Below, piece after piece: positions 1 to 64,000 of a DNA stretch of 64,000 nucleotides. Position 1 is the first letter of the stretch, and each line of letters begins with the position of its first letter. The translations under genes were made by a program, and so were the position numbers. Source of the DNA: Planctomycetota bacterium (GTDB lineage Bacteria; Planctomycetota; PUPC01; DSUN01). Where the stretch lies: contig DATKZY010000144.1 of NCBI GenBank assembly GCA_035527715.1, positions 4,444 through 68,443 on the forward strand. Direction: 5' to 3'. A model generated the notes under the pieces. It had not been told where the DNA came from. It ran no database searches and worked only from the letters and a program-made list of their open reading frames with translations.

Positions 1-819
1 ACCATCGTCCTGGCCGTGGGGATGACCTACGTGCTGATCATCGCGGGGATTGACCTGTCGGTAGGCTCGGTGCTCGCCCTGAGCGTGGCCGTGATGGCCC
101 AGGTGCTCACGAGCGTGAAAGGGCCGCTCGCACTGCCGCTGGGCGTGGTGGCCTGCCTGGCCACGGGCCTCGTGTGCGGCGCGATCAACGGTGCGGTGAC
201 GGTCGCCTGGCGGCTCCCCGCGTTCATCGTCACCCTCGGCATGCTCGAGATGGCCCGCGGGGCCGCCTACTTTGCCACGGCCAAGCGCACGCTGTACTTC
301 GAGTCCAGGGTCTCGGCCCTCTCCGAGGTCTTCCTCGGCGGGCTGTCGCTCTCCTTCTATGTCGCGTTGGCCATTGTCGCCCTGGCGCAGTTCGTCCTCA
401 CCCGCAGCGTGCTCGGGCGTTACATGGTGGCCATCGGCACGAACGAGGAGGCGGTGCGGCTGTCGGGGATTCGCCCGCGCCCGGTCAAGTTCGCCGTCTT
501 CGCCCTGTGCGGGCTGCTCACCGGCCTGGCGGCGGTGATGCACGCCCTGAAATCGCCCTCGGCCAACCCGGGCATCGGCCAGGGCTACGAGCTGGACGCC
601 ATCGCCGCTGCGGTCATCGGCGGCACGAGCCTCATGGGCGGCAGGGGTTCCGTCGTCGGCTCGTTCTTCGGCGTCCTGATCATGGCCGTGCTCTGGTTTG
701 GCCTTGCCGGCCTGGGCGTGGCCGAGGAGTACAAGCGCTTCGTCACCGGCCTCGCCATCGTGGCGGCCGCCATCGCCGAATACTATCGCCGGCGCATGGC
801 CCGAGCCGAGAGAGCATAA
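1..819 (+). CDS. ABC transporter permease (sugar/ribose-type family), C-terminal portion; the 5' end lies outside the window
   Basis: Open frame from nt 1 to TAA at 817-819. Multi-pass hydrophobic protein with the typical permease segment ...AIGTNEEAVRLSGI... and ...GGTSLMGGRGSVVGSFFGVLIMAVL... Confidence 0.8.
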   Translation, partial: TIVLAVGMTYVLIIAGIDLSVGSVLALSVAVMAQVLTSVKGPLALPLGVVACLATGLVCGAINGAVTVAWRLPAFIVTLGMLEMARGAAYFATAKRTLYFESRVSALSEVFLGGLSLSFYVALAIVALAQFVLTRSVLGRYMVAIGTNEEAVRLSGIRPRPVKFAVFALCGLLTGLAAVMHALKSPSANPGIGQGYELDAIAAAVIGGTSLMGGRGSVVGSFFGVLIMAVLWFGLAGLGVAEEYKRFVTGLAIVAAAIAEYYRRRMARAERA

Positions 820-830
820 GGAGGCCCTCG

Positions 831-3800
831 ATGACCACGTGCTTGCTGGCCAAGGCCCTCGCGGCTGTCGCGTTCGTGGCCGTCGCCGCGGCAGCGCAGC
901 AGAAGACCATTGAGGGCCTCGCCGGTCAGGCCGCCGACGTCGCCCCCAGCGCCTACCTCTTCAGGTCTGACCGCCAGGCTACGGAGAACCCGCCCGAGGC
1001 CTGGCTCCTCCTGGCACAGTGGGCCGGCCTCCCGTTCGACAAGCCCATTGACCCAAACGCTCCCCGGCTCAAAAAGGCCCTCTGCGGCCTCCTGTGGGAG
1101 GAGGTGCGCCCCGTGCGGCGCGTCGAGCTGTCGTGGCCGGGGGACGCTGCGAACCGACCCTCCCCCGGAGACGTGACGGTGGCCTTCTTCGACGCCACCG
1201 ACGCCACCGCCCACACCTGGTGGAACCCCCGCACGGTGCGCGAGGCGGCCAAGCCTGAGGTCTCGGTTGACGGCCTCGTCTATACGTATGCCATTCCCGT
1301 GGACACCTGGGGCATTGTGGCCGCGGTCCGCGGCGAAGGGGACGCCTCGGCCTGTCCCGTGCCAGCGATCCGCGCCTTCGTGGCCGACACCTGGAAGAAG
1401 ATGGAGGTGGAACTCGAATGGGGCTTCGAGGACGCGCGGTCCGACCTGGCCTATGACGGAAGCCTCCAGCCCTACGACGGCATCCTCGGCGAGGTCCGGC
1501 CGCTGGAGGGCGATTCGGGCACGACCCCGACGGGCCCCCAGGCTTGGGCCTCGGCGAAGAAGGGCGACGGGCGCAGAGGTGTCAGGTTCAGCCTCCTCTA
1601 CATTGGCTCCTCGCGCTGGCGCCGCACCTGGCCGTACCACGCCCAACCCGACGACGTGGCCCGCACCATCGTGACCGCGTGGACGAAGTCGGGCAGCTTC
1701 TCCTTCCTTGCCGCCGACCTGGAGCGCGGCCCCATCCTCGCCCCTGAGCACGGGTTCTTCGTCCGCTCCGTCTCCCGGGAACAGGCGCCGGCGCCTGCGG
1801 CCGATGCCCCGAAGGCCCTCCCCTCCGGGCAGGCCCTGGACACGGAAATGGACTCCATCCCTGGCATTCCGCTGGTGCGGGGGTGGGCCAGCAACGTCAT
1901 CCCGTGGTTCGGCGTCAACCCGACCGACAAGTCGGCAACGGCGGGGTCGCTGACGATTCCCGCGCGCTGCGCCGCGATGCATCCACTGCCGGACCGCGAC
2001 GTCGCCGTCGCCTGGCGCAGCCCGATCAGGGGTCGGGTCAGGCTGAAGGGCAAGGTCGCTGCCGCCGACGCGCGGGGCGGCAACGGCACCGAGTGGGCCC
2101 TCGTGCACGAGAGTAAGGCGGGCCGAGTCGTCCTCGCACGCGGCGCGATCACCCCAGGGCATTCGCAGTGCATCCCGCAGGAAGCGGCGGACGCGAAGCT
2201 GGCCGACGTGGCGGTCGAGGCAGGCGACGCGCTCTCGCTCGCCGTGGGCGCCAAGGGCGGCAACCACATGTGTGACACGACCATCGTCGAGCTTGTCGTG
2301 ACGGAGACGGGTGGGGAGAAGCGCACGTGGGATCTCGTGAAGGACGTTGCCGACAGCATCCATGCGGGCAATCCCCACGCCGACGGCTTCGGCAGCCCGG
2401 GTGTGTGGCACTTCCTCTCCGTCGAGGCCCAGGCGGGGGCTGGGCAGGCGTCCGCCGATGCCCCGCCCTTCGACCAAGCGTCCCGTGCGGCGTCCGCTCG
2501 CGACTTCCTCAAGGAACTCGCCGCCAGGGGCCTCTCCACCATCCGCCAACACGTCCGCAAGCACCCCGAACAGAGCTGGGAGGGTGCGGTGCGGGCCCTG
2601 CACGGGGCCGGGCCGCTCCCGCCCCACCCCAAGCCGGCGTTCGAGCCGGCCATGCAGCTCGAAGTCCCCTGCGACCGACTCGCCGCCCAGTGGAAGCTCG
2701 GGGCCTGGCACATCCTGCGCCATGCAGTGAAGGACGCAAAGGGAGCCTGGCGCTTCAACGATTTCCCCTTCGGCATTCTTGCGTCGGAGACCTACATGTT
2801 CCTCCGCGCGCTCGACCTGCAGGGGATGCACAAGGAGGCCGCCGACGGCCTGGACCAGTGGCTGTCGCTGCCCATGCAGCCGAAGGCTTCCGCGGGCACC
2901 CACGGGAACTCGAAGCCCGACAGGCCCCTCGGCCACTTCGCCGACGGCGACGGCTGCCTCACCCACGCCACAGGCCCAGACGGCGCGGGCGGGCACATGG
3001 ACGCCGTCCACTCCATGGGGCCTGGCGCCATCGCGTTCGCCCTCTCCGAGCACTTCCTCCTCACGGGCGACACCGAGTGGCTGAAGGCCCACGCCCCGCG
3101 CATGAAGGCCAACGCCGAATGGATACTGCGCCAGCGCCGTCTCCTCGGGCGCAACGTGCCGGGCGGCGACCGCCTCTGGGGCCACGGCCTCCAGCCGGCA
3201 CACGTCGTCACCCCCGACAGCCATTGCATGCACATGCAGTTCTACGAGTCCGAGGCCTATTACTGGCTCGCCGTGAAACGCATGGCCGAGCTGCTGGCCC
3301 TCCTTGATCCGGCGGAGGGCGCCCAGATGGCCGCCGAGGCCGAGGCATATCGCAAGAGCCTGCTGGCGGCGATTGACCGCTCCATCACCCTCACCCCCGT
3401 CGTGGCCGTGCGGGACGGCACCTATCGCTCATTCATCCCCTTCTCCCCCTACGTTCGCGGCTTCGCGGCGGGGGCCTGGGGCTGGCGGAGGTGCCAGGGA
3501 CACGTCGGCGCGATCTACTGGGACACCGTGCAGTCGGCCGACCCCCTCATCAGCCCCAGCGGCCTCCTCGCGCCCAGCGACCCGCGCGTCCAGGGCCACC
3601 TCGATGTGCTCGAAGACCGCCTGCTGCTGGAGAACACGAAGATACGGGAGCGGAGGCCAGCCTTCGACGCCGAGAAGGACTGGTTCTCACACGCAAGCTG
3701 GCAGTACCAGTGCGGGCTGGAGCGCCACGCGAACATCCACATCGCGGCCGATGACCCCCCGAACTTCCTCCGCTCGATGCTGAACCAGTACGCCGTGGAC

Positions 3801-4241
3801 ATCATGCCTGGCGACTACACGTTCCGCGAGCACACGACCGGCGGGCCGCCGGATAAGCCATACGAGGAGTCCTGCTTCCTCGAACGCCTCCGCATGATGC
3901 TCGTGATGGAGGATGCCGGCCGCCTGTGGCTCGCGCGGGCCGTGCCACGGGCATGGCTCGAGCAGGGGAAGAGAATCGCGGTCAGGAACGCGCCGACCCA
4001 CTTCGGGCCGGTGGACTACGAGATCGTCTCGGACGCCGACCGGGGACGGATCGCGGCGACGGTGAGCCTGCCGGCGCGCCGTGCGCCCGAGGCCATCCTG
4101 CTGCGCCTGCGCCATCCCAAGGCTGCACCAATCCGCAGTGTCACCGTCAACGCACAACCGTGGACGGACTTCGACGCCACGCAGGAGACTGTCCGGCTGC
4201 ACGACGCAAGAGGAACGATAAGGGTGGAGGCGCGTTACTGA
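831..4241 (+). CDS. Large secreted hypothetical protein (~1136 aa), possibly a glycoside hydrolase-like (alpha/alpha)6-type enzyme; function not assignable from sequence alone
   Basis: ATG at 831 preceded by AAGGAGG at 818-824. N-terminal signal peptide MTTCLLAKALAAVAFVAVAAAAQQ. The track ORF 174..4241 is an over-extension that overlaps the upstream permease in another frame. Confidence 0.6.
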   Translation: MTTCLLAKALAAVAFVAVAAAAQQKTIEGLAGQAADVAPSAYLFRSDRQATENPPEAWLLLAQWAGLPFDKPIDPNAPRLKKALCGLLWEEVRPVRRVELSWPGDAANRPSPGDVTVAFFDATDATAHTWWNPRTVREAAKPEVSVDGLVYTYAIPVDTWGIVAAVRGEGDASACPVPAIRAFVADTWKKMEVELEWGFEDARSDLAYDGSLQPYDGILGEVRPLEGDSGTTPTGPQAWASAKKGDGRRGVRFSLLYIGSSRWRRTWPYHAQPDDVARTIVTAWTKSGSFSFLAADLERGPILAPEHGFFVRSVSREQAPAPAADAPKALPSGQALDTEMDSIPGIPLVRGWASNVIPWFGVNPTDKSATAGSLTIPARCAAMHPLPDRDVAVAWRSPIRGRVRLKGKVAAADARGGNGTEWALVHESKAGRVVLARGAITPGHSQCIPQEAADAKLADVAVEAGDALSLAVGAKGGNHMCDTTIVELVVTETGGEKRTWDLVKDVADSIHAGNPHADGFGSPGVWHFLSVEAQAGAGQASADAPPFDQASRAASARDFLKELAARGLSTIRQHVRKHPEQSWEGAVRALHGAGPLPPHPKPAFEPAMQLEVPCDRLAAQWKLGAWHILRHAVKDAKGAWRFNDFPFGILASETYMFLRALDLQGMHKEAADGLDQWLSLPMQPKASAGTHGNSKPDRPLGHFADGDGCLTHATGPDGAGGHMDAVHSMGPGAIAFALSEHFLLTGDTEWLKAHAPRMKANAEWILRQRRLLGRNVPGGDRLWGHGLQPAHVVTPDSHCMHMQFYESEAYYWLAVKRMAELLALLDPAEGAQMAAEAEAYRKSLLAAIDRSITLTPVVAVRDGTYRSFIPFSPYVRGFAAGAWGWRRCQGHVGAIYWDTVQSADPLISPSGLLAPSDPRVQGHLDVLEDRLLLENTKIRERRPAFDAEKDWFSHASWQYQCGLERHANIHIAADDPPNFLRSMLNQYAVDIMPGDYTFREHTTGGPPDKPYEESCFLERLRMMLVMEDAGRLWLARAVPRAWLEQGKRIAVRNAPTHFGPVDYEIVSDADRGRIAATVSLPARRAPEAILLRLRHPKAAPIRSVTVNAQPWTDFDATQETVRLHDARGTIRVEARY

Positions 4242-4286
4242 GGCCGGCGGCGGATGGCCAAGGCCGAACGAGAGTGAGGAGGCATC

Positions 4287-5936
4287 ATGCGCCAAGTGCT
4301 ACTGGCCCTTGTCGCTCTCTTGCCCGGTTGCGGGGTTCCGTCGTGGATGCACGTCGCTCGCCCGTCCTGGTTCACGTTGGGCTGCGCCGACACGATGGAG
4401 AAGGTGTTCCGCGATGAGCCGTGGACGCGCGGCCCGGCCGAGAAGCTGGCCATCGAGGCCGCGCGCAACGACGTCGAGGGTATCCAGCTCGTCGTAGCCC
4501 CGACCGGCAAGGATGGCCTCCGCTCCGTCACCGTCGAGGTGACCGACCTGCGGTGCGGCCGCTCGACCATCCCGAAGGCCAGCGTCACCTGGAACGTCGT
4601 CGGCTACGTGAAGACCGAGAAGCCGGCCTACAAAGCGCCCAGGGTCGGCTGGTGGCCCGACCCGCTCCTGCCGGCGACGCCCTTCGACGTGAAGGCCGGC
4701 GAGGTGCAGCCCGTGTGGCTCAGCGTGCGCGTGCCCGACGACGCGAGGCCCGGCCTCTATCGCGGCAAGGTCACCGTCCGCGCCGGCCGGCTGAAGCGCT
4801 CGCTGCCCATCGAGCTTCGCGTGTGGGACTTCGCCATCCCGAAGCAGCAGCACCTGGAGACCTGTTTCCTCCTCCGCCCCGACGAGCTACAGCGGTTCTA
4901 CCGCCTCAAGAGCGTGCCCATCGAGATGTATGAGTCGTGGATGGACTTCTGTCTCGACCGCCGCATCTGTCCCGCGCTCTACGATTGGACGCACCTCGAG
5001 CGGGATCTGGAGCGGCTCGTCGCCCGCCAGCTCGACCGCGGCGGCGCGTGCTTCGGCATCGCCTACGCCTGGCCACGAAAGGGCACGCCCGAGGAACGAG
5101 CGAAGCACAACGAGCCGCAGATCACCGCCATCCGCAAGCTCTACGAGCGCGTGAAGGCCCGCGGCTGGCTGCCCAAGGCCTACGTCTACTGCCACGACGA
5201 GGTCGGCAAGGAGCACTACGACATCGCCCGCGAGCTTTACTCCGCCCTCAAGAAGGCCATGCCCGGCCTCCGCCTGATGCAAACCTTCTACAAGGACAGC
5301 CCGATCCCCGCCCTCGACGACTGCCTCGACATCTGGGCGCCCGTCACCGGCCGCTATCGCAAGGAGGAGTTCCAGGCCCAGCAGGCCAAGGGCGACGAGG
5401 TCTGGTGGTACGTCTGCTGCGGCCCGGGCAAGCCCTACGCCAACCTGATGATCGAGTGGCCGGGCATTGACCACCGCATCCTGCTCTGGCAGACCTGGAA
5501 GCTCGGCGTCACCGGCTTCCTCTACTGGGGCATCAACGTCTTCGCCAGCAACTCGAAGGGCGAGAAGCGCTGGCCCGAGGCCGCCTGGGACCCCGCGACG
5601 TTTGTCAACCAGCAGGGCGGCCGCCACCACGGCGACGGACAACTCCTCTACCCCGGCCCCGACCGCCTGCCCCTCTCTTCAGTGCGCCTGGAGAACTTCC
5701 GCGACGGCCTGGAGGACTACGAATGCCTCTGGCTCCTCCGCGACGCCGTGACGAGGCTCAAGAAGGCGGGGGGCCACGACGCCCTGGTCGCCGAGGCCGA
5801 ACGTGTCCTCGCCATTGACGACGCGGTGGTGAAGGACCTGCGTCAGTTCACCCAGGACCCGCAGGCCCTGCGAGCCGCGCGGGCGGCTCTCGCCGCCCTC
5901 ATCGAGCGCGTTCACGCGGCGCTCGAACGCCGCTGA
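4287..5936 (+). CDS. Lipoprotein, DUF4091/GH123-like putative glycoside hydrolase
   Basis: ATG at 4287 with GAGGAGG 4 nt upstream. Lipobox LLPGCG. Composition and length (549 aa) resemble DUF4091 glycosidase-like proteins. The family call rests on recalled motifs, not an alignment. Confidence 0.55.
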   Translation: MRQVLLALVALLPGCGVPSWMHVARPSWFTLGCADTMEKVFRDEPWTRGPAEKLAIEAARNDVEGIQLVVAPTGKDGLRSVTVEVTDLRCGRSTIPKASVTWNVVGYVKTEKPAYKAPRVGWWPDPLLPATPFDVKAGEVQPVWLSVRVPDDARPGLYRGKVTVRAGRLKRSLPIELRVWDFAIPKQQHLETCFLLRPDELQRFYRLKSVPIEMYESWMDFCLDRRICPALYDWTHLERDLERLVARQLDRGGACFGIAYAWPRKGTPEERAKHNEPQITAIRKLYERVKARGWLPKAYVYCHDEVGKEHYDIARELYSALKKAMPGLRLMQTFYKDSPIPALDDCLDIWAPVTGRYRKEEFQAQQAKGDEVWWYVCCGPGKPYANLMIEWPGIDHRILLWQTWKLGVTGFLYWGINVFASNSKGEKRWPEAAWDPATFVNQQGGRHHGDGQLLYPGPDRLPLSSVRLENFRDGLEDYECLWLLRDAVTRLKKAGGHDALVAEAERVLAIDDAVVKDLRQFTQDPQALRAARAALAALIERVHAALERR

Positions 5937-6483
5937 CGAGGCGTTCGCCGAGGGCCTTCGCGGCGGCCAGGAGGTCGGGGCGGCGGCGGGCGGCGTCGGG
6001 CGGGCCAAGGCGTGGCTCGACCATGAGCTCGACGGGCTCGAACCGCCCGAACCAGCCGAAGTAGGCGGCCAGGCGGCGGGCCATCTCGCGGTAGAACGCG
6101 ATGGTGTCGGCCTCATAGGTCAGGAGAATCGCCGCCGCGCGCTGCCGCTCCTTCTTGCGGGGATCAGAGATGAAGCAGCGGCAGCGGTCGAAGAAGGTCT
6201 TGAGCTGGCCCGAGACGCCATCGAAGTAGACGGGCGAGGAGAAGAGCCACACGTCGGCATCTCGCAGCTTCCCGATGACGGGGGTGAGGCCGTCCTCCTG
6301 CGGGCAGCGGCCCGCGGCGAGGCAGGCGTCGCAGGCCTGGCAGCCGGCGTAGGTGAGTTCGTTCAGGCGCACGAGATCGACGGTGGCGCCCGCGGCCCGC
6401 GCGCCATCGAACGCGGCAGCCAGGAGCGTTTCCGAGTTGCCGCCGCGCCGAGGGCTGCCCGAGATGCCGAGAACCGTAACCAT
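5899..6483 (-). CDS. NADPH-dependent FMN reductase family flavoprotein (flavodoxin-like fold)
   Basis: Start MVTVLGISGSPRRGGNSETLL..., the classic GSxRxxS phosphate-binding loop of the PF03358-type family. GAGGAG RBS upstream. The track ORF 5899..8016 over-extends through the intergenic region. Confidence 0.75.
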   Translation of the reverse strand: MVTVLGISGSPRRGGNSETLLAAAFDGARAAGATVDLVRLNELTYAGCQACDACLAAGRCPQEDGLTPVIGKLRDADVWLFSSPVYFDGVSGQLKTFFDRCRCFISDPRKKERQRAAAILLTYEADTIAFYREMARRLAAYFGWFGRFEPVELMVEPRLGPPDAARRRPDLLAAAKALGERLVSGVRAPRERAR

Positions 6484-6594
6484 CGCGTTCTCCTCGACCG
6501 GGGGTTTACTCCCGCCCCCACACAGTGTATCCTTGGGGAGCGTTGGGGCAAGTCGCTTTCCTTCCCTCGTGTGGGAGTGCGGAGGATGACGCCG

Positions 6595-7815
6595 ATGCGC
6601 GCGATGGTGCTCTTCGCCCCTGTGGTCCTGCTTGGAGCGCTGCTCATGGCAAGCCGCCGTCCGGCCGGGGCCGCTGAGCTCGCGGTCGAGGACTTCAAGT
6701 TCGACGGGCCGCTCGGCTCGCAAGGCACAACCATCGAGAAGGTCGGCACGAATCACTTCAAGGTCACCCTCGGCCACGCGCCCAGGCAGAAGGGCTGGAA
6801 TAACAAGCTCCAGTTCCAGATCACCCGCAACGCGAAGGGCAATGCGCTCCGCCTCGATGTCGTCTTCCTCGGCGGCAACGCCTACACCCTCAACGAGTAC
6901 TTCCACTCGTGGTCCCACGACGCCAGGACGTGGCACCCCATCCAGTGGAAGCACAAGTCGAGAGACTCCGCGAAGGGCGACGCGCTGGAGTTCCCCGAGT
7001 TCGCGGAGGACATCGTCTACGTCGGCCACCAGGTGCCCATGTCGTACGAGGACACCGTGGCGATGATCGAGGAGTGGAGGAAGAGCCCGTTCGTGAAGGC
7101 ACACGTCATCGGCCAGTCGCTCGGCAAGCGCGACATCCATCGGGTCGAGATCACCGACCCGAAGAGCCCCCACCCCGAGGCGGCACGCTGGGTCCACTAC
7201 TTTGGGAACCAGCACCCGGGCGAGCACAACGCACAATGGCGCATGGTGGGGATGATCGAGTGGCTTCTGAGCGAGGCGGGGGCCGACTGCCGCCAGCGAA
7301 GCATCTGCCACTTCGTGCTCATGACCAGCCCCGATGCCCCCTCGAAGGGCTGGTATCGCGTCAACGCCCAGGGCGTGGACATGAACCGCTCGTATCGCGC
7401 CGAAGGCGCCGACCCCGAGAAGCAGGCCCACGAGGCCTGCGTCGTGCAGAAGGACCTCGAGAAGCTCATGGCCTCGGCGGCGCCGGTGAGCGACCTGTGG
7501 AGCATGCACACCTGGGGCGGCATCGTCGAGCCGGTCCTCCTCGCCGGCCCCGAGATGGGCGCAAGGCTCGGCCCCTGGACCGGCCTCCGCGACGCCGTCG
7601 AGCGCCACGACCCCAAGAACCTCGTCAAGCCCCTGAAGCTCGATACCAAGCCCAGCCCGACCACCTACTGGACCGAGGGGCCGCACAAGCAGTTCGGCAT
7701 CACCACCGTGCTGTGCGAGGGCGGCGGCGCCATCTACACCAGGGACCGGAACAAAGAGTCCGGCGTGGTCCTCATCCAAGGCATCGCGGAGTACTACAAG
7801 GGCACGCGCAAGTAG
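6595..7815 (+). CDS. Secreted M14-family zinc carboxypeptidase-like protein
   Basis: Signal peptide. HxxE-type zinc motif GNQHPGEH. VDMNRSY resembles the M14 substrate-binding region. Start ambiguous: GTG 6571, ATG 6586 or ATG 6595. I chose 6595 because GGAGG lies 9 nt upstream. Confidence 0.6.
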   Translation: MRAMVLFAPVVLLGALLMASRRPAGAAELAVEDFKFDGPLGSQGTTIEKVGTNHFKVTLGHAPRQKGWNNKLQFQITRNAKGNALRLDVVFLGGNAYTLNEYFHSWSHDARTWHPIQWKHKSRDSAKGDALEFPEFAEDIVYVGHQVPMSYEDTVAMIEEWRKSPFVKAHVIGQSLGKRDIHRVEITDPKSPHPEAARWVHYFGNQHPGEHNAQWRMVGMIEWLLSEAGADCRQRSICHFVLMTSPDAPSKGWYRVNAQGVDMNRSYRAEGADPEKQAHEACVVQKDLEKLMASAAPVSDLWSMHTWGGIVEPVLLAGPEMGARLGPWTGLRDAVERHDPKNLVKPLKLDTKPSPTTYWTEGPHKQFGITTVLCEGGGAIYTRDRNKESGVVLIQGIAEYYKGTRK

Positions 7816-7819
7816 CGCG

Positions 7820-9001
7820 TCAAGGGGAGGGGGAGGCCCGGCGCCGCCGGCGGCGGGCCAGTGCGGCCAGGCCAGCCGCCACGAGCAGGGCCGTGGCCGG
7901 CTCGGGGGTGTAGTAGGCGCCCAGGACAGCTTCCGCCAGCTTGTTCTGCGGCGTGTAGGCCGTCGGATCGCTGTCCCCGCTCGGGTACGTGTTCCAGTTC
8001 CACCAGTAGTAGCCATCGAGCCACGAGCAGTCTATCGTCGCCGTGAAGGTAGCCGCATAACAGTCCGCCTGCTCCTGCTGATCCTCGGTCCCTACGATGG
8101 AGGAGTCGTATGGCCACCGGTTAGCGCCGTTGACGCTGCGGTAGCCGATTTCGGTGAACAGCACGTCGTCGGGGTCCTCGGGGGGCAGCGAGAAGAGCCA
8201 GGCTTCGATGGCATTGGCGCGGCCGTTCCAGGCCGTGACCAACTGGTCAAGGGTCGGATCGTCCACGCCGGTCAGCGGAAAATAGGCGTCAATCCCGATA
8301 TAGTCCAGGTCGTCCCACCAGCCGATCGTCTGGTAGTCGTCCCAGTTCGCCGCGTAGGTGAGCCAGCCGGAAGGGAAGTTGGTGCGGGCAAGGGCGATGG
8401 TGCTGCGCCACTGGGCCTCGTTCCACTGGGCGAGCTTGTACTCGCAGCCGATGCAGAAGGCGTCCACCCCCACGCCCGGGAGTGCCGCCCACGTCGTCCA
8501 GCGGTCTATGAACGCCTTGTAGCCATCGCCCGGGACGACACCGAACCAGGCGTCGTCCCCTGGGATGTCGCCGCGCCAGCCGCCGGCCGCCACGTCCACG
8601 ATCGGCTTCAGGAGCACCTTGATGCCGCGGTCGTGAAACTCCTGCACGGCGATCTGCGCGGAGGCCATGGTGGTGCTGTAGTCGGGCCACGGCGCCGTGT
8701 AGTCGGGCGCGATCATCGTCGCGGTAGGGTTGGCCTGGAACTCGAACACGTTCAGGGCCACCCACTGCACGTCGTCCGCCTGCATGTTGGTGACGGATTG
8801 CTTGAACGCGGCATAGACCGCGGGGTTCGTCAGGTCGTTGCCCCAGGGAGTGTACGACATGCCCTGCTGGAGGGGCATGGCGGCGGCCGAGCCGCCCAGC
8901 GACAGCACGAGCGAGCCGAGGAAGGTGGGCACAAGCGTCCGGGTGGCGATCACACTCCATCCCCTACACAACGGCCGGTCACTCCCCCCGCCGTCAGCCA
9001 T
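7820..9001 (-). CDS. Clan GH-A (GH5/GH26/GH113-like) glycoside hydrolase with C-terminal PEP-CTERM sorting signal
   Basis: Acid/base WNE and nucleophile FTEIGY motifs typical of (beta/alpha)8 clan GH-A enzymes. C-terminus ...TPEPATALLVAAGLAALARRRRRRASPSP is PEP followed by a TM helix and an Arg-rich tail. N-terminal signal peptide. Start could be ATG 9001 or the internal GTG at 8951-8953. Confidence 0.6.
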   Translation of the reverse strand: MADGGGSDRPLCRGWSVIATRTLVPTFLGSLVLSLGGSAAAMPLQQGMSYTPWGNDLTNPAVYAAFKQSVTNMQADDVQWVALNVFEFQANPTATMIAPDYTAPWPDYSTTMASAQIAVQEFHDRGIKVLLKPIVDVAAGGWRGDIPGDDAWFGVVPGDGYKAFIDRWTTWAALPGVGVDAFCIGCEYKLAQWNEAQWRSTIALARTNFPSGWLTYAANWDDYQTIGWWDDLDYIGIDAYFPLTGVDDPTLDQLVTAWNGRANAIEAWLFSLPPEDPDDVLFTEIGYRSVNGANRWPYDSSIVGTEDQQEQADCYAATFTATIDCSWLDGYYWWNWNTYPSGDSDPTAYTPQNKLAEAVLGAYYTPEPATALLVAAGLAALARRRRRRASPSP

Positions 9002-9134
9002 TCTAGCGATCCGAGGAGGCGTGTCAACACTTTCTTGACATCGCCGGGCGATTTCCCCCCTTGACGCCCCCGCCCCGCTGCGCTACCATGCCGCCCCAAA
9101 CCAGGAACCCCCGGACCCTCAAGAGGAGCCTCCG

Positions 9135-9890
9135 ATGGAAATGGCCAAAGTGGTCCCGTGTCTGGACATCAAGGACGGCCGCGTGGTCAAGGGCGTGAAG
9201 TTCGTGAATCTGCGCGACGCGCGCGACCCGGCCGAGGCGGCCGCCGCCTACTGCAAACAGGGCGCCGACGAGGTGGTGTTCCTCGACATCGCGGCCACCG
9301 TCGAGAAGCGCAAGACCCGACTCGAATGGGTCAAGAAGGTCGTCAAGGTCGTCACCGTGCCCTTCGCCGTCGGCGGCGGCATCGGCTCGCTCGACGAGAT
9401 GAAGGCGCTCTTCGACCTCGGCGTGTCCAAGGTCTCGATCAACACGGCAGCGGTGCGCAACCCCGACCTCATCGAGGAGGCGGCCGACGCCTTCGGCCCC
9501 GACCGCATCGTCGTGGCCATTGACGCCCAGAAGGGCGAGCACGGCCTCGAAGTCCTCATCTCCGGCGGCGCCCGGAAGGCCGGCATCGAGCTCGTCGAAT
9601 GGGCGCAGCAGGTCGAGGACCTCGGCGCGGGCGAAATCCTCCTGACGAGCAAGGACGCCGATGGCATGCAGGACGGCTTCGACATCCCGATGACCAAGGC
9701 CGTGGCCGACGCCGTGACCATTCCCGTCACGGCCTCGGGCGGCTGCGGCAAGGTCGAGCACATGGCCGCCGCCATCCTCGAGGGCCACGCCACCAACGTC
9801 CTTGCCGCCTCGGTCTTCCACTTCGGCACCCTCACCGTCCGGCAGGTCAAGGAGCACCTCAAGAGTCAGGGGATTCCGGTAAGGCTGTGA
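9135..9890 (+). CDS. hisF: Imidazole glycerol phosphate synthase cyclase subunit HisF
   Basis: 251 aa with the full-length HisF pattern: VVPCLDIKDGRVVKG, VPFAVGGGI, ADKVSINTAA, ASGGCG. AGAGGAG RBS 6 nt upstream of ATG. Confidence 0.95.
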   Translation: MEMAKVVPCLDIKDGRVVKGVKFVNLRDARDPAEAAAAYCKQGADEVVFLDIAATVEKRKTRLEWVKKVVKVVTVPFAVGGGIGSLDEMKALFDLGVSKVSINTAAVRNPDLIEEAADAFGPDRIVVAIDAQKGEHGLEVLISGGARKAGIELVEWAQQVEDLGAGEILLTSKDADGMQDGFDIPMTKAVADAVTIPVTASGGCGKVEHMAAAILEGHATNVLAASVFHFGTLTVRQVKEHLKSQGIPVRL

Positions 9891-9892
9891 CA

Positions 9893-10000
9893 TTCCGTAA
9901 TCCGTAATTCGTAATCCGTAACCGGACACGAAGAAGGGGCCGCACCCCTTCTCTGCCTGGTGTTCTTGTTTCGGATTACGGATTACGCATCACGGATTCC
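9893..10000. repeat. Composite element: four tandem heptamers TCCGTAA (9894-9921), a central hairpin, and four inverted tandem heptamers (9976-9996); the arms form a long imperfect inverted repeat
   Basis: Read directly: ttccgtaatccgtaattcgtaatccgtaacc ... ttcggattacggattacgcatcacggattcc. The right arm is the reverse complement of a near-copy of the left arm. Confidence 0.6.
9930..9953 (+). terminator. Putative intrinsic terminator of hisF (8-bp GC stem, loop ccgca)
   Basis: agaagggg/ccccttct stem directly downstream of the hisF stop, followed by the T-rich tract tgttcttgttt. Confidence 0.4.
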
Positions 10001-10017
10001 AGGCACGGAGGTCCTCC

Positions 10018-12573
10018 ATGCCGACGAAGACCAACCCGAGCTGGCCCGTCCTCAAGAGCTATGGCCAGGCGCACCTGGCGCGGATTGCCCTGCCCCTCGG
10101 CGGCATCGGGACGGGGACGGTTTCGCTCGGCGGGCGCGGCGACCTGCGCGACTGGGAGATCGTCAACCGTCCCGCCAAGGGCTTCTCCCCCCGCAACACC
10201 TTCTTCGCCCTCTGGACCCAACAAGCAGGAGAACCGCGCTCTTCCTCTTCTCCTGTCACGCGTCACGCGTCACGCGTCACGCGCTGTCTTGAGGGCATCC
10301 TCCCGCCCGAGACCTACGAGGGCGCGAGGGGCGCCACGGCCCCCAACCACGGCCTGCCCCGCTTCCGCCACTGCTCGTTCCACGCCGCCTATCCGTTCGG
10401 CCAGGTGCTGCTGGCCGACCCCGACGTGCCGCTCGACGTGCGTATCGAGGCCTTCAACCCCCTTATTCCAGGCGATGCCGACCGCAGCGGCCTGCCCGTG
10501 GCCATCCTGCGCTTCGTCCTCACCAACCGCACGAAGCGAGCTGTGGACGCCGCCGTGTGCGGCAGCCTCCAGAACTTCATCGGCTCCGACGGCTCCAGCG
10601 GCAAGCCCTCAAAGAACGTCAACGCCTTCCGCAAGGGGCCACGGCTCCAGGGCATCTTCATGAGTTCCGAGGGCGTGGACCCCGCCGCCGAGCAGTGGGG
10701 CACCATCGCCTTGGCCACCACAGCCAGGACCGGCGTCACGCGCCGCACCGCCTGGGCCAAGCGCAGCTGGGGCGACTCGCTGCTCGATTTCTGGGACGAC
10801 TTTTCCGCCGACGGCACGCTCGACGACCGCGACGCCGAGGGCGCCGACGGCCCGACCGCCTCGCTCGCTGTCCGACTCCGCGTCCCGGCCCGCGGCACGC
10901 GCGCCGTCAGCTTCCTCCTCGCCTGGCACTTCCCGAATCGCATGACCTGGACTCCTGCAGAGGATGCGTGTTGCGAGGCGAACCGCGTGAGCAACTACTA
11001 CGCGACGCAGTTCACGGACGCCTGGGCCGCCGCCTCCAGGGCCGCTGTCGCGCTCCCGCGCCTCGAGGCCGACACGCTCCACTTCGTCCGGGCCTTCTGC
11101 GACAGCGACCTGCCCCCCGCCGTCAAGGAGGCCGCGCTCTTCAACCTCTCGACCCTGCGCTCCCAGACCAGCTTCCGCACCGAGGACGGCCGCTTCTTCG
11201 GCTTCGAGGGCTGCCACGACAAGAGCGGCTGCTGCCACGGCTCGTGCACCCACGTGTGGAACTACGAGCACGCCACCGCCTTCCTCTTTGGCTCCCTCGC
11301 CCGCTCGATGCGCGCGACCGAGTTCCTCCTCGCCACCGACGACACGGGCCACATGGCCTTCCGCGTCAATCTGCCCCTCTCGCGCGCCCAGGAGTTCAAG
11401 CACGCCGCCGCCGACGGCCAACTCGGCTGCCTGATGAAGGCATTCCGCGACTGGCAGCTCAGCGGCGACGACGCCTGGCTCCGCCGCCTCTGGCCCAAGA
11501 TTCGCAAGGCCATGGAGTTCTGCTGGATTCCCGGCGGCTGGGACGCCGATCGCGACGGCGTGATGGAGGGCTGCCAGCACAACACGATGGACGTCGAGTA
11601 CTACGGCCCGAACCCGCAGATGGGCGCGTGGTATCTCGGCGCGTTGCGCGCCGTCGAGGAAATGGCCCGCCACCTGGGCGAGGATGAATTCGCGACGACC
11701 TGCCGCGACCTCTTCGAGCGCGGCCACCGCTGGATGGACGAGCACCTGTTCAACGGCGAATACTACGAGCACGAGATTCGCCCGCCGAGGTCCGCCAACG
11801 CCATTGCCCCCGGCCTGCGCCTGAGCATGGGCGCGAAGGACCTCTCCGAGCCCGACCTCCAGCTCGGCGCCGGCTGCCTCGTGGACCAGCTCGTCGGCCA
11901 ATACACCGCCCACGTCCTCGGCCTCGGCTACCTCCTCGACCCCAGGCACGTCAAGGCCACCCACCGCGCCATCATGAAGCACAACTTCAGGCGGGGCCTC
12001 TACGGCCACTTCAACCATCTTCGCACCTTCGCCCTCAACGACGAGTCGGCCTTGCTCATGGCCACCTATCCCCGGGGCCGCCGCCCGAAGCGGCCGTTCC
12101 CCTACTACAACGAGGTCATGACCGGCTTCGAGTATTGCGCCGCCGTCGGCATGCTCTACGAGGGCCAGACCGCTGCCGGCCTCAAATGCATCGAGGCCAT
12201 CCGCCGCCGCTACGACGGCCTGAGGCGCAACCCCTTCGATGAAGCCGAGTGCGGCCACCACTACGCCCGAGCCATGGCCAGTTGGTCGGCGGTCCTCGCC
12301 CTCACCGGCTTCCACTACTCCGCCGTCACGAGAACGATGACATTCGCCGCGGCCAGGAAGCCCACCACCTGGTTCTGGTCCACCGGCTCTGCCTGGGGCA
12401 CCGTCCGCCAGAGGCCGAGCCGGAGGGGCACCCACGTGGAAATCGCCGTGTTACACGGCAGATTGGAGCTCGGCAAGGTTCTGTTGGAGGGCCTCGGCTC
12501 CGTCGAGAGCGGCAAGTCAATCGCCATTGCGGCGGGAGAGACTGCCAGGTTCCTCGCGGGGCGTGACGCATGA
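10018..12573 (+). CDS. GH116-family glycoside hydrolase (GBA2-type beta-glucosidase/glucosylceramidase-like)
   Basis: N-terminal ARIALPLGGIGTGTVSLGGRGDLRDWEI matches the GH116 N-domain signature. 851 aa is the right size. GGAGG 6 nt upstream of ATG. Confidence 0.75.
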   Translation: MPTKTNPSWPVLKSYGQAHLARIALPLGGIGTGTVSLGGRGDLRDWEIVNRPAKGFSPRNTFFALWTQQAGEPRSSSSPVTRHASRVTRCLEGILPPETYEGARGATAPNHGLPRFRHCSFHAAYPFGQVLLADPDVPLDVRIEAFNPLIPGDADRSGLPVAILRFVLTNRTKRAVDAAVCGSLQNFIGSDGSSGKPSKNVNAFRKGPRLQGIFMSSEGVDPAAEQWGTIALATTARTGVTRRTAWAKRSWGDSLLDFWDDFSADGTLDDRDAEGADGPTASLAVRLRVPARGTRAVSFLLAWHFPNRMTWTPAEDACCEANRVSNYYATQFTDAWAAASRAAVALPRLEADTLHFVRAFCDSDLPPAVKEAALFNLSTLRSQTSFRTEDGRFFGFEGCHDKSGCCHGSCTHVWNYEHATAFLFGSLARSMRATEFLLATDDTGHMAFRVNLPLSRAQEFKHAAADGQLGCLMKAFRDWQLSGDDAWLRRLWPKIRKAMEFCWIPGGWDADRDGVMEGCQHNTMDVEYYGPNPQMGAWYLGALRAVEEMARHLGEDEFATTCRDLFERGHRWMDEHLFNGEYYEHEIRPPRSANAIAPGLRLSMGAKDLSEPDLQLGAGCLVDQLVGQYTAHVLGLGYLLDPRHVKATHRAIMKHNFRRGLYGHFNHLRTFALNDESALLMATYPRGRRPKRPFPYYNEVMTGFEYCAAVGMLYEGQTAAGLKCIEAIRRRYDGLRRNPFDEAECGHHYARAMASWSAVLALTGFHYSAVTRTMTFAAARKPTTWFWSTGSAWGTVRQRPSRRGTHVEIAVLHGRLELGKVLLEGLGSVESGKSIAIAAGETARFLAGRDA
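10255..10282 (+). repeat. Perfect 7-bp tandem repeat (GTCACGC)x4 inside the 5' coding region of the GH116 gene
   Basis: gtcacgcgtcacgcgtcacgcgtcacgc read directly. Encodes ...VTRHASRVTR... in a Ser-rich stretch. Confidence 0.7.
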
Positions 12574-12661
12574 AGGAGACTGCTCGTCCCGTGCAGCGTT
12601 CCCGCGTGCCACGGATCACGTGACACGCATCGAGGAGCATCGAAGTCAGGAGGAGACTCTG

Positions 12662-13804
12662 GTGACAGTCTTTGTCATGATCCCTTACAGGGACACGTTC
12701 AGGGAGACCTATCGCACTGCGATTGAGCCAGTGCTGAAGGCCAATGGCCTCGAACCAGTCGTCGGGGAGAATCATGTCACGCCGGGTCCTGTGGATGAGC
12801 AGATCGTCGCCTCCATACGAGACGCCAGGTTCTGCGTGGCGGACCTCACGGGTCCCAACCCGAACGTGGTCTACGAAGTCGCGCTGGCGCACTCATTGCG
12901 CAAGCCTGTGATTCTGCTGACCCGGGACGATCTGGGCGACATTCCATTCGACGTTCGCCACCACCGGGCTCTGAAGTATGCCCCGACGGCGGAGGGACAC
13001 GCGCGGTTGGCGCAGATGTTGCACGAAGCGGTCAAGGCGATCCTTGCCTCAGAGCAATCGGTAGTCCACCTCCTGAAGAGGATGCTGGCCCCTTCCAGCA
13101 TCGAGACAAGTAGAGGGGGGTTCGTGGTAGTGGCTAGTCCACTTTCGTATCGAGCCGCGTTCCGAAGAGGGGGCGGGTGGAGGAAGAGACCTCTCACAAC
13201 TTTCTCGGACAACGTGGGGATCCGCGGGCTGATGCAGTCATTCGGTCTGATATACGGCCTGGAAAGGCTTCCCGAACTCCTGAACCCGGACGACTTCGAC
13301 GACGAGGTGCTGGAGAAGCCGGAGAACCGGGTGAACATGTACGCGATAGGGAGTCCAAAGGCCAATCGGTGGACGGGGATTCTCATGGAGGGCTTCTTCG
13401 CGAACCGCAAGCCCAAGTGGGAGTTCAAGCCCGACCCGGAGAGCCGGGAGATAATGAACCCAAGAGTGATCGTGCGGCGCGACGGTCACGAGTTCAGACC
13501 CCACGTGATTGGGGATCCCCACATCCTGAAGTGGGATTTCGGCCTGGTGATCCGGGGGCCTCATCCCATGGATGCCAGCTTCATGTTCATGGTCCTTGCC
13601 GGCAGGAGCTCGCTCGGAACGGAAGCCGCATGCCTGGCCGTCACGGACCCCGTGTGTCTGAAGAAGCTCGACGAACGGCTGCGCTTCGAGGGCATCAACG
13701 CGGACGACCACAGGGAAGCGTTCTGCACCATCGTCAGCATCAAGGCCCCGGACATGAAGACCGACAAGGACGAATTCAGGGTATGCGATGTCATACGGTA
13801 CTGA
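12662..13804 (+). CDS. Two-domain protein in a lower-GC islet: N-terminal TIR-like/nucleoside-2-deoxyribosyltransferase-like flavodoxin-fold domain plus a C-terminal domain with a possible SLOG/LOG-like GxGTxE-type motif; candidate nucleotide-signalling or defence protein
   Basis: GTG start 12662 sits 7-8 nt after CAGGAGGAG (the ATG at 12677 is 23 nt away). N-domain: TVFVMIPYRD...ADLTGPNPNVVYEVALAHSLRKPVILLTRDDLGDIPFDVRHHRALKY, matching the TIR-like/NDT-like pattern NVxFELGxAxxxGKPVIxL...PSDL. C-domain: VVVASP...YAIGSPKAN...MFMVLAGRSSLGTEAA. GC visibly lower (~57-60%) than the flanks, with rare AGT/AGA/AGG codons. Confidence 0.6.
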   Translation: MTVFVMIPYRDTFRETYRTAIEPVLKANGLEPVVGENHVTPGPVDEQIVASIRDARFCVADLTGPNPNVVYEVALAHSLRKPVILLTRDDLGDIPFDVRHHRALKYAPTAEGHARLAQMLHEAVKAILASEQSVVHLLKRMLAPSSIETSRGGFVVVASPLSYRAAFRRGGGWRKRPLTTFSDNVGIRGLMQSFGLIYGLERLPELLNPDDFDDEVLEKPENRVNMYAIGSPKANRWTGILMEGFFANRKPKWEFKPDPESREIMNPRVIVRRDGHEFRPHVIGDPHILKWDFGLVIRGPHPMDASFMFMVLAGRSSLGTEAACLAVTDPVCLKKLDERLRFEGINADDHREAFCTIVSIKAPDMKTDKDEFRVCDVIRY

Positions 13805-13969
13805 TGACCTGTGAGCGGCGGCGCGTCGCCATCGTTGCTTGCGCGGGGACACCCCGCGTCGCCCGGCGCGCCGCAGTTGACAAAGCCCCTCAGCCGTGAC
13901 AGGATATCTGGCGTGCATGCTCCGCGACTGGCCAGACAAGGGAAGGCCCTCAGACAGAAAGGGAAGACG

Positions 13970-14620
13970 ATGAGGAAGCTCGTGTGGTGCGTCGTGTGGG
14001 CGCTGTGTGCGGCGGCGATTGCGGGCGAAGAGGCGAAGCCGACCGAAGGGCTGAAGCCGCCCGAGGGCGCCGTCGTGCTCTTCGACGGCAAGGACGCATC
14101 GCAGTGGGACAAGGCCAAGGTCACGCCCGAGGGCTATCTCGAGGCCGGGGCGATCACGAAGGAGAAGTTCGCCGACTGCCAACTCCACCTGGAGTTCAAC
14201 ATCCAGCCCGACCCGACGGGGAAGAAAGTGTCGGGCAACAGCGGAGTCTACATCCAGAACCGCTACGAAATCCAGATACTGAACTCGGCGGGCGGCAATC
14301 CCTCGAAGGGCGGATGCGGGGCGATCTACCAGTTCAAGCCGGCCGACACGAATCAGGCGAAGCCGCCGGGCGAGTGGCAGACCTACGATATCACGTTCCG
14401 CGCCCCGCGTTGGGACGACCAGAAGAAGAAGGCCGAGAACGCCCGCATCAGCGTCGTGCACAACGGCGTGAGGATCCACGACAACGTGGAGGTGCCGAAC
14501 AAGACGGGCCATGGCAAGCCCGAAGGCCCCGAGCCCGGGCCGCTCTGCCTCCAGGACCACCGTAACAAGGTTTGCTTCCGCAACATCTGGCTGCTGCCGC
14601 TGAAGGCCGAGACGAAGTGA
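13970..14620 (+). CDS. DUF1080-type secreted protein (3-keto-disaccharide hydrolase-like, LamG/jelly-roll fold)
   Basis: Signal peptide MRKLVWCVVWALCAAAIAGEE. Conserved blocks VLFDGKD...W, HLEFNIQPD, NSGVYIQNRYEIQIL, ICFRNIWLLPL are typical of DUF1080/PF06439. Confidence 0.7.
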   Translation: MRKLVWCVVWALCAAAIAGEEAKPTEGLKPPEGAVVLFDGKDASQWDKAKVTPEGYLEAGAITKEKFADCQLHLEFNIQPDPTGKKVSGNSGVYIQNRYEIQILNSAGGNPSKGGCGAIYQFKPADTNQAKPPGEWQTYDITFRAPRWDDQKKKAENARISVVHNGVRIHDNVEVPNKTGHGKPEGPEPGPLCLQDHRNKVCFRNIWLLPLKAETK

Positions 14621-14778
14621 CGCCTCAGCTCAGGCACAGGCGCTCAGGCCGCGGGCTTGCATCAAGGCTGTGGGCCGGCTATCATCGGGGACGGAGCCGG
14701 GGCAAGGAGGGACCGTAGGGGGCAAGTGCCGCCTGCACGAGTCGCGTCTCACCCTCGTGGCAAAGGAGCGGTGTTCTC

Positions 14779-16086
14779 ATGAGCAACAGAGGAATGGGCC
14801 TGCACGTCCTCGCGGGACTTGCGCTGTTCGCCGCGCCGGGGTGCATGATCTGGCTTCGCCCCGAGTGGGCGGAACTGAAGAAGTCCACGCAGCCGCCGAT
14901 CCTGCGGCTGGGAGAAATCAAAGAGACCTTCACGGGAACCTGGGTGGCCGGGGGCACGCAGACGAGCCTCAGGAACCACCTGCTGAGCGCCTTTGCGCGG
15001 CCCGAGGCCGCTGCCCTGTTCTCCGGCGACCCGGACAGCCTGACGCTGAACCTCGATATTGTCTCGGACCACGAGGACGATATGCCGCGCATGTTCGTTC
15101 TGGGCTGCCTCAGCATTGGCACCCTGGGCCTGCTCCCGCTCACCTACCATTCGGAATGGAACTTGCAGTGCAGCGTGACCGTCAAAGGCCCCGACGGCAC
15201 GGTCGTGGCGAAGTACCCGGTCCAGACGACGGGCAGCTACGACATCTGGGCGCTGCCGCCCACGATGTTCACCTTGTTTGCCGGATCGTTCCGGGCGCCG
15301 GGCGACGCCGGGCGCATCTTCCGCAGGATGGTCCATCGCGTCGTCGCCGACGTCAGTAAGGCGGTGGACACCGACTATCCGCGCCTGGCCAGGTGGAAGG
15401 AGGCGCGGGCACTCGTCGCGGCGCAAGCGCCGCTGAACGCGGCCATCGGCGACACAGCGTACTGGGTGGTCTACAACATCTCGACGCCTCAGCCCTCGGG
15501 CGCGGGAGCCGCGGCCTCGGCGCGCGAGTACGCCCTCGAGCTGCACCGCACCCGCCCGCAGCCGGGGGCGGCACCGCTCCGCCGCCTCGTCGTCGGCACG
15601 CGAAGCGGGGCAGTGAAGACCGCCTGGCAATGGCGCGACCCGAAGAGCGTGGTCTTCTTCGCCCACGGCCGCCTGTGGCACCCCGAGTGGAAGACGGGCC
15701 AGCCGGGGGACAAGCTGGTCGCCGTCGGGTTCCGCGAGCGCGCGGTCACCGCCAAGGACCTCTTCGCGCCCGACGGCCTGCCTGCCCTCGCGGCGACGGA
15801 GTGGAACGACCTCGTGGTGGCCTGGAAGAACCGCGACCTGGCCACCCTCCTGCGCGAGGGACGCACCGCCGACCTGGGCGAGCATGTGGCGCAGATCGAG
15901 CAGTTGGCCCTGCGAGCCAACGAGTCGGCGGACCGCGAGAACAACAAGGCGGAGGAACTGAAGGCGGCGGGCAAGCCGGGCAGCGAACTCCACCGCGAGG
16001 CGGCGCTGGCCTACCGCGCCCGCATCGAGGTCCTCAAGCCCATCCTCGCCGCCATCAAGGCCGAGGTGGCCAATCGCCAACGATGA
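14779..16086 (+). CDS. Lipoprotein, uncharacterized family; paralog 1 of a 4-gene tandem array
   Basis: AAGGAG 10 nt upstream of ATG. Lipobox FAAPGCM. 435 aa. Shares conserved blocks with the next three genes: PPILRLGEIKE, DIVSDHEDD, YDIWALPPTMFT, DYPRLA, YWVVYNI, EYALELHR.RP, WQWRDP, RLWHPEWK, and a helical C-terminus ...ILKPILAAIKAEVANRQR. Confidence 0.8.
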   Translation: MSNRGMGLHVLAGLALFAAPGCMIWLRPEWAELKKSTQPPILRLGEIKETFTGTWVAGGTQTSLRNHLLSAFARPEAAALFSGDPDSLTLNLDIVSDHEDDMPRMFVLGCLSIGTLGLLPLTYHSEWNLQCSVTVKGPDGTVVAKYPVQTTGSYDIWALPPTMFTLFAGSFRAPGDAGRIFRRMVHRVVADVSKAVDTDYPRLARWKEARALVAAQAPLNAAIGDTAYWVVYNISTPQPSGAGAAASAREYALELHRTRPQPGAAPLRRLVVGTRSGAVKTAWQWRDPKSVVFFAHGRLWHPEWKTGQPGDKLVAVGFRERAVTAKDLFAPDGLPALAATEWNDLVVAWKNRDLATLLREGRTADLGEHVAQIEQLALRANESADRENNKAEELKAAGKPGSELHREAALAYRARIEVLKPILAAIKAEVANRQR

Positions 16087-16160
16087 GGCAGACCCTGCCC
16101 GGGCAGGCGGCGCGCCGCGGGCCGAGACCAGGTAGCTGGGAGGGGACGGAGCCTACTGCG

Positions 16161-17462
16161 ATGCGCACGAACACAACGGTTTCTCACTTGGCCTGCCTCG
16201 TCCTGATGGCCGGGGGGGCGGGATGCATGGTCCGCCTCAGCCCGAGGCGCGTCGAGTTGAAGCGCTCGGCCCGGCCTCCCATCTACCGCCTGGGCAAGAT
16301 CACCGAAGACCTCACGGGCACCTGGGCCGCCGCCGCGAAGACCAACGACTGGGGGGGCAAGAACCCCGTGGCCGCCTTGCTCCGGCAGTCCGAAGCCGCC
16401 TCGCTGTTCAGCAGCGACCCCAACAACCTGACGATGGACATTCATCTTGTGTCGAGCCACGAGGACGACGCCCCGCGCCTGGCCTTCCTGGCGCTCATGA
16501 GCATCTGTACGCTGGGCATCATGCCCCTCCACTACCGCTCGGAATGGACCTCGGACGTGACGGTGACCATTCGGACGCCGGACGGGGCAACCGTGGACGA
16601 GCATGCGCTCCGGGCCAAGGGGGCCTACGACATCTGGGCGATGCCGCTCACCATGTTCACCCTGGGCACCGCGGCCCTGCGCGGGCCGCTGGACGGGCAG
16701 GAGGTGCGCAACCGCATGACGCGGAAGGCCGCGGCCGACCTGATGGAGGCGGCCGAGCGCGACTACGACCGCCTGGCGCGCTGGCGCCAGGCCTGGGCCG
16801 TCATCGCCGACCAGCAGCCGATCAGCGTGCAGGCCGGGGCCGCCACGTACTGGGCGACCTACAACATCGCCGCAGCCACGGAGGCGGCTGGCCGCCGACG
16901 CGAGTATGTGCTGGAGATTCACCAGAGCCGGCCGCGGCGGGGCGCGGCGCCCTGGCGCAGCGTGGTGCTGGGCGACGCGAGGCTGGCCCCCGACGCGCCC
17001 TGGCGATGGCGCGACCCGCGCGACGTGGTCCTCTACGCGGACCAACGCCTCTGGCACCCCGAGTGGAAGGTCGAGGGGCTGCAGGCCCAGCTCGCCGCCG
17101 TCCAGTTCAAGGAGCGGCCCGTCACGGCGAAGGAGCTGTTCGCGCCCGACGGCCTCAGCGACCTGTCGGCGACCGACTGGAACGACCTCCTGGTCGCCTG
17201 GAAGAACAGGGAACTCGTCGCCCTCCTCCGCGAGGCGTCCACGGCGGACCTCACGGGCCACGTCAGCCAGATCGAGCAGCTCGTGCTGCGAGCCAACGAG
17301 TCGGCCGAGCGCGAGAAGGACGAGGCGCAGAAGCTCATCGCGGCAGGCAAGCCGGGCGGCGAACTCCACGCCGAGGCCGCGCGGGCCTACGCCGCCCGCA
17401 TCGAGATACTCAAGCCCATCCTCGCCGCCATCAAGGCCGAGGTGGCCAATCGCCAGCGGTGA
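16161..17462 (+). CDS. Lipoprotein, uncharacterized family; paralog 2
   Basis: ATG 16161. Lipobox MAGGAGCM. Same conserved blocks. The track ORF 15393..17462 is N-over-extended across the intergenic region. Confidence 0.8.
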   Translation: MRTNTTVSHLACLVLMAGGAGCMVRLSPRRVELKRSARPPIYRLGKITEDLTGTWAAAAKTNDWGGKNPVAALLRQSEAASLFSSDPNNLTMDIHLVSSHEDDAPRLAFLALMSICTLGIMPLHYRSEWTSDVTVTIRTPDGATVDEHALRAKGAYDIWAMPLTMFTLGTAALRGPLDGQEVRNRMTRKAAADLMEAAERDYDRLARWRQAWAVIADQQPISVQAGAATYWATYNIAAATEAAGRRREYVLEIHQSRPRRGAAPWRSVVLGDARLAPDAPWRWRDPRDVVLYADQRLWHPEWKVEGLQAQLAAVQFKERPVTAKELFAPDGLSDLSATDWNDLLVAWKNRELVALLREASTADLTGHVSQIEQLVLRANESAEREKDEAQKLIAAGKPGGELHAEAARAYAARIEILKPILAAIKAEVANRQR

Positions 17463-17537
17463 GGGGGCCTATGGCCGGGCAGGCCCCGCCGCAGGCTAAG
17501 TGGAGGAGGCGAAATTGCTCAACTGAGGAGCACGCGC

Positions 17538-18836
17538 ATGAACACGATGAGGAGAGCCCGGCACGTTCTCTGCCTCGTCGCCCTGCTGGGGCCAACGGGC
17601 TGCATGATCACCCTCGGCCCGCGGAGGGCCGAGCTGGACAGGTCGCCCAACCCGCCCGTGCTCCGGCTCGGCGAGATCAAGGAGACCCTCACAGGATCGT
17701 GGGTGACGCAGGGGGGAGCCGGCTCCCCGGTCATCACGGGCAAGCTGGCGCGGCTGTTCTCTCAGTCCGGCGCGGCCTCGCTGTTCTCCTCGGAGCCAGG
17801 GAATCTGGCCCTCAACATCGAGATCGTGGTGGACCACGAGGCGGACGACCCGAAGCTGGTCAAGCTGGCGTTCGTGAGCATCGCCACGCTTGGGCTCGTC
17901 CCGCTCAACGGGAACGCGGAATGGCACGCGCGGTGCCAGGTGCAGGTGGCTGCCGAGGACGGGGTCGCGATCGCCAAGTACCCGATCCATGTGACTGGCT
18001 CCTACAGCATCTGGGCATTCCCTCCGACCATGATCGCGTTCATGGGCGCCGCTGGCCGGGCGTGGGCAGACGCGAGGGCGATCTTCGAGCGGATGGCCAA
18101 CAACGTGGCGGCCGAGATCATGAAGGCCGTGGCGGCCGACTACCCGCGTCTCGCCGAGGCCAAGCGGGCCCGCGCGGGAGTCGCCGAGCAGCAGCCACTG
18201 AGCATCCGGGCCGGCGGCACGACGCTCTGGGTCACCTACAGCGTCGCGCAGTCGGGCGCCGCGGGCCAGGAGTATGTGCTGGAGCTCCACCGGAGTCGGC
18301 CGCCCCGCGGTGCGGCGCCGCTGCGCAAGCTGGCCGTCGGGTCGCGGGCCGGGGTCGCCGGCCCCGAGACGCCCTGGCAATGGCGTGACCCGACGAGCGT
18401 TGTGTTCCAGGCCGAGGGGCGCCTGTGGCATCTCGAATGGAAGGTCGAGGGGCCACTGCACAAGCTGGCCGCCGTCGAGGCCCGCGAGCGCAAGCTCACC
18501 GCGCGCGAGCTTCTGCGCCACGACTCGTTCCCCGATCTGCCCCCGGGGGACCAGAATAGCCTGCTGCTGGCATGGAAGACCCGCGACTTGCTCACGCTCC
18601 TGCGCGAGGCCAGCACGTCGGACCTGGAGGACCACATCGTGGGGATCGAGGAGATGGTCCTGCGAGCCAACGAGATGGCCGAGCGCGAGAAGGACGAGGC
18701 GCAGAAGCTCATCGCTGCGGGCAAGCCGGGCAGCGAAATCCACGCCGAGGCCGCGCGAGCTTACCGCGCATGCATCGAGATCCTCAAGCCCATCCTCGCC
18801 GCCATCAAGGCCGAGGTGGCCAACCGCGCGAAGTAG
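17538..18836 (+). CDS. Lipoprotein, uncharacterized family; paralog 3
   Basis: GAGGAG 7 nt upstream of ATG 17538. Lipobox LLGPTGCM. Same conserved blocks. Confidence 0.8.
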   Translation: MNTMRRARHVLCLVALLGPTGCMITLGPRRAELDRSPNPPVLRLGEIKETLTGSWVTQGGAGSPVITGKLARLFSQSGAASLFSSEPGNLALNIEIVVDHEADDPKLVKLAFVSIATLGLVPLNGNAEWHARCQVQVAAEDGVAIAKYPIHVTGSYSIWAFPPTMIAFMGAAGRAWADARAIFERMANNVAAEIMKAVAADYPRLAEAKRARAGVAEQQPLSIRAGGTTLWVTYSVAQSGAAGQEYVLELHRSRPPRGAAPLRKLAVGSRAGVAGPETPWQWRDPTSVVFQAEGRLWHLEWKVEGPLHKLAAVEARERKLTARELLRHDSFPDLPPGDQNSLLLAWKTRDLLTLLREASTSDLEDHIVGIEEMVLRANEMAEREKDEAQKLIAAGKPGSEIHAEAARAYRACIEILKPILAAIKAEVANRAK

Positions 18837-18934
18837 TTTCTGCAGGGGAAGCCCGAATCGTGGCGACGAGCGGCGGCGCTTGTCGCTCGACCGCCACAAG
18901 CCAGCCGCTTGCGGCCACACAGGAGGGCGTGAAC

Positions 18935-20212
18935 ATGACAAGATCGGCGGGGTGGCCGTTGTGCATGGGGCTGATCCTCTCTGCGTCAGGGTGCGTGGCC
19001 ACGTTTCGCCCAAAGTGGGCGGAGCTGGAGAGGCCGACCCAGCCGCCCATCCTGCGACTCGGGGAGGTGAAGGAGTCCTTCACCGGAACCTGGGTGAGCG
19101 CCGGCAAACAGAGAAGCATCAGGAACGTGCTCTTGAGCGCGCTTGCGCAGCCCCAGGCCGCTGCCTTGTTCTCCGACGACCCGGGCAATCTGACCCTCAA
19201 CCTGGACATCGTGTTGGACGGCGAGGACGACGACCCCCAGTCGTTCGAGATCTGCGGCAAGTGCGTGCTCACGCTCGGGCTAATCCCCCTGACATGGCAC
19301 ACCGAGCACAACCTGCGGTGCGACGTCTCCATCAAGAGCCCCGACGACTTCGTGGTTGCGAAGTACCGAACCCATGTGACAGGCTCAAACGACGTCCTCT
19401 TCCTGCCTCCCACGATGGTCACGATGCTCGGGGGCCCGGTCGGGGGAAGGATTGCCATCGCGAGCATCTTCCGGAGGATGGCCCGCAGTGTCGTTGCCGA
19501 CATCATGAAGAGGGTGACGACCGACTATCCGCGGCTGGCCGAGGTGAAGCAGTCGAGAGCCGTGGCTGCGGGGCAGGCGCCGCTGAGCGTGGTGATTGGG
19601 GATACGCCGTACTGGGTGGTCTACAATATCTCGGCGGCGGGGCCGAAGTGGGAGTACGCCCTGGAGCTTCACCGCAGCCGTCCGCAACCGGGGACGGCGC
19701 CGCTGCGAAGTCTGCTCGTCGGCACGCGAAGCGGGGAAGCCGCCTCGGCCTGGCAGTGGCGCGAGCCGAAGAGCGTCATCGTGTTCGCTCAGGGGCGCCT
19801 GTGGTATCCCGCATGGCGGACCGAGGGGCCGGCCGAGAAGCTGGCCGCCGTCGAGTTCAAGGAGCGAGCTGTGCCCGCGAAGGAGCTCTTTCAGCCTGGC
19901 TCGCTGGGCGGCCTGTCGGCCAGCGAATGGAACGACCTCCTGGTCGCCTGGAAGAACAGGGAACTCGTCGCCCTCCTTCGCGAGGCGTCCACGGCGGACC
20001 TCACGGGCCACGTCAGCCAGATCGAGCAGCTCGTGCTGCGGGCCAACGAGATGGCCGAGCGGGAGAAGGACGAAGCGCAGAAGCTCATCGCGGCAGGCAA
20101 GCCGGGCAGCGAACTCCACGCCGAGGCCGCGCGGGCCTACGCCGCCCGCATCGAGATCCTCAAGCCCGTCCTCGCCGCGATCAAGGCCGAGGTGGCCAAC
20201 CGCCAGAAGTGA
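18935..20212 (+). CDS. Lipoprotein, uncharacterized family; paralog 4
   Basis: AGGAGGG 7 nt upstream of ATG 18935. Lipobox LSASGCV. Same conserved blocks. The track ORF 18572..20212 is over-extended. Confidence 0.8.
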   Translation: MTRSAGWPLCMGLILSASGCVATFRPKWAELERPTQPPILRLGEVKESFTGTWVSAGKQRSIRNVLLSALAQPQAAALFSDDPGNLTLNLDIVLDGEDDDPQSFEICGKCVLTLGLIPLTWHTEHNLRCDVSIKSPDDFVVAKYRTHVTGSNDVLFLPPTMVTMLGGPVGGRIAIASIFRRMARSVVADIMKRVTTDYPRLAEVKQSRAVAAGQAPLSVVIGDTPYWVVYNISAAGPKWEYALELHRSRPQPGTAPLRSLLVGTRSGEAASAWQWREPKSVIVFAQGRLWYPAWRTEGPAEKLAAVEFKERAVPAKELFQPGSLGGLSASEWNDLLVAWKNRELVALLREASTADLTGHVSQIEQLVLRANEMAEREKDEAQKLIAAGKPGSELHAEAARAYAARIEILKPVLAAIKAEVANRQK

Positions 20213-20230
20213 GCCGCCCGGCCCCCGGCC

Positions 20231-21280
20231 TCACTTGCCGAGAGGCGAGACCAGGAAGTACTTCCCGACCCCCGAGGTGTCGAAGAAATCGCCTGGGGTG
20301 ATGTCAATGGGGCCGAGCCTGTTCCCCTCCAGCTTCAACCCGGTGGCGGTAGCCACGGCGATCGCCGCCTTCTCGGAACAGACCGCTTTGTCGCCCAAGA
20401 GCCCGAAGCCGGGCTTCTTTTGCAGTGCGGCCTCCCTGGCGACGCCCCAGAGCTTCTTGCCGTCCACAGGGGCCTGCGGCCTGGCCACGTAGATCCCGCG
20501 GCCCTGGTACTGCTTCACGAGCTGCTTCTCGTCCAGGATGCGGCTGCCAACCTTGGGGGTGTGGTCCAGGAACAGGAGCCGGCCATTGGCCTCCTTCACG
20601 AACGTTAGCGCATGCGCCGCAGGCGATTTCTCCCTGGAGAGCGCCCGGAACACGTTACCCTTGCACAGATCGTCCAGGACCCGGTAGAAGCGGTCCGCTG
20701 CGGGGAGAGCCTTGCTTCCGGCACTGCTGGTGTCGGGCGTGAAGAGCAGAATGTCCCCCGGCAACAGGTCCTTCAGCTCCTTGGGGCGATGGGCTGGCGC
20801 CGGCTCCCGGCCCTCCTCGATGGCCGCAACGACCTCCTGGCGCCACTCCTTGTGCCGCCCCGCTGCCTCGCGCACTGCTGCCTCTTGCTTGCGCAGCCAC
20901 GGGCCAGCCGAGGTCGTCAACTCATGCTGCTCGCGCCACTTCGCCCCCTCACCCTCAACGTCCTGATTGAACTGGCGCGCCGCCTCGACATACTTAGTCT
21001 TGGCCGCCTCGAGCGCGGCCAGCTCGCGGCGCGCGGCCGCTTCCTCGGGGGAGCCTTCGACCACCCCGCCGCCGTACTTGGCGGCGAACGCCTTGTTCCT
21101 CTTGACCAGATCGCTGAGCTCCTGCCGCAGCTCCGCTTGACGCCGGGCCAGCGCGGCGCGCACCTCCTGGGGCAGCTCGTCCGGGATCGGCTCGAGCGCG
21201 GGCACCCCGGCATGCAGCCAGCCGGCAAGAGCGACGCCGAGCGCCAGGCATTGGAGCGACTTTCGTACTCTCAGGTTCAC
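20231..21280 (-). CDS. Secreted protein with an N-terminal coiled-coil region and a C-terminal domain that may be a permuted papain-like (NlpC/P60-type; His before Cys) hydrolase
   Basis: GTG start at 21278-21280 with AAGGAGG 6 nt upstream. Signal peptide NLRVRKSLQCLALGVALAGWLHAG. C-terminal GDILLF...AHALTF...GDKAVCSEKAAIAV suggests a His...Cys permuted arrangement. Domain call is low confidence. Confidence 0.55.
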   Translation of the reverse strand: MNLRVRKSLQCLALGVALAGWLHAGVPALEPIPDELPQEVRAALARRQAELRQELSDLVKRNKAFAAKYGGGVVEGSPEEAAARRELAALEAAKTKYVEAARQFNQDVEGEGAKWREQHELTTSAGPWLRKQEAAVREAAGRHKEWRQEVVAAIEEGREPAPAHRPKELKDLLPGDILLFTPDTSSAGSKALPAADRFYRVLDDLCKGNVFRALSREKSPAAHALTFVKEANGRLLFLDHTPKVGSRILDEKQLVKQYQGRGIYVARPQAPVDGKKLWGVAREAALQKKPGFGLLGDKAVCSEKAAIAVATATGLKLEGNRLGPIDITPGDFFDTSGVGKYFLVSPLGK

Positions 21281-21294
21281 GGCTGCCTCCTTTC

Positions 21295-22992
21295 TCACCG
21301 TGTAGAGTCGCGAGACCCCGGCGACGGCTTCGGCGAGGGCGGCGGAACGGGTTCCTTCTTGCTCTTCTCAGGCTCCTCGGTGAAATCCGGCGGGGTGAGC
21401 TTGATTAGGCGCTCCTTGATGTTGACCTTCGCCGTGTCGGCCTCCGACTTCGCGGCGTTCATCTGATTCATGACCTCCGCTCTCTCCACCTGAAGCTTGC
21501 CAACATTGCCTTCGTTGTTGGTGAGCTTCTCCTTGATGACCTCCAGTTTGCTCTCAAGCTTGCGGTATTTCTCCTCCGCGGCTTTCTTCTCCCCCGTGAG
21601 GCGCACGATCTCCGGATCCTCTCGGAAGCGTTTGGGCACCGAGACATCGCTGGACTCTATGGGATGCCCCGTCACGACCGGAACCGGGGCTGCCCCCTGC
21701 GATGTCCCGCGCTCGCCAGTCGAATCGAACCCGAGTTGCGCTCTGTCGCTGGCGCTTGCGCCCGAGGGGGCCAGCCAGCCCTGCTTGCTAGATCTCCTTA
21801 CGCCATCGAGCTGCTCACGAACGTTCCCATACTGGGGGGTGCCAGGACGGTCTGCCCGCGGGGCCGTCCCGGCTTCGCCGCGGCGCACGGAGCCCTTCCC
21901 AAACGGGGAAGTCGCTTCGCCGCTGCGCGTGTCGGCTGCCACCCCCCCCGACCGGCCGTCGGCTGGGGGCGTGCGGCGCCGCGGTTCGGGCAGTTCTGCG
22001 GCGGACGCCGTCGGAGTCGGAAGGCCGAACGGGAGCTTGGCGACGCCCTTCTCCAGGGCGGCCAGGCCCGATTCCGCCGCATCGCCCGCCTCGTCGAGGG
22101 CGCGCGAGCCGAGCGCCTTGAGCTTCGCTCCGAGGGCCTCGCTGTCCGTCGCCGTGAGCAGCTCGCGCACGATCTCGCCGCCAGGCCCGTCGCCCGCGCC
22201 TGCCTCGCCGAGGGCGGCCCGCGAGAAGCCGTAGTTCTCGGTGGCGAAGGCATCGGTCGCCGCGGCTCGTTGCTCCTGGGCCTCGAGGAAGGCCGGGTCC
22301 AGGCGCCCGGTCAGGATGCCAACCTCGATGGCGACTGCCGGCGGCAGGTCGTAGGCATAGCCGCCGAGGCGGAGCAGGGATTCGAGCCGCTGCTGGGGCG
22401 TGGGCTCGGGGCGGAGGTCTACCACCGAGCTGTCCACGAACGGCTCGGAGCCGCCGAGGCCGAAGAACGAGGTGCCTCCGGGCACAGGGTCGGGGCGGAG
22501 GTCTACCACCGAGCTGTCCACGAAGACGTCGAAGACCCCGGCGAGGCGCTGGCTGATCTCGGCGTCGCGGCGGTCCCAGTCCGCGCGGAGATGGGCGGCG
22601 AGGCGGATGCGCGCGCGGCGAAGCTGCTCCTGGCGCTGGCGCTCGCGCTCCCGTGCGAGGGCCTCCTGTCGGCGCCGCTCGGCAGCGAGGGCGGCCGCCC
22701 GCTGTTGCTGCTCCGCCATGCGCTGGAAGAACCCGTCGATCAGCCCGCTCACCGCGTTGCCGAGCGCCTCGCCGCCGCCGGAGCCTCCGGAGCTGCGGCG
22801 GCTGCCGCCGGAGGACCCCAGGCCCAGCCCGTAGTATCGGCACGACGAGTAGTGCCAAGGGTGATAGCTCGGGTGGCCGCAGATGCCGCACCCGTAGCTC
22901 GCGGCAGAGGCCGCCTCCGGCCATAGCATCGCGAGCACCGCCAACAGGGTGAGCGCAAGAACCGGGCAGCGGAAGAAGGGCAGTTTATTCAC
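21295..22992 (-). CDS. Secreted Cys-rich, Gly/Ser-rich and coiled-coil protein with an internal tandem repeat; hypothetical
   Basis: GTG start (track). Signal peptide. N-terminal SYGCGICGHPSYHPWHYSSCRYYG. Long Arg/Glu/Gln-rich helices. Stop lies 14 nt upstream of the next gene start. Confidence 0.6.
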   Translation of the reverse strand: MNKLPFFRCPVLALTLLAVLAMLWPEAASAASYGCGICGHPSYHPWHYSSCRYYGLGLGSSGGSRRSSGGSGGGEALGNAVSGLIDGFFQRMAEQQQRAAALAAERRRQEALARERERQRQEQLRRARIRLAAHLRADWDRRDAEISQRLAGVFDVFVDSSVVDLRPDPVPGGTSFFGLGGSEPFVDSSVVDLRPEPTPQQRLESLLRLGGYAYDLPPAVAIEVGILTGRLDPAFLEAQEQRAAATDAFATENYGFSRAALGEAGAGDGPGGEIVRELLTATDSEALGAKLKALGSRALDEAGDAAESGLAALEKGVAKLPFGLPTPTASAAELPEPRRRTPPADGRSGGVAADTRSGEATSPFGKGSVRRGEAGTAPRADRPGTPQYGNVREQLDGVRRSSKQGWLAPSGASASDRAQLGFDSTGERGTSQGAAPVPVVTGHPIESSDVSVPKRFREDPEIVRLTGEKKAAEEKYRKLESKLEVIKEKLTNNEGNVGKLQVERAEVMNQMNAAKSEADTAKVNIKERLIKLTPPDFTEEPEKSKKEPVPPPSPKPSPGSRDSTR

Positions 22993-24706
22993 GACGGTTC
23001 TTCACCTCCTCAAGCTCCTTGGCGAGCTCTTGTGCCATCTGGGGGTCGAGCTCGACGGCGCGGTCCAGGTGCTGCGCGGCCGACCTGTAGCGCCGGAGGG
23101 CGAGGAAGGCTCGGCCCAGGGTGGCGTGGGCCTCGGCGTCGTTGGGGGCCGTGGCCAGCGCGCGCGCGAGGGCCTGGATGGCCTCCTCGTGCCTGCCCGC
23201 GCGCTGGAGCACGTGGCCGAGGGTCGCGTGCGTCCACGCCCAGTCGGGGGCGGCCTTCGCTGCCTTGGCGCAGTCGGCGAGCGCCGCCGACTTGTTGCCC
23301 ATCTGCGCGTAGGCGCGGGCGCGCACGAGGAGCGCCATCGCGTCGTCGGCCTCGATCGCGAGCGCCCGGTCGCAATCGCGCACGGCCTCGGCCGACCGGT
23401 TCTGGCCGAGGAGCAGGCGGGCCCGCAGGGTGTAGACGAACGGCGTCTTGGGCGCGAGGGCGATGGCCTGGGTGACATCGGCCAGGGCGGCCTCAGGGTT
23501 CCGCTTCCGGTTGTGGAACGCGGCGCGCTCGGTGAACGAGCGCCAGTCCTTGGGGTCGGCCTCGACCGCCTTGTTCAGCGCCTCGAGGGCCTCGCGGTCC
23601 TGCCCGAGCGCCTGGTGTGCCCGGCTGAGGAGGCGGCATGCTTCCGCCTCCTTCGGGCTGGCGTCGAGCACGCGGCGCGCGTGCTCGAGCAGGGCGCTCC
23701 AGGCCCCCCGCGCCTCGTCCACCCGCGCGAGCACGAGGAAGACCTGAGGGTCCTTCGAGCCGAGGGAGAGCGCCACCTGGCCGTCCTCGGCGGCCAGGGC
23801 CACCTCGCCCAGCCGCTCGCGGGCCACGGCGCGAAGCACATATGCCTCAGCGAGTGTCGGCCGCAACTGGATGGCGCGCCCGAGGTCCTCGACGGCCCCG
23901 TGAAGCTCGCCCCGGTCCGTCCGCAGCCGCGCGCGGGCCAGATGGGCCTCCGCCAACTCCGGGTTGCGTTCGATGGCGAGGGTGAAGTCGCGAAGCGCTT
24001 CGGCGGCGGCCCCTTTGCGGGCGAGGGCCTGGCCGCGGTTGAGGAGGGCGAGGGCGCTCTTCGGCTCGGCCTTGAGCGCCTGGGTGAAGCGCTCGACCGC
24101 CTGGTCCCACTCCCCGCGCTCGCGGTGGGCGATGCCCTGGAGCAGGACGGCTTCGGCGAGCTCCGGGCGCTTCGCAGCAGCCGCGGCCGCATCCTTCCCC
24201 ACGGCCTCCCAGTCCCCGCGGAAGGCGTGGATCCACGCACGCTCCAACAGGGATTCGGGCGAGCCCTGACTCGCCTCGACCGCGCCGGTGGCATCGGCGA
24301 GCGCTGCGTCGGGGCGGCCGAGCAGCCGGTGCGCGCGCGCCCGCAGAAGCAACAGGTCGGCCCGCCGCGGCGCCGCGGCCACGCCATCCGTTGCGTCGGC
24401 CACCACCTCGGCCCAGCGGCCCTGGCCGGCCAGCAGTTCGGCCCTGGCGAGCCGATGGTCGGCGTTGAACGGCTCCAGGCGGACCGCCTCCGACGCGTCG
24501 GCGAGGGCGCCGACCGCATCGTGCATCTGCACCCGCAGCCTTGAGCGCGCGAGCCAGAGGTCGGCGCGTTTCGGATCCGCCTTGAGTTGCTGGGTCAGCT
24601 CGGCGAGCTTCTTCGAGCCGGCCTCGGGGCCGGCCGGCGTTTCGGCGGCACGCACGGCGCCTGCCGCGAGAAGGGCCAGGTACAGCGCGCCAGCGGCCAC
24701 GGGCAT
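22985..24706 (-). CDS. Secreted tetratricopeptide-repeat (TPR) protein
   Basis: Start at MPVAAGALYLALLAAGAVRAAE (signal peptide). Many Ala/Leu-rich 34-residue TPR-like units (AEA..LARA....G....A..D...A..L.P). Overlaps the downstream gene start by 8 nt. Confidence 0.7.
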   Translation of the reverse strand: MPVAAGALYLALLAAGAVRAAETPAGPEAGSKKLAELTQQLKADPKRADLWLARSRLRVQMHDAVGALADASEAVRLEPFNADHRLARAELLAGQGRWAEVVADATDGVAAAPRRADLLLLRARAHRLLGRPDAALADATGAVEASQGSPESLLERAWIHAFRGDWEAVGKDAAAAAAKRPELAEAVLLQGIAHRERGEWDQAVERFTQALKAEPKSALALLNRGQALARKGAAAEALRDFTLAIERNPELAEAHLARARLRTDRGELHGAVEDLGRAIQLRPTLAEAYVLRAVARERLGEVALAAEDGQVALSLGSKDPQVFLVLARVDEARGAWSALLEHARRVLDASPKEAEACRLLSRAHQALGQDREALEALNKAVEADPKDWRSFTERAAFHNRKRNPEAALADVTQAIALAPKTPFVYTLRARLLLGQNRSAEAVRDCDRALAIEADDAMALLVRARAYAQMGNKSAALADCAKAAKAAPDWAWTHATLGHVLQRAGRHEEAIQALARALATAPNDAEAHATLGRAFLALRRYRSAAQHLDRAVELDPQMAQELAKELEEVKNRRE

Positions 24707-24926
24707 CCCTCGCAATTCACGTCCAGGTTGCAGCATGCCGGTTTGTGCCTCCAAAGACTCCCTGGCGGGGCCCGATGCGGCCTCCCCAATGGGTAGTATA
24801 GCGCACCAAGCAGGGATTGCAAGACAATAGCAGCGGCAGGTCGCACGCGAGCCCCCACTTGCCGTTGCCGCCGCCGGCGGCTATCATTGGGATGGCAGGC
24901 GGAGCCGTGTGCGGAAGGAGCACAGG

Positions 24927-26093
24927 ATGACCCGGCGGGAAGCAGTGAAGTCCCTCGCCATCGGCACTCTCGCGGCCGCGACGCCGACGCTCGGCGGCAG
25001 CCGCCGCGACGACGTGGCGCGCCGCGTCCAGAGCCGCTCCTTCCCCTCCGTCTTCCAGGCGTGGAACAAGGCCGACAACCTGGCGGACGAGCCGGAACTC
25101 GTGACGGCGGCCCGCCACGACCTGATCTTCCATGCCCCCGAGTTCTTCGGCCTGCGGTGGGATGGCGCTTCCCGCGGGCTCGCCACCCGCTTCCGGCCTG
25201 AGACGCTCGAGCCGGCCCGCGAGAAGCGGCGGGAGCTTCTCGAGCGCAACCCGAACCTTGTCCTCCTCGCCGAAATCCGCTATCGTGATGCCCCCGCGAG
25301 CTGGCTGCCCCAGGACCACCCCTGGTGGCGCCGCAAGGAGGGCAAAGTCGTGCCCGGCTGGGACGAGGGGCGCTTCCTCCAACTCGACTTCTCGAACCCC
25401 GAGTACCGCGCCCACGTGGCGAGCCGCGCCAGGGCCGCCGTGGAGACGGGTGTGCTCGACGGCGTGATGCTCGATTGGTGGGGCGACGACGACGACCGCC
25501 TGGCGCTCGCCAAAGCCGTCCGCGCGGCCATCGGCGACGACGCCCTGCTCCTCGCCAACGCCAACGACCGCACGACCCCCCGCACCGCCCCGTTCCTCAA
25601 CGGCTACTTCATGGAGTGCACCCGCTCCCGCACGGCGAAGGACTGGGAGCACATCGCCGCCACCCTGTCGTGGGCGGAGGCCAATCTCCGCGAGCCGCGC
25701 GTCAACTGCCTGGAAACCTGGTTCCACAAGTCCCGCCAGGACCTTCACCTGATGCGGGCCACCACGGCCCTCGCCCTCACGCACTCGAACGGCTACTGCC
25801 TGTTCTCCGACCCCAATCCGCTGCCGACCCCCGACCACCTGCACGACTGGTATGCCTTCTGGGACAAGGGCCTCGGCAAGCCCAAGAGCCCCGGCCGGAA
25901 GCGCGACGATGGCTCGTTCCTTCGCGAGTTCGACCGCGGCTTCGCCCTCTACAACCCCATGGGCAACCGCGAGGTAACCATCGAGCTCGCCGAGGACCTC
26001 CTCAGCCGAGCCACCGGCAAGAAGGGGAAGACGCATTCCGTTCCCGCCCTCGACGGCGACATCCTCCTGCGGAGCCAGGGCAGTGGCCAGTAA
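24927..26093 (+). CDS. TAT-signal secreted hypothetical protein, possibly a glycoside-hydrolase-like TIM-barrel (GH114-like)
   Basis: GGAAGGAG 6 nt upstream of ATG. Twin-arginine motif MTRREAVKSLAIGTLAAATP. Functional call is weak. Confidence 0.5.
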   Translation: MTRREAVKSLAIGTLAAATPTLGGSRRDDVARRVQSRSFPSVFQAWNKADNLADEPELVTAARHDLIFHAPEFFGLRWDGASRGLATRFRPETLEPAREKRRELLERNPNLVLLAEIRYRDAPASWLPQDHPWWRRKEGKVVPGWDEGRFLQLDFSNPEYRAHVASRARAAVETGVLDGVMLDWWGDDDDRLALAKAVRAAIGDDALLLANANDRTTPRTAPFLNGYFMECTRSRTAKDWEHIAATLSWAEANLREPRVNCLETWFHKSRQDLHLMRATTALALTHSNGYCLFSDPNPLPTPDHLHDWYAFWDKGLGKPKSPGRKRDDGSFLREFDRGFALYNPMGNREVTIELAEDLLSRATGKKGKTHSVPALDGDILLRSQGSGQ

Positions 26094-28605
26094 GTGCCTC
26101 GTCGTGCTCTCGATGATCGTGCTCCGTGCGGCCGCCCAGGGCGCGCAGCCGTCGCGCGCTGCCTGGTGGCTGGCCCGGGACGGCGTCGAGCCGATTGCCG
26201 ACCTCGTCAACACGGCCGAGCCAGGGAAGCCGCCCGCGTTCCGCGACCGGGTCGGCTCGTTCAAGGTCGAGGCAGAGGATCGGGCACTGCTGGTGACGGG
26301 GAGCTTCCCCAAGGCGAACGTGTGGCGCTTCGACCTGACGACCGCCGACGGGCAGTTCGACATGCGGCGCCTCTACGTCGAGTACGGCGCGGTCGCCTGC
26401 CCGGACCCCGACTCGATCCAGACGCGTCGCATCGGGAAGCTCCTGGGCGACCCGGCCAGGGGGCTCTCCCACACCGGGCCGTGGGAGGTCTTCAACGGCG
26501 AGTGGAAGGTGCCCACGGCGCGCGTCGCCCTCGACGGCCAGCACGTCTACACCTCCTGGTTCGACCTCCCGAGCCTGGACGACCAGGAGGCGGGCAGGGT
26601 CTACGCCAGCTTTGCCCTCGACATCGGGAAGCCGGGCGAGCACACGGTTCGCATCGCCTTCGACGACTTTCCGCGCCACACCCGCTGGCGGCCCGGCGGG
26701 CGCGTGCGCGACAAGCCCGAGGTGACACGTGTCGCCAATCCTCTGCGGCCCCACCACATCGGCTCCATCGCCATCGGCGTGGACGAGCGTGTCCGCTCCC
26801 TCCAGCCCGCCCGCCTCAAGCCCGAGCTGGTCGGGAAGCACCCCCGCCTGAGCGGCAAGGTGGAGCTTGTGAACGTCGAGAAGCCCCTGGGGCCGGACGA
26901 CAAGAGGGTGCAGGACCTGATGCTCTTCCTCGACCCTGACCGCGCTCCACTGTGGGAGTACAGCGACGACGCCGAGTCCATGGCTTCGGACAACGACATG
27001 GATGCGGGCAGGAAGGGCCTCGCCGCCTGCGGAGCATACGACCGCCTTGTTTCCCGTCTCACGCCCGAGGCGAGGAGGGGACTCGACAAGCACTTCCTCA
27101 AGCGGTTCCAGGGGCTCTACACGTTTGCCGTCTTCCAGCGGAACTACCACCCGACCGGCTATGCCCAGAACCACAGTTCGAAGTCCATCTGGGCGCTCCT
27201 TGGCGCGGGCCTCGCGTGGGACGGGCCCGAGGCGGCGAAGTGGCTCGACTGGGCCGTGATGGTCTGCCGCAGGCGGGTCGAACTGCTCGGCCGCGACGGC
27301 GGCCTGGAGTGGATGAACGAGGCGCGCGACTATGGCCTCGGCTTCTGGGAAACGTCGCGCCAGCTCATCCTCCAATGCACGGGCCTCGACCTTGCCGCCG
27401 GCCCCTTCTTCGCCAACGAATGGCGGTACGCCCTGCACAACGCCCCCGCCTTCCCCAAGACCGGCATCCCGACGCTCATTACCGGCCAGGGCACGCGCGA
27501 CGGGGTGAACCTCCCGCTCCCGCAAGGCACGGCGCCGGAGACGACGCCGACCTCCTGGCACTTCGACGACTGCGACCAGGTGTTCCTGCGGTCGGGCTGG
27601 GCCGACGACGCCTTGCGCGTGCGCCTGACGGCAGGCTCCGTCTTCGGGAAGCAGGGCACGCCCCTCGCGCTCCGCTACAACTGGGCGCACTGCCCCGTCA
27701 ACCGAGGCTCCATCGCCGTCGCGAAGGGCGCCCACCCGATCCTCAACGAGCCCGGCTGGGACCGCACGTACCGCAAGAGCGCGGGGAACGACAACTGCAT
27801 CCTGGTGAACGACACGGACCAATGGGGCGGCGGGCAGGTGTGGCACCCGCGGCTGCGGCTCGACCAGGTGGGGCGAATCGCCTTCTTCGCCGACGGCGCG
27901 CTCCTGAGCGTCGCCCGCGCCGACCTTCGGGACGCCTACCCGCCCGAGGCGAAGCTCGCGGCGCTGTCGCGGGTCCTCGTGCAGCTCAAGCCCGACCACT
28001 TCCTTGTCTTCGACCGCATCGAGACGCAGGGCCGGGGCAAGGCGGAGTGGCGCTTCCACGCCGCCTTCGTCGAGCCGCCCGGCCCCTCCGACCGCTTCAC
28101 CGCCTTCGGGTTCCAGAGAAGCAAGGGGCAGCACGCGACGTTCGATGCCGCCTTTACCAGGCTCCCCGACGCGAGCTGCCAGGTGGCGTTTCTCACGCCG
28201 GGGGTGAAGGCCGAGGTCGGAATGTCCGACGTCTACTTCCGCGGCTACGCCTTCCGCCAGCCGGTGCGCCGCTTGCGGATCGTGCGGGAGAGCGATGGCC
28301 CGATGGCCCTTCTTACCGCCTTGGCGCCGAGGGTGGTGCTCGAGCCGAAGGGTGGGAATGCCTTCGTGGGACGGCACGGAAAGGTCGTCTGGGTCGTCCT
28401 GGTCGGTGGCGGCTCGGCTGAGGGACTCGACTCCGATGCGTATCTCGCCGTTGCCGCGCACGACACCGAGGCCCGCTCCGCCGAGGTCCTGCGCTTCGGC
28501 GGGACGCGCGTCGCCTTCGCCGGCATCGCCGTCCCCGGCGATGGCGCGGACACCTTCGGGGTCATCCAGGATGGCAAGCTGACCCGCCGCGCTCCCGCCC
28601 AGTGA
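26083..28605 (+). CDS. Secreted heparinase II/III-like (polysaccharide lyase-like) protein
   Basis: GTG start with signal peptide VASKCLVVLSMIVLRAAAQGAQ. 840 aa. The alpha/alpha toroid plus beta-sandwich organisation is suggested by composition and by the C-terminal HFLVFDRIE region typical of the Hepar_II_III family. Call is moderate to weak. Confidence 0.5.
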   Translation: MASKCLVVLSMIVLRAAAQGAQPSRAAWWLARDGVEPIADLVNTAEPGKPPAFRDRVGSFKVEAEDRALLVTGSFPKANVWRFDLTTADGQFDMRRLYVEYGAVACPDPDSIQTRRIGKLLGDPARGLSHTGPWEVFNGEWKVPTARVALDGQHVYTSWFDLPSLDDQEAGRVYASFALDIGKPGEHTVRIAFDDFPRHTRWRPGGRVRDKPEVTRVANPLRPHHIGSIAIGVDERVRSLQPARLKPELVGKHPRLSGKVELVNVEKPLGPDDKRVQDLMLFLDPDRAPLWEYSDDAESMASDNDMDAGRKGLAACGAYDRLVSRLTPEARRGLDKHFLKRFQGLYTFAVFQRNYHPTGYAQNHSSKSIWALLGAGLAWDGPEAAKWLDWAVMVCRRRVELLGRDGGLEWMNEARDYGLGFWETSRQLILQCTGLDLAAGPFFANEWRYALHNAPAFPKTGIPTLITGQGTRDGVNLPLPQGTAPETTPTSWHFDDCDQVFLRSGWADDALRVRLTAGSVFGKQGTPLALRYNWAHCPVNRGSIAVAKGAHPILNEPGWDRTYRKSAGNDNCILVNDTDQWGGGQVWHPRLRLDQVGRIAFFADGALLSVARADLRDAYPPEAKLAALSRVLVQLKPDHFLVFDRIETQGRGKAEWRFHAAFVEPPGPSDRFTAFGFQRSKGQHATFDAAFTRLPDASCQVAFLTPGVKAEVGMSDVYFRGYAFRQPVRRLRIVRESDGPMALLTALAPRVVLEPKGGNAFVGRHGKVVWVVLVGGGSAEGLDSDAYLAVAAHDTEARSAEVLRFGGTRVAFAGIAVPGDGADTFGVIQDGKLTRRAPAQ

Positions 28606-28662
28606 TCTCCGCCGCGGTGCGCTGCTCGCGGGTGCGTTGCCCCGAGGCAGGGAGCGGGCCGA

Positions 28663-30042
28663 CTAGCCAGCGCCACGCTGAAGCTCGGCAAGAACCTCTC
28701 TGGCCGAAGCGGGGCGGCCATCGGGCTCCTTTGCCATCATCCGCATGATGAGACGGGCCAGGCGGTCGGACACGGCGGGATTCGCTGCCCGTGGGTCGGG
28801 CACGGGGGCCTGGGCGTGGGCGAGGAGGATGCGGGCCAGCGTGTCGCCCTCGTACGGCACCTTGCCGCACACCATCTCGTAGAGCATGCAGCCGAGCGAG
28901 TAGATGTCCGTCCGATGGTCCACGCGCTTTGCGTCGGCGGCCTGCTCCGGCGAGAGGTAGTACGGGGTGCCGAGGGTCATCCCCGACTGGGTCATGCCGA
29001 AGTCGCCGCCCATCCGCTTGGCAAGGCCCAGGTCGGCGATCCGAGCGACCCCGCCGCCGTCGAGCAGGATGTTGGATGGCTTGATGTCGCGGTGGACGAA
29101 GCCGTTGTCGTGGGCGCATTGGAGCCCCTGGCAGATCTGGCCGGCCAGCTCGACGGCGCGCCGAATCCCGATCTGGCCCGCCGCGCGGATGAGGTCATGG
29201 AGGCTGCCGCCCTCGACGAGCTCCATCACGATGAAGTAGATGCCGGCCTCGCAGCCGACGTTGTAGACCCCCACGATGTTGGGGTGCTTGAGCCGCGCGG
29301 CGGCGCGGGCCTCGCCCAGAAAGCGGTCCACGGCGTCGGCGCTGCGCTGCACGAACTCCGGCGGCAGAATCTTCACGGCCACGGGAATGTCGAGTCCCAC
29401 GTGGTGGGCCTGGTACACGGCCCCCATGCCGCCCTGGCCCAGCTTGCGCACGAGCCGGCACCCGCCGACCATCTGCCCCGCGCACGGCTCCTGTGCCCGC
29501 GCCGCTCCCGGCCCGGCCGCAAGCGCGGAAGCGGGTGGCGACGTCAGCGGCCCCTGCCGCTGAAGGAACGCGATCGCCTCGAGCACGGGGCCGGGCAGGA
29601 GCAAGTCGTCCTTCGCCCGAAACAGGTCGCGCACGACGTCGGGGAACGACGCAGCGAACTCGTCTGCTTCGCGTTGGAGCTGGGCCTCAAGCTCCGGCAC
29701 CTTGCTCCTGTGCTGCGCCGCCCTGCGCCTCACCCACAGCATCGCGATGACCACGCCCCCGGCCAGCGAGACGAACGACACCACCGTCATGCCCGTGTCG
29801 TACGCCCGGTTGTTCTTGACGTTCTTGACATCCACCCCGAGGATGGCCAGAACAAGAATGCCGAGGATGAGACACAGGAGGAAACCCAGAACAAAGGCGA
29901 AGTGCCGCAGGACACGGTTGCCGAAGCTCTTGGGATTGGCCTTTCGGCGTGCGGCTTCGAGCCCGTCCTGGGCCTCTCTCAGCCGCATGAGCCAGTGCAG
30001 CGCGGCGCGCGGGTCGCGGCGTACCGTAGCGGCCTCTTCCAT
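28663..30042 (-). CDS. Membrane-anchored Ser/Thr protein kinase (Hanks-type)
   Basis: Kinase motifs GQGGMGAVYQA, VAVK, HRDIKPSNILL, DLGLAK, GTPYYLSPE. N-terminal TM segment LRHFAFVLGFLLCLILGILVLAILG. Confidence 0.9.
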   Translation of the reverse strand: MEEAATVRRDPRAALHWLMRLREAQDGLEAARRKANPKSFGNRVLRHFAFVLGFLLCLILGILVLAILGVDVKNVKNNRAYDTGMTVVSFVSLAGGVVIAMLWVRRRAAQHRSKVPELEAQLQREADEFAASFPDVVRDLFRAKDDLLLPGPVLEAIAFLQRQGPLTSPPASALAAGPGAARAQEPCAGQMVGGCRLVRKLGQGGMGAVYQAHHVGLDIPVAVKILPPEFVQRSADAVDRFLGEARAAARLKHPNIVGVYNVGCEAGIYFIVMELVEGGSLHDLIRAAGQIGIRRAVELAGQICQGLQCAHDNGFVHRDIKPSNILLDGGGVARIADLGLAKRMGGDFGMTQSGMTLGTPYYLSPEQAADAKRVDHRTDIYSLGCMLYEMVCGKVPYEGDTLARILLAHAQAPVPDPRAANPAVSDRLARLIMRMMAKEPDGRPASAREVLAELQRGAG

Positions 30043-30133
30043 CCTGGCCTCCTATGCCCGGGCGTGCGATGGCCCGTGGCCCCATTATCGGGGTCGCGGG
30101 CCAGCAGTCAAGTGCGGCTGAGTGACACCGCGG

Positions 30134-30868
30134 TCAGGGCGCTGCCTCGGGGCGCTGGTAGATGCGCACGTAGTCCACCTCCATCGCCGTGCCGTCAATC
30201 GCGTCGGTCACGGGGCCTGCCCACTTGATGATGGCCGAGCTGAGGTAGACGTGTGCCGGGCCGCGGCAGACCGTGTTGGCCTCGCGGCGAATCTCCTTGC
30301 CATCGAAGGTCCACACCAGCTCCTTCTCGCTCCAGTCGAGGGCGTAGACGTGGAACTCCTTCGCCAGCTCGTGCCCTTCGGCTTTCCAGCGCTTGCTCTT
30401 GGCCCAGTGCTGGCCCGACCAGTTGTGGATGTTCATGTTCACGAGGTCGGGGAAGTGGCCCTCGTTGATGTCAATCTCGAAGCGGCCTGGGGCGTCCCTG
30501 GGCAGGCGGGTCGTGATCCAGAAGGAGTTGTTCAGCCCCGTGGCGGCGCCGTAGCGGTAGCGGGCCTCGAAGTAGCCGTGCTGAAACGCCTGCTTCGTCC
30601 ACAGGCTCCCCGAGGTCCACTCCTGCCCGCCGCGCTGCTCTTTCTTGTTGAGCAGGCGGCAGAGGCCGTCCTCGACGACGACGTTCTCGCGCCAGCGGCT
30701 GCACAGGATGTGGGTGTTGGGGCCGTTCTGGAAGTCCCACTGCTTGTCGAGGTCCGCCGTCTTCCCGTCGAACTCGTCGCGGAAAACGAGCTGCCAGCCA
30801 TTGCCCTCAGGGGGTCCGGCTGCAAGGCCTGACAGCATCGCGGCAACGACGAGAAGGGATATGGGCAT
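30134..30868 (-). CDS. GH16-family glycoside hydrolase (laminarinase/beta-glucanase-like)
   Basis: Catalytic motif EIDINEGHF (ExDxxE). Signal peptide MPISLLVVAAMLSGLAAG. The track ORF 30134..31675 is over-extended. Confidence 0.8.
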   Translation of the reverse strand: MPISLLVVAAMLSGLAAGPPEGNGWQLVFRDEFDGKTADLDKQWDFQNGPNTHILCSRWRENVVVEDGLCRLLNKKEQRGGQEWTSGSLWTKQAFQHGYFEARYRYGAATGLNNSFWITTRLPRDAPGRFEIDINEGHFPDLVNMNIHNWSGQHWAKSKRWKAEGHELAKEFHVYALDWSEKELVWTFDGKEIRREANTVCRGPAHVYLSSAIIKWAGPVTDAIDGTAMEVDYVRIYQRPEAAP

Positions 30869-30921
30869 AGCGAGTCTCGCAGACCGGAAAGGCTTGGCCC
30901 TGATGTGCCTTCCCCATAGCG

Positions 30922-30953
30922 CCGAGGGGCAGGCCGGGTGGCCTGCCCCTCGG
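30922..30953 (-). other. Perfect 13-bp stem-loop between the giant gene and the GH16 gene (possible terminator or attenuator; no U-tract)
   Basis: ccgaggggcaggc-cgggtg-gcctgcccctcgg read directly. Confidence 0.4.
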
Positions 30954-30990
30954 AATCCGCTCGTCGGGAGCATCGAAGCCCCAGGCACGC

Positions 30991-33900
30991 CTACTTCGCG
31001 TCGGCCGAGGCGACCTTCTTGCCGTCGGCGTCGCAGATGATGCGGAAGCCGACGTTGTGGACGCACTGCCAGGAGGCGTAGTCGTAGCGGACGGCGCTGC
31101 GGGCGCGGAACGGCCGGTCGTAGTAGGAGCCGCCGCGAGCGACCTTGCGGCCGCTGTCGCTCGGCGCGTTGCGCCCGTCGGCCTCGACGTAGGGATACGG
31201 CTTGTAGGCGGTCAGAGTCCACTCCGCTACGTTGCCGGCCATGTCGAGGAGGCCGAAGGCGTTGGGGGTGTACTTGCCGACGTTGTCGGGGACGATCGAG
31301 CCGTCGTTGACGCCGGCAATGCACGGGATCCACTTGGGCGAGTCGCGGATGCACAGCTCGGTGAGCCGCTTGTCGGCGAGGTTGGCGAGCTTGCCGAAGT
31401 CGGCCGTGCAGTCGCCCCAGTAGAGCGGGGTGTCGGTGCCGGCCCTCGCGGCCCACTCCCACTGGGCCTCGGTGGGCAGGGCGAACTTGCGGTCGGTCTT
31501 CTGGCTCAGCCAGTAGCAGAAGTCCATCGCCTGCTTCCACGAGATTCGGAGGACGGGCTGCTTGTCGCGGTTGACGGCCTGGCCGCGGTTCGAGTGGTCC
31601 TTGTTGAAGACGCTGATGTAGGCGCTGTCGTGGGCGGCGTCGAAGAGGGCGTATTGCTCGTTGGTGATCTCGCACTTGCCCATGTAGAAGGGCTTGTCAA
31701 CCTTCACGCGGCACTGGGGATACTCGTCGGGATAGCCGTCGGCCGAGCCCATGACGAATTCGCCGGCGGGCACGAGCACGAGGTCGAGCGCGAGGTTGTC
31801 GGCGAGGGCGATCTTCAGCTCGGCGGGCAGGCCGGCGGCCTCCTGGCGCTTCTTGGCCTCGGCGGCGTCGAAGGGCCAGCCGGCCACTTTCTCAGCGAAG
31901 GGCTTGCGCTCGGGCGGCGGCTCGGGCTTCACGAAGGCCGGCCGCTCGGGCGGCGGCGTGGGATACACCTCGGGGTTTTCCGGGCGGTTGGCGTACTTCG
32001 TGCGCATCTCGAGCCGCCGCTGGACGATCTTCTCGATGTTCCCGCGGTGCTCGGTCCACGTGCCGTGGCAGGGGACGTTGAGGTCAATCCAGGTGTAGAG
32101 GCGGTCCCAGGCCTCGGCGTCGAGCTTCACGCCGTTGTGGCCCTTCTTGAGCATCTGGACGAGTTCGCTGGTCGAGGCGTCCCACTCCATCGGCACCTGG
32201 AGGTGGTAGTCGCTCTCGGGGCCGGGCCGCCGCACGTAGGGGTGGAGGGCGAGGTAGGACTTGGCGAAGCCGCGGTCGCCCTTGCCCGTGTCGGCGAAGC
32301 AGGGCAGCGTCTTGCCGTCCTGGCGCGGCTTGCCGTCGTGGCAGCCGACGCAATGCTTGTCGAGGACGGGTTGGACTTCGCGGAGGAAGCTGAAGCCGCG
32401 GGCCGCGCCGCGCCAGGGCTCGATCTCGGACGGCTTCTGCGTGGCCGCAATGGTGCGGCGCAGGCTCGGCGTGGTGTTCTGCCGCTCGTGGCAGCCGACG
32501 CAACTGGCGGCCTCGCCGGGCATTGCCGTGTACCAGCTCCGCATGACCTGGACCGCCTTGCCCTCGGCATCGAGGGGCTGGACCGCGATCGGGAGGTTGG
32601 CGGGGACCTTGAAGAGGGCGGAGCCGTCGGGATTGACGGGCACGGTGCCGTGGATGCGATGGACGTCCCACGGGCCGTCAATGCCGATGTGGATGTGGCC
32701 GCCCATGCCGTTGTAGCCGTAGTGTGGCTCGAGGAGGCGGAGCTTCTTGACCGTGCCGCGGGGCACGCCCTTCAGGCCCTCGCCGAAGTAGACGTCGTTG
32801 AGGTAGACCGTTGCATAGTCCTTCGAGAGGTCCACCTTGTCGGGGACGACGGGCGGCTTTGCGGTCTTGCGGAGCGGCACCGGCTCGAGGATCGCGTAGC
32901 CGGGCACCTCCAGGATCGGCAGGATGTTGTCGAACGTGTCCACCAGGCAGAGCGCCCAAGGCGACTGGGCGTTCATCTGGCAGGAGACGAGGATGTACTT
33001 GTCGCTGAGGGGATAGGGGTGGAGGAACTTGGGCCAGGCGGGGTTGGCCAGGCCATCGGTGATCGTGGCGACCGTCGGCGTGCTGTTGCTGGGGATGAGC
33101 TGCACCGCGCCGTCGTCCTCGTGGCGGCCCTTGGCGGGGTCGTAGACGAGCAACTGCCCCATGCGCGGCACCCCGTGGTGGCCGGAGATGATGGCCACCA
33201 CCTTCGTCGGATGGCCAGGCACCGGGCGGGCGTAGAACGTCGAGTTGGGCCAGTAGCTGTTCGAGAAGGCGAACTCCATCTGCTCCGTGCCGTCGGGGTT
33301 CATGTGGAAGAGCAGGCGGCTGAAGTAGTGCGGGGTGTCGCTGTATTCCCAGCGGGTGTAGAGCACGCGGCCGTTGTTGAGAACGGTCGGGCACCAGTTC
33401 TGGTCCTGGTCGAAGCACAACTCGCGCTCCTTGCCCGTCTTGGGGTCGAGGAGCACGATGTTGGCGACGGGCGAGCCGCCGCCGACGCAGGGCACGCCGT
33501 GGAAGGCGCGGGTGGAGGTGAAGAGGATGCGGCCGTCGGGCAGGTAGCAGGGGTCGAAGTTATCTACGTCCGGCTCCAGGCCGGGGTTCACCTGTCGCAG
33601 GCCGGAGCCGTCGGCCTTGATCTCGAAGACCTGCCAGCGGCCGTTGGCGCCGATGGACGAGAAGATCATCCGGTCGCCGTCCCAGTGGAGGTCCACGTCG
33701 CCCACGAACTCGCCGTTGGCCGGCCGGTAGAGGGTGGTGAGCTGCGCGCCGGGCCGAACGGGCGAGAGGACGGCGATCTCATTGTCGTAGCCCTTGCTGG
33801 CGATCGAGGCGTTGGTCACCCAGTTCTGGGGCAGGCCGAGGTTGCGGGCGCTACGCTTGACGACCAGAAGCTTGTCGAAGTCAATGAGCGGGTTGTGGGT

Positions 33901-35154
33901 GAGGAGGGCCTCGGTGCGCAGCGTGCGGATCTCGTCGCCGACGTCGGCCAGTTTCTTCACGTTGCCAGGGTCGCCCTTGGCTTCGGCGACCTCGACCACG
34001 GCCTTCTCGAGGGCCTCGAGGCGCTGGAGGAACTCCTTGCCCTTCGTGTACTGGGTGGGATAGGTGTCGGCGAGGTCCTCGATGGCGAGGCGGAGGGCCT
34101 TGAAGTTGAAGTTCTTCACGAGGGCGGAGGCTTCCTCGACGCGGAGCGAGCGGTAGTAGGGCTCGCGGACCCTGGCGAGGTCGGCGGGGGCCTTCACGTC
34201 GCCGGCGGCCGCCGCGGCCTCCTTGGCCATCGAGGGCATGCGGGTGGCGGCGACGTAGCGCTTGGCGAGAGCGGCCAGGTCGCCAGGCGTCCAGTCGGCG
34301 GCCCAGAGGTTGTCCTGGCGCTCCCAGCTCATCTCGCGGCCGGCGGAGCCGTCGCGGAAGTCGCGGCTCACGAGGCTCCACAGCTCGTCGCGGGCGATTT
34401 GCTTGGGGTCGCGCTTCCTGGAGGCGACGGCGCCCGCGACGGGGGTCGGCGAGGTGTGGAAGTAGAAGCCATGGCCGCCGCTGTTGTTGTGGATTTTCAG
34501 CAGCAGGTGGTTCTCGCCCTTCTTCAGCTCGAGCTTCGCGGTGTCCTGGTTGGGCGCGTGGCCGCGGGGGGTGTCGTTCGAGATCAGCAGCTTGCCGTTG
34601 AGCCAGGCGCGCATGCCGTCGTCGCTGCCGAAGTAGCCGGTGATCGTCATGTCCCTGGGGGCCTTGATCATGCGGTAGAGATAGGTGGAGCCGTTGGTGC
34701 CGGCCGACATGTCGTGGGGCACGCCGTCCTGGAACTGCGGGCAGGCCTGCCAGCGGAGCTTGCCGTACGACTTGGTCATGGCCTCCTGCCAGGCCGGCTT
34801 GCCGCCTTCGGCGCCGTCGAGGACGGCGGAGAGGTCGTCGTGCTTGCTGAGGGCCGCCTCCTTCTCGGGCGGGAAGGCCATCGTGAAGTTCTTCTGGTTG
34901 TTGGGCGGGTAGAAAGGCCCGACCAGGTACCACGTGCCCAGCTCGACGCCGGCAGAGGGTTTGGGGACAGGCTTGGCCGAGGGCTCGACAGAGGGCTTCG
35001 CCGTCTGGTCGGCCTCGTGCTTCAGGAGCGCCTCGCGCGAGGCGAGCATCGTCTCCTGCCATGTGCCCTTCTTGACGTAATAGGGCGGGTCGGCGGCGAG
35101 CACGGATGCAGCGAGGAGCAGGAGCGAGCCGGAAACGGTCAGTCGCGCGGGCAT
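30991..35154 (-). CDS. Giant secreted multidomain protein: PA14-like domain, TolB-like beta-propeller, two CXXCH haem-binding motifs, C-terminal formylglycine-generating-enzyme (FGE/SUMF1) domain
   Basis: ATG 35154 with GGAGG 6 nt upstream. Signal peptide MPARLTVSGSLLLLAASVLAAD. PA14-like ...TITGYFGSDDGMRAWLNGKLL... Propeller repeats DGRILFTS, NGRVLYTRWEY. CVGCHE and CVGCHDGK. FGE motifs GEFVMGS, NAFGLLDMAGNVAEWT, RVARGGSY, GFRI. The track ORF 30991..36738 fuses this gene with the upstream one. Confidence 0.8.
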   Translation of the reverse strand: MPARLTVSGSLLLLAASVLAADPPYYVKKGTWQETMLASREALLKHEADQTAKPSVEPSAKPVPKPSAGVELGTWYLVGPFYPPNNQKNFTMAFPPEKEAALSKHDDLSAVLDGAEGGKPAWQEAMTKSYGKLRWQACPQFQDGVPHDMSAGTNGSTYLYRMIKAPRDMTITGYFGSDDGMRAWLNGKLLISNDTPRGHAPNQDTAKLELKKGENHLLLKIHNNSGGHGFYFHTSPTPVAGAVASRKRDPKQIARDELWSLVSRDFRDGSAGREMSWERQDNLWAADWTPGDLAALAKRYVAATRMPSMAKEAAAAAGDVKAPADLARVREPYYRSLRVEEASALVKNFNFKALRLAIEDLADTYPTQYTKGKEFLQRLEALEKAVVEVAEAKGDPGNVKKLADVGDEIRTLRTEALLTHNPLIDFDKLLVVKRSARNLGLPQNWVTNASIASKGYDNEIAVLSPVRPGAQLTTLYRPANGEFVGDVDLHWDGDRMIFSSIGANGRWQVFEIKADGSGLRQVNPGLEPDVDNFDPCYLPDGRILFTSTRAFHGVPCVGGGSPVANIVLLDPKTGKERELCFDQDQNWCPTVLNNGRVLYTRWEYSDTPHYFSRLLFHMNPDGTEQMEFAFSNSYWPNSTFYARPVPGHPTKVVAIISGHHGVPRMGQLLVYDPAKGRHEDDGAVQLIPSNSTPTVATITDGLANPAWPKFLHPYPLSDKYILVSCQMNAQSPWALCLVDTFDNILPILEVPGYAILEPVPLRKTAKPPVVPDKVDLSKDYATVYLNDVYFGEGLKGVPRGTVKKLRLLEPHYGYNGMGGHIHIGIDGPWDVHRIHGTVPVNPDGSALFKVPANLPIAVQPLDAEGKAVQVMRSWYTAMPGEAASCVGCHERQNTTPSLRRTIAATQKPSEIEPWRGAARGFSFLREVQPVLDKHCVGCHDGKPRQDGKTLPCFADTGKGDRGFAKSYLALHPYVRRPGPESDYHLQVPMEWDASTSELVQMLKKGHNGVKLDAEAWDRLYTWIDLNVPCHGTWTEHRGNIEKIVQRRLEMRTKYANRPENPEVYPTPPPERPAFVKPEPPPERKPFAEKVAGWPFDAAEAKKRQEAAGLPAELKIALADNLALDLVLVPAGEFVMGSADGYPDEYPQCRVKVDKPFYMGKCEITNEQYALFDAAHDSAYISVFNKDHSNRGQAVNRDKQPVLRISWKQAMDFCYWLSQKTDRKFALPTEAQWEWAARAGTDTPLYWGDCTADFGKLANLADKRLTELCIRDSPKWIPCIAGVNDGSIVPDNVGKYTPNAFGLLDMAGNVAEWTLTAYKPYPYVEADGRNAPSDSGRKVARGGSYYDRPFRARSAVRYDYASWQCVHNVGFRIICDADGKKVASADAK

Positions 35155-35255
35155 CTCATTCCTCCAAGGCTTCCTGAATGCGGCCCGGGGCCGGACACAC
35201 GCTAGAGTCGTATTGTATATGCGAACTGCCGGGCTGTCAAAAAAGACTCGCGAGT

Positions 35256-36689
35256 TCACCGGTCCACGATCGAGCCGCGGGTCTTCAGGGCCTGGCGGAG
35301 CTTGGCCCCGTCGATCGCGCGCGGCGTAAGGCCCGCCGTGGCGCACCAGGCGGCGGCGAGCCCTGCGGCTTCGCCCATCGCCACGCAGTCGCCGGTGACG
35401 CGATAGGAGGCGTGGGCCTCGTGGGTGCCCGAGATGCAGCGGCCGGCCACGAGCAGCCGCTCCAGCCGCCGGGGCACGAGGCTGCGGTATGGGATGTGGT
35501 AGGGCTTGATGGCGGGGCGCCTCGCGTGGTCGCGGTCGGCCGGCCGCAGGGGGTGGATGTCCACGTTGAAGCTCGCCAGGCAGATGCCATCGGGGTGGCG
35601 GCGGCCGGCCACCATGTCGTCCAGCGTGACGACGTATTCGCCCAGGACGCGGCGGGTCTCGCGCACGCCGATCTGCTCCGCCGTGGCGACCAGGCGGGCG
35701 TCGCGCAGCTCGGGAATGTGGCGGAACAGCTCGGCCACCTGGCGGGCCTCGCGGCGCGCCGCGACGCACGCCGCCGAGAGCTGCCGGGCGTCCGTCGCAT
35801 CCACCTCGTAGACGTGGACGAGTTGGACCACGGCGTCGCCGGACCCCGGCAGGTTGATGATCCAGGGGCGGCAGAAGGGGGGCACTTGGGTGCCCTGCTC
35901 CTTGGCCGCCTGCTGCATCAGGCCATAGAGGTGGCCGGAGTTCTTCTGGAGGAAATGGCAGTTGGAGAGTCGGAACATCAGGGTCAGGGGCTGCATGAGG
36001 CCGTCCTCGGGCCGCCCCTTCTCGAAGGCGGCGCCCGCGCGGGCCGCCACGTCGCCGTCGCCCGTGCAGTCCACCACCACCTTGGCCAGGATGGCGGCGC
36101 GGCCCGACTTGTTCTCGACGAGGACTCCCTGGATGTTGGGGCCATCGAGGAGGGTGTCGGCCACCCAGGTGTGGAGCAGAAGCTCGACGCCCGCCTGCCC
36201 GGCCAACTCGTCGAGGAGGAACTTCATGGCCTCGGGGTCGAAGGTCGTGAGGAACCCCGGGTGGAGGGGATCGTCGCGCCAGGCGTTTCGCGCCTGGAGG
36301 GCGCGGACCAGTTCGCGGACGATGCCGCCCTTGTTGGCGTGGTCGAAGAGGGGGTTGAGGAGGCCGGTGGTCCACATGCCGCCGAGGGAGCCGTAGCGCT
36401 CGACGAGCATCGTCCTGGCTCCGGCCCGCGCGGCGGACAGCGCGGCTCCGATCCCCGCCGGCCCGCCGCCGGCCACGAGGACATCCACCTCCGCGACCAC
36501 GGGCGTCTGGCGTTCCCGCTCGGTGAGAAGCTTCATCGGCTCGGTTCTCCCTGTGCTCCCGTCGCCCCTGGGCGCGTCGCGGCGCGGGTCCGAGGCGCCC
36601 GCCAAGGCGTCGCGGGCCGCGAGGGCCGCCGCGGGAGCGATGGCGGCCGCCGCCAGGAAGTCGCGTCGAGGACGGCGCTGGGGGAGCAT
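35256..36689 (-). CDS. TAT-signal FAD-dependent oxidoreductase
   Basis: RRDFLAAAAIAPAAALAA twin-arginine signal. Dinucleotide-binding VDVLVAGGGPAGIGAALSAARAGA. Confidence 0.75.
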   Translation of the reverse strand: MLPQRRPRRDFLAAAAIAPAAALAARDALAGASDPRRDAPRGDGSTGRTEPMKLLTERERQTPVVAEVDVLVAGGGPAGIGAALSAARAGARTMLVERYGSLGGMWTTGLLNPLFDHANKGGIVRELVRALQARNAWRDDPLHPGFLTTFDPEAMKFLLDELAGQAGVELLLHTWVADTLLDGPNIQGVLVENKSGRAAILAKVVVDCTGDGDVAARAGAAFEKGRPEDGLMQPLTLMFRLSNCHFLQKNSGHLYGLMQQAAKEQGTQVPPFCRPWIINLPGSGDAVVQLVHVYEVDATDARQLSAACVAARREARQVAELFRHIPELRDARLVATAEQIGVRETRRVLGEYVVTLDDMVAGRRHPDGICLASFNVDIHPLRPADRDHARRPAIKPYHIPYRSLVPRRLERLLVAGRCISGTHEAHASYRVTGDCVAMGEAAGLAAAWCATAGLTPRAIDGAKLRQALKTRGSIVDR

Positions 36690-36736
36690 GCACTACCTCC
36701 TGCGGACGGGTCGGCCCGCAGGAGGCAGTGTAGTGC
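36690..36736 (-). promoter_or_regulatory. SD-sequestering 5'-UTR hairpin directly upstream of the FAD-oxidoreductase start codon; copy 1 of a repeated motif
   Basis: On the mRNA: GCACUAC-ACUGC-CUCCUGCGG / loop / CCGCAGGAG-GUAGUGC then AUG. The anti-SD CCUCCU pairs with the SD AGGAGG. Confidence 0.5.
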
Positions 36737-37214
36737 ACAGGGCGTTCAAAGGCAAGAGCGGCTACGGGACCAGGCCATACCTGTGCCTGTCACAGACGGC
36801 TTGTGTGTTCGCCTCCGGCCCACGCCTGGGCGACCCAGGACGGGTGCGATGACATGTCGAGCCATAATCTATGCCACCGTAGTGACTTGCATGTCAGCGG
36901 TGTGACAGGCACCGTGCCCCGACAGGCCCCGTGCCCCGCCGTGCCCCGTGCCGAGGAGGCCAAGAAGCGGTTTGAGAGGCTGAAGAAGCGCTTCGACGAG
37001 GCCGGCAAGCCTCCCGCCGCCCCCTGATGCCGCAAGGACGCCCGGTTCGTCGGTTCGGCGGCTCGGTGCCTCACACCCATGAGTTGGTTGTGGGCTCCGC
37101 AGGAGGCGCGGAGCCGCGTGGGGCGGGCTTGGCCATGTTGGCCCCAGCGCGAGCCGTACGGCAGTCTTGCAGCGGCTCCGTGGTTCCCTGCGGACACAGG
37201 CCGCGTCTCTCCGC

Positions 37215-37242
37215 TTGCATTCTGTGGGGGGGGCGCTACAAT
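37215..37242 (+). promoter_or_regulatory. Candidate sigma70-like promoter (TTGCAT, 16-nt spacer, TACAAT) about 65 nt upstream of the proline-racemase-family gene
   Basis: ttgcat-tctgtgggggggcgc-tacaat read directly. Promoter consensus for this lineage is uncertain. Confidence 0.3.
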
Positions 37243-37308
37243 CATCCTCGAAAGGGCTGCCCAACGGGGCTACCCACGAGTCAAATGGGAAATCTCGGGC
37301 GATAAGTG

Positions 37309-38352
37309 ATGAAGACATCCAAAGTGGTACATGTGGTGAGTTGCCACGCGGAAGGTGAAGTTGGCGATGTGATCGTCGGCGGAGTAGCGCCACCGCCCGG
37401 TGACACGATTTGGGAGCAGCGTTGTTTCATCGAGAAGGATGATCGTCTGCGGCGCTTTGTGCTCAACGAGCCGCGCGGGGGCGTCTTCCGGCACGTAAAC
37501 CTCTTGGTGCCGCCGAGGGATCCCCGTGCGCAGGTCGGCTGGATCATCATGGAGCCGGCTGATACTCCGCCGATGTCGGGGTCGAACTCGATCTGCGTGG
37601 CGACCGTGGTGCTCGACACCGGAATCGTTCCGATGACCGAGCCGGAAACAGAGTTGCTGATGGAAGCGCCGGGCGGTTTGGTCAAAGCGCGTGCACAATG
37701 TCGCAATGGCAAGGCGGAGCGAATCACGATCACCAACGTGCCTTCGTTTGCCGACAAGCTCGCGGCGCCGCTGGAAGTGGAAGGGCTCGGCACCCTCATT
37801 GTTGATACAGCCTATGGCGGCGACAGCTTCGTCATCGTCGATGCGAAAGCGTTGGGATTTGAAATCGTGCCGGACGAAGCCATCGAGCTTGTCGCGACCG
37901 GCATGAAGATCACGGCCGCGGCCAACGAGCAGCTCGGATTTCAGCACCCCGTGCATGCCGAGTGGAACCACATCTCGTTTTGTCAGTTTGCCGGCCCGCT
38001 TGCGGAGGAGAATGGCGTGCTGGTGGGGCCGAACGCCGTGTGCGTGCGCCCCGGCAAGATCGACCGGTCGCCAACCGGCACGGGTTGTTCGGCGCGCATG
38101 GCGGTTCTGCATGCGCAGGGACGCATGCAGGTCGGGGGCCGCTATCGGGCGCGCTCGATCATTGGCTCCGAGTTCGAATGTGGCATCGAGTCGTTGACTT
38201 CGCTGGGCAAGATGGATGCGATCGTGCCGACTGTTTCGGGGCGGGCGTGGGTCACGGGAACGCATCAACTCATGCTCGACCCGGACGACCCGTGGCCCGA
38301 AGGCTATCGGATCGCCGACACGTGGCCGGTCCTAGGAAGGAGAAGAACATGA
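37309..38352 (+). CDS. Proline racemase / 4-hydroxyproline epimerase family protein
   Basis: [10 protein letters not shown] and [14 protein letters not shown] are the two catalytic-Cys motifs of the PF05544 family. 347 aa. Lower GC than the surroundings. Confidence 0.75.
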
Positions 38353-39122
38353 TTGCAGGAGACGGAACTGCAGCCGTACGCCTGCTTCTCTCCATGGTGA
38401 CGACGTGGGTCGCCCTATCTGCCGGGGCGTACGCGGCCGACGCTAAATCGGATGCCAGGAAAGAGGCGCCTCAAAACGCCCACTTCGATCCCGTCATCAA
38501 GAACATCGAGGGCTGGACCGTTCACGTCGACCCGAAGTTGCTCGAAGGCGAGCACGCCGAGGGAGGGGCCCGGGCGCTGACGATGCTCGCCAATCACCTG
38601 CAACGCATCGCAATCCTGATGCCGACAGACCGCCTCGAAGAGCTGCGGAAAGTGGGGATCTGGATCGAGTACGACCATCCCGATATCAATGCGGAACCGG
38701 GGCCGTACCACCCCAGCGTTGACTGGCTCACCGCGCGAGGCTACGATGCCCGGCTGGCGAAAAAGGTGCATATCACGCGGGCGGCGTCGCTTCTGGAGCG
38801 ACACCATATGATCAAGCACCCGGCCGTCATCCTGCACGAGTTGGCCCACGCTTACCACGACCAGGTCCTCGGCTTCGATGAGCCGCGCATCAAGGCCGCG
38901 TACGACAAAGCGATGAAGGCCGGCATCTACGACAAAGTGCTGCTGTACACCGGCCAGAAGGTCCGCCATTATGCGGCGACCAATCACAAGGAGTACTTCG
39001 CCGAAGGGACCGAGGCGTACTTCTACCGCAACGACTTCTACCCGTTCGTGCGGGCAGAACTCAAGGAACACGATCCCGTGCTGCATGATCTGCTGGAAGA
39101 ACTCTGGGGCCCGCTGAAGTAA
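38349..39122 (+). CDS. Secreted HEXXH zinc-metallopeptidase-like protein
   Basis: ATGA overlap with the upstream gene; GGAAGGAG RBS. Signal peptide. [13 protein letters not shown]. Confidence 0.6.
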
Positions 39123-39155
39123 CCGCACGCCCCCATTCGCAAGGAGAACCCAACC

Positions 39156-40457
39156 ATGATGGCAAGCAACAGAAGCACAACCGTGTGGGCCCTGGTCGCC
39201 GTGGTGATAGCAGGATTCGCCTTCAATGCAGCGGCGGACGCCGCCAAACCGCTGAAGGTCTACATCCTGGCCGGGCAGTCCAATATGCAGGGGCATGCCA
39301 AGGTCGAGACGTTCGACTACATCGGCGACGACCCGGCCACCGCGCCGTTGCTCAAGGACATGCGCGGCCCCGACGGCAAGCCGCGCGTCTGCGAGAAGGT
39401 GTGGATATCCTATCTCACGGGATCTAGAGACGGCAACGGCGAAGGGTTTGGCAAGTTGACGGCCGGGTATGGGGCTCGCAGCGACCCCGCCGAAGACGGC
39501 GGCAAGATCGGCCCGGAGTTCCCCTTTGGCCTCACCATGGAAAAGGCGACCGACGGACCGATCCTGATCATCAAGACCGCGTGGGGCGGCAAGAGCCTGC
39601 ATACCGATTTTCGCCCGCCGAGCGCCGGACCTTACGAATTCAATGACGCGCAGTTGGAGGGCCTCAAGAAGCAGGGCAAGGATATTGAAAAGGTCAAAGC
39701 CGACAAGGCGAAAGCGACGGGACACTACTATCGCCTGATGACCGACCATGTGAAGAAGGTCCTGGCAGACATCAAGCGGGTCGTGCCGGACTACGACCCC
39801 AAGCAGGGCTACGAGATCGCCGGGTTCGTCTGGTTCCAGGGCTGGAACGACATGTGCGATCCTGGCACGTATCCCAACAGCAGCAAGCCCGGCGGATACG
39901 CCAAGTACAGCGAGTGGATGGCGGACTTCATTCGCGACGTCCGCAAGGACCTCAACGCCCCCAAGATGCCCTTTGTCATCGGCGTCATCGGCGTGAACGG
40001 CGATAAGGCCACTGGCGGGTTAGCCCATATCCGGCCTGCCATGGCTGCTCCGGCAGAGATGCCCGAGTTCAAAGGCAATGTCGCTGCAGTCCAGACGGCG
40101 CCATACTGGGACGAGCCTTTGGCGGACATCGAGGCGAAGCACGGCAAGATCGGGAAGGTGAGCTACTACCTGAGGAAAGGGGGCGTACCGGGGGCGGTGG
40201 TGTCCAGTAATTACCCGATAGCCTACTTGCTGCGGAAACAATACTGGGATACCCCGGCCGAAGACCGCAAGATGACCAAGGAGGAGCAGCAGGCCTATAT
40301 GAAAGAGTACCGAGCCAAGCTGATCACCCCCGAGGATGAAGCCATGTGGCAGCGCGGCGCCTCCAACGCCGGCTACCACTACCTCGGCTGCGCCAAGACC
40401 ATGGCGCTGATCGGCAAGGCCTTTGCCGAGGCCATGCTGGAGATGGAGAAGAAGTGA
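39156..40457 (+). CDS. Sialate O-acetylesterase-like / DUF303 (SGNH-type) carbohydrate esterase
   Basis: AAGGAG RBS. Signal peptide. Hallmark LKVYILAGQSNMQG. GFVWFQGWNDM. Confidence 0.75.
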   Translation: MMASNRSTTVWALVAVVIAGFAFNAAADAAKPLKVYILAGQSNMQGHAKVETFDYIGDDPATAPLLKDMRGPDGKPRVCEKVWISYLTGSRDGNGEGFGKLTAGYGARSDPAEDGGKIGPEFPFGLTMEKATDGPILIIKTAWGGKSLHTDFRPPSAGPYEFNDAQLEGLKKQGKDIEKVKADKAKATGHYYRLMTDHVKKVLADIKRVVPDYDPKQGYEIAGFVWFQGWNDMCDPGTYPNSSKPGGYAKYSEWMADFIRDVRKDLNAPKMPFVIGVIGVNGDKATGGLAHIRPAMAAPAEMPEFKGNVAAVQTAPYWDEPLADIEAKHGKIGKVSYYLRKGGVPGAVVSSNYPIAYLLRKQYWDTPAEDRKMTKEEQQAYMKEYRAKLITPEDEAMWQRGASNAGYHYLGCAKTMALIGKAFAEAMLEMEKK

Positions 40458-40630
40458 CCGATTGAGTGGCCCTCGTGAGCTGGGCTGGGCACCCTCCTCG
40501 GCTTCGAGTCCTCGTCAGGGAGCCACTTTTTCGGGCCGCGAGATGATCCCCCGCTCTGTTCGAGCCCTCGTCGGGGAGGCGAGGCCTTAAGTTGTTAAGT
40601 TGTGGCCTGACCCTGGCGCGCGCAGAAGTG

Positions 40631-40820
40631 GTCGAGTCTGGCGAGTCTGGGCGACTCTGGGCTAGAAGGCCGAGAATCGGCGATCCGCGAGTCGGGTGGC
40701 CGGCGAGTCTGGGTTTCTCCTGGCCGGAAGTGCGAGAATGGCTAAATGGGTGCGCCGAAAATGGAGAACCCCCGGCGAGACTGAGCCGGAAGGGCGAGAA
40801 TCGCCAAACGGCGAGTCGGG
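40631..40820. repeat. Degenerate direct-repeat array (~60-bp period, at least 10 copies of a GCGAG(A/T)(A/C)T(C/G)GG-like core) in a 3'/3' convergent intergenic region
   Basis: gtcgagtctggcgagtctgggcgactctggg...ggccgagaatcgg...cgcgagtcggg...ggcgagtctggg...gtgcgagaatgg...ggcgagactgag...gggcgagaatcgcc...ggcgagtcgggg. Confidence 0.6.
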
Positions 40821-40828
40821 GAAGTGGA

Positions 40829-42058
40829 TCATCGTGCCTGGATGTCGTAGGCGGACAGGCAGTCGCTGTGGCGGAGGTAAAGGCGGCCGCCGGAGACGAC
40901 TGGGTGCGCCCAGAAGAGGCCAGGGCCGGCCTTCGGCAACTGGAACTGGCTGACGACCCGCCGCCCGGCCGGCGAGGGCTGGATGAGCATCACCCGCCCC
41001 CGCTCGTCCATCGCGTAGATCATCCCGTCGGCATAGGTCACGGAGCCGCCGACGCCGGTCGGCTCCGAGTGCATGAGCTTGCCCGTCTGCCACTCCAGGC
41101 AGTCCCAGCGCGGCTTGTAGTTGCCGTGGCAGAAGCCGTAGAGATAGCCGTCGAGGAGGATGACCCCGCCGTGATGGCTGTCGAGCTTGTCAGTGCTCCA
41201 GGCCAGCTCGACGGAGCATTTCCTGCCCTCGACGTTGAGCTTGAGGAGGCGGCTGCCGCGGGCGTGGGCCGTGGCGAAGTAGATGTGCCCGTCGTGGAAG
41301 AGCGGCGTGAAGATGCTCTCGTCGTACGGCGTCACGTGCTCGACCTTCCAGAGAAACTCCCCCGTGTCGGCGTTCACGCCGACAATGGCCTTGGCCATGA
41401 GGGTGACGACTTGGCGAAGGCCCTGGTGCTCGACGAGGATGGGCGAGGCATAGCCGGGCTTCTCACCGATGCCTCTGGCCGTCCACACTGTTTCGCCCGT
41501 GAGCTTGTTGAGGGCGACGATGCCGACCTCCTCGCCGCCGGGCACGCAGACGAGGCGGTCGCCGTCCACGAGCGGCGACTCGGCGAGGCCCCAGCGGATG
41601 TTGCGCCCGTTGAACTTCTTCAGGATGTTGAGCGACCACAGGGGCTTGCCGCTCCTGGCGTCCAGGCACACGACGTCCCCATCGGAGTTCTCGTGGTAGA
41701 GGCGCCCCCTGTCCACCGTTGGGGTCGAGCGGGTGCCGGGGTGCTCGCGCTTGTAGGCGGGGCCATTCTTCGCGGTCCAGGCCACCTTGCCACCGAGGTC
41801 GAGGGCGGTGATAAGCGTGTCGTTGCCGACGCTGCCTGTGATGTAGATAAGGCCGTGGGCAACCGCCACGCAGGCGAAGCCGTGGCCGATGCCCCTGGCC
41901 GTCCACAGCAGCTTCGGCCCGCCCTCGGGCCATTCCTTCCGCAGGCCGGTTTCGGCCGACGTGTTGTCGCGGCCCGGGCCGTGGAATTGCGGCCAGTCGG
42001 CTCCCGACGCCTGGCCGAGCGAGAGCGCGAGGAGGAGGCCCAAAGGCAGGCTGAACAT
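40829..42058 (-). CDS. Secreted PQQ-repeat beta-propeller protein (BamB/PQQ-enzyme-repeat family)
   Basis: Signal peptide MFSLPLGLLLALSLGQASG. Repeated DWPQFHG...G.LY..., GD.VVCLDA.SGK.LW units. AGGAGG RBS. The track ORF 40829..42553 is over-extended. Confidence 0.75.
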   Translation of the reverse strand: MFSLPLGLLLALSLGQASGADWPQFHGPGRDNTSAETGLRKEWPEGGPKLLWTARGIGHGFACVAVAHGLIYITGSVGNDTLITALDLGGKVAWTAKNGPAYKREHPGTRSTPTVDRGRLYHENSDGDVVCLDARSGKPLWSLNILKKFNGRNIRWGLAESPLVDGDRLVCVPGGEEVGIVALNKLTGETVWTARGIGEKPGYASPILVEHQGLRQVVTLMAKAIVGVNADTGEFLWKVEHVTPYDESIFTPLFHDGHIYFATAHARGSRLLKLNVEGRKCSVELAWSTDKLDSHHGGVILLDGYLYGFCHGNYKPRWDCLEWQTGKLMHSEPTGVGGSVTYADGMIYAMDERGRVMLIQPSPAGRRVVSQFQLPKAGPGLFWAHPVVSGGRLYLRHSDCLSAYDIQAR

Positions 42059-42062
42059 GAGA

Positions 42063-42108
42063 CTGCCTCCTGCGGATGGGTAGTCCCGCAGGAGGCAGTG
42101 TAATGCAC
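42063..42108 (-). promoter_or_regulatory. SD-sequestering 5'-UTR hairpin upstream of the PQQ-propeller gene; copy 2 of the motif at 36690-36736
   Basis: ctgcctcctgcgg-atgggtagtc-ccgcaggaggcag, a perfect 13-bp stem. The 3' arm contains the SD 4 nt before AUG. The 5' flank tgcattacactg is shared with copy 1. Confidence 0.5.
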
Positions 42109-42131
42109 TTGGCGTCGGAAGACAAGGGCGG

Positions 42132-43214
42132 CTACGGCACGAGCTGCTCGATGGGGAAGCGCGACTTGGGCGGAGCGGCGGGGGCCTCATCGGCAGCCTC
42201 GGCGACGAGCTTCGGCGGCTTCGCGGCGCTCTGGGCCTGCCGGAGGGCGGCCAACTCGGCCTTCGCTGCGGCAACGTCGCGGGCGACCGCGAGGGCGATC
42301 TCATCGGGCGGCAGCGGAGGCAGCGGCGCCTCGGCGAGCCGCTCGGCCTTGGCCGGCTTGGGCGCCGGGGCCGAGGCGGTCGCCGGCGCGGGCGGCGCAG
42401 GGGGCGCCAGGGGCGGCGTCGGCTCGGCCGAGGCCAGGGTGGCCGGCTTCGACGCCGACGGGACCTCGGCCGGCGGGCCGAACTCAAATGGCGAGGAGCG
42501 CCTCTCCCCGCGGTCGGCCTTCGCCGCCCGCGCGGGCGGCGCCGAGGCCACAACGGGCGGCTTGGGTGCGGCAGCAGGGGCCGGCGCGGGCGGCGTCGCG
42601 GTCACAGCGGCCGGCTTCGGCGCCGTCGGGGCCTTGGCCACCTTCGTCGTATTCCCTGCCTTCGCCACGCGGGTCTCGGTCACCTCGCTCCGCTCACCGA
42701 ACGGGATCCAGCCGAACCAGCCGCAGAAGAAGTCGGCCATCTTGAAGTAGTTCAGGTTCCACATCACCCCCACGTAGCCGAGATGGAGGTAGTGGACGCA
42801 GGCGGGGCGGTACTTGGTCTTGCCCTCCTTGGCGCTCTGGGCGATGCCGATGACGCCGACCCTGTGGCTCTCCGTGGTGGCCTTGTCCTTGTCGTTGAAG
42901 CCCTTCCAGCTATTCTCCTCGTGGCCCCAGAAGAGCAAGCCGGAGTTGTTCTGGTGGTGCTCGCCGGCGCCCAGCTTGCCGCCGCCCATCCCCACGAAAT
43001 AGCCGTCCACCTTGCTGTACCCCAGCGGCGTGACCATCGGGCAGTTCGCGTAGAGCCCGAACTGCGGCTTCTTCGAGAACGTGAGCCCCAGGTCCATCAT
43101 CTGGCTCGCGTCGGCCCCCCGGTTCCTGAGATACGTGCAGCCCGACGCCCCGGCGACCAGCAGCGCACAAACCGCGATGGACAATCTTTTCCCGTGAACA
43201 ATCCCACTACGCAT
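42132..43214 (-). CDS. Lipoprotein with a conserved Cys/His-containing N-domain and a Pro/Ala-rich low-complexity C-terminus; paralog of 45232..45819
   Basis: Lipobox [43 protein letters not shown]...CVHYLHLGYVG matches the second lipoprotein. C-terminal APAPKP-type repeats. Confidence 0.7.
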   Translation of the reverse strand: MRSGIVHGKRLSIAVCALLVAGASGCTYLRNRGADASQMMDLGLTFSKKPQFGLYANCPMVTPLGYSKVDGYFVGMGGGKLGAGEHHQNNSGLLFWGHEENSWKGFNDKDKATTESHRVGVIGIAQSAKEGKTKYRPACVHYLHLGYVGVMWNLNYFKMADFFCGWFGWIPFGERSEVTETRVAKAGNTTKVAKAPTAPKPAAVTATPPAPAPAAAPKPPVVASAPPARAAKADRGERRSSPFEFGPPAEVPSASKPATLASAEPTPPLAPPAPPAPATASAPAPKPAKAERLAEAPLPPLPPDEIALAVARDVAAAKAELAALRQAQSAAKPPKLVAEAADEAPAAPPKSRFPIEQLVP

Positions 43215-43375
43215 GACCAGTCTCCAAGAGAAGCCGTCCCGCTCCTTGGGAACACGAAAGTCTATGGATTATACACGGGGAGATACGAGGATGCACGAGT
43301 ATAACAGGAATGTAACGGAAAGCAAAGGGAAAATCGTGATTCCGTAAGAATCCGCCGTTTCGTGGCCACCGGGGC

Positions 43376-44545
43376 CTACAAAACGCCGTAGATGTAGGCC
43401 AGGCAGAAGTACCCGCCGATGAGCACGAACAGCGCGCCCGTCGCCCAGCGCGCCCAGCGCTCGAACTGCGTGAGCCGGTGGAACACCTTGCCCACGGACT
43501 GCGCGCTGAACGCCAGCACCACGGCCACCGCCACCACGGGAACCGCCGTGCCCAGGCCGAAAAGCGTCGGCAACAGCACGCTCGACTGGCTCTGGAGCGC
43601 CAGCCCGAGCAGGCTGCCGAAGAACAGCGCCGCCGACACCGGGCAGAAGGCCAGAGCGAAGAGGATGCCCAGCAGCCCCGCGCCCCACACGCCCATCGCC
43701 TCCACCCGACGCTGCGTCGCCTCGCCCGGCGCGAACCCGCGGAAGCTCAGCTCCACGAGCCGCAACAGCACGATGCCCACGAGGAGGAGGATCGGGCCGA
43801 GGAACCGGTTCATGTACCGCGACAGCGCGGCGGCCACCTGGGCCTTGTAGAGCAGTCCCCCCACGATCAGCGCCGCCAGCACCACGTACACGAGCGTGCG
43901 CCCCACCGTGTACAGCAGGCCCGAGAGCAGCACCTGCCGCGAGCTGCCCACCCGCCGCCCGACGAAGGAGATGGCCGCGATATTCGTCGCCAGCGGGCAC
44001 GGGCTGATCGAGGTCAGGATGCCCAGCCACAGCGCCGACAGCGCGGCGAGCAGCAGCCCCTTCGCCAGCGGCCCCCCGCCGGCGGCCCGCTCGTCCTTGA
44101 GGAACGCCCCCACCGCCCCCTGCACAAACCCGACGAGGCGCGGGCCGTCGTCCAGGTAGTCCCACACCTCCTCCAGGTTCTTGTAGCGCCCCGGCTTGCC
44201 GTCGCGGAACTCGACGAGGACGACCGTGCTGGCGGCGATCTCGTACGCCTTCTCGAAGCCCTCGTTGCCGGGTGCCTGGTAGTTGGCCACGTGCCACTCG
44301 GCCTGCCCCTGTCGCAGCTCTTGCGGGAAGCCCTTCTCGAGCGCCTCGCGCGACAGCCGCTCGATCTTCCGGCACGAATCGCACCGCTTGTTCCCGTGGA
44401 AGTAGTAGACGCTGATGCCATTGAACGGCCCCTGGGCTTCGGCCCTCGCCGTCGGGCCGGGCCGCACCTCCTTCACGACGAGCGTGACGAGGCTCGCCGC
44501 CACGAAGGCCAGGAGGGGCGCCGCGATGAGCCACTTCCATTTCAC
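43376..44545 (-). CDS. DsbD/CcdA-like transmembrane thiol-disulfide electron transporter with an N-terminal thioredoxin-like CxxC domain
   Basis: GTG start with AGGAG 8 nt upstream. N-domain FHGNKRCDSCRK. Multi-pass TM region with conserved Cys (SISPCP, FCPVS), typical of DsbD_2/CcdA. Confidence 0.7.
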   Translation of the reverse strand: MKWKWLIAAPLLAFVAASLVTLVVKEVRPGPTARAEAQGPFNGISVYYFHGNKRCDSCRKIERLSREALEKGFPQELRQGQAEWHVANYQAPGNEGFEKAYEIAASTVVLVEFRDGKPGRYKNLEEVWDYLDDGPRLVGFVQGAVGAFLKDERAAGGGPLAKGLLLAALSALWLGILTSISPCPLATNIAAISFVGRRVGSSRQVLLSGLLYTVGRTLVYVVLAALIVGGLLYKAQVAAALSRYMNRFLGPILLLVGIVLLRLVELSFRGFAPGEATQRRVEAMGVWGAGLLGILFALAFCPVSAALFFGSLLGLALQSQSSVLLPTLFGLGTAVPVVAVAVVLAFSAQSVGKVFHRLTQFERWARWATGALFVLIGGYFCLAYIYGVL

Positions 44546-44559
44546 GAGGGGGACTCCTG

Positions 44560-44790
44560 TCAGGCGAGAAGGGCCTTGATGTCGTCGGACGAGGGCACTT
44601 TGCCCACGAGCTTCACCTTGCCGTCCACCACGAGGGCGGGCGTCATCATCACGCCGAAGGCCAGGATCTGCGCGATGTCGGTCACCTTCTCCAGTTGGTA
44701 GTCCACTCCGAGGGCTTTTGCGGCCGCCTCGGCGTTCTCCGCGAGCTTCTTGCACTTGGGGCAGCCTGTGCCCAGCACCTGAATCTTCAT
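44560..44790 (-). CDS. Small thioredoxin-like 'redox-active disulfide protein 2' (77 aa)
   Basis: MKIQVLGTGCPKCKKL...; the CPKC motif and size are typical of the TM0996/MTH895-type small thioredoxins that accompany ars permeases. Confidence 0.8.
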   Translation of the reverse strand: MKIQVLGTGCPKCKKLAENAEAAAKALGVDYQLEKVTDIAQILAFGVMMTPALVVDGKVKLVGKVPSSDDIKALLA

Positions 44791-44791
44791 C

Positions 44792-45232
44792 TCATTTCTC
44801 CAGCAGCGCGTCCGGCAGGGTTTCCACGAAGGCCCGGATTTCGTCGCGCACGCGCCGGTAGTGCGCGAGGGCCTCTTCCTCGGACTTCGCGCCAGCCGCC
44901 AGCCGCGGCGGGTCGTCGAAGCCCACATGCACGGTCCTCACCCGCCCCGGAAAGAGCGGGCAACTCTCATGCGCATGATCGCACACGGTGATCACGCAGT
45001 CAAACGAAATGTGCCTCAACTCGTCCACGTGCTTCGAGCGATGGGCCGAGATGTCCACCCCCGCCTCGGCCATGACCTGCACGGCTCGGGGGTTGAGCCC
45101 GTGGGTCTCGATGCCGGCCGAGTAGGCATCGAGCAGATCGCCCTTCAGGGCGCGTGCCCAGCCCTCGGCCATCTGGCTGCGGCACGAGTTGCCCGTGCAC
45201 AGGAACAGCACCTTGAGCTCCCGCTTCGCCAT
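44792..45232 (-). CDS. arsC: Arsenate reductase ArsC (LMW-PTP / thioredoxin-coupled type)
   Basis: Signature LFLCTGNSCRSQMAEG, catalytic Cys pattern, ~146 aa. ATG 45230-45232 overlaps the upstream stop as TGATG. Confidence 0.9.
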   Translation of the reverse strand: MAKRELKVLFLCTGNSCRSQMAEGWARALKGDLLDAYSAGIETHGLNPRAVQVMAEAGVDISAHRSKHVDELRHISFDCVITVCDHAHESCPLFPGRVRTVHVGFDDPPRLAAGAKSEEEALAHYRRVRDEIRAFVETLPDALLEK

Positions 45233-45819
45233 CAACGAGGCCCCTTCTGCTCGGCCTCGGGCGCAGCGGGCCTCGGCGGCTCGTTGGGCGCGGTGCCCCC
45301 CTTCACGTCGTCGCCGCTGAGGTCAATGAGGAACCAGCCCAGGAAGAAGTCGGGGATTTCCAGCCAGCAGATGTTGGCGGTGATGCCGACCCAGCCGAGG
45401 TGGAAGTAGTGTTTGCACGAGACGCGGTAGGGCTGCTTGCCCCGTTCGCCGCGGGCGATGGCCAGGAGGCCCACCGGCTGGTCCTCCACCGCCTTGTCGC
45501 CGGCCTTCTCCCCGGCCTTCGCGGGCCCCTGCCAGGTGTTTCTCTCGTAGCCCCAGACCAGGGCGCCGGCATTCCGCTGATGGTGCTCCATCACGCCCAC
45601 CTTGCCGCGGCCCACGCCCGCGTAATAGCCGTCCACCTTGCCGAACCCGATGGGCAGGATCACCGGGCAGTTCATGTAGAGGCCGAACTGCGGCTTCTTC
45701 GAGAACGTCAGCCCCAGGTCGAACATCTCGGCCGCGTCGCGTCCTCGGTTGCGCAGGTAGGTGCAGCCCTGCGCCGCGAGGGCCGCTGCGGCCAGGGTGG
45801 CAAGCAGTCGTTGCCTCAT
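45232..45819 (-). CDS. Lipoprotein, paralog of 42132..43214 (conserved Cys/His N-domain only); embedded in the ars operon
   Basis: Lipobox [40 protein letters not shown]...[15 protein letters not shown]-type overlaps with acr3 upstream and arsC downstream. Confidence 0.7.
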
Positions 45820-47027
45820 GTCTTGCTCCTTTCCTCGGTGGGGAACCAGTGGCGGGTCGCCAGGCAGATCTTCACGAGCATCAGCATCACGGGCACCTCG
45901 ATGAGCACGCCGACCACGGTGGCCAGCGCCGCGCCCGACGAGAGGCCAAAGAGCATCGTGGCCGTGGCAATCGCCACCTCGAAGTGGTTCGACGCGCCGA
46001 TCATCGCCGATGGGGCGGCGTCCTCATAGGTCAGCTTCAGCGGCCTCGACCACCAGTAGCCGAGCCAGAAGATGAGATTCGTCTGGATGAACAGGGGGAT
46101 GGCGATCCACAGGATCGTCAGCGGATTGCCCAGGATCACCTCGCCCTTGAACGAGAACAGGAGCACGAGGGTGATCAGCAGCGCGATGATGGTGACGGGC
46201 GTGAGGACGTGGAGGAACTTCTCCTTGAACCACACGTCGCCCTTGGCCTTGATGAGCCACTTCCGCGAGAAATAGCCCGCGACGAGCGGCAGCGCCACGT
46301 AGATGCCGATCGAGAGCACCAGCGCCTGCCACGGCACGGGCAATCGCCCCACGCCGAGCAGGAAGCCGCCCAGCGGGCCGTAGAGGACGAGCATCGTGAG
46401 CGAGTTGATCGCCACCATCACCAGCGTGTGGCCGTCGTTGCCCTTCGCCAGGTAGCCCCACACGAGCACCATCGCGGTGCAGGGCGCGATGCCAAGGAGG
46501 ATACAGCCGGCCAGATAGCTCCGCCACAGCGGCACCTCGAGCATCTTCGCCCCGTCGTGCAGCACCACCTGCCCCGCGCCATACGTGGCCCCGAGGTCCA
46601 GGTTCTGCCCCAACGGCATCTTTACGTAGTCCTTCGCCTCCGGGCCGATGAAGCCCAGGAAGAGCGTGCCGAGGAAGAACACGGCGATGGCGTACATCGT
46701 GAACGGCTTGATCACCCAGTTCACGAAGAGCGTGAGGCCCACAGGCTTGATGTTTCGGCCTGCCTTCAGCACCTCGCCGAAGTCAATCTTGACCATGATC
46801 GGGTACATCATGAAGAACAGGCACACGGCGATGGGGATGGAGACGACGGGCGCATCGCCCACGCAGATCGCCAGCCCATCCAGGGCCGTGGCGACGCGCG
46901 GCGCCACCTTCCCAAGGGCGATGCCGCCCAGGATGCACAGGGCGACCCACACGGTGAGGTACCGCTCGAAAACGCTCAGGCCCTTCGGCCGCTTCGTGAC
47001 ACAGGCCTCCGACGCCACGTTCGACAT
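45816..47027 (-). CDS. acr3: Arsenite efflux transporter, ACR3 family
   Basis: ~400-aa multi-pass protein. [20 protein letters not shown]-terminus and overall ACR3/ArsB-BART architecture. Start ATG 47025-47027. Confidence 0.8.
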
Positions 47028-47134
47028 CTCCTTCCGTTGTGACACTCCAGCCGAGTGAAGTGCCCGCCCCCACCGACCTTGTGTCGGTGGAGCGAAGGAT
47101 TGGCCACTACGCCAAGCGGCCCTCACCCCCCCAT

Positions 47135-47180
47135 CCCCCTCTCCCCCCGCCCGCCGCGCGGCGGGCGGGGGGAGAGGGGG
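47135..47180. repeat. Perfect 23-bp GC palindrome (46 nt) followed by G-runs, between the radical SAM gene and acr3
   Basis: ccccctctccccccgcccgccgcg|cgcggcgggcggggggagaggggg then agaagagggggagg. Confidence 0.7.
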
Positions 47181-47283
47181 AGAAGAGGGGGAGGCTCACG
47201 GCACAGTAGTTGCCAATCCCTCGCTCCACTGGGGCAAGCCCAGTGGGGGCGTGCACATCAGTCGGGCGAAGTGTTACCTTCAG

Positions 47284-48441
47284 CTATGGGCATTGCACAA
47301 TCCCCGCGGCCCACAGGCACTCGCCGCAGCGGGGGAAATCGTCGCCGAAACAGTCCTCCTCGTTGTCGCGCCGCAGGTCGCAGCCGCCGCACTCGATGCA
47401 GGGGGCGAAGGCGAACTCGCGGACGCGCCCGCGGAAGGCCCGATACTCGCCGCCCTGCCACAGGTCCTTGAGCCGCGTCTCGTGGATGTTCCCCAGGACG
47501 TAGCGGCGGGCGCGTTTCGCCTTATCGCGGAAGTAGTAGGTGTGCGAGTGGAGCAACGGCAGGCAGGGGCTCACCGCGCCGTCCCAACGGATGGCCAGCC
47601 GCCCCTCGGCGACGAAGGGGCAGCGGGGGTCGGCCCCCGCAACGTCGGCACCGTTCCTCCGCAGCCGGGTGCCCGTGGCGCGCATCCGCTCGACCACCCC
47701 GCTCGCCGCGGAGCGCGGGTCCATCAGCGGCAGGTCCACGGCAGGGTCCCACGGGGTGATGAGGTGCCGACGCGACGCGGTGGTCCACTGGTCGTACAGG
47801 ATGTCGCCCGCCAGCTCGGGCGTGTGCGGCACGAGGTTGGTGACCAGCACGCCCGTGAAGCCGAGCTGGGGCGCGAGCCGCACCAGGGCCGGCAGCTCGC
47901 CGATGTTGCGCTTCGTGGCCACGAACTCGATGACGACCTCGGGGTACGCGACGTTGTGCAGCACGCGCAGGCGATGAAACGCTCGCAGGTTGCCCTCGAC
48001 GGCTGGGAACGTCCCCGCGTGCAGGCTCTGGCTCGCGTCGCCGCTCAAGCCGTCCACCGACACGATCAGCTTGTCGAGCCGCAGCTTGATGAGCCGCTCC
48101 ATCGCCTCGGGCGTCAGAAGCAGGCCGTTGGTGACCGCCTCGACGGCGAACCGCGCGCCCTTGGCGAGGGCGACGAACTCCACGAAGAGCGGGTGCGCCA
48201 TCGGCTCGCCGTAACCGCTGAAGTTCAGGGTGGCCAGGCCCGGCAGTTCGGCGCACTGCTCGACGACGCGGCGAAACGTGGCCAGCGACATCTCCCCGCC
48301 CGGCTCCTCGAAGGCGCGGCGCAGGCACATCGCGCAGTCGAGGTTGCACGCCGTCGTCAGCTCGACGTATGCCTTTCGTGGCGCATCGTCGCCGCCGCCC
48401 CGCGCCTCCCGACGCACTGGAGGGATCACCTCGATCAGCAT
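47284..48441 (-). CDS. Radical SAM enzyme with C-terminal SPASM/twitch Cys-rich domain
   Basis: CNLDCAMC (Cx3Cx2C) near the N-terminus. SGYGEP. C-terminal CPFVAEGRLAIRWDGAVSPC...CIECGGC...CFGDDFPRCGEC. The track start is GTG 48498; the ATG at 48441 is also possible. Confidence 0.75.
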   Translation of the reverse strand: MLIEVIPPVRREARGGGDDAPRKAYVELTTACNLDCAMCLRRAFEEPGGEMSLATFRRVVEQCAELPGLATLNFSGYGEPMAHPLFVEFVALAKGARFAVEAVTNGLLLTPEAMERLIKLRLDKLIVSVDGLSGDASQSLHAGTFPAVEGNLRAFHRLRVLHNVAYPEVVIEFVATKRNIGELPALVRLAPQLGFTGVLVTNLVPHTPELAGDILYDQWTTASRRHLITPWDPAVDLPLMDPRSAASGVVERMRATGTRLRRNGADVAGADPRCPFVAEGRLAIRWDGAVSPCLPLLHSHTYYFRDKAKRARRYVLGNIHETRLKDLWQGGEYRAFRGRVREFAFAPCIECGGCDLRRDNEEDCFGDDFPRCGECLWAAGIVQCP

Positions 48442-48508
48442 GCGCACCTCAGCCTCTCCCCAAGGGAGAGGGGGGATGGTCGCCTCCCCGCCAAGCACGT
48501 ACGCCGGC

Positions 48509-49210
48509 TCATCCGGCGATTCCCGCCATCTTCAGGGCGACCTCGGCCACGCGGCGGCCGAGGTTTTTCGCGGTGCCCAGGCCGAGCTCGTCGCCGCTGA
48601 TGTCGTCCTTGTTGTTCCACAAGGTCGCGCCGCGATGGGCGGTCGGCCGGCCGTCGCCCACAATGAGCATCTCGTGGCACATCAAGGCCGCCTGGATGCA
48701 CTGAATCGTCAGCTCCTGCCCGCCGTTGCGGTTGCCGCCCACAGCCACGACGCCCGCCACTTTGCCGCTGAGCGGGAAATTCGCCTTGCGGAAGACCACC
48801 CAACGGTCCAGGAACGCCTTGCACAGGGAACTCATCGAGCCGAAGTAGACGGGTGAGCCGACGATGATGCCGCCCACCTTCGGGTCGCTGAGCTTCGGCG
48901 CCAGCTTCAGGAAATCGTCCTCCTGCCCCGCCGGCAGCGGCACGCCGGCGGCCACGGCGCCGTTGATGTTCATGTCCGCCAACTCGATCAGCTCGACCTC
49001 GATGGCCGGGCTGGCCGCCTTCGCGGCGTCCAGGACCGCCTGGACGGCCGCCGCGGTGGTCTTGCCCTTCCGCGGGCTGCACGCGACGCCGACGATCTTC
49101 ACGCCCTTCGCCGGCGCAGGGGCCTCCGCCGCCAGGGCCTGGGCGGCCCCAGCCGCCACCGCGCCGCCCACGAAGCCCAGGAACGCACGCCGCCTCACAT
49201 CATCTGCCAT
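48509..49210 (-). CDS. TAT-exported NADPH-dependent FMN reductase family flavoprotein (ArsH-like fold, predicted periplasmic)
   Basis: GAGGAG RBS. MADDVRRRAFLGFVGGAVAAGAA twin-arginine signal. KIVGVACSPRKGKTT and SPVYFGSMSS flavodoxin-like motifs. Confidence 0.7.
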   Translation of the reverse strand: MADDVRRRAFLGFVGGAVAAGAAQALAAEAPAPAKGVKIVGVACSPRKGKTTAAAVQAVLDAAKAASPAIEVELIELADMNINGAVAAGVPLPAGQEDDFLKLAPKLSDPKVGGIIVGSPVYFGSMSSLCKAFLDRWVVFRKANFPLSGKVAGVVAVGGNRNGGQELTIQCIQAALMCHEMLIVGDGRPTAHRGATLWNNKDDISGDELGLGTAKNLGRRVAEVALKMAGIAG

Positions 49211-49221
49211 GGCCGTTCTCC

Positions 49222-50523
49222 TCAAAGGACACCGAAGGTCAGGCCGACCACTGTGGACATTATGGCCACCAGGATGCAGAAGACAAGCGTCTTCTTCCAG
49301 CCCATCACCTTCCGCAGCACGAGGATGCTGGGGATCGAGAGCGCCGGCCCCGCCAGCAGCAGCGACAGGGCCGGGCCCTTCGCCATCCCCAGGTCCATCA
49401 GCGCCTGCGTGATCGGTATCTCGGTGAGCGTGGCGAAGTACCAGAGCATCCCCGCGAACGAGGCCACGAAGTTCGCCAGCAGGCCGTTGTCGCCGACGAG
49501 GGCCGCCACGCTCTTCTCGGGGATGAGATGGGAGATGAATCCCGTGATGAACACGCCGCCAAACAGCAGCGGCACAATCATCTTGCCAAACGTCCACGTC
49601 GCGTCCAGCCACTCCTTGACCTCTTTGCGGCTGAACCAGCGCCAGAGCATCAGCAGCACGGCGAGCCCCATCGCCCCGGCCAGGTGCCACTTGATGCTGT
49701 GGACGGCCATCGTGAAGCTGGGGACGGGTTTCGCCGACGCGATGTCGGCCTTTGCCAGCCGCTGCACCTCGGGGTCGAGATGACCGCTGGGCAGATAGGC
49801 CTGCACGTCCAGCGCGTCGGTCGTCTTGTAGCGGACGTTGGCCTGGAAGGCCCGCCCGTCCCGCATCACGATCGTCACGTCGTTCGTGTTGAACCAGTCG
49901 CTGAAGACGAGGAACAGCACCATCGCGGCGAAGAAGAGGGCCGTCTGCCACAGGCGGCGGGGGCTGGCCGGCGGCTCAGGGAGTTGCATGACCGCCTCGA
50001 CCCGCCTCTTCTCCGCGTGGCGGAAGAAGAAGGCCATGAGCAGCCCGATCACGTAGGCGAAGGCCACGGAGCCGACGACCCGCGCCACGCCGAGGTCCAG
50101 GCCCAGCACGCGGGCCGACAGGAAGATAGCCATCACATTGATCGCCGGCCCGGAGTAGAGGAACGCGCTCCCCGGCCCCAGTCCCGCGCCCATCGCGTAG
50201 ATGCCCGCGAACATCGGCAGCACGCTGCACGAGCATACCGCCAGGATCACCCCCGACACCGCCCCCACCGTGTAGGCCAGGAAGCGATTCGAGTTCGGCC
50301 CCAGATACCGCATCACCGAGGCCTGCGACAGGAACGTGCCGATCGCCCCCGCGATGAACATCGCCGGCACCACGCACGCCAGCGTGTGCTCGCGCACGTA
50401 CCATTGGAGCAGCCGAAACGCCTCGTGCACTGCCCCCGACACCTTCGGGTCCGAGAACGGCACGAAGTAGAAGAACACGAAGATGCCGACCAGGACCGCC
50501 AGGGTCTTCAGCTCTCTCCGCAC
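49222..50523 (-). CDS. ArsP-like / DUF318 permease (organoarsenical permease family) with the CSCS motif
   Basis: Multi-pass TM protein. ILAVCSCSVLPMF resembles the ArsP TPFcSCS signature. GTG start with GGAGA 5 nt upstream. Confidence 0.6.
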   Translation of the reverse strand: MRRELKTLAVLVGIFVFFYFVPFSDPKVSGAVHEAFRLLQWYVREHTLACVVPAMFIAGAIGTFLSQASVMRYLGPNSNRFLAYTVGAVSGVILAVCSCSVLPMFAGIYAMGAGLGPGSAFLYSGPAINVMAIFLSARVLGLDLGVARVVGSVAFAYVIGLLMAFFFRHAEKRRVEAVMQLPEPPASPRRLWQTALFFAAMVLFLVFSDWFNTNDVTIVMRDGRAFQANVRYKTTDALDVQAYLPSGHLDPEVQRLAKADIASAKPVPSFTMAVHSIKWHLAGAMGLAVLLMLWRWFSRKEVKEWLDATWTFGKMIVPLLFGGVFITGFISHLIPEKSVAALVGDNGLLANFVASFAGMLWYFATLTEIPITQALMDLGMAKGPALSLLLAGPALSIPSILVLRKVMGWKKTLVFCILVAIMSTVVGLTFGVL

Positions 50524-50560
50524 GTTCGTCTCCTATGCCCCGCCCGCGCCGGCGAGGGTC

Positions 50561-50584
50561 ACATTCTCACATTCTACAGAATGT
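50561..50584. promoter_or_regulatory. Candidate ArsR operator: direct repeat ACATTCTC ACATTCTA overlapping the 7-2-7 inverted repeat ACATTCTacAGAATGT
   Basis: Read directly in the 160-bp gap between arsR and the permease. A second inverted repeat, ggccgat-ggcgg-atcggcc, lies at ~50619-50637. Confidence 0.35.
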
Positions 50585-50683
50585 TGGAACATCGCCTGGC
50601 CCGCGCTGCTTGCGGCGGGCCGATGGCGGATCGGCCAACTCGCCAAGCCTGCACGCAAAGAAAAAGCCACTCGACACCGCAGA

Positions 50684-51016
50684 TCACTCCCCGCGTCGCC
50701 CGGCCAGAGCGAGCTGCTCCCGCGCCGTCGAGGCGATGACCGACTCCACGCAGTCGAAGAACTGGAGGATGCACGGGCAGCGGAGCGCGTAGTAGACCTG
50801 CGAGCCGCGCTTGTCGTCCGACGCGATCCCCGCGCCCCGCAGGATGGCCAGGTGCCTGGAAACCGTGGACATGTCCGCCCCCACCATCTCGGTGAGCTCG
50901 CACACGCACTTCTCGCCCCGCGAGAGGGCGTCCACGATGAACAGCCGCGTCGGATGGGCCATGGCCTTGACGATCCGGGCCCTGGCCTCCATGCGTGCCT
51001 GGGTCTTTGCATCCAC
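50684..51016 (-). CDS. arsR: ArsR/SmtB-family metalloregulatory transcriptional repressor
   Basis: HTH ELTEMVGADMSTVSRHLAILRGAGI and metal-site CVCEL. GTG start with GGAAGGAGG 6 nt upstream. Start coordinate may be off by 1 nt. Confidence 0.8.
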   Translation of the reverse strand: MDAKTQARMEARARIVKAMAHPTRLFIVDALSRGEKCVCELTEMVGADMSTVSRHLAILRGAGIASDDKRGSQVYYALRCPCILQFFDCVESVIASTAREQLALAGRRGE

Positions 51017-51396
51017 GGCATTCCTCCTTCCAAACACTTGGCAGTATCCCCAACTCGCCAAGCCCTGTCAACCCAATATCGCGCCGACACGCCCGAATGG
51101 CACCAATGCAAGGGACTCAGGCCCGCCCAAAGGGCGGCAGGGGATACCGCACGAGCGTCTGGCATGAACCAGTCGTGGTGGCGCCGTGAAGGGCGAGCAA
51201 TCCCATTGGGGCAACATGCCCTCAATTTTCAGTTTTTCTGGCCTCACCCGGCGCCCTGGGCCACTGCCGCCTGGCACTACAACGCTGGATTCCCCCCCCC
51301 CCAGCCGCGGGGTGGGACATCTATAGGTGATTGAGCTCCAACTGGGAGGCAGGGGGGCGCGGATGTGCCTGGGTTGGGTTTCCTGGAGCGTGTTGC

Positions 51397-52485
51397 CTAC
51401 TCCTTCGCTGCCGGTGCGAAGCCGTATTTCTGCTTCGCGGTGTCGCAGGCCTTCTTGATCTGGGCGCTGTGGTCGGTGGGGGTGGGCTTGAGGAGGCCGA
51501 GCATGGCCTTGCCGAAGGCCTCGCCGATGCGGAAGAAGGTGTCGGCTCGGCCACGATAGTGGTAGCCGCCGTCGAACTGCGGGCCGTCGAAGACCATGTA
51601 GGGGCCGGTCGGGACGTAGCGGACCGTGTCCTTGAACTCGGGCATCTTCGACACGCTTTCCTGCTGGGCACGGAAGCTCATGTGCTTGGCGCGGTAGCGC
51701 TCGGGGATCTGCTGCTCGGTGCCGCTCTGGCCCAGCTCGCCGACGATCATGGGCAGGTCGGGCGCGCCGAGGTCGGTGCGCAGGTCGCGCAGCAGGTTCG
51801 CCAGGTTCGGCCCGTATTCCTTGTGGTGCGCGGCGTCGAGCATGTCGTTCCAGCCCTGGAACCAGACGAAGCCCGAGATTTCGTAGCCGGAACCGTCGTA
51901 TTCGGGGAAGAGTGTCTTGAGGTTGGCCAGGGTCTCGTGGGTGAGGCGGACGAGTTCGCGGTAGTTGTAGCCGATGAGCTTGGCGGGGTCGCCCTCGAAC
52001 TTCTTCCTCTTCGCGAGGTCGGCGAGCCACTGGGCGTCGAAGTCGCCCTGGCCCGAGCTGGGCGGGCGGAAGTCGAATCGCAGGCTCCTGCCGCCCCAGG
52101 AGATCTTGATGAGCAGCACGCGCTCCTTGAGGCGGTCGCCGACGACGTGGCCGAACTGAAGCTCGGCGCCAAAGCGATCGGGCGGGTTGGCGTAGCCGAC
52201 GGTGAGCGGGCCTTTCTTGTCAATCTTGTCGCCGTTCGTGTAGCGGATCAGGACATCGGGCCGCTCGGCCCACTTGTCGCCGTCGCGCAGATGGCGGTAG
52301 GTGGGGGCCGTCTTCTCGTCGGCGAGGAGCTGCTCGAGGTGTTTGATCGAGCCCTTGCCCTCCATGTTCGACTGGCCGGACAGGATGAACACGCGCCACG
52401 GGCCGGGCGCCGGGGCGTCGGCCGCGCGGGCCGCGGTGGCGAGTGTGAGGGCCGCGGCCGCAAGGGTTGCTCTTCTCATCCACAT
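51397..52485 (-). CDS. Sialate O-acetylesterase-like / DUF303 carbohydrate esterase (paralog of 39156..40457)
   Basis: Signal peptide. WRVFILSGQSNMEG. GFVWFQGWNDM. Confidence 0.75.
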   Translation of the reverse strand: MWMRRATLAAAALTLATAARAADAPAPGPWRVFILSGQSNMEGKGSIKHLEQLLADEKTAPTYRHLRDGDKWAERPDVLIRYTNGDKIDKKGPLTVGYANPPDRFGAELQFGHVVGDRLKERVLLIKISWGGRSLRFDFRPPSSGQGDFDAQWLADLAKRKKFEGDPAKLIGYNYRELVRLTHETLANLKTLFPEYDGSGYEISGFVWFQGWNDMLDAAHHKEYGPNLANLLRDLRTDLGAPDLPMIVGELGQSGTEQQIPERYRAKHMSFRAQQESVSKMPEFKDTVRYVPTGPYMVFDGPQFDGGYHYRGRADTFFRIGEAFGKAMLGLLKPTPTDHSAQIKKACDTAKQKYGFAPAAKE

Positions 52486-52973
52486 GGCGGGTCTCCTTTG
52501 CTCTTGGCGCGGGCGATCGGCCCCAGCGTGCCGTTCGTCGCGCGCAGATAATCGTTGGGGGCGAGGAGGAGCTGGGTGCCGCGCACGCCGGCGGAGATGG
52601 CGACGCGGTCGTGGAGGACGATCTCCTCGGCCACGAAGACGGGATAGTCCCTCTTGCCGCCGAGAGCCGTCACGCCGCCGCGGATGTAGCCGGTGAGGGG
52701 CTGGACCTCGCGGAGGGGGACCATCTCGACCTTGCGGTCGCCCGAGAGGCGGGCGAGGGCCTTGAGGTCCAGCTCGGCGTCGCCGGGCACGACGGCGAAG
52801 GCCACGCCGTTGCGGTCGCCACGCACGACGAGGGTCTTGAACACCTGTTCGGGGGGCATGCCGATCTTGGCGGCGACGGATTCGGCGGTCAGGTCGTCGG
52901 GGTCCACCTCGTACTCACGCAGCTCACAGGCGATGGCGAGGCGGTCGAGGATGCGGGCGGCGTTGGTCTTCAT
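52476..52973 (-). CDS. ybaK: Cys-tRNA(Pro)/Cys-tRNA(Cys) deacylase YbaK
   Basis: MKTNAARILD...GGVTALGGKRDYPVFV... follows the YbaK/ProX pattern. ~165 aa. Start could also be 53001-53006. Confidence 0.7.
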   Translation of the reverse strand: MKTNAARILDRLAIACELREYEVDPDDLTAESVAAKIGMPPEQVFKTLVVRGDRNGVAFAVVPGDAELDLKALARLSGDRKVEMVPLREVQPLTGYIRGGVTALGGKRDYPVFVAEEIVLHDRVAISAGVRGTQLLLAPNDYLRATNGTLGPIARAKSKGDPPCG

Positions 52974-53015
52974 GACTATCCGACCCGGGAACCGCTCACC
53001 CATCACCGCAACACT

Positions 53016-54449
53016 TCACCCGTCTGAAGTGGACGCCCCGGCCGAGGCAAGCTCGGTGCCTGCCGTCTGGCAGGCGGAGTGTCTCGAGGCCAGGTGACGC
53101 TGGAAGTCGGCGTAGGCATTGCCGTCCACGCGGATGTTGCTCCTGTAGGAGAGATTGCCGACCAGGCTGATCAGCGGCTGGCGGCGGCGCCACACACTGT
53201 CCCACACCCTGCGCAGGATGCGCGGCAGGGAATAGAAGTTCCGGCCGCATGAGAGCATCTCTTCGATGATGTCCGCCCGGGACAGGTGCTTGTACCGGGC
53301 CACGGGGAAGGTGAGCGTGTAGTATCTCCAGTCTTCCGGGAACCTGTCGAGGGCGAGGCGGTTCTCCGACCTCATCTCGTCCCACAGGCGCGTGCCGGGC
53401 AGGGGCGTCAGAAACAGCGTGTTCAGATTGTCCACCCCATACTCGGTGGCCGCGTCGGCGATGCATTTGCCGATGCCCGGTTCGTCTACGTCCAGGCCGA
53501 TGATGAAGGAGCCCACGACCAGGATGTGGTGCCGCTGGATGCGCCGCACGGAGGCGCGGAAGTCGCGTCCCTTCAGCAGGTTGAACTTCTTGCCGATCTC
53601 CCGGAGCCCCTCCGGCGTGGGGGATTCAAAGCCGATGAAGACGCCTCGGCAGCCGGCCTTCGCGGCCAACGTCAGGAGCTCTTCGTCGTCGGCGAAGTTG
53701 ATGGTGGCCTGGCCGACCCATTCCTTGCGCAGGTTCGCCTGGGCCAGGGCGCGGAACAGGTCCTTCGCGCGGGCGATGTGCTCGGGTCGCGTGCCGATGA
53801 GGTTGTCGTCTACCACCAGCACGTGCTTCTCGCGAATCGCCGTGAACTCGCGCACGACATCCGGGATCGGCCGCTGCCGGTACTTGGCGCCGTTGAAGGC
53901 CGTGACGCTGCAAAAGGTGCAGTTCAGGGGACAGCCGCGTGTGGTCTGGACGGCCCCAAAGGCGTATCGCGGAGGCAGCAGGTCGTGACGGGCAAGCGGG
54001 ACGGCATTCATGTCGGCGAGCCCGCCGTCGTACCGGCGCTTCAGGTGGCCTTGGCGGGCGTCGTCCAGGACCTGCGCCCACACGCCTTCGGCTTCCCCTG
54101 TGACGACCGAGTCCACGCGCTCCGCGACCTCGTCGAGGCACATTGTGGCGTGGATGCCGCCCATGACGACGGGCACACCCAGGCTCCGGAAGTGCGCGGC
54201 GACTTCATAGCCGCGGTTCGCCTGCGAGGTGAACGCCGTGATGCCCACCAAGTCGGGCCGCGGCAGGGCCGCGTAGTCCGGCGCGCCCAGGTTCTCGTCC
54301 ACGATCGTGATGTCCCACTCCCGCGGGGTCAGGCCCGCGAGAACCATGAGGCCAAGCGGCTTCCACACGCGGTAGCGGTTCCAGCGGCTCTCCTTGATGT
54401 TGACGATGCTGACGAGCGGGTTGGCGGGGTTGATCAGATAAAGTCGCAT
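53016..54449 (-). CDS. B12-binding-domain radical SAM protein (class B)
   Basis: N-terminal Rossmann-like B12-binding region (ITAFTSQ...VVMGGIHAT). Radical SAM core RGCPLNCTFCSV. Confidence 0.7.
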   Translation of the reverse strand: MRLYLINPANPLVSIVNIKESRWNRYRVWKPLGLMVLAGLTPREWDITIVDENLGAPDYAALPRPDLVGITAFTSQANRGYEVAAHFRSLGVPVVMGGIHATMCLDEVAERVDSVVTGEAEGVWAQVLDDARQGHLKRRYDGGLADMNAVPLARHDLLPPRYAFGAVQTTRGCPLNCTFCSVTAFNGAKYRQRPIPDVVREFTAIREKHVLVVDDNLIGTRPEHIARAKDLFRALAQANLRKEWVGQATINFADDEELLTLAAKAGCRGVFIGFESPTPEGLREIGKKFNLLKGRDFRASVRRIQRHHILVVGSFIIGLDVDEPGIGKCIADAATEYGVDNLNTLFLTPLPGTRLWDEMRSENRLALDRFPEDWRYYTLTFPVARYKHLSRADIIEEMLSCGRNFYSLPRILRRVWDSVWRRRQPLISLVGNLSYRSNIRVDGNAYADFQRHLASRHSACQTAGTELASAGASTSDG

Positions 54450-54519
54450 GGCCGGCATTCGCTCGTGGAAAAAACTCCCCGTCCTGATCCCGACGCGCGC
54501 TCGTCCCAGGGGAGCTCGG

Positions 54520-56952
<2,433 letters not shown>

Positions 56953-56956
<4 letters not shown>

Positions 56957-58257
56957 GGGGTCCGAGTTCCTTTCTTGCCCTTGGAGTGGAGGAACGGCTC
57001 CAGTGCCTCGAGGGTGCGGCGGGTGGCGCCGCGATTCGCTTCGACCACCCGGCGTGCCCGGCGTCCCATCTCCGCGGCGTCTCCGGGGTGTCCGAGCAAG
57101 TCGCCGAGCGCCGTGCCCAGCTCCGCCGCGTCGGCCACGCGCCGCGCGGCTCCGTGAGCGAGCAGTTGCTCGTTCACGTCGCGGAAGTTGCCCGTGTGCG
57201 GGCCGAAGAGCACGGGCTTCGCCTGGGCAGAGGGCTCAATTGTACTTTGCCCGCCGTGCGGAATCAAGCTGCCCCCCACAAAAACCAGCGTGGCGAGGCC
57301 GTAGACCCGGGCCAGCTCGCCCATCGTGTCGAGCAGGATCACCGCGCCGGGCTCGGCGCGCGCCCCGTCCTTGAGGGCGGTGCGGCGGATGCAGGGGAGG
57401 CCGGCGCGGCGGATGAGCTGCTCGACGGGGCCGAAGCGGTCGGCCTGGCGCGGCGCCAGGAGGAGGCGAAGAGCGGGAAACTCCCGCTTGAGGCGCGGGT
57501 AGGCATCGAGCAGCGCCTCGTCCTCGCCCGGCCACGTGCAGCCGCCGACGACGAGCGGCTCGTCGGGGCCGAGGCCGAAGCTGGCGGCCAGCTCGGCGTC
57601 GAGGCCGCGCGGCGGTGCGGGGGGGGCGGAATCGAACTTCAGGTTCCCCGTCACCGTCACCCGCTCGGCGGGCGCGCCCAGGGCCTTCAGCCGCTCGGCG
57701 TAGGCCTGGGTCTGCACGCAGAACTGCGCGATCCGCCGCAGCCAGCGGCCCGCCAGGGGACGGATGAGGCGGTAGCGGCCGAACGCCTTCTCGCTGAGGC
57801 GGCCGTTGACGATGGCGACGGGCACGCCCCGCCGCGCGGCGGCCGCGAGGAAGTTCGGCCACACCTCCAGCTCCACCAGCACGATCAGGTTCGGGCGGAT
57901 GCGGCGCAGCGTCCGAGCCACCGCGCACGAGAAGTCGAGCGGGTAGTAGAACGCCCGGCGGCCGGGATACAGCTTCTCCGCCATCGCGCGGCCCGTGTAG
58001 GTCGCCGTCGAGAACACGATCTCCCAGTCGGGATGCTCCTGTGCGAATGCCTCGACGAGCGGGCGGACGAGGTTCATCTCGCCCACCGACACCGCGTGGA
58101 CCCACAGGCAGGGGGCCTCGCCCTCCCTGGGCGCGACGCCGCCGAAGCGTTCGCGGTAGCCGGTGCGGTACTTCCGGCTCGTCAGCGCCTTGTAGGCCAG
58201 GACCGGCGAGGCCAGAGTCACGCCAGCCGCATAAGCAATGTCGAGGAGGAGCGACAT
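56953..58257 (-). CDS. waaA: 3-deoxy-D-manno-octulosonic acid (Kdo) transferase
   Basis: VHAVSVGE...FSTATYTG N-domain and [16 protein letters not shown]-domain typical of KdtA/WaaA. 4-nt overlap with metK. Confidence 0.85.
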
Positions 58258-58320
58258 AGCGCAGGATGTTACCAGAACCCGCCGACTCCTTCAACCGCTC
58301 GATCGGGCATCGTGCGCCCC

Positions 58321-58505
58321 CAAGATGCTCACCTCACCCCGCCCGCGAAGTGAGGTGAACATCTTGCCGCCGCCTCCCCACCCTGTCACTCGTCGAGCAC
58401 ATGTGCTTGCTATCACTGAGCTTGCGGCGAGGCGTGCGTGGCAGGCGCCTGACCATTTCAAGATGTTCACCCCGTGTGTTGCGCGCTGAACATCTTGAAC
58501 ATCTT
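58321..58505. promoter_or_regulatory. Divergent-promoter region carrying five copies of the decamer GAACATCTTG/CAAGATGTTC arranged as two long inverted repeats
   Basis: caagatgctcacctcac...gtgaggtgaacatcttg (58321-58366); ttcaagatgttca (58457-58469); tgaacatcttgaacatcttg (58486-58505). Confidence 0.5.
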
Positions 58506-58648
58506 GCGTGGCAGGGTTGGGGGCCATGCTCCCAGCGCGACCACTCTCGCACGGTGGCGCGGGAACCGGCCTCGCCCTGCGCGCGTCTCAATGGATGACG
58601 GGAGGGGTATTCCTGGCCTGGGGGCTGTAACACCTGGAGGGTCCGACG

Positions 58649-61600
58649 ATGAGGACGTGTGCGGCAATTGCGGCGATTCTCGCGCTGGCTTCGACCTGGC
58701 TTGCGGCGGGCGAGGCGGCTCAGCCACAAGGAAACCCCGCCGAACGCGACGTGACGCAGGGGGCGCTGCGCATCGTGACGAAGGAGGGCGGGGTCGTCGA
58801 GTGCCCGCTGAAGCACACCGACGTGCGGGCCGACGTCTCCGGCTTCATCGCCCGCGTGAAAGTGACCCAGACCTTCCACAACCCGCTCGATGAAAAGATC
58901 GAGGCGATCTACGTCTTCCCCCTGCCGCACAAGGCGGCGGTGGACGACATGACGATGGTCATCGGCGAGCGGCGCATCGTGGGCCTCATCAAGCGGCGGG
59001 CCGCGGCACGCGAGATCTACGAGCAGGCCCTCGTCCGCGGCCTCACCGCCGCGCTCCTGGAGCAGGAGCGGCCCAACATCTTCACGCAATCGGTCGGCAA
59101 CATCCCGCCCAAGCAGGAGGTCAAGATCGAGATCTCCTACGTGGACGTGCTGGAATACGACATGGGCGTCTACGAGTTCCATTTCCCGATGGTCGTTGGC
59201 CCCCGCTACATCCCCGGGTCGCCCACGTCGAGCATCCCCCCCGTGCCGCCCGAGCTCAAGGGCAAGGTCGGCGAGCTGGACAAGACGAAGGTGCCCGAGG
59301 GCAAGGACAAGCCGAAGGGCACCGGCTGGGCGCCCGACACGACGCGGGTGCCCGACGCCTCGCGCATCACCCCACCCGTCCTCAAGCCCGGCGTGCGCAA
59401 CGGCCACGACATCTCGCTCGCCGTCTGGCTCAACGCCGGCGTGCCCATCCAGGACCTCAAGGTCGCCAACCACAAGGCCGAGGTCGAGCGCGACGGCGTG
59501 GCGAAGGCCGCCGTCGCTCTCTCGCGTGGCGACACGATTCCGAACAAGGACTTCGTCCTCCGCTACGGCGTGGTCGGCGCGAAGCCCGAAATGGCCCTCC
59601 TGTGCCACACCCACGAGGCGGGCAAGGGCTACTTCATGCTCATGGTCCAGCCCAAGGAGGACGAGCGGCTCAAGGTCAGCCCCCCGCGCGAAATCGTGTT
59701 CCTCGTGGACGTCTCGGGCTCGATGGGCGGCCAGCCGACGGCCAAGGTGCGCGAGACAATGGCCAAGCTGCTCCGCCTCTGCAAGCCGAACGACACGGTG
59801 CAACTGGTCGTCTTCGCCAGCCAGGCCGCGAAGCTCTTCGAGAAGCCCGTGCCGGCCAACGAGGAGAACATCAAGAGGACCGTGAACTTCACCCAGGGCC
59901 TCCGGGGCGGCGGCGGCACCGAGATGCTCAAGGGCGTGAAGATGGCCATCAACGAGCCGCTCGACCAGGAGCGGCTGCGGATCGTGATCATGCTCACCGA
60001 CGGCTATATCGGCAACGAGGCCGAGATCATCGCCGAGGTGGGGCGAAGCTGCGGCGACAAGATCCGCTTCTGGGCCATCGGCATCGGCAGCTCGCCCAAT
60101 CGCTTCCTCATTGACGGCGTGGCCCGCCAGGGCGGCGGAATGGCCAAGGTGCTCGGCCTCAACGACGAGACGGAGCCGATGGCTGTCGAAATCATGCAGC
60201 GCATCCACCGCGCCCAGCTCGCAAACATCACCGTGGACTGGGGGCAGGCGGACGTGTTCGAGACCTATCCCGCCAAGGTCCCCGAGCTGTGGGCCGGCCG
60301 CCCCGTCGTCCTCTTCGGCCGCTACGGCGGCGGCAGCCAGACCACCCTGACCCTCAGCGGCGACGTCGAGGGCAAGCCGGCGAAGTGGACCCTGCCCGTG
60401 AAGTTCGTGGCGAACGCCCCCGAAAACGGCGTCCTCGCCCAGGTGTGGGCGCGGAACAAGATCGAGGAGCTGATGCAGCAGACCTTCTACGCGGGCTCGC
60501 CCGAGGTGGAGGAGGAGGTGACGCAGCTCGCCCTCGACTACCGCCTGATGAGCCAATACACCAGCTTCGTCGCCGTGGACGAGGCGGAGGCGGGCAAGCT
60601 CGTCGAGCCCGCCCGGCCGCCGCGGCGCATGCTCGTCCCCATCCCCATCCCCGAGGGCACGCGGTACGAGGGCTTCTTCGGCGACCAACTTGGGGCGGGA
60701 CATGGCTGGGATGACTACGCCAGGACGAACGGGCGCGTTCTGAGGAAACAAGCGATGGCCTCGGCGAAGCCGATGTACGCAGTGCCCCCGCCGCCGGTGG
60801 CCATGCCCGTCGCGCCCGCGGAGAGAAAGGCCGGGGCCGCGCTCGCTACGGAAGGGGAAGCTCGCTCGCGTAGGGGCTTTGCCTACGGCGGGGCCGGCAG
60901 TGGCTACCGCAGAGCGGTCGGCCTCGACAAGCTGGAAGAGAGGGCGGAAAGCGCGGGGCCGGCCGGCGACGCCGACCGCGAGACGACCTCCATCGGGCGC
61001 GTCTACGGCTGGCGCGCGTTGAGCGCCCAGCTCGGCAAGCACGGCGAGTTGGCGACGAAACGCCTCGCCGAGGCCGAGGAGTTGCGGAAGAAGGGCGACC
61101 TCTACAGCGCGCGGTCCCGCTTCGCCTTCGCCTACCTCGCCGACGCCGCGCTCCAGGCCTGCGGAATGAGCGGCGGGCAGACCGCCTCGAAGGCCGCGGC
61201 CGCCATCGAGGAGATTGACCGCGAGCTGCTCAAGGTCTGGACAAAGGACGTGCCGGAGCTTGAGAAGCGGCTCGACCTCGTGCTCCGCGACAAGTCGGTC
61301 GAGGAGGCCCTCGAGGCCATCGCCCGCGCCGCGGGCATCAGCGTGAAGCCCATCGTGGGCAGCGTGCAGGACGCCGCGGCCCTCGTGGGCGAGCGCGACC
61401 TCCGCGTGAGCTTCCTCGACCTGCGCCGCGCCACCGTCGCCCAGGCCCTCAACTGGCTGCTCGTGCCGAACCGCCTGAGCTGGTGGGTGGCGAAGGGCTC
61501 GGCCGTCGTCGGCAGCGCCCGCCGCGCCGCCGGCGAATCGGCCTGGGTCTACAATGTCTCCGCCATCGCCATCCCCTCGGCCAAGGAGCTCGACGGCATC

Positions 61601-62584
61601 AAGGAGTATCCGAAGCGGGTCGAGGCGGTGGGCAGCGCGGCCGGGCGCTTCCTCAAGGCCGTGCAGGCCGAGCTGAAGCTCACCGACGACACGGCGCTCT
61701 GGTTCGCCCCGGGCCAGCTCCTGGTCTTCGGCGACACGAAGGCCCACATCGCGGCCCGCAGCCTCCTCACGCAGCTCGCCAGCCCCCACTCCCAGCCGAA
61801 GGGCGACCTGGCGGCGCTCTACAAGGACACGGCGCCCCGCGCCCGCGAGCACGAGGCGGCGGCCGCCGCCCGCGAGGCGGCCGAGGCCAAGGCCCGCCTC
61901 GTCGAGACCCTGCCGACGCACGGCTGGGCGCTCCTGGCCGCCGCGGTGGGCGGGACGCTCGACCTCGAGGCCCTGACGGAGCTCCAGATCGCCTGGCGCG
62001 ACCCGGCGATGGCCGAGCTGCTCAAGGGCCGCTCGGTCGCGGCCGCGCGGGCGCTCTGGGCCATCGCGGAATCGGCGCGGGCGCTGCCCAGAGAGGGCGA
62101 GCTGGCTCCCCTGGCCGCCGCCGCGCGGGCCAAGGCCCGCGAGGTCGCCGAGGCGGCGCTGGCCGACCTCGCGAAGTCGCCAGGGGGAGATCCCGCCGCC
62201 TTCTTCCGCGCCCTCTACGCCGCCCTGGCGTGCCGCGACGACGCGGCGCTCGCCGACAGGGCACACGCCGTGTTGACGACGGGCGGAGCGGCCGGCTCGT
62301 CCGTCCTCCAGGTCGGGCGGGCCCTGGCTGCGGCCCTCCTCGCGTCGGCGAACGACGCCGATCCCAAGGTGCTTGTGGAACTCGTCTGCCGGCGGGGCAA
62401 CGAGGTGCGGGGCGACGATCTGGTCGCGCTCACCGCGTTCGCCTGCCGCCGCGTGGGCGGGCAGGCCTGGCGTGCCTTCCGTGCCGAGGCCCGCGACCTG
62501 CTCGGTCGCCAGCCGCTCGACGGCAACGTCGTCGTCTTCGTCAACCGCCTCGCCCGGCCAGCCGTCCAGCTCGCCGCGAGGTAG
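58649..62584 (+). CDS. Secreted VIT domain plus von Willebrand factor type A (vWA) domain protein with a long alpha-helical C-terminal extension
   Basis: Signal peptide. VIT-like N-domain (...VKVTQTFHNP...IYVFPLP...). vWA MIDAS motif VFLVDVSGSMGG...LTDG. 1311 aa. GGAGGG RBS. Confidence 0.75.
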   Translation: MRTCAAIAAILALASTWLAAGEAAQPQGNPAERDVTQGALRIVTKEGGVVECPLKHTDVRADVSGFIARVKVTQTFHNPLDEKIEAIYVFPLPHKAAVDDMTMVIGERRIVGLIKRRAAAREIYEQALVRGLTAALLEQERPNIFTQSVGNIPPKQEVKIEISYVDVLEYDMGVYEFHFPMVVGPRYIPGSPTSSIPPVPPELKGKVGELDKTKVPEGKDKPKGTGWAPDTTRVPDASRITPPVLKPGVRNGHDISLAVWLNAGVPIQDLKVANHKAEVERDGVAKAAVALSRGDTIPNKDFVLRYGVVGAKPEMALLCHTHEAGKGYFMLMVQPKEDERLKVSPPREIVFLVDVSGSMGGQPTAKVRETMAKLLRLCKPNDTVQLVVFASQAAKLFEKPVPANEENIKRTVNFTQGLRGGGGTEMLKGVKMAINEPLDQERLRIVIMLTDGYIGNEAEIIAEVGRSCGDKIRFWAIGIGSSPNRFLIDGVARQGGGMAKVLGLNDETEPMAVEIMQRIHRAQLANITVDWGQADVFETYPAKVPELWAGRPVVLFGRYGGGSQTTLTLSGDVEGKPAKWTLPVKFVANAPENGVLAQVWARNKIEELMQQTFYAGSPEVEEEVTQLALDYRLMSQYTSFVAVDEAEAGKLVEPARPPRRMLVPIPIPEGTRYEGFFGDQLGAGHGWDDYARTNGRVLRKQAMASAKPMYAVPPPPVAMPVAPAERKAGAALATEGEARSRRGFAYGGAGSGYRRAVGLDKLEERAESAGPAGDADRETTSIGRVYGWRALSAQLGKHGELATKRLAEAEELRKKGDLYSARSRFAFAYLADAALQACGMSGGQTASKAAAAIEEIDRELLKVWTKDVPELEKRLDLVLRDKSVEEALEAIARAAGISVKPIVGSVQDAAALVGERDLRVSFLDLRRATVAQALNWLLVPNRLSWWVAKGSAVVGSARRAAGESAWVYNVSAIAIPSAKELDGIKEYPKRVEAVGSAAGRFLKAVQAELKLTDDTALWFAPGQLLVFGDTKAHIAARSLLTQLASPHSQPKGDLAALYKDTAPRAREHEAAAAAREAAEAKARLVETLPTHGWALLAAAVGGTLDLEALTELQIAWRDPAMAELLKGRSVAAARALWAIAESARALPREGELAPLAAAARAKAREVAEAALADLAKSPGGDPAAFFRALYAALACRDDAALADRAHAVLTTGGAAGSSVLQVGRALAAALLASANDADPKVLVELVCRRGNEVRGDDLVALTAFACRRVGGQAWRAFRAEARDLLGRQPLDGNVVVFVNRLARPAVQLAAR

Positions 62585-62678
62585 CAGAAGATCAACGCAG
62601 GAACCCTCGTCCCGCGTCGGCCCTGGCAGGTATCCAGCGCCGTCGGCTCCGGCAGGTAGACCCAGGAGGTCCGAGGCC

Positions 62679-63323
62679 ATGCGGCGACTTGGGGCGCTGA
62701 TCGCGGCGTCAGCATTGCTGGGTTGTCTGGGCTGCTCGCACCGCGCGCTGCACCGCGCCGCTGCTCCGCCGCATGCAGAGGGAGAGGTCCCCCCAGGCGT
62801 GTACAACGACCCGCTCCACGTGTTCGCCGCGTGGTTGAGGGGCACGCTCCCGACGAGCATGGACTACGGGCCGGACAGCAGGATGACCCAGCGGATGATG
62901 AACAGTGTCGGCGTACGCAGGGTCAGGAATTCGGTGAGAGCGTGGATGGCGTCGCTGTGCTTCTGTGGCTTGCCGCCGGGCTACACGAGCAGCAGCAACT
63001 TCGGCCCGGCGGTCAGGAAATGGACACTCCTCGACATCCCATTCCACTGGAACTGGACAGAGCAAGCTGTGGGAAGCTACACTACGCGCGCACAAGCAAC
63101 AGCCACAGTGACGGAGTGCGATAACAAGGATCACGAGAACTGCCAGGTGATCAAGGCGCGCATTTCGTTCCACGTGGTGAATGTGATGGGCAGGAGATCA
63201 TTCTTCAGAATCCTGCTCCGGGTCGAAGACAAGCACACGCCCGGCCCGATGCGGAGTTTCACCATGAACTTCCGATGGACCGAGGCCCTCTCGCTCGACT
63301 GCTGCGAGTGCGGTGCCCAATAG
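62679..63323 (+). CDS. Hypothetical lipoprotein (lower-GC)
   Basis: AGGAGG 9 nt upstream of ATG. Lipobox LLGCLGCS. No recognisable domain. Confidence 0.5.
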   Translation: MRRLGALIAASALLGCLGCSHRALHRAAAPPHAEGEVPPGVYNDPLHVFAAWLRGTLPTSMDYGPDSRMTQRMMNSVGVRRVRNSVRAWMASLCFCGLPPGYTSSSNFGPAVRKWTLLDIPFHWNWTEQAVGSYTTRAQATATVTECDNKDHENCQVIKARISFHVVNVMGRRSFFRILLRVEDKHTPGPMRSFTMNFRWTEALSLDCCECGAQ

Positions 63324-63394
63324 GGGATGGAACGGCAGCCGAGGTCCATACCCGCAGGAGCGGGGCGCGGGCAGAGGCCGCTGCTCGCCGCCTC

Positions 63395-64000
63395 TCAGGC
63401 GAGCGCCTCCTTGCAGAACTGGACGCACTTGCCGACTTCCGTCACCGGGTCCGAGCCCTGCGGAACCTTGTATTCCAGCTCGATATCGGCGGGGAACGTC
63501 CACTTCTCCTTCCGCATGAGCTGGAGGATTTCCTTCAGTGGCGTCTCGCCCTGACCCCACGGCAGGTTCCCACCGGCCGCGGTGCGGTCCTTCAGGTGCA
63601 GGCTGACCATGCGGTCGTGGTACTTCTCGATCACCGGGATCGGCGACTTCCCCTTGGTGCCGGCGACGTAGTGGCCCACGTCGAAGTTGTAGCCGATGTA
63701 CTGGCCGTGCTCCAGGATCGGGTCGTTCTTGTCCATCACCGGGTAGTTGCCCGTGTGGTTGTGGAAGGTGACCCAGACCTTGTGCTTGTCGGCAAACGGG
63801 GCGAGCCGCTTGGCCATCGCGTCGGAACGCTCGAGGGTGATGCCCACGCAACCGAGCGCCTTGGCCAGGAGGAAGTTGAACTCGACCTCTTCGTCCGACT
63901 TGCCGAAGCCGATCTTGTGGATGTGGATGGTGACGCCCGCGTCGTTATACATCTTTCGCAGTTCCTGGGCCTTGGCCAGTTGCGCCTCGCGCGCGGCGTC
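63395..64000 (-). CDS. Sugar phosphate isomerase/epimerase (xylose-isomerase-like TIM barrel), C-terminal ~200 aa; N-terminus beyond window end
   Basis: Frame open to nt 64000. ...VTFHNHTG...GYNFDVGH...LHLKD... metal-binding pattern of the AP_endonuc_2/XI-like family. Confidence 0.7.
   Translation of the reverse strand, partial: DAAREAQLAKAQELRKMYNDAGVTIHIHKIGFGKSDEEVEFNFLLAKALGCVGITLERSDAMAKRLAPFADKHKVWVTFHNHTGNYPVMDKNDPILEHGQYIGYNFDVGHYVAGTKGKSPIPVIEKYHDRMVSLHLKDRTAAGGNLPWGQGETPLKEILQLMRKEKWTFPADIELEYKVPQGSDPVTEVGKCVQFCKEALA

Follow-up and report, generated by a model that had tools for sequence, protein, structure and literature searches.

Three uncharacterised protein families in a probable arsenic-resistance gene island of an uncultured anaerobic planctomycete

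An extended cluster of ars-like genes in a planctomycete genome, in which a radical SAM/SPASM (rSAM) enzyme and a flavoprotein with a twin-arginine (TAT) export signal accompany arsR, acr3 and arsC, raises the question of whether these additional genes take part in arsenic handling. Within the whole stretch of DNA that was analysed (64,000 nucleotides, hereafter the window), all nine minus-strand open reading frames of the original prediction were found at the coordinates it gave; their family matches agreed with the labels and bore out an extended ars cluster, and neither the rSAM/SPASM enzyme nor the TAT flavoprotein belongs to the canonical ars gene set reviewed in PMC6205960. While the predicted content of 43376-51016 stood, the limit at 43376 did not, as a paralogue of the lipoprotein Lipo1 was located at 42132-43214. 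We consider it likely that the locus is an arsenic-resistance island of an uncultured anaerobic planctomycete, dedicated to ArsR-controlled detoxification by the mechanism set out below. Its features were as follows.

51043-51071, minus strand: promoter-like TTGACA-17-GATACT element ahead of arsR, with box 1 inside it (promoter scan and box search)
50684-51016, minus strand: ArsR/SmtB repressor with a CVC metalloid-binding motif (GEKCVCELTEM); HTH_5, E = 1e-16; NF033788, 86 bits (cut-off 55)
50564-50649, minus strand: arsR-arsP intergenic control region (box 2 and palindrome)
49222-50523, minus strand: ArsP_1-family permease with a CSCS motif (AVCSCSVLP); PF03773, 254 bits
48509-49210, minus strand: flavodoxin-like FMN protein with a twin-arginine export signal (N-terminal RRRAFLGF); PF03358 FMN_red, 96 bits
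47284-48441, minus strand: rSAM/SPASM enzyme, unnamed sister family of TIGR04317 (Radical_SAM and SPASM)
47121-47194, minus strand: very stable GC hairpin between rSAM and acr3, without a U tract (74 nt, 48-bp perfect palindrome)
45816-47027, minus strand: ACR3 arsenite efflux permease; TIGR00832, 384 bits (cut-off 282.8)
45232-45819, minus strand: Lipo1, lipoprotein of an unannotated family (lipobox Cys19, conserved Cys51, invariant Cys135 and His140)
44792-45232, minus strand: ArsC, thioredoxin-coupled LMWP-type arsenate reductase (PF01451; TIGR02691)
44560-44790, minus strand: ArsE, small cytoplasmic MTH895/ArsE-family thioredoxin-like protein with CPKC; TIGR00412, 114 bits (cut-off 62); PF13192 Thioredoxin_3
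43376-44545, minus strand: ArsF-ArsG fusion; NF040494, 90 bits (cut-off 60); NF040495, 277 bits (cut-off 200); PF13386
42132-43214, minus strand: Lipo2, 47% identical to its paralogue Lipo1 and extended by a Pro/Ala-rich tail of about 200 residues

ArsR, ACR3, ArsC and the ArsP-family permease were ordinary components. The GTG start of arsR was consistent with the ArsR of the planctomycete relative L095 (82% identical), and the ArsP-like permease was 79% identical to the permease in the equivalent position there; it reached the cut-off of no NCBIfam equivalog, and efflux of trivalent organoarsenicals is a putative function transferred by homology. In ArsC, the CX5R P-loop and the Cys84/Cys91 pair were visible in the translation, with the best match, TIGR02691, at 153.8 bits, under its cut-off of 174.3. 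As predicted, the lipoprotein gene overlapped both of its neighbours, by 4 nt with acr3 and by 1 nt with arsC, and was followed by gaps of 1 nt (arsC/arsE) and 14 nt (arsE/arsFG), a spacing from acr3 to the last gene that would be compatible with translational coupling. Upstream, the gaps were 11 nt (arsP/flavoprotein) and 67 nt (flavoprotein/rSAM). The predicted palindrome between rSAM and acr3 was confirmed, but its length of 23 bp was not, since it proved to be a perfect palindrome of 48 bp inside the hairpin. As RNA, this hairpin gave -92.7 kcal/mol (z = -8.55) and was unique in the window; a single transcript of all the genes is therefore not assured. The hairpin, which may serve as an attenuator or as a processing or stability element, counts against the main reading.

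Upstream of arsR, the TTGACA-17-GATACT site represents a candidate promoter or operator. The 15-nt box GGCTTGGCGAGTTGG was present in two copies, box 1 at 51050-51064 and box 2 at 50635-50649, and was conserved at both places, the arsR and arsP promoters, in L095, where the copy ahead of arsR was likewise flanked by TTGACA and TATAAT. The inverted repeats noted in the arsR-arsP gap corresponded to a 12-2-12 imperfect inverted repeat that includes the perfect 16-bp palindrome ACATTCTACAGAATGT (50569-50584); this palindrome was not conserved in L095. No conserved box was found upstream of acr3, which counts against the main reading.

The thioredoxin and DsbD-like genes, regarded as an unusual electron-transfer pair by the original prediction, were found to have names already, namely ArsE and an ArsF-ArsG fusion, with all three family models above cut-off. 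The fusion consisted of an N-terminal membrane anchor, an ArsF domain (residues 44-144, CDSC) and an ArsG domain (residues 166-385), the latter DsbD_2/CcdA-like with six helices and Cys residues within SPCPL and FCPVS. Judged from sequence, ArsE, ArsF and ArsG together look like a CcdA-type thiol-disulfide relay. The arsEFG genes of Shewanella putrefaciens 200 reportedly act in nitroreduction and efflux; the relay reading differs from this published role, and the difference counts against the main reading.

Recurrence of this gene set in other genomes shows that the arrangement did not arise by chance. In one relative, L095 (rSAM 75% identical), the order ArsR-ArsP-flavoprotein-rSAM-Acr3 was repeated exactly. 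Elsewhere the rSAM, flavoprotein and lipoprotein families were recurrent members of ars islands with the gene order shuffled: L096 showed flavoprotein-lipoprotein-rSAM with ArsR, ArsC, Acr3, ArsE, ArsF and ArsG nearby; L008, L016 and L021 carried ArsR, ArsP, ArsE, the flavoprotein, ArsF, ArsG and rSAM all on one strand; and in L092 and L093, whose islands also contained ArsR, ArsP, ArsC, ArsM and Acr3, the lipoprotein had periplasmic thioredoxins on one side and a DsbD-type membrane protein on the other. The three families are thus selectively retained beside ars genes in many genomes. Since they recur in the ars islands of other anaerobes and are themselves uncharacterised, they probably contribute to arsenic handling in ways not yet described. 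This tie to arsenic appears to be new, as a literature search found no paper linking the rSAM/SPASM enzyme, the TAT flavoprotein or the lipoprotein to ars islands.

For the rSAM family, the neighbourhoods of 82 non-redundant species-level loci from Planctomycetota, Chloroflexota, Thermodesulfobacteriota, Acidobacteriota and others were compared. At least one ars-type gene lay within 7 kb in 50 of the 82 loci and at least two in 39, and Acr3, ArsC or ArsM was present in 28. ArsR was the commonest neighbour in de novo clustering (35 loci), followed by the ArsE-like Trx3 protein (34 loci, or 39 with tblastn matches added), Acr3 (19), ArsP (14) and ArsFG (9-12). The gene immediately preceding rSAM was often that of a CVC-type ArsR or of ArsG (the latter in L016, L021, L023, L045, L065, L081 and L086); most adjacent ArsR proteins carried the CVC motif, and nine such arsR genes lay 150-450 bp upstream of rSAM. 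This linkage was found in all parts of the family tree and in several phyla. On the other side, 32 of the 82 loci had no ars-type gene within 7 kb, among them several from closer planctomycete homologues (L004, L006 and L010-L015), which counts against the main reading.

The Cys/His character assigned to the Lipo1 lipoprotein held in the alignment, where Cys51 was conserved and Cys135 and His140 were invariant. It had no Pfam or NCBIfam match, its 57 homologues were all listed as hypothetical, and its structural model (pLDDT 84.9) had no fold match in the PDB. Homologues were situated within ars islands in L001, L092, L093, L095 and L096; the context of the most distant one, L094, was not an ars island and counts against the link. 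Lipo2, whose gene follows a 160-bp gap that is richer in AT and contains -10-like boxes, had orthologues 77-80% identical in L001 and L095, also beside ars genes. As for the flavoprotein, the RRxFL motif was invariant in 13 homologues, and this conserved signal predicts that the protein works outside the cytoplasm, away from the supply of NAD(P)H; its electron donor is not obvious, a point against the main reading. Its homologues occurred within ars islands in L008, L016, L021, L090, L091, L095 and L096, but two of four sampled contexts (L088 and L089) were not ars islands and likewise count against.

The rSAM enzyme contained the CX3CX2C motif and nine further invariant Cys residues. Its best NCBIfam family was TIGR04317 (299 bits, E = 4e-89; cut-off 380), which we take to be the 'Cmo' gene adjoining Pyrococcus aor. 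Of the other candidates, anSME, ArsS and ArsL were rejected, none being among the 25 best NCBIfam matches, and the enzyme was not evidently a peptide maturase either; the close grouping with anSME that would have told against the original prediction was thus not observed. Rather unlikely, though the most serious alternative, is that the enzyme matures a metalloenzyme or cofactor as TIGR04317 does, its client being a W or Mo oxidoreductase encoded elsewhere in the genome, and that regulation, or the need to shield a dithiolene cofactor from As(III), explains its position among ars genes rather than action on an arsenical. Thermovirga lienii carries a true TIGR04317 member (502 bits) within an AOR-MoaD-rSAM cassette (plasmid pTLIE01, Tlie_1912-1914), and in 15 of the 82 loci a tungsten-type aldehyde oxidoreductase (AOR; AFOR_N and AFOR_C) lay within a few kb of rSAM, instead of or besides ars genes and often beside a protoglobin-domain (PF11563) protein, so that the family may serve a metalloenzyme and not arsenic as such; in the tree, these loci did not separate from the ars-linked members. 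However, the window protein and nine sampled family members all scored 283-312 bits, below the cut-off, no AOR was present within the 64-kb window, and AOR neighbours were outnumbered by ArsR, ArsE-like, Acr3 and ArsP neighbours. Moreover, ars-type genes were also found in 7 of the 15 AOR loci, and AOR itself may therefore belong to the islands.

It is improbable that the island is aimed mainly at Sb, Hg or organomercurials, Se or Te, or at general periplasmic thiol stress, with arsenic as one of several inducers. CVC-type ArsR also responds to Sb(III), which ACR3 also transports, and related planctomycete islands contained thioredoxin-MerB fusions and extra DsbD/thioredoxin sets; against this, ArsC in the window and ArsM, frequent in related islands, are arsenic-specific, no MerB, MerA, MerT or MerP homologue was found within the window, and the MerB domains of the relatives scored far under the MerB cut-offs (27 bits versus 200). 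A chance association of the ars genes with a RiPP peptide-maturation cassette or an anSME was largely refuted and is very improbable. SPASM domains are typical of peptide and protein maturases, planctomycetes encode many sulfatases, and an FGE-sulfatase gene lay 6 kb away in L001. Nevertheless, the search for a precursor-peptide gene proposed by the original prediction yielded none: across the 82 loci no conserved small ORF flanked rSAM, the clusters obtained being an ArsE-like protein of about 77 aa, artefacts read out of frame from rSAM itself, and small groups of 3-6 loci each with no evident coding signal. A protease and an ABC exporter were absent, as were a signal peptide and an RRE or PqqD-like domain in the enzyme, which begins about 20 residues ahead of the SAM cluster; its fold was equidistant from anSME, SuiB, BlsE, PqqE and others, with anSME matching no better than seven other subfamilies.

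Under the preferred reading of an arsenic-detoxification island, ArsC would reduce arsenate with thioredoxin and ACR3 would expel arsenite, as established for their families, while the ArsP-like permease would, by homology, expel trivalent organoarsenicals. In response to As(III), ArsR would leave the boxes conserved in the promoters of arsR and arsP. Electrons could pass from the cytoplasmic CxxC protein ArsE through the two-cysteine membrane protein ArsG to the membrane-anchored CxxC domain of ArsF, moving reducing equivalents out of the cytoplasm; the ArsF domain would face outward, an orientation read solely from the positively charged N-terminus. The flavoprotein, the ArsF domain and the lipoproteins would form a periplasmic arm, plausible from topology and the twin-arginine motif, which may handle arsenicals, or arsenic-damaged thiols, after export by Acr3 and ArsP. 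In the cytoplasm, the rSAM enzyme might carry out radical chemistry that needs no oxygen, its target being an arsenical or else a partner with a thiol or dithiolene group. The original suggestion that an arsenical undergoes redox chemistry in the periplasm, perhaps along a new biotransformation route, was overstated: it stays conjectural, and no substrate or reaction emerged from the analysis.

With canonical ars operons (arsR-acr3-arsC; the arsP-containing operon of Campylobacter jejuni; PMC6205960), the island shares CVC-type ArsR, ACR3, thioredoxin-type ArsC, an ArsP-family permease and tight packing, but it additionally has ArsE, ArsF, ArsG, the rSAM/SPASM enzyme, the TAT flavoprotein and two lipoproteins, and it is without ArsA, ArsD, ArsB, ArsH, ArsM and ArsI. 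PMC9144182 lists ArsG as an organoarsenical efflux transporter and ArsE and ArsF as organoarsenical resistance proteins, citing work on arsEFG of Shewanella putrefaciens 200 (Chen, Zhang and Rosen, 2019, Environ Sci Technol 53:6182); the order E-F-G is kept here, whereas ArsF and ArsG are fused and the flavoprotein and rSAM enzyme stand alongside. The flavoprotein shares the FMN_red fold of ArsH and WrbA-type proteins, with partial WrbA hits as its best matches (PDB 4la4, E = 2e-7), and differs in its conserved export signal; no ArsH model matched, and the comparison with ArsH made originally did not hold. The rSAM enzyme resembles the TIGR04317 tungsten cofactor oxidoreductase maturase in length class, SPASM Cys pattern and a CGxCLWAxGxxxCP-type C-terminal end, and part of its family is also near AOR genes; it is, however, 32% identical to the Thermovirga member, and the window contains neither AOR nor MoaD, ars genes being the dominant neighbours. 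ArsL of arsinothricin synthesis (PMC8552651) and ArsS of arsenosugar synthesis are likewise rSAM enzymes encoded in ars clusters, with no detectable specific relationship to the enzyme described here: ArsL has three cluster cysteines only, at positions 194-201 (PMC8552651), whereas the window enzyme has its cluster Cys at 32-39 and nine more in the SPASM domain, and its partners are ArsP, ArsE and ArsG instead of ArsM and ArsQ. ArsL and ArsS nonetheless provide a precedent for radical chemistry at arsenic.

The ORF list of the window (G+C about 68%) places all genes named in the original prediction for the ars island at 51016-43376 of the minus strand, and their labels were upheld by matches to Pfam and NCBIfam models. 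The predicted extent of the cluster proved accurate as far as 43376 but not in its end point, since a paralogous lipoprotein continues the cluster at 42132-43214. As judged from the ORF coordinates, the genes from acr3 to the last one are spaced by gaps of 1-14 nt or overlap by 4 nt and 1 nt, and gaps of 11 nt and 67 nt separate arsP from the flavoprotein gene and the latter from the gene of the radical SAM enzyme (rSAM), respectively.

Features of the ars island
Minus strand, first gene: ArsR/SmtB-type regulator (HTH_5 / NF033788, 86.2 bits against a cut-off of 55)
48509-49210, minus strand: flavoprotein
47284-48441, minus strand: rSAM
47121-47194, between rSAM and acr3: GC-only hairpin with a 48-bp perfect palindrome (-92.7 kcal/mol, z = -8.55)
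Minus strand, after the hairpin: ACR3 (TIGR00832, 384 bits against a cut-off of 282.8, profile positions 1-327 of 327)
45232-45819, minus strand: lipoprotein Lipo1
42132-43214, minus strand: Lipo2, the paralogous lipoprotein (ORF list and alignment)

The translated ArsR carries GEKCVCELTEM, with the CVC metalloid site that is expected in helix 3. ArsC is of the LMWP type, with its best match to TIGR02691 (pI258 type) at 153.8 bits, under the curated cut-off of 174.3; in translation, its P-loop CX5R reads CTGNSCR at residues 12-18, and VCDHAHESC places Cys84 and Cys91 seven residues apart, as in thioredoxin-coupled ArsC. The corresponding cysteines of pI258 ArsC are Cys10/82/89. The ArsP-like permease was assigned to its family by PF03773 ArsP_1 (253.8 bits against a cut-off of 32.3) and the motif AVCSCSVLP. 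None of the NCBIfam equivalog models scored above its own threshold (SO_0444, 108 bits of 300; SaoE, 102 of 325), and trivalent organoarsenicals are accordingly a putative substrate of this permease. The cluster has an ordinary core, and its ArsEFG part is already named. Proteins of the MerB, MtrA, PF04060 FeS, DGC, and C_GCAxxG types, though present in related islands, were not encoded in the window.

Around the island, a PQQ-like beta-propeller gene was observed downstream of Lipo2 at 40829-42130 (minus strand); the related locus L001 keeps the order ArsC-ArsE-ArsFG-Lipo2-PQQ, with a propeller 85% identical. Paralogous genes that share a GQSNM motif, at 39156-40457 (plus strand) and 51397-52485 (minus strand), are 35% identical (E = 2e-51), convergent, and bracket the entire island; by reading, they look SASA (sialate O-acetylesterase)-like. 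Just upstream of the island, the translations of 53016-54578 and 52476-53006 (both minus strand) resemble by eye a radical SAM protein with a B12-binding domain and a YbaK/EbsC-type deacylase, respectively; neither appears related to the island.

One genome per species was scanned for the rSAM family, yielding 80 loci, which together with metagenomic relatives gave 82 non-redundant ones. At least one ars-type gene was located within 7 kb of the rSAM gene in 50 of the 82 loci and at least two in 39, and Acr3, ArsC, or ArsM was found within this distance in 28; for a random gene, roughly 1% would be expected, a figure that was not measured but estimated from how large genomes typically are and how many ars copies they hold. 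De novo clustering of the neighbours returned ArsR (35 loci), Acr3 (19), tungsten-type aldehyde oxidoreductase (AOR; 15), ArsP (14), the PF04060 Fe-S protein (13), ArsF/G (9-12), DGC (7), and ArsM (6), as well as an ArsE-like Trx3 protein in 34 loci, or 39 with tblastn matches added. The ArsR proteins adjoining rSAM carry the CVC motif in their majority, nine of them are situated 150-450 bp upstream of the rSAM gene, and ArsG directly precedes rSAM in at least seven loci. The ars linkage was scattered through the entire family tree and extended over Planctomycetota, Chloroflexota (Anaerolineae), Thermodesulfobacteriota, Acidobacteriota, and NC10. A cultured member of the Anaerolineae, Levilinea saccharolytica KIBI-1 (L082, NZ_LGCM01000039.1), carries ArsR-Acr3-rSAM with an ArsE-like gene nearby and would be a practical organism for testing arsenic induction.

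In the planctomycete relatives, the flavoprotein and lipoprotein families both recur in ars islands. The close relative L095 carries Lipo2 / ArsR-ArsP-FMNred-rSAM-Acr3 (FMNred, flavoprotein), and L096 carries DsbD-FMNred-Lipo-rSAM-ArsR ... ArsC-Acr3-ArsE-ArsF-ArsG; the arrangement ArsR-ArsP-ArsE-FMNred-(DGC)-ArsF-ArsG-rSAM was found in L008, L016, and L021. Two FMNred copies lie within an ArsR-ArsP ... Acr3 island in L091, and two Lipo copies stand amid periplasmic thioredoxins and a DsbD-type protein, beside ArsC, ArsM, and Acr3, in L092 and L093. Conservation of the gene order, proposed as a check in the original prediction, was thus borne out in part: the gene content recurs, while the order is mostly shuffled, with L095 keeping ArsR-ArsP-FMNred-rSAM-Acr3. 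Equal gene content in shuffled order is a classical signature of functional coupling, and the accessory genes are probably tied functionally to arsenic handling.

Several further proteins were noticed in planctomycete ars islands. Fusions of thioredoxin to a MerB (alkylmercury-lyase) domain (L008 6912-8642, L090 668-1969, L091 4904-6292, L093 5559-7016, and L096 3032-4327) lie beside extra thioredoxins and DsbD_TM proteins; they have a divergent MerB domain, scoring 27 bits where the cut-off is 200, and could be organometal(loid) lyases acting outside the cytoplasm. MtrA-like proteins (NF002126, 185 bits) occur beside ArsC, ArsP, and the flavoprotein in L090 (14843-15529) and L091 (2962-3696); MtrA is the corrinoid-binding methyltransferase subunit, and these genes hint that methyl groups are transferred to or from arsenic. 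The PF04060 protein, with a domain type known from the N-terminus of the ACS/CODH gamma subunit, was encoded in L092 (3507-4301), L093 (2098-2892), L095 (13691-14491), and L096 (1771-2559), in addition to 13 non-planctomycete rSAM loci. Since it follows ArsP, at the place held by the flavoprotein in the window, it may be an alternative redox partner.

The flavoprotein is a PF03358 FMN protein with the N-terminus MADDVRRRAFLGF. It bears a sequence of the Tat signal type, RRRAFLGF...AAQALA, comprising the RR motif, a hydrophobic stretch, and an AxA-type site. Among 13 homologues, R7, R8, and F10 of the RRxFL motif were invariant and L11 was at least 90% conserved, which upholds the twin-arginine signal proposed earlier; the protein is accordingly predicted from this motif to be Tat-exported. 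It is not ArsH, a cytoplasmic NADPH-FMN organoarsenical oxidase: no ArsH model matched at E = 0.01 or better, and the best matches were partial ones to WrbA, to which the flavoprotein is only distantly related. The family is very large (3533 matches, mostly 60-70% identical and of equal length), and the homologues at L088 and L089 are not ars-linked. The lipoprotein family, in contrast, is small, with 57 proteins that are all labelled hypothetical. Its alignment shows an invariant lipobox Cys, Cys135, and His140, and Cys51 is conserved in the ars-linked clade; the homologue at L094 is not ars-linked. The structural model was confident (pLDDT 84.9) and mostly beta, and a fold search with it against the PDB gave no match.

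The rSAM matched PF04055 Radical_SAM (56 bits) and PF13186 SPASM (50 bits), and twelve cysteines were invariant: C32/36/39 in the CX3CX2C motif and C274, 293, 348, 351, 354, 364, 372, 375, and 384. Its best family was TIGR04317, "tungsten cofactor oxidoreductase radical SAM maturase" (E = 4e-89), at 299.2 bits, which is below the cut-off of 380 and speaks against true membership. Nine diverse relatives likewise scored 283-312 bits, each under the cut-off, whereas a control member from the AOR-MoaD-rSAM cassette of a Thermovirga lienii plasmid, 32% identical to the rSAM of the window, scored 502 bits; this AOR cassette was also the single, distant match in a plasmid collection. On these profile scores, the rSAM and its nine relatives are a coherent sister family of TIGR04317 that has no curated model. 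Members outside the planctomycetes carry an N-terminal extension of about 45 residues, whose AbrB/SpoVT-like look was dropped as a reading after Pfam gave no match.

Placement of the rSAM relative to anSME, ArsS, and ArsL, as originally suggested, showed that none of the three fits by NCBIfam or by fold. All three were outside the 25 best NCBIfam families, in which those other than TIGR04317 matched at E = 7e-17 or weaker. ArsL possesses three cluster cysteines for a single cluster (PMC8552651), in contrast to the twelve invariant cysteines, including those of the SPASM domain, in the rSAM. Sequence matches in the PDB were weak. The reasonably confident rSAM model (pTM 0.80) was equidistant (TM 0.50-0.58) from BlsE, SuiB, SkfB, DesII, PqqE, anSME, and CteB; the Foldseek match to anSMEcpe (E = 2.5e-11, TM 0.55) did not surpass those to BlsE, SuiB, SkfB, DesII, and PqqE. 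PqqE, MftC, and the other named radical SAM families were ruled out by the NCBIfam scores together with the fold search. A role as a RiPP maturase was rejected as well. The search for a precursor-peptide ORF, another suggestion of the original prediction, covered 700 bp around the rSAM gene in each of the 82 loci and detected no conserved one; the only clearly conserved small-ORF clusters were the ArsE-like protein and out-of-frame artefacts inside the rSAM gene, other groups comprising 3-6 loci each without evident coding signal; an RRE (PqqD-like) or other N-terminal recognition domain was absent by Pfam and in the model.

The main rival explanation is that the rSAM serves as a maturase or cofactor enzyme rather than acting on an arsenical. 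An AOR gene was found near rSAM in 15 of the 82 loci, and the AOR-linked members are interspersed among the ars-linked ones in the family tree; seven of the 15 AOR loci also contain ars genes, however, and no AOR match, with or without MoaD, was detected adjacent to rSAM or anywhere else in the window. Because the AOR-linked and ars-linked members are mixed in this manner, the maturase or cofactor role stays the main rival. In Chloroflexota (L024, L027, L036, L043, L047, L049, L050, and others), the rSAM family adjoins a tungsten-type AOR and a protoglobin-domain (PF11563) protein of about 290 residues, the C-terminal half of which looks MoaD-like by eye, yet yielded no detectable MoaD domain. 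In several of these sets, a CVC-type ArsR lies directly upstream and ArsC or Acr3 is close by, and the AOR-family enzyme may therefore itself belong to ars islands.

As to regulation, a promoter-like sequence, TTGACA-17-GATACT, encloses the 15-nt box GGCTTGGCGAGTTGG upstream of arsR, and a second copy of the box lies between arsR and arsP; no copy was found upstream of acr3. Since L095 keeps the box at the same two positions, it is likely a promoter or ArsR-binding element. A 16-bp AT-rich perfect palindrome at 50569-50584, which occurs once in the window, was absent from all 97 fetched loci including L095 and was rejected as the ArsR operator, for which the conserved box would be the better candidate. 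The 23-bp palindrome reported between rSAM and acr3 turned out to be a 48-bp perfect palindrome within a 74-nt hairpin, which is present as a single copy in the window and lacks a U tract. The closest relatives lack it at this place, the rSAM-arsC gap of L001 being 16 bp and the rSAM-acr3 gap of L095 82 bp.

By the roles established for their families elsewhere, ArsR would sense As(III), ArsC would reduce arsenate, ACR3 would export arsenite, and the ArsP-like permease would export trivalent organoarsenicals. Reducing equivalents could pass outward via ArsE, ArsG, and ArsF. The lipoproteins may constitute a periplasmic arm together with the ArsF domain and the Tat-exported flavoprotein, which would either bind or transform arsenicals after their export or restore dithiols that arsenic has blocked. 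The cytoplasmic rSAM might perform oxygen-independent radical chemistry, with an arsenical or else a partner bearing a thiol or dithiolene as its target. Any one specific reaction of the rSAM is unlikely to be the right one. Quite improbable, taken as a whole, is the reading of the ars-linked rSAM/SPASM protein as an oxygen-independent As-C enzyme, for example an As-C bond former or an anaerobic counterpart, currently missing, of the O2-dependent C-As lyase ArsI, which would act with ArsP and a periplasmic arm in which the flavoprotein exported by Tat and the two-cysteine lipoproteins join a thiol relay of ArsE, ArsG, and ArsF. If this reading is true, an organoarsenical pathway of anaerobes would be widespread among Planctomycetota, Chloroflexota, Thermodesulfobacteriota, and Acidobacteriota.

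Few detoxification systems have been catalogued as well as the arsenic resistance operons, yet the enzymes transforming organoarsenicals under anoxic conditions are poorly known; a preprint of 2026 (10.64898/2026.08.27.747368) describes anaerobic demethylation mechanisms as still comparatively unresolved. Literature searches on ars-operon radical SAM enzymes with a SPASM domain, on TsoR, and on Cmo/AOR maturases retrieved nothing relevant, no published description of the Tat-exported flavoprotein or the lipoprotein family in an ars context was found, and a review (PMC6205960) mentions neither these two families nor the SPASM rSAM linkage. The cross-phylum SPASM rSAM-ars linkage, the exported flavoprotein, and the lipoprotein family appear to be undescribed. 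These three unannotated families, kept in ars islands of several anaerobic phyla, are concrete, testable candidates for new arsenic-handling steps. The result would also help to annotate better the thousands of genes that at present are called "radical SAM protein", "flavodoxin family protein", or "hypothetical protein".

The pair originally described as a small thioredoxin and a DsbD-like protein is indeed encoded but is not new, as the NCBIfam models identified it as the named ArsE and an ArsF-ArsG fusion. ArsE, a thioredoxin-like protein of 76 residues with a CPKC motif, matched TIGR00412 (MTH895/ArsE) at 114.3 bits against a cut-off of 62. In the fusion, which also matches PF13386 DsbD_2, the ArsF domain with CDSC (residues 44-144) scored 90.1 bits with NF040494 against a cut-off of 60, and the ArsG domain (residues 166-385) scored 276.9 bits with NF040495 against a cut-off of 200. 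ArsEFG of Shewanella reportedly reduces the nitro group of trivalent roxarsone or nitarsone and expels the resulting amino compound. The system is known from that genus through Chen, Zhang and Rosen (2019), as cited in PMC9144182. From the protein sequences, the ArsE-ArsG-ArsF trio looks like a CcdA-type relay, in which ArsE is the cytoplasmic CxxC protein and ArsG has six helices with one Cys per half (SPCPL and FCPVS), and ArsF is a membrane-anchored CxxC domain, whose positively charged N-terminus suggests that it faces outward. Such a relay departs from the published assignment of ArsEFG as nitroreductase and permease, and its resemblance puts the mechanistic reading of that system in question.
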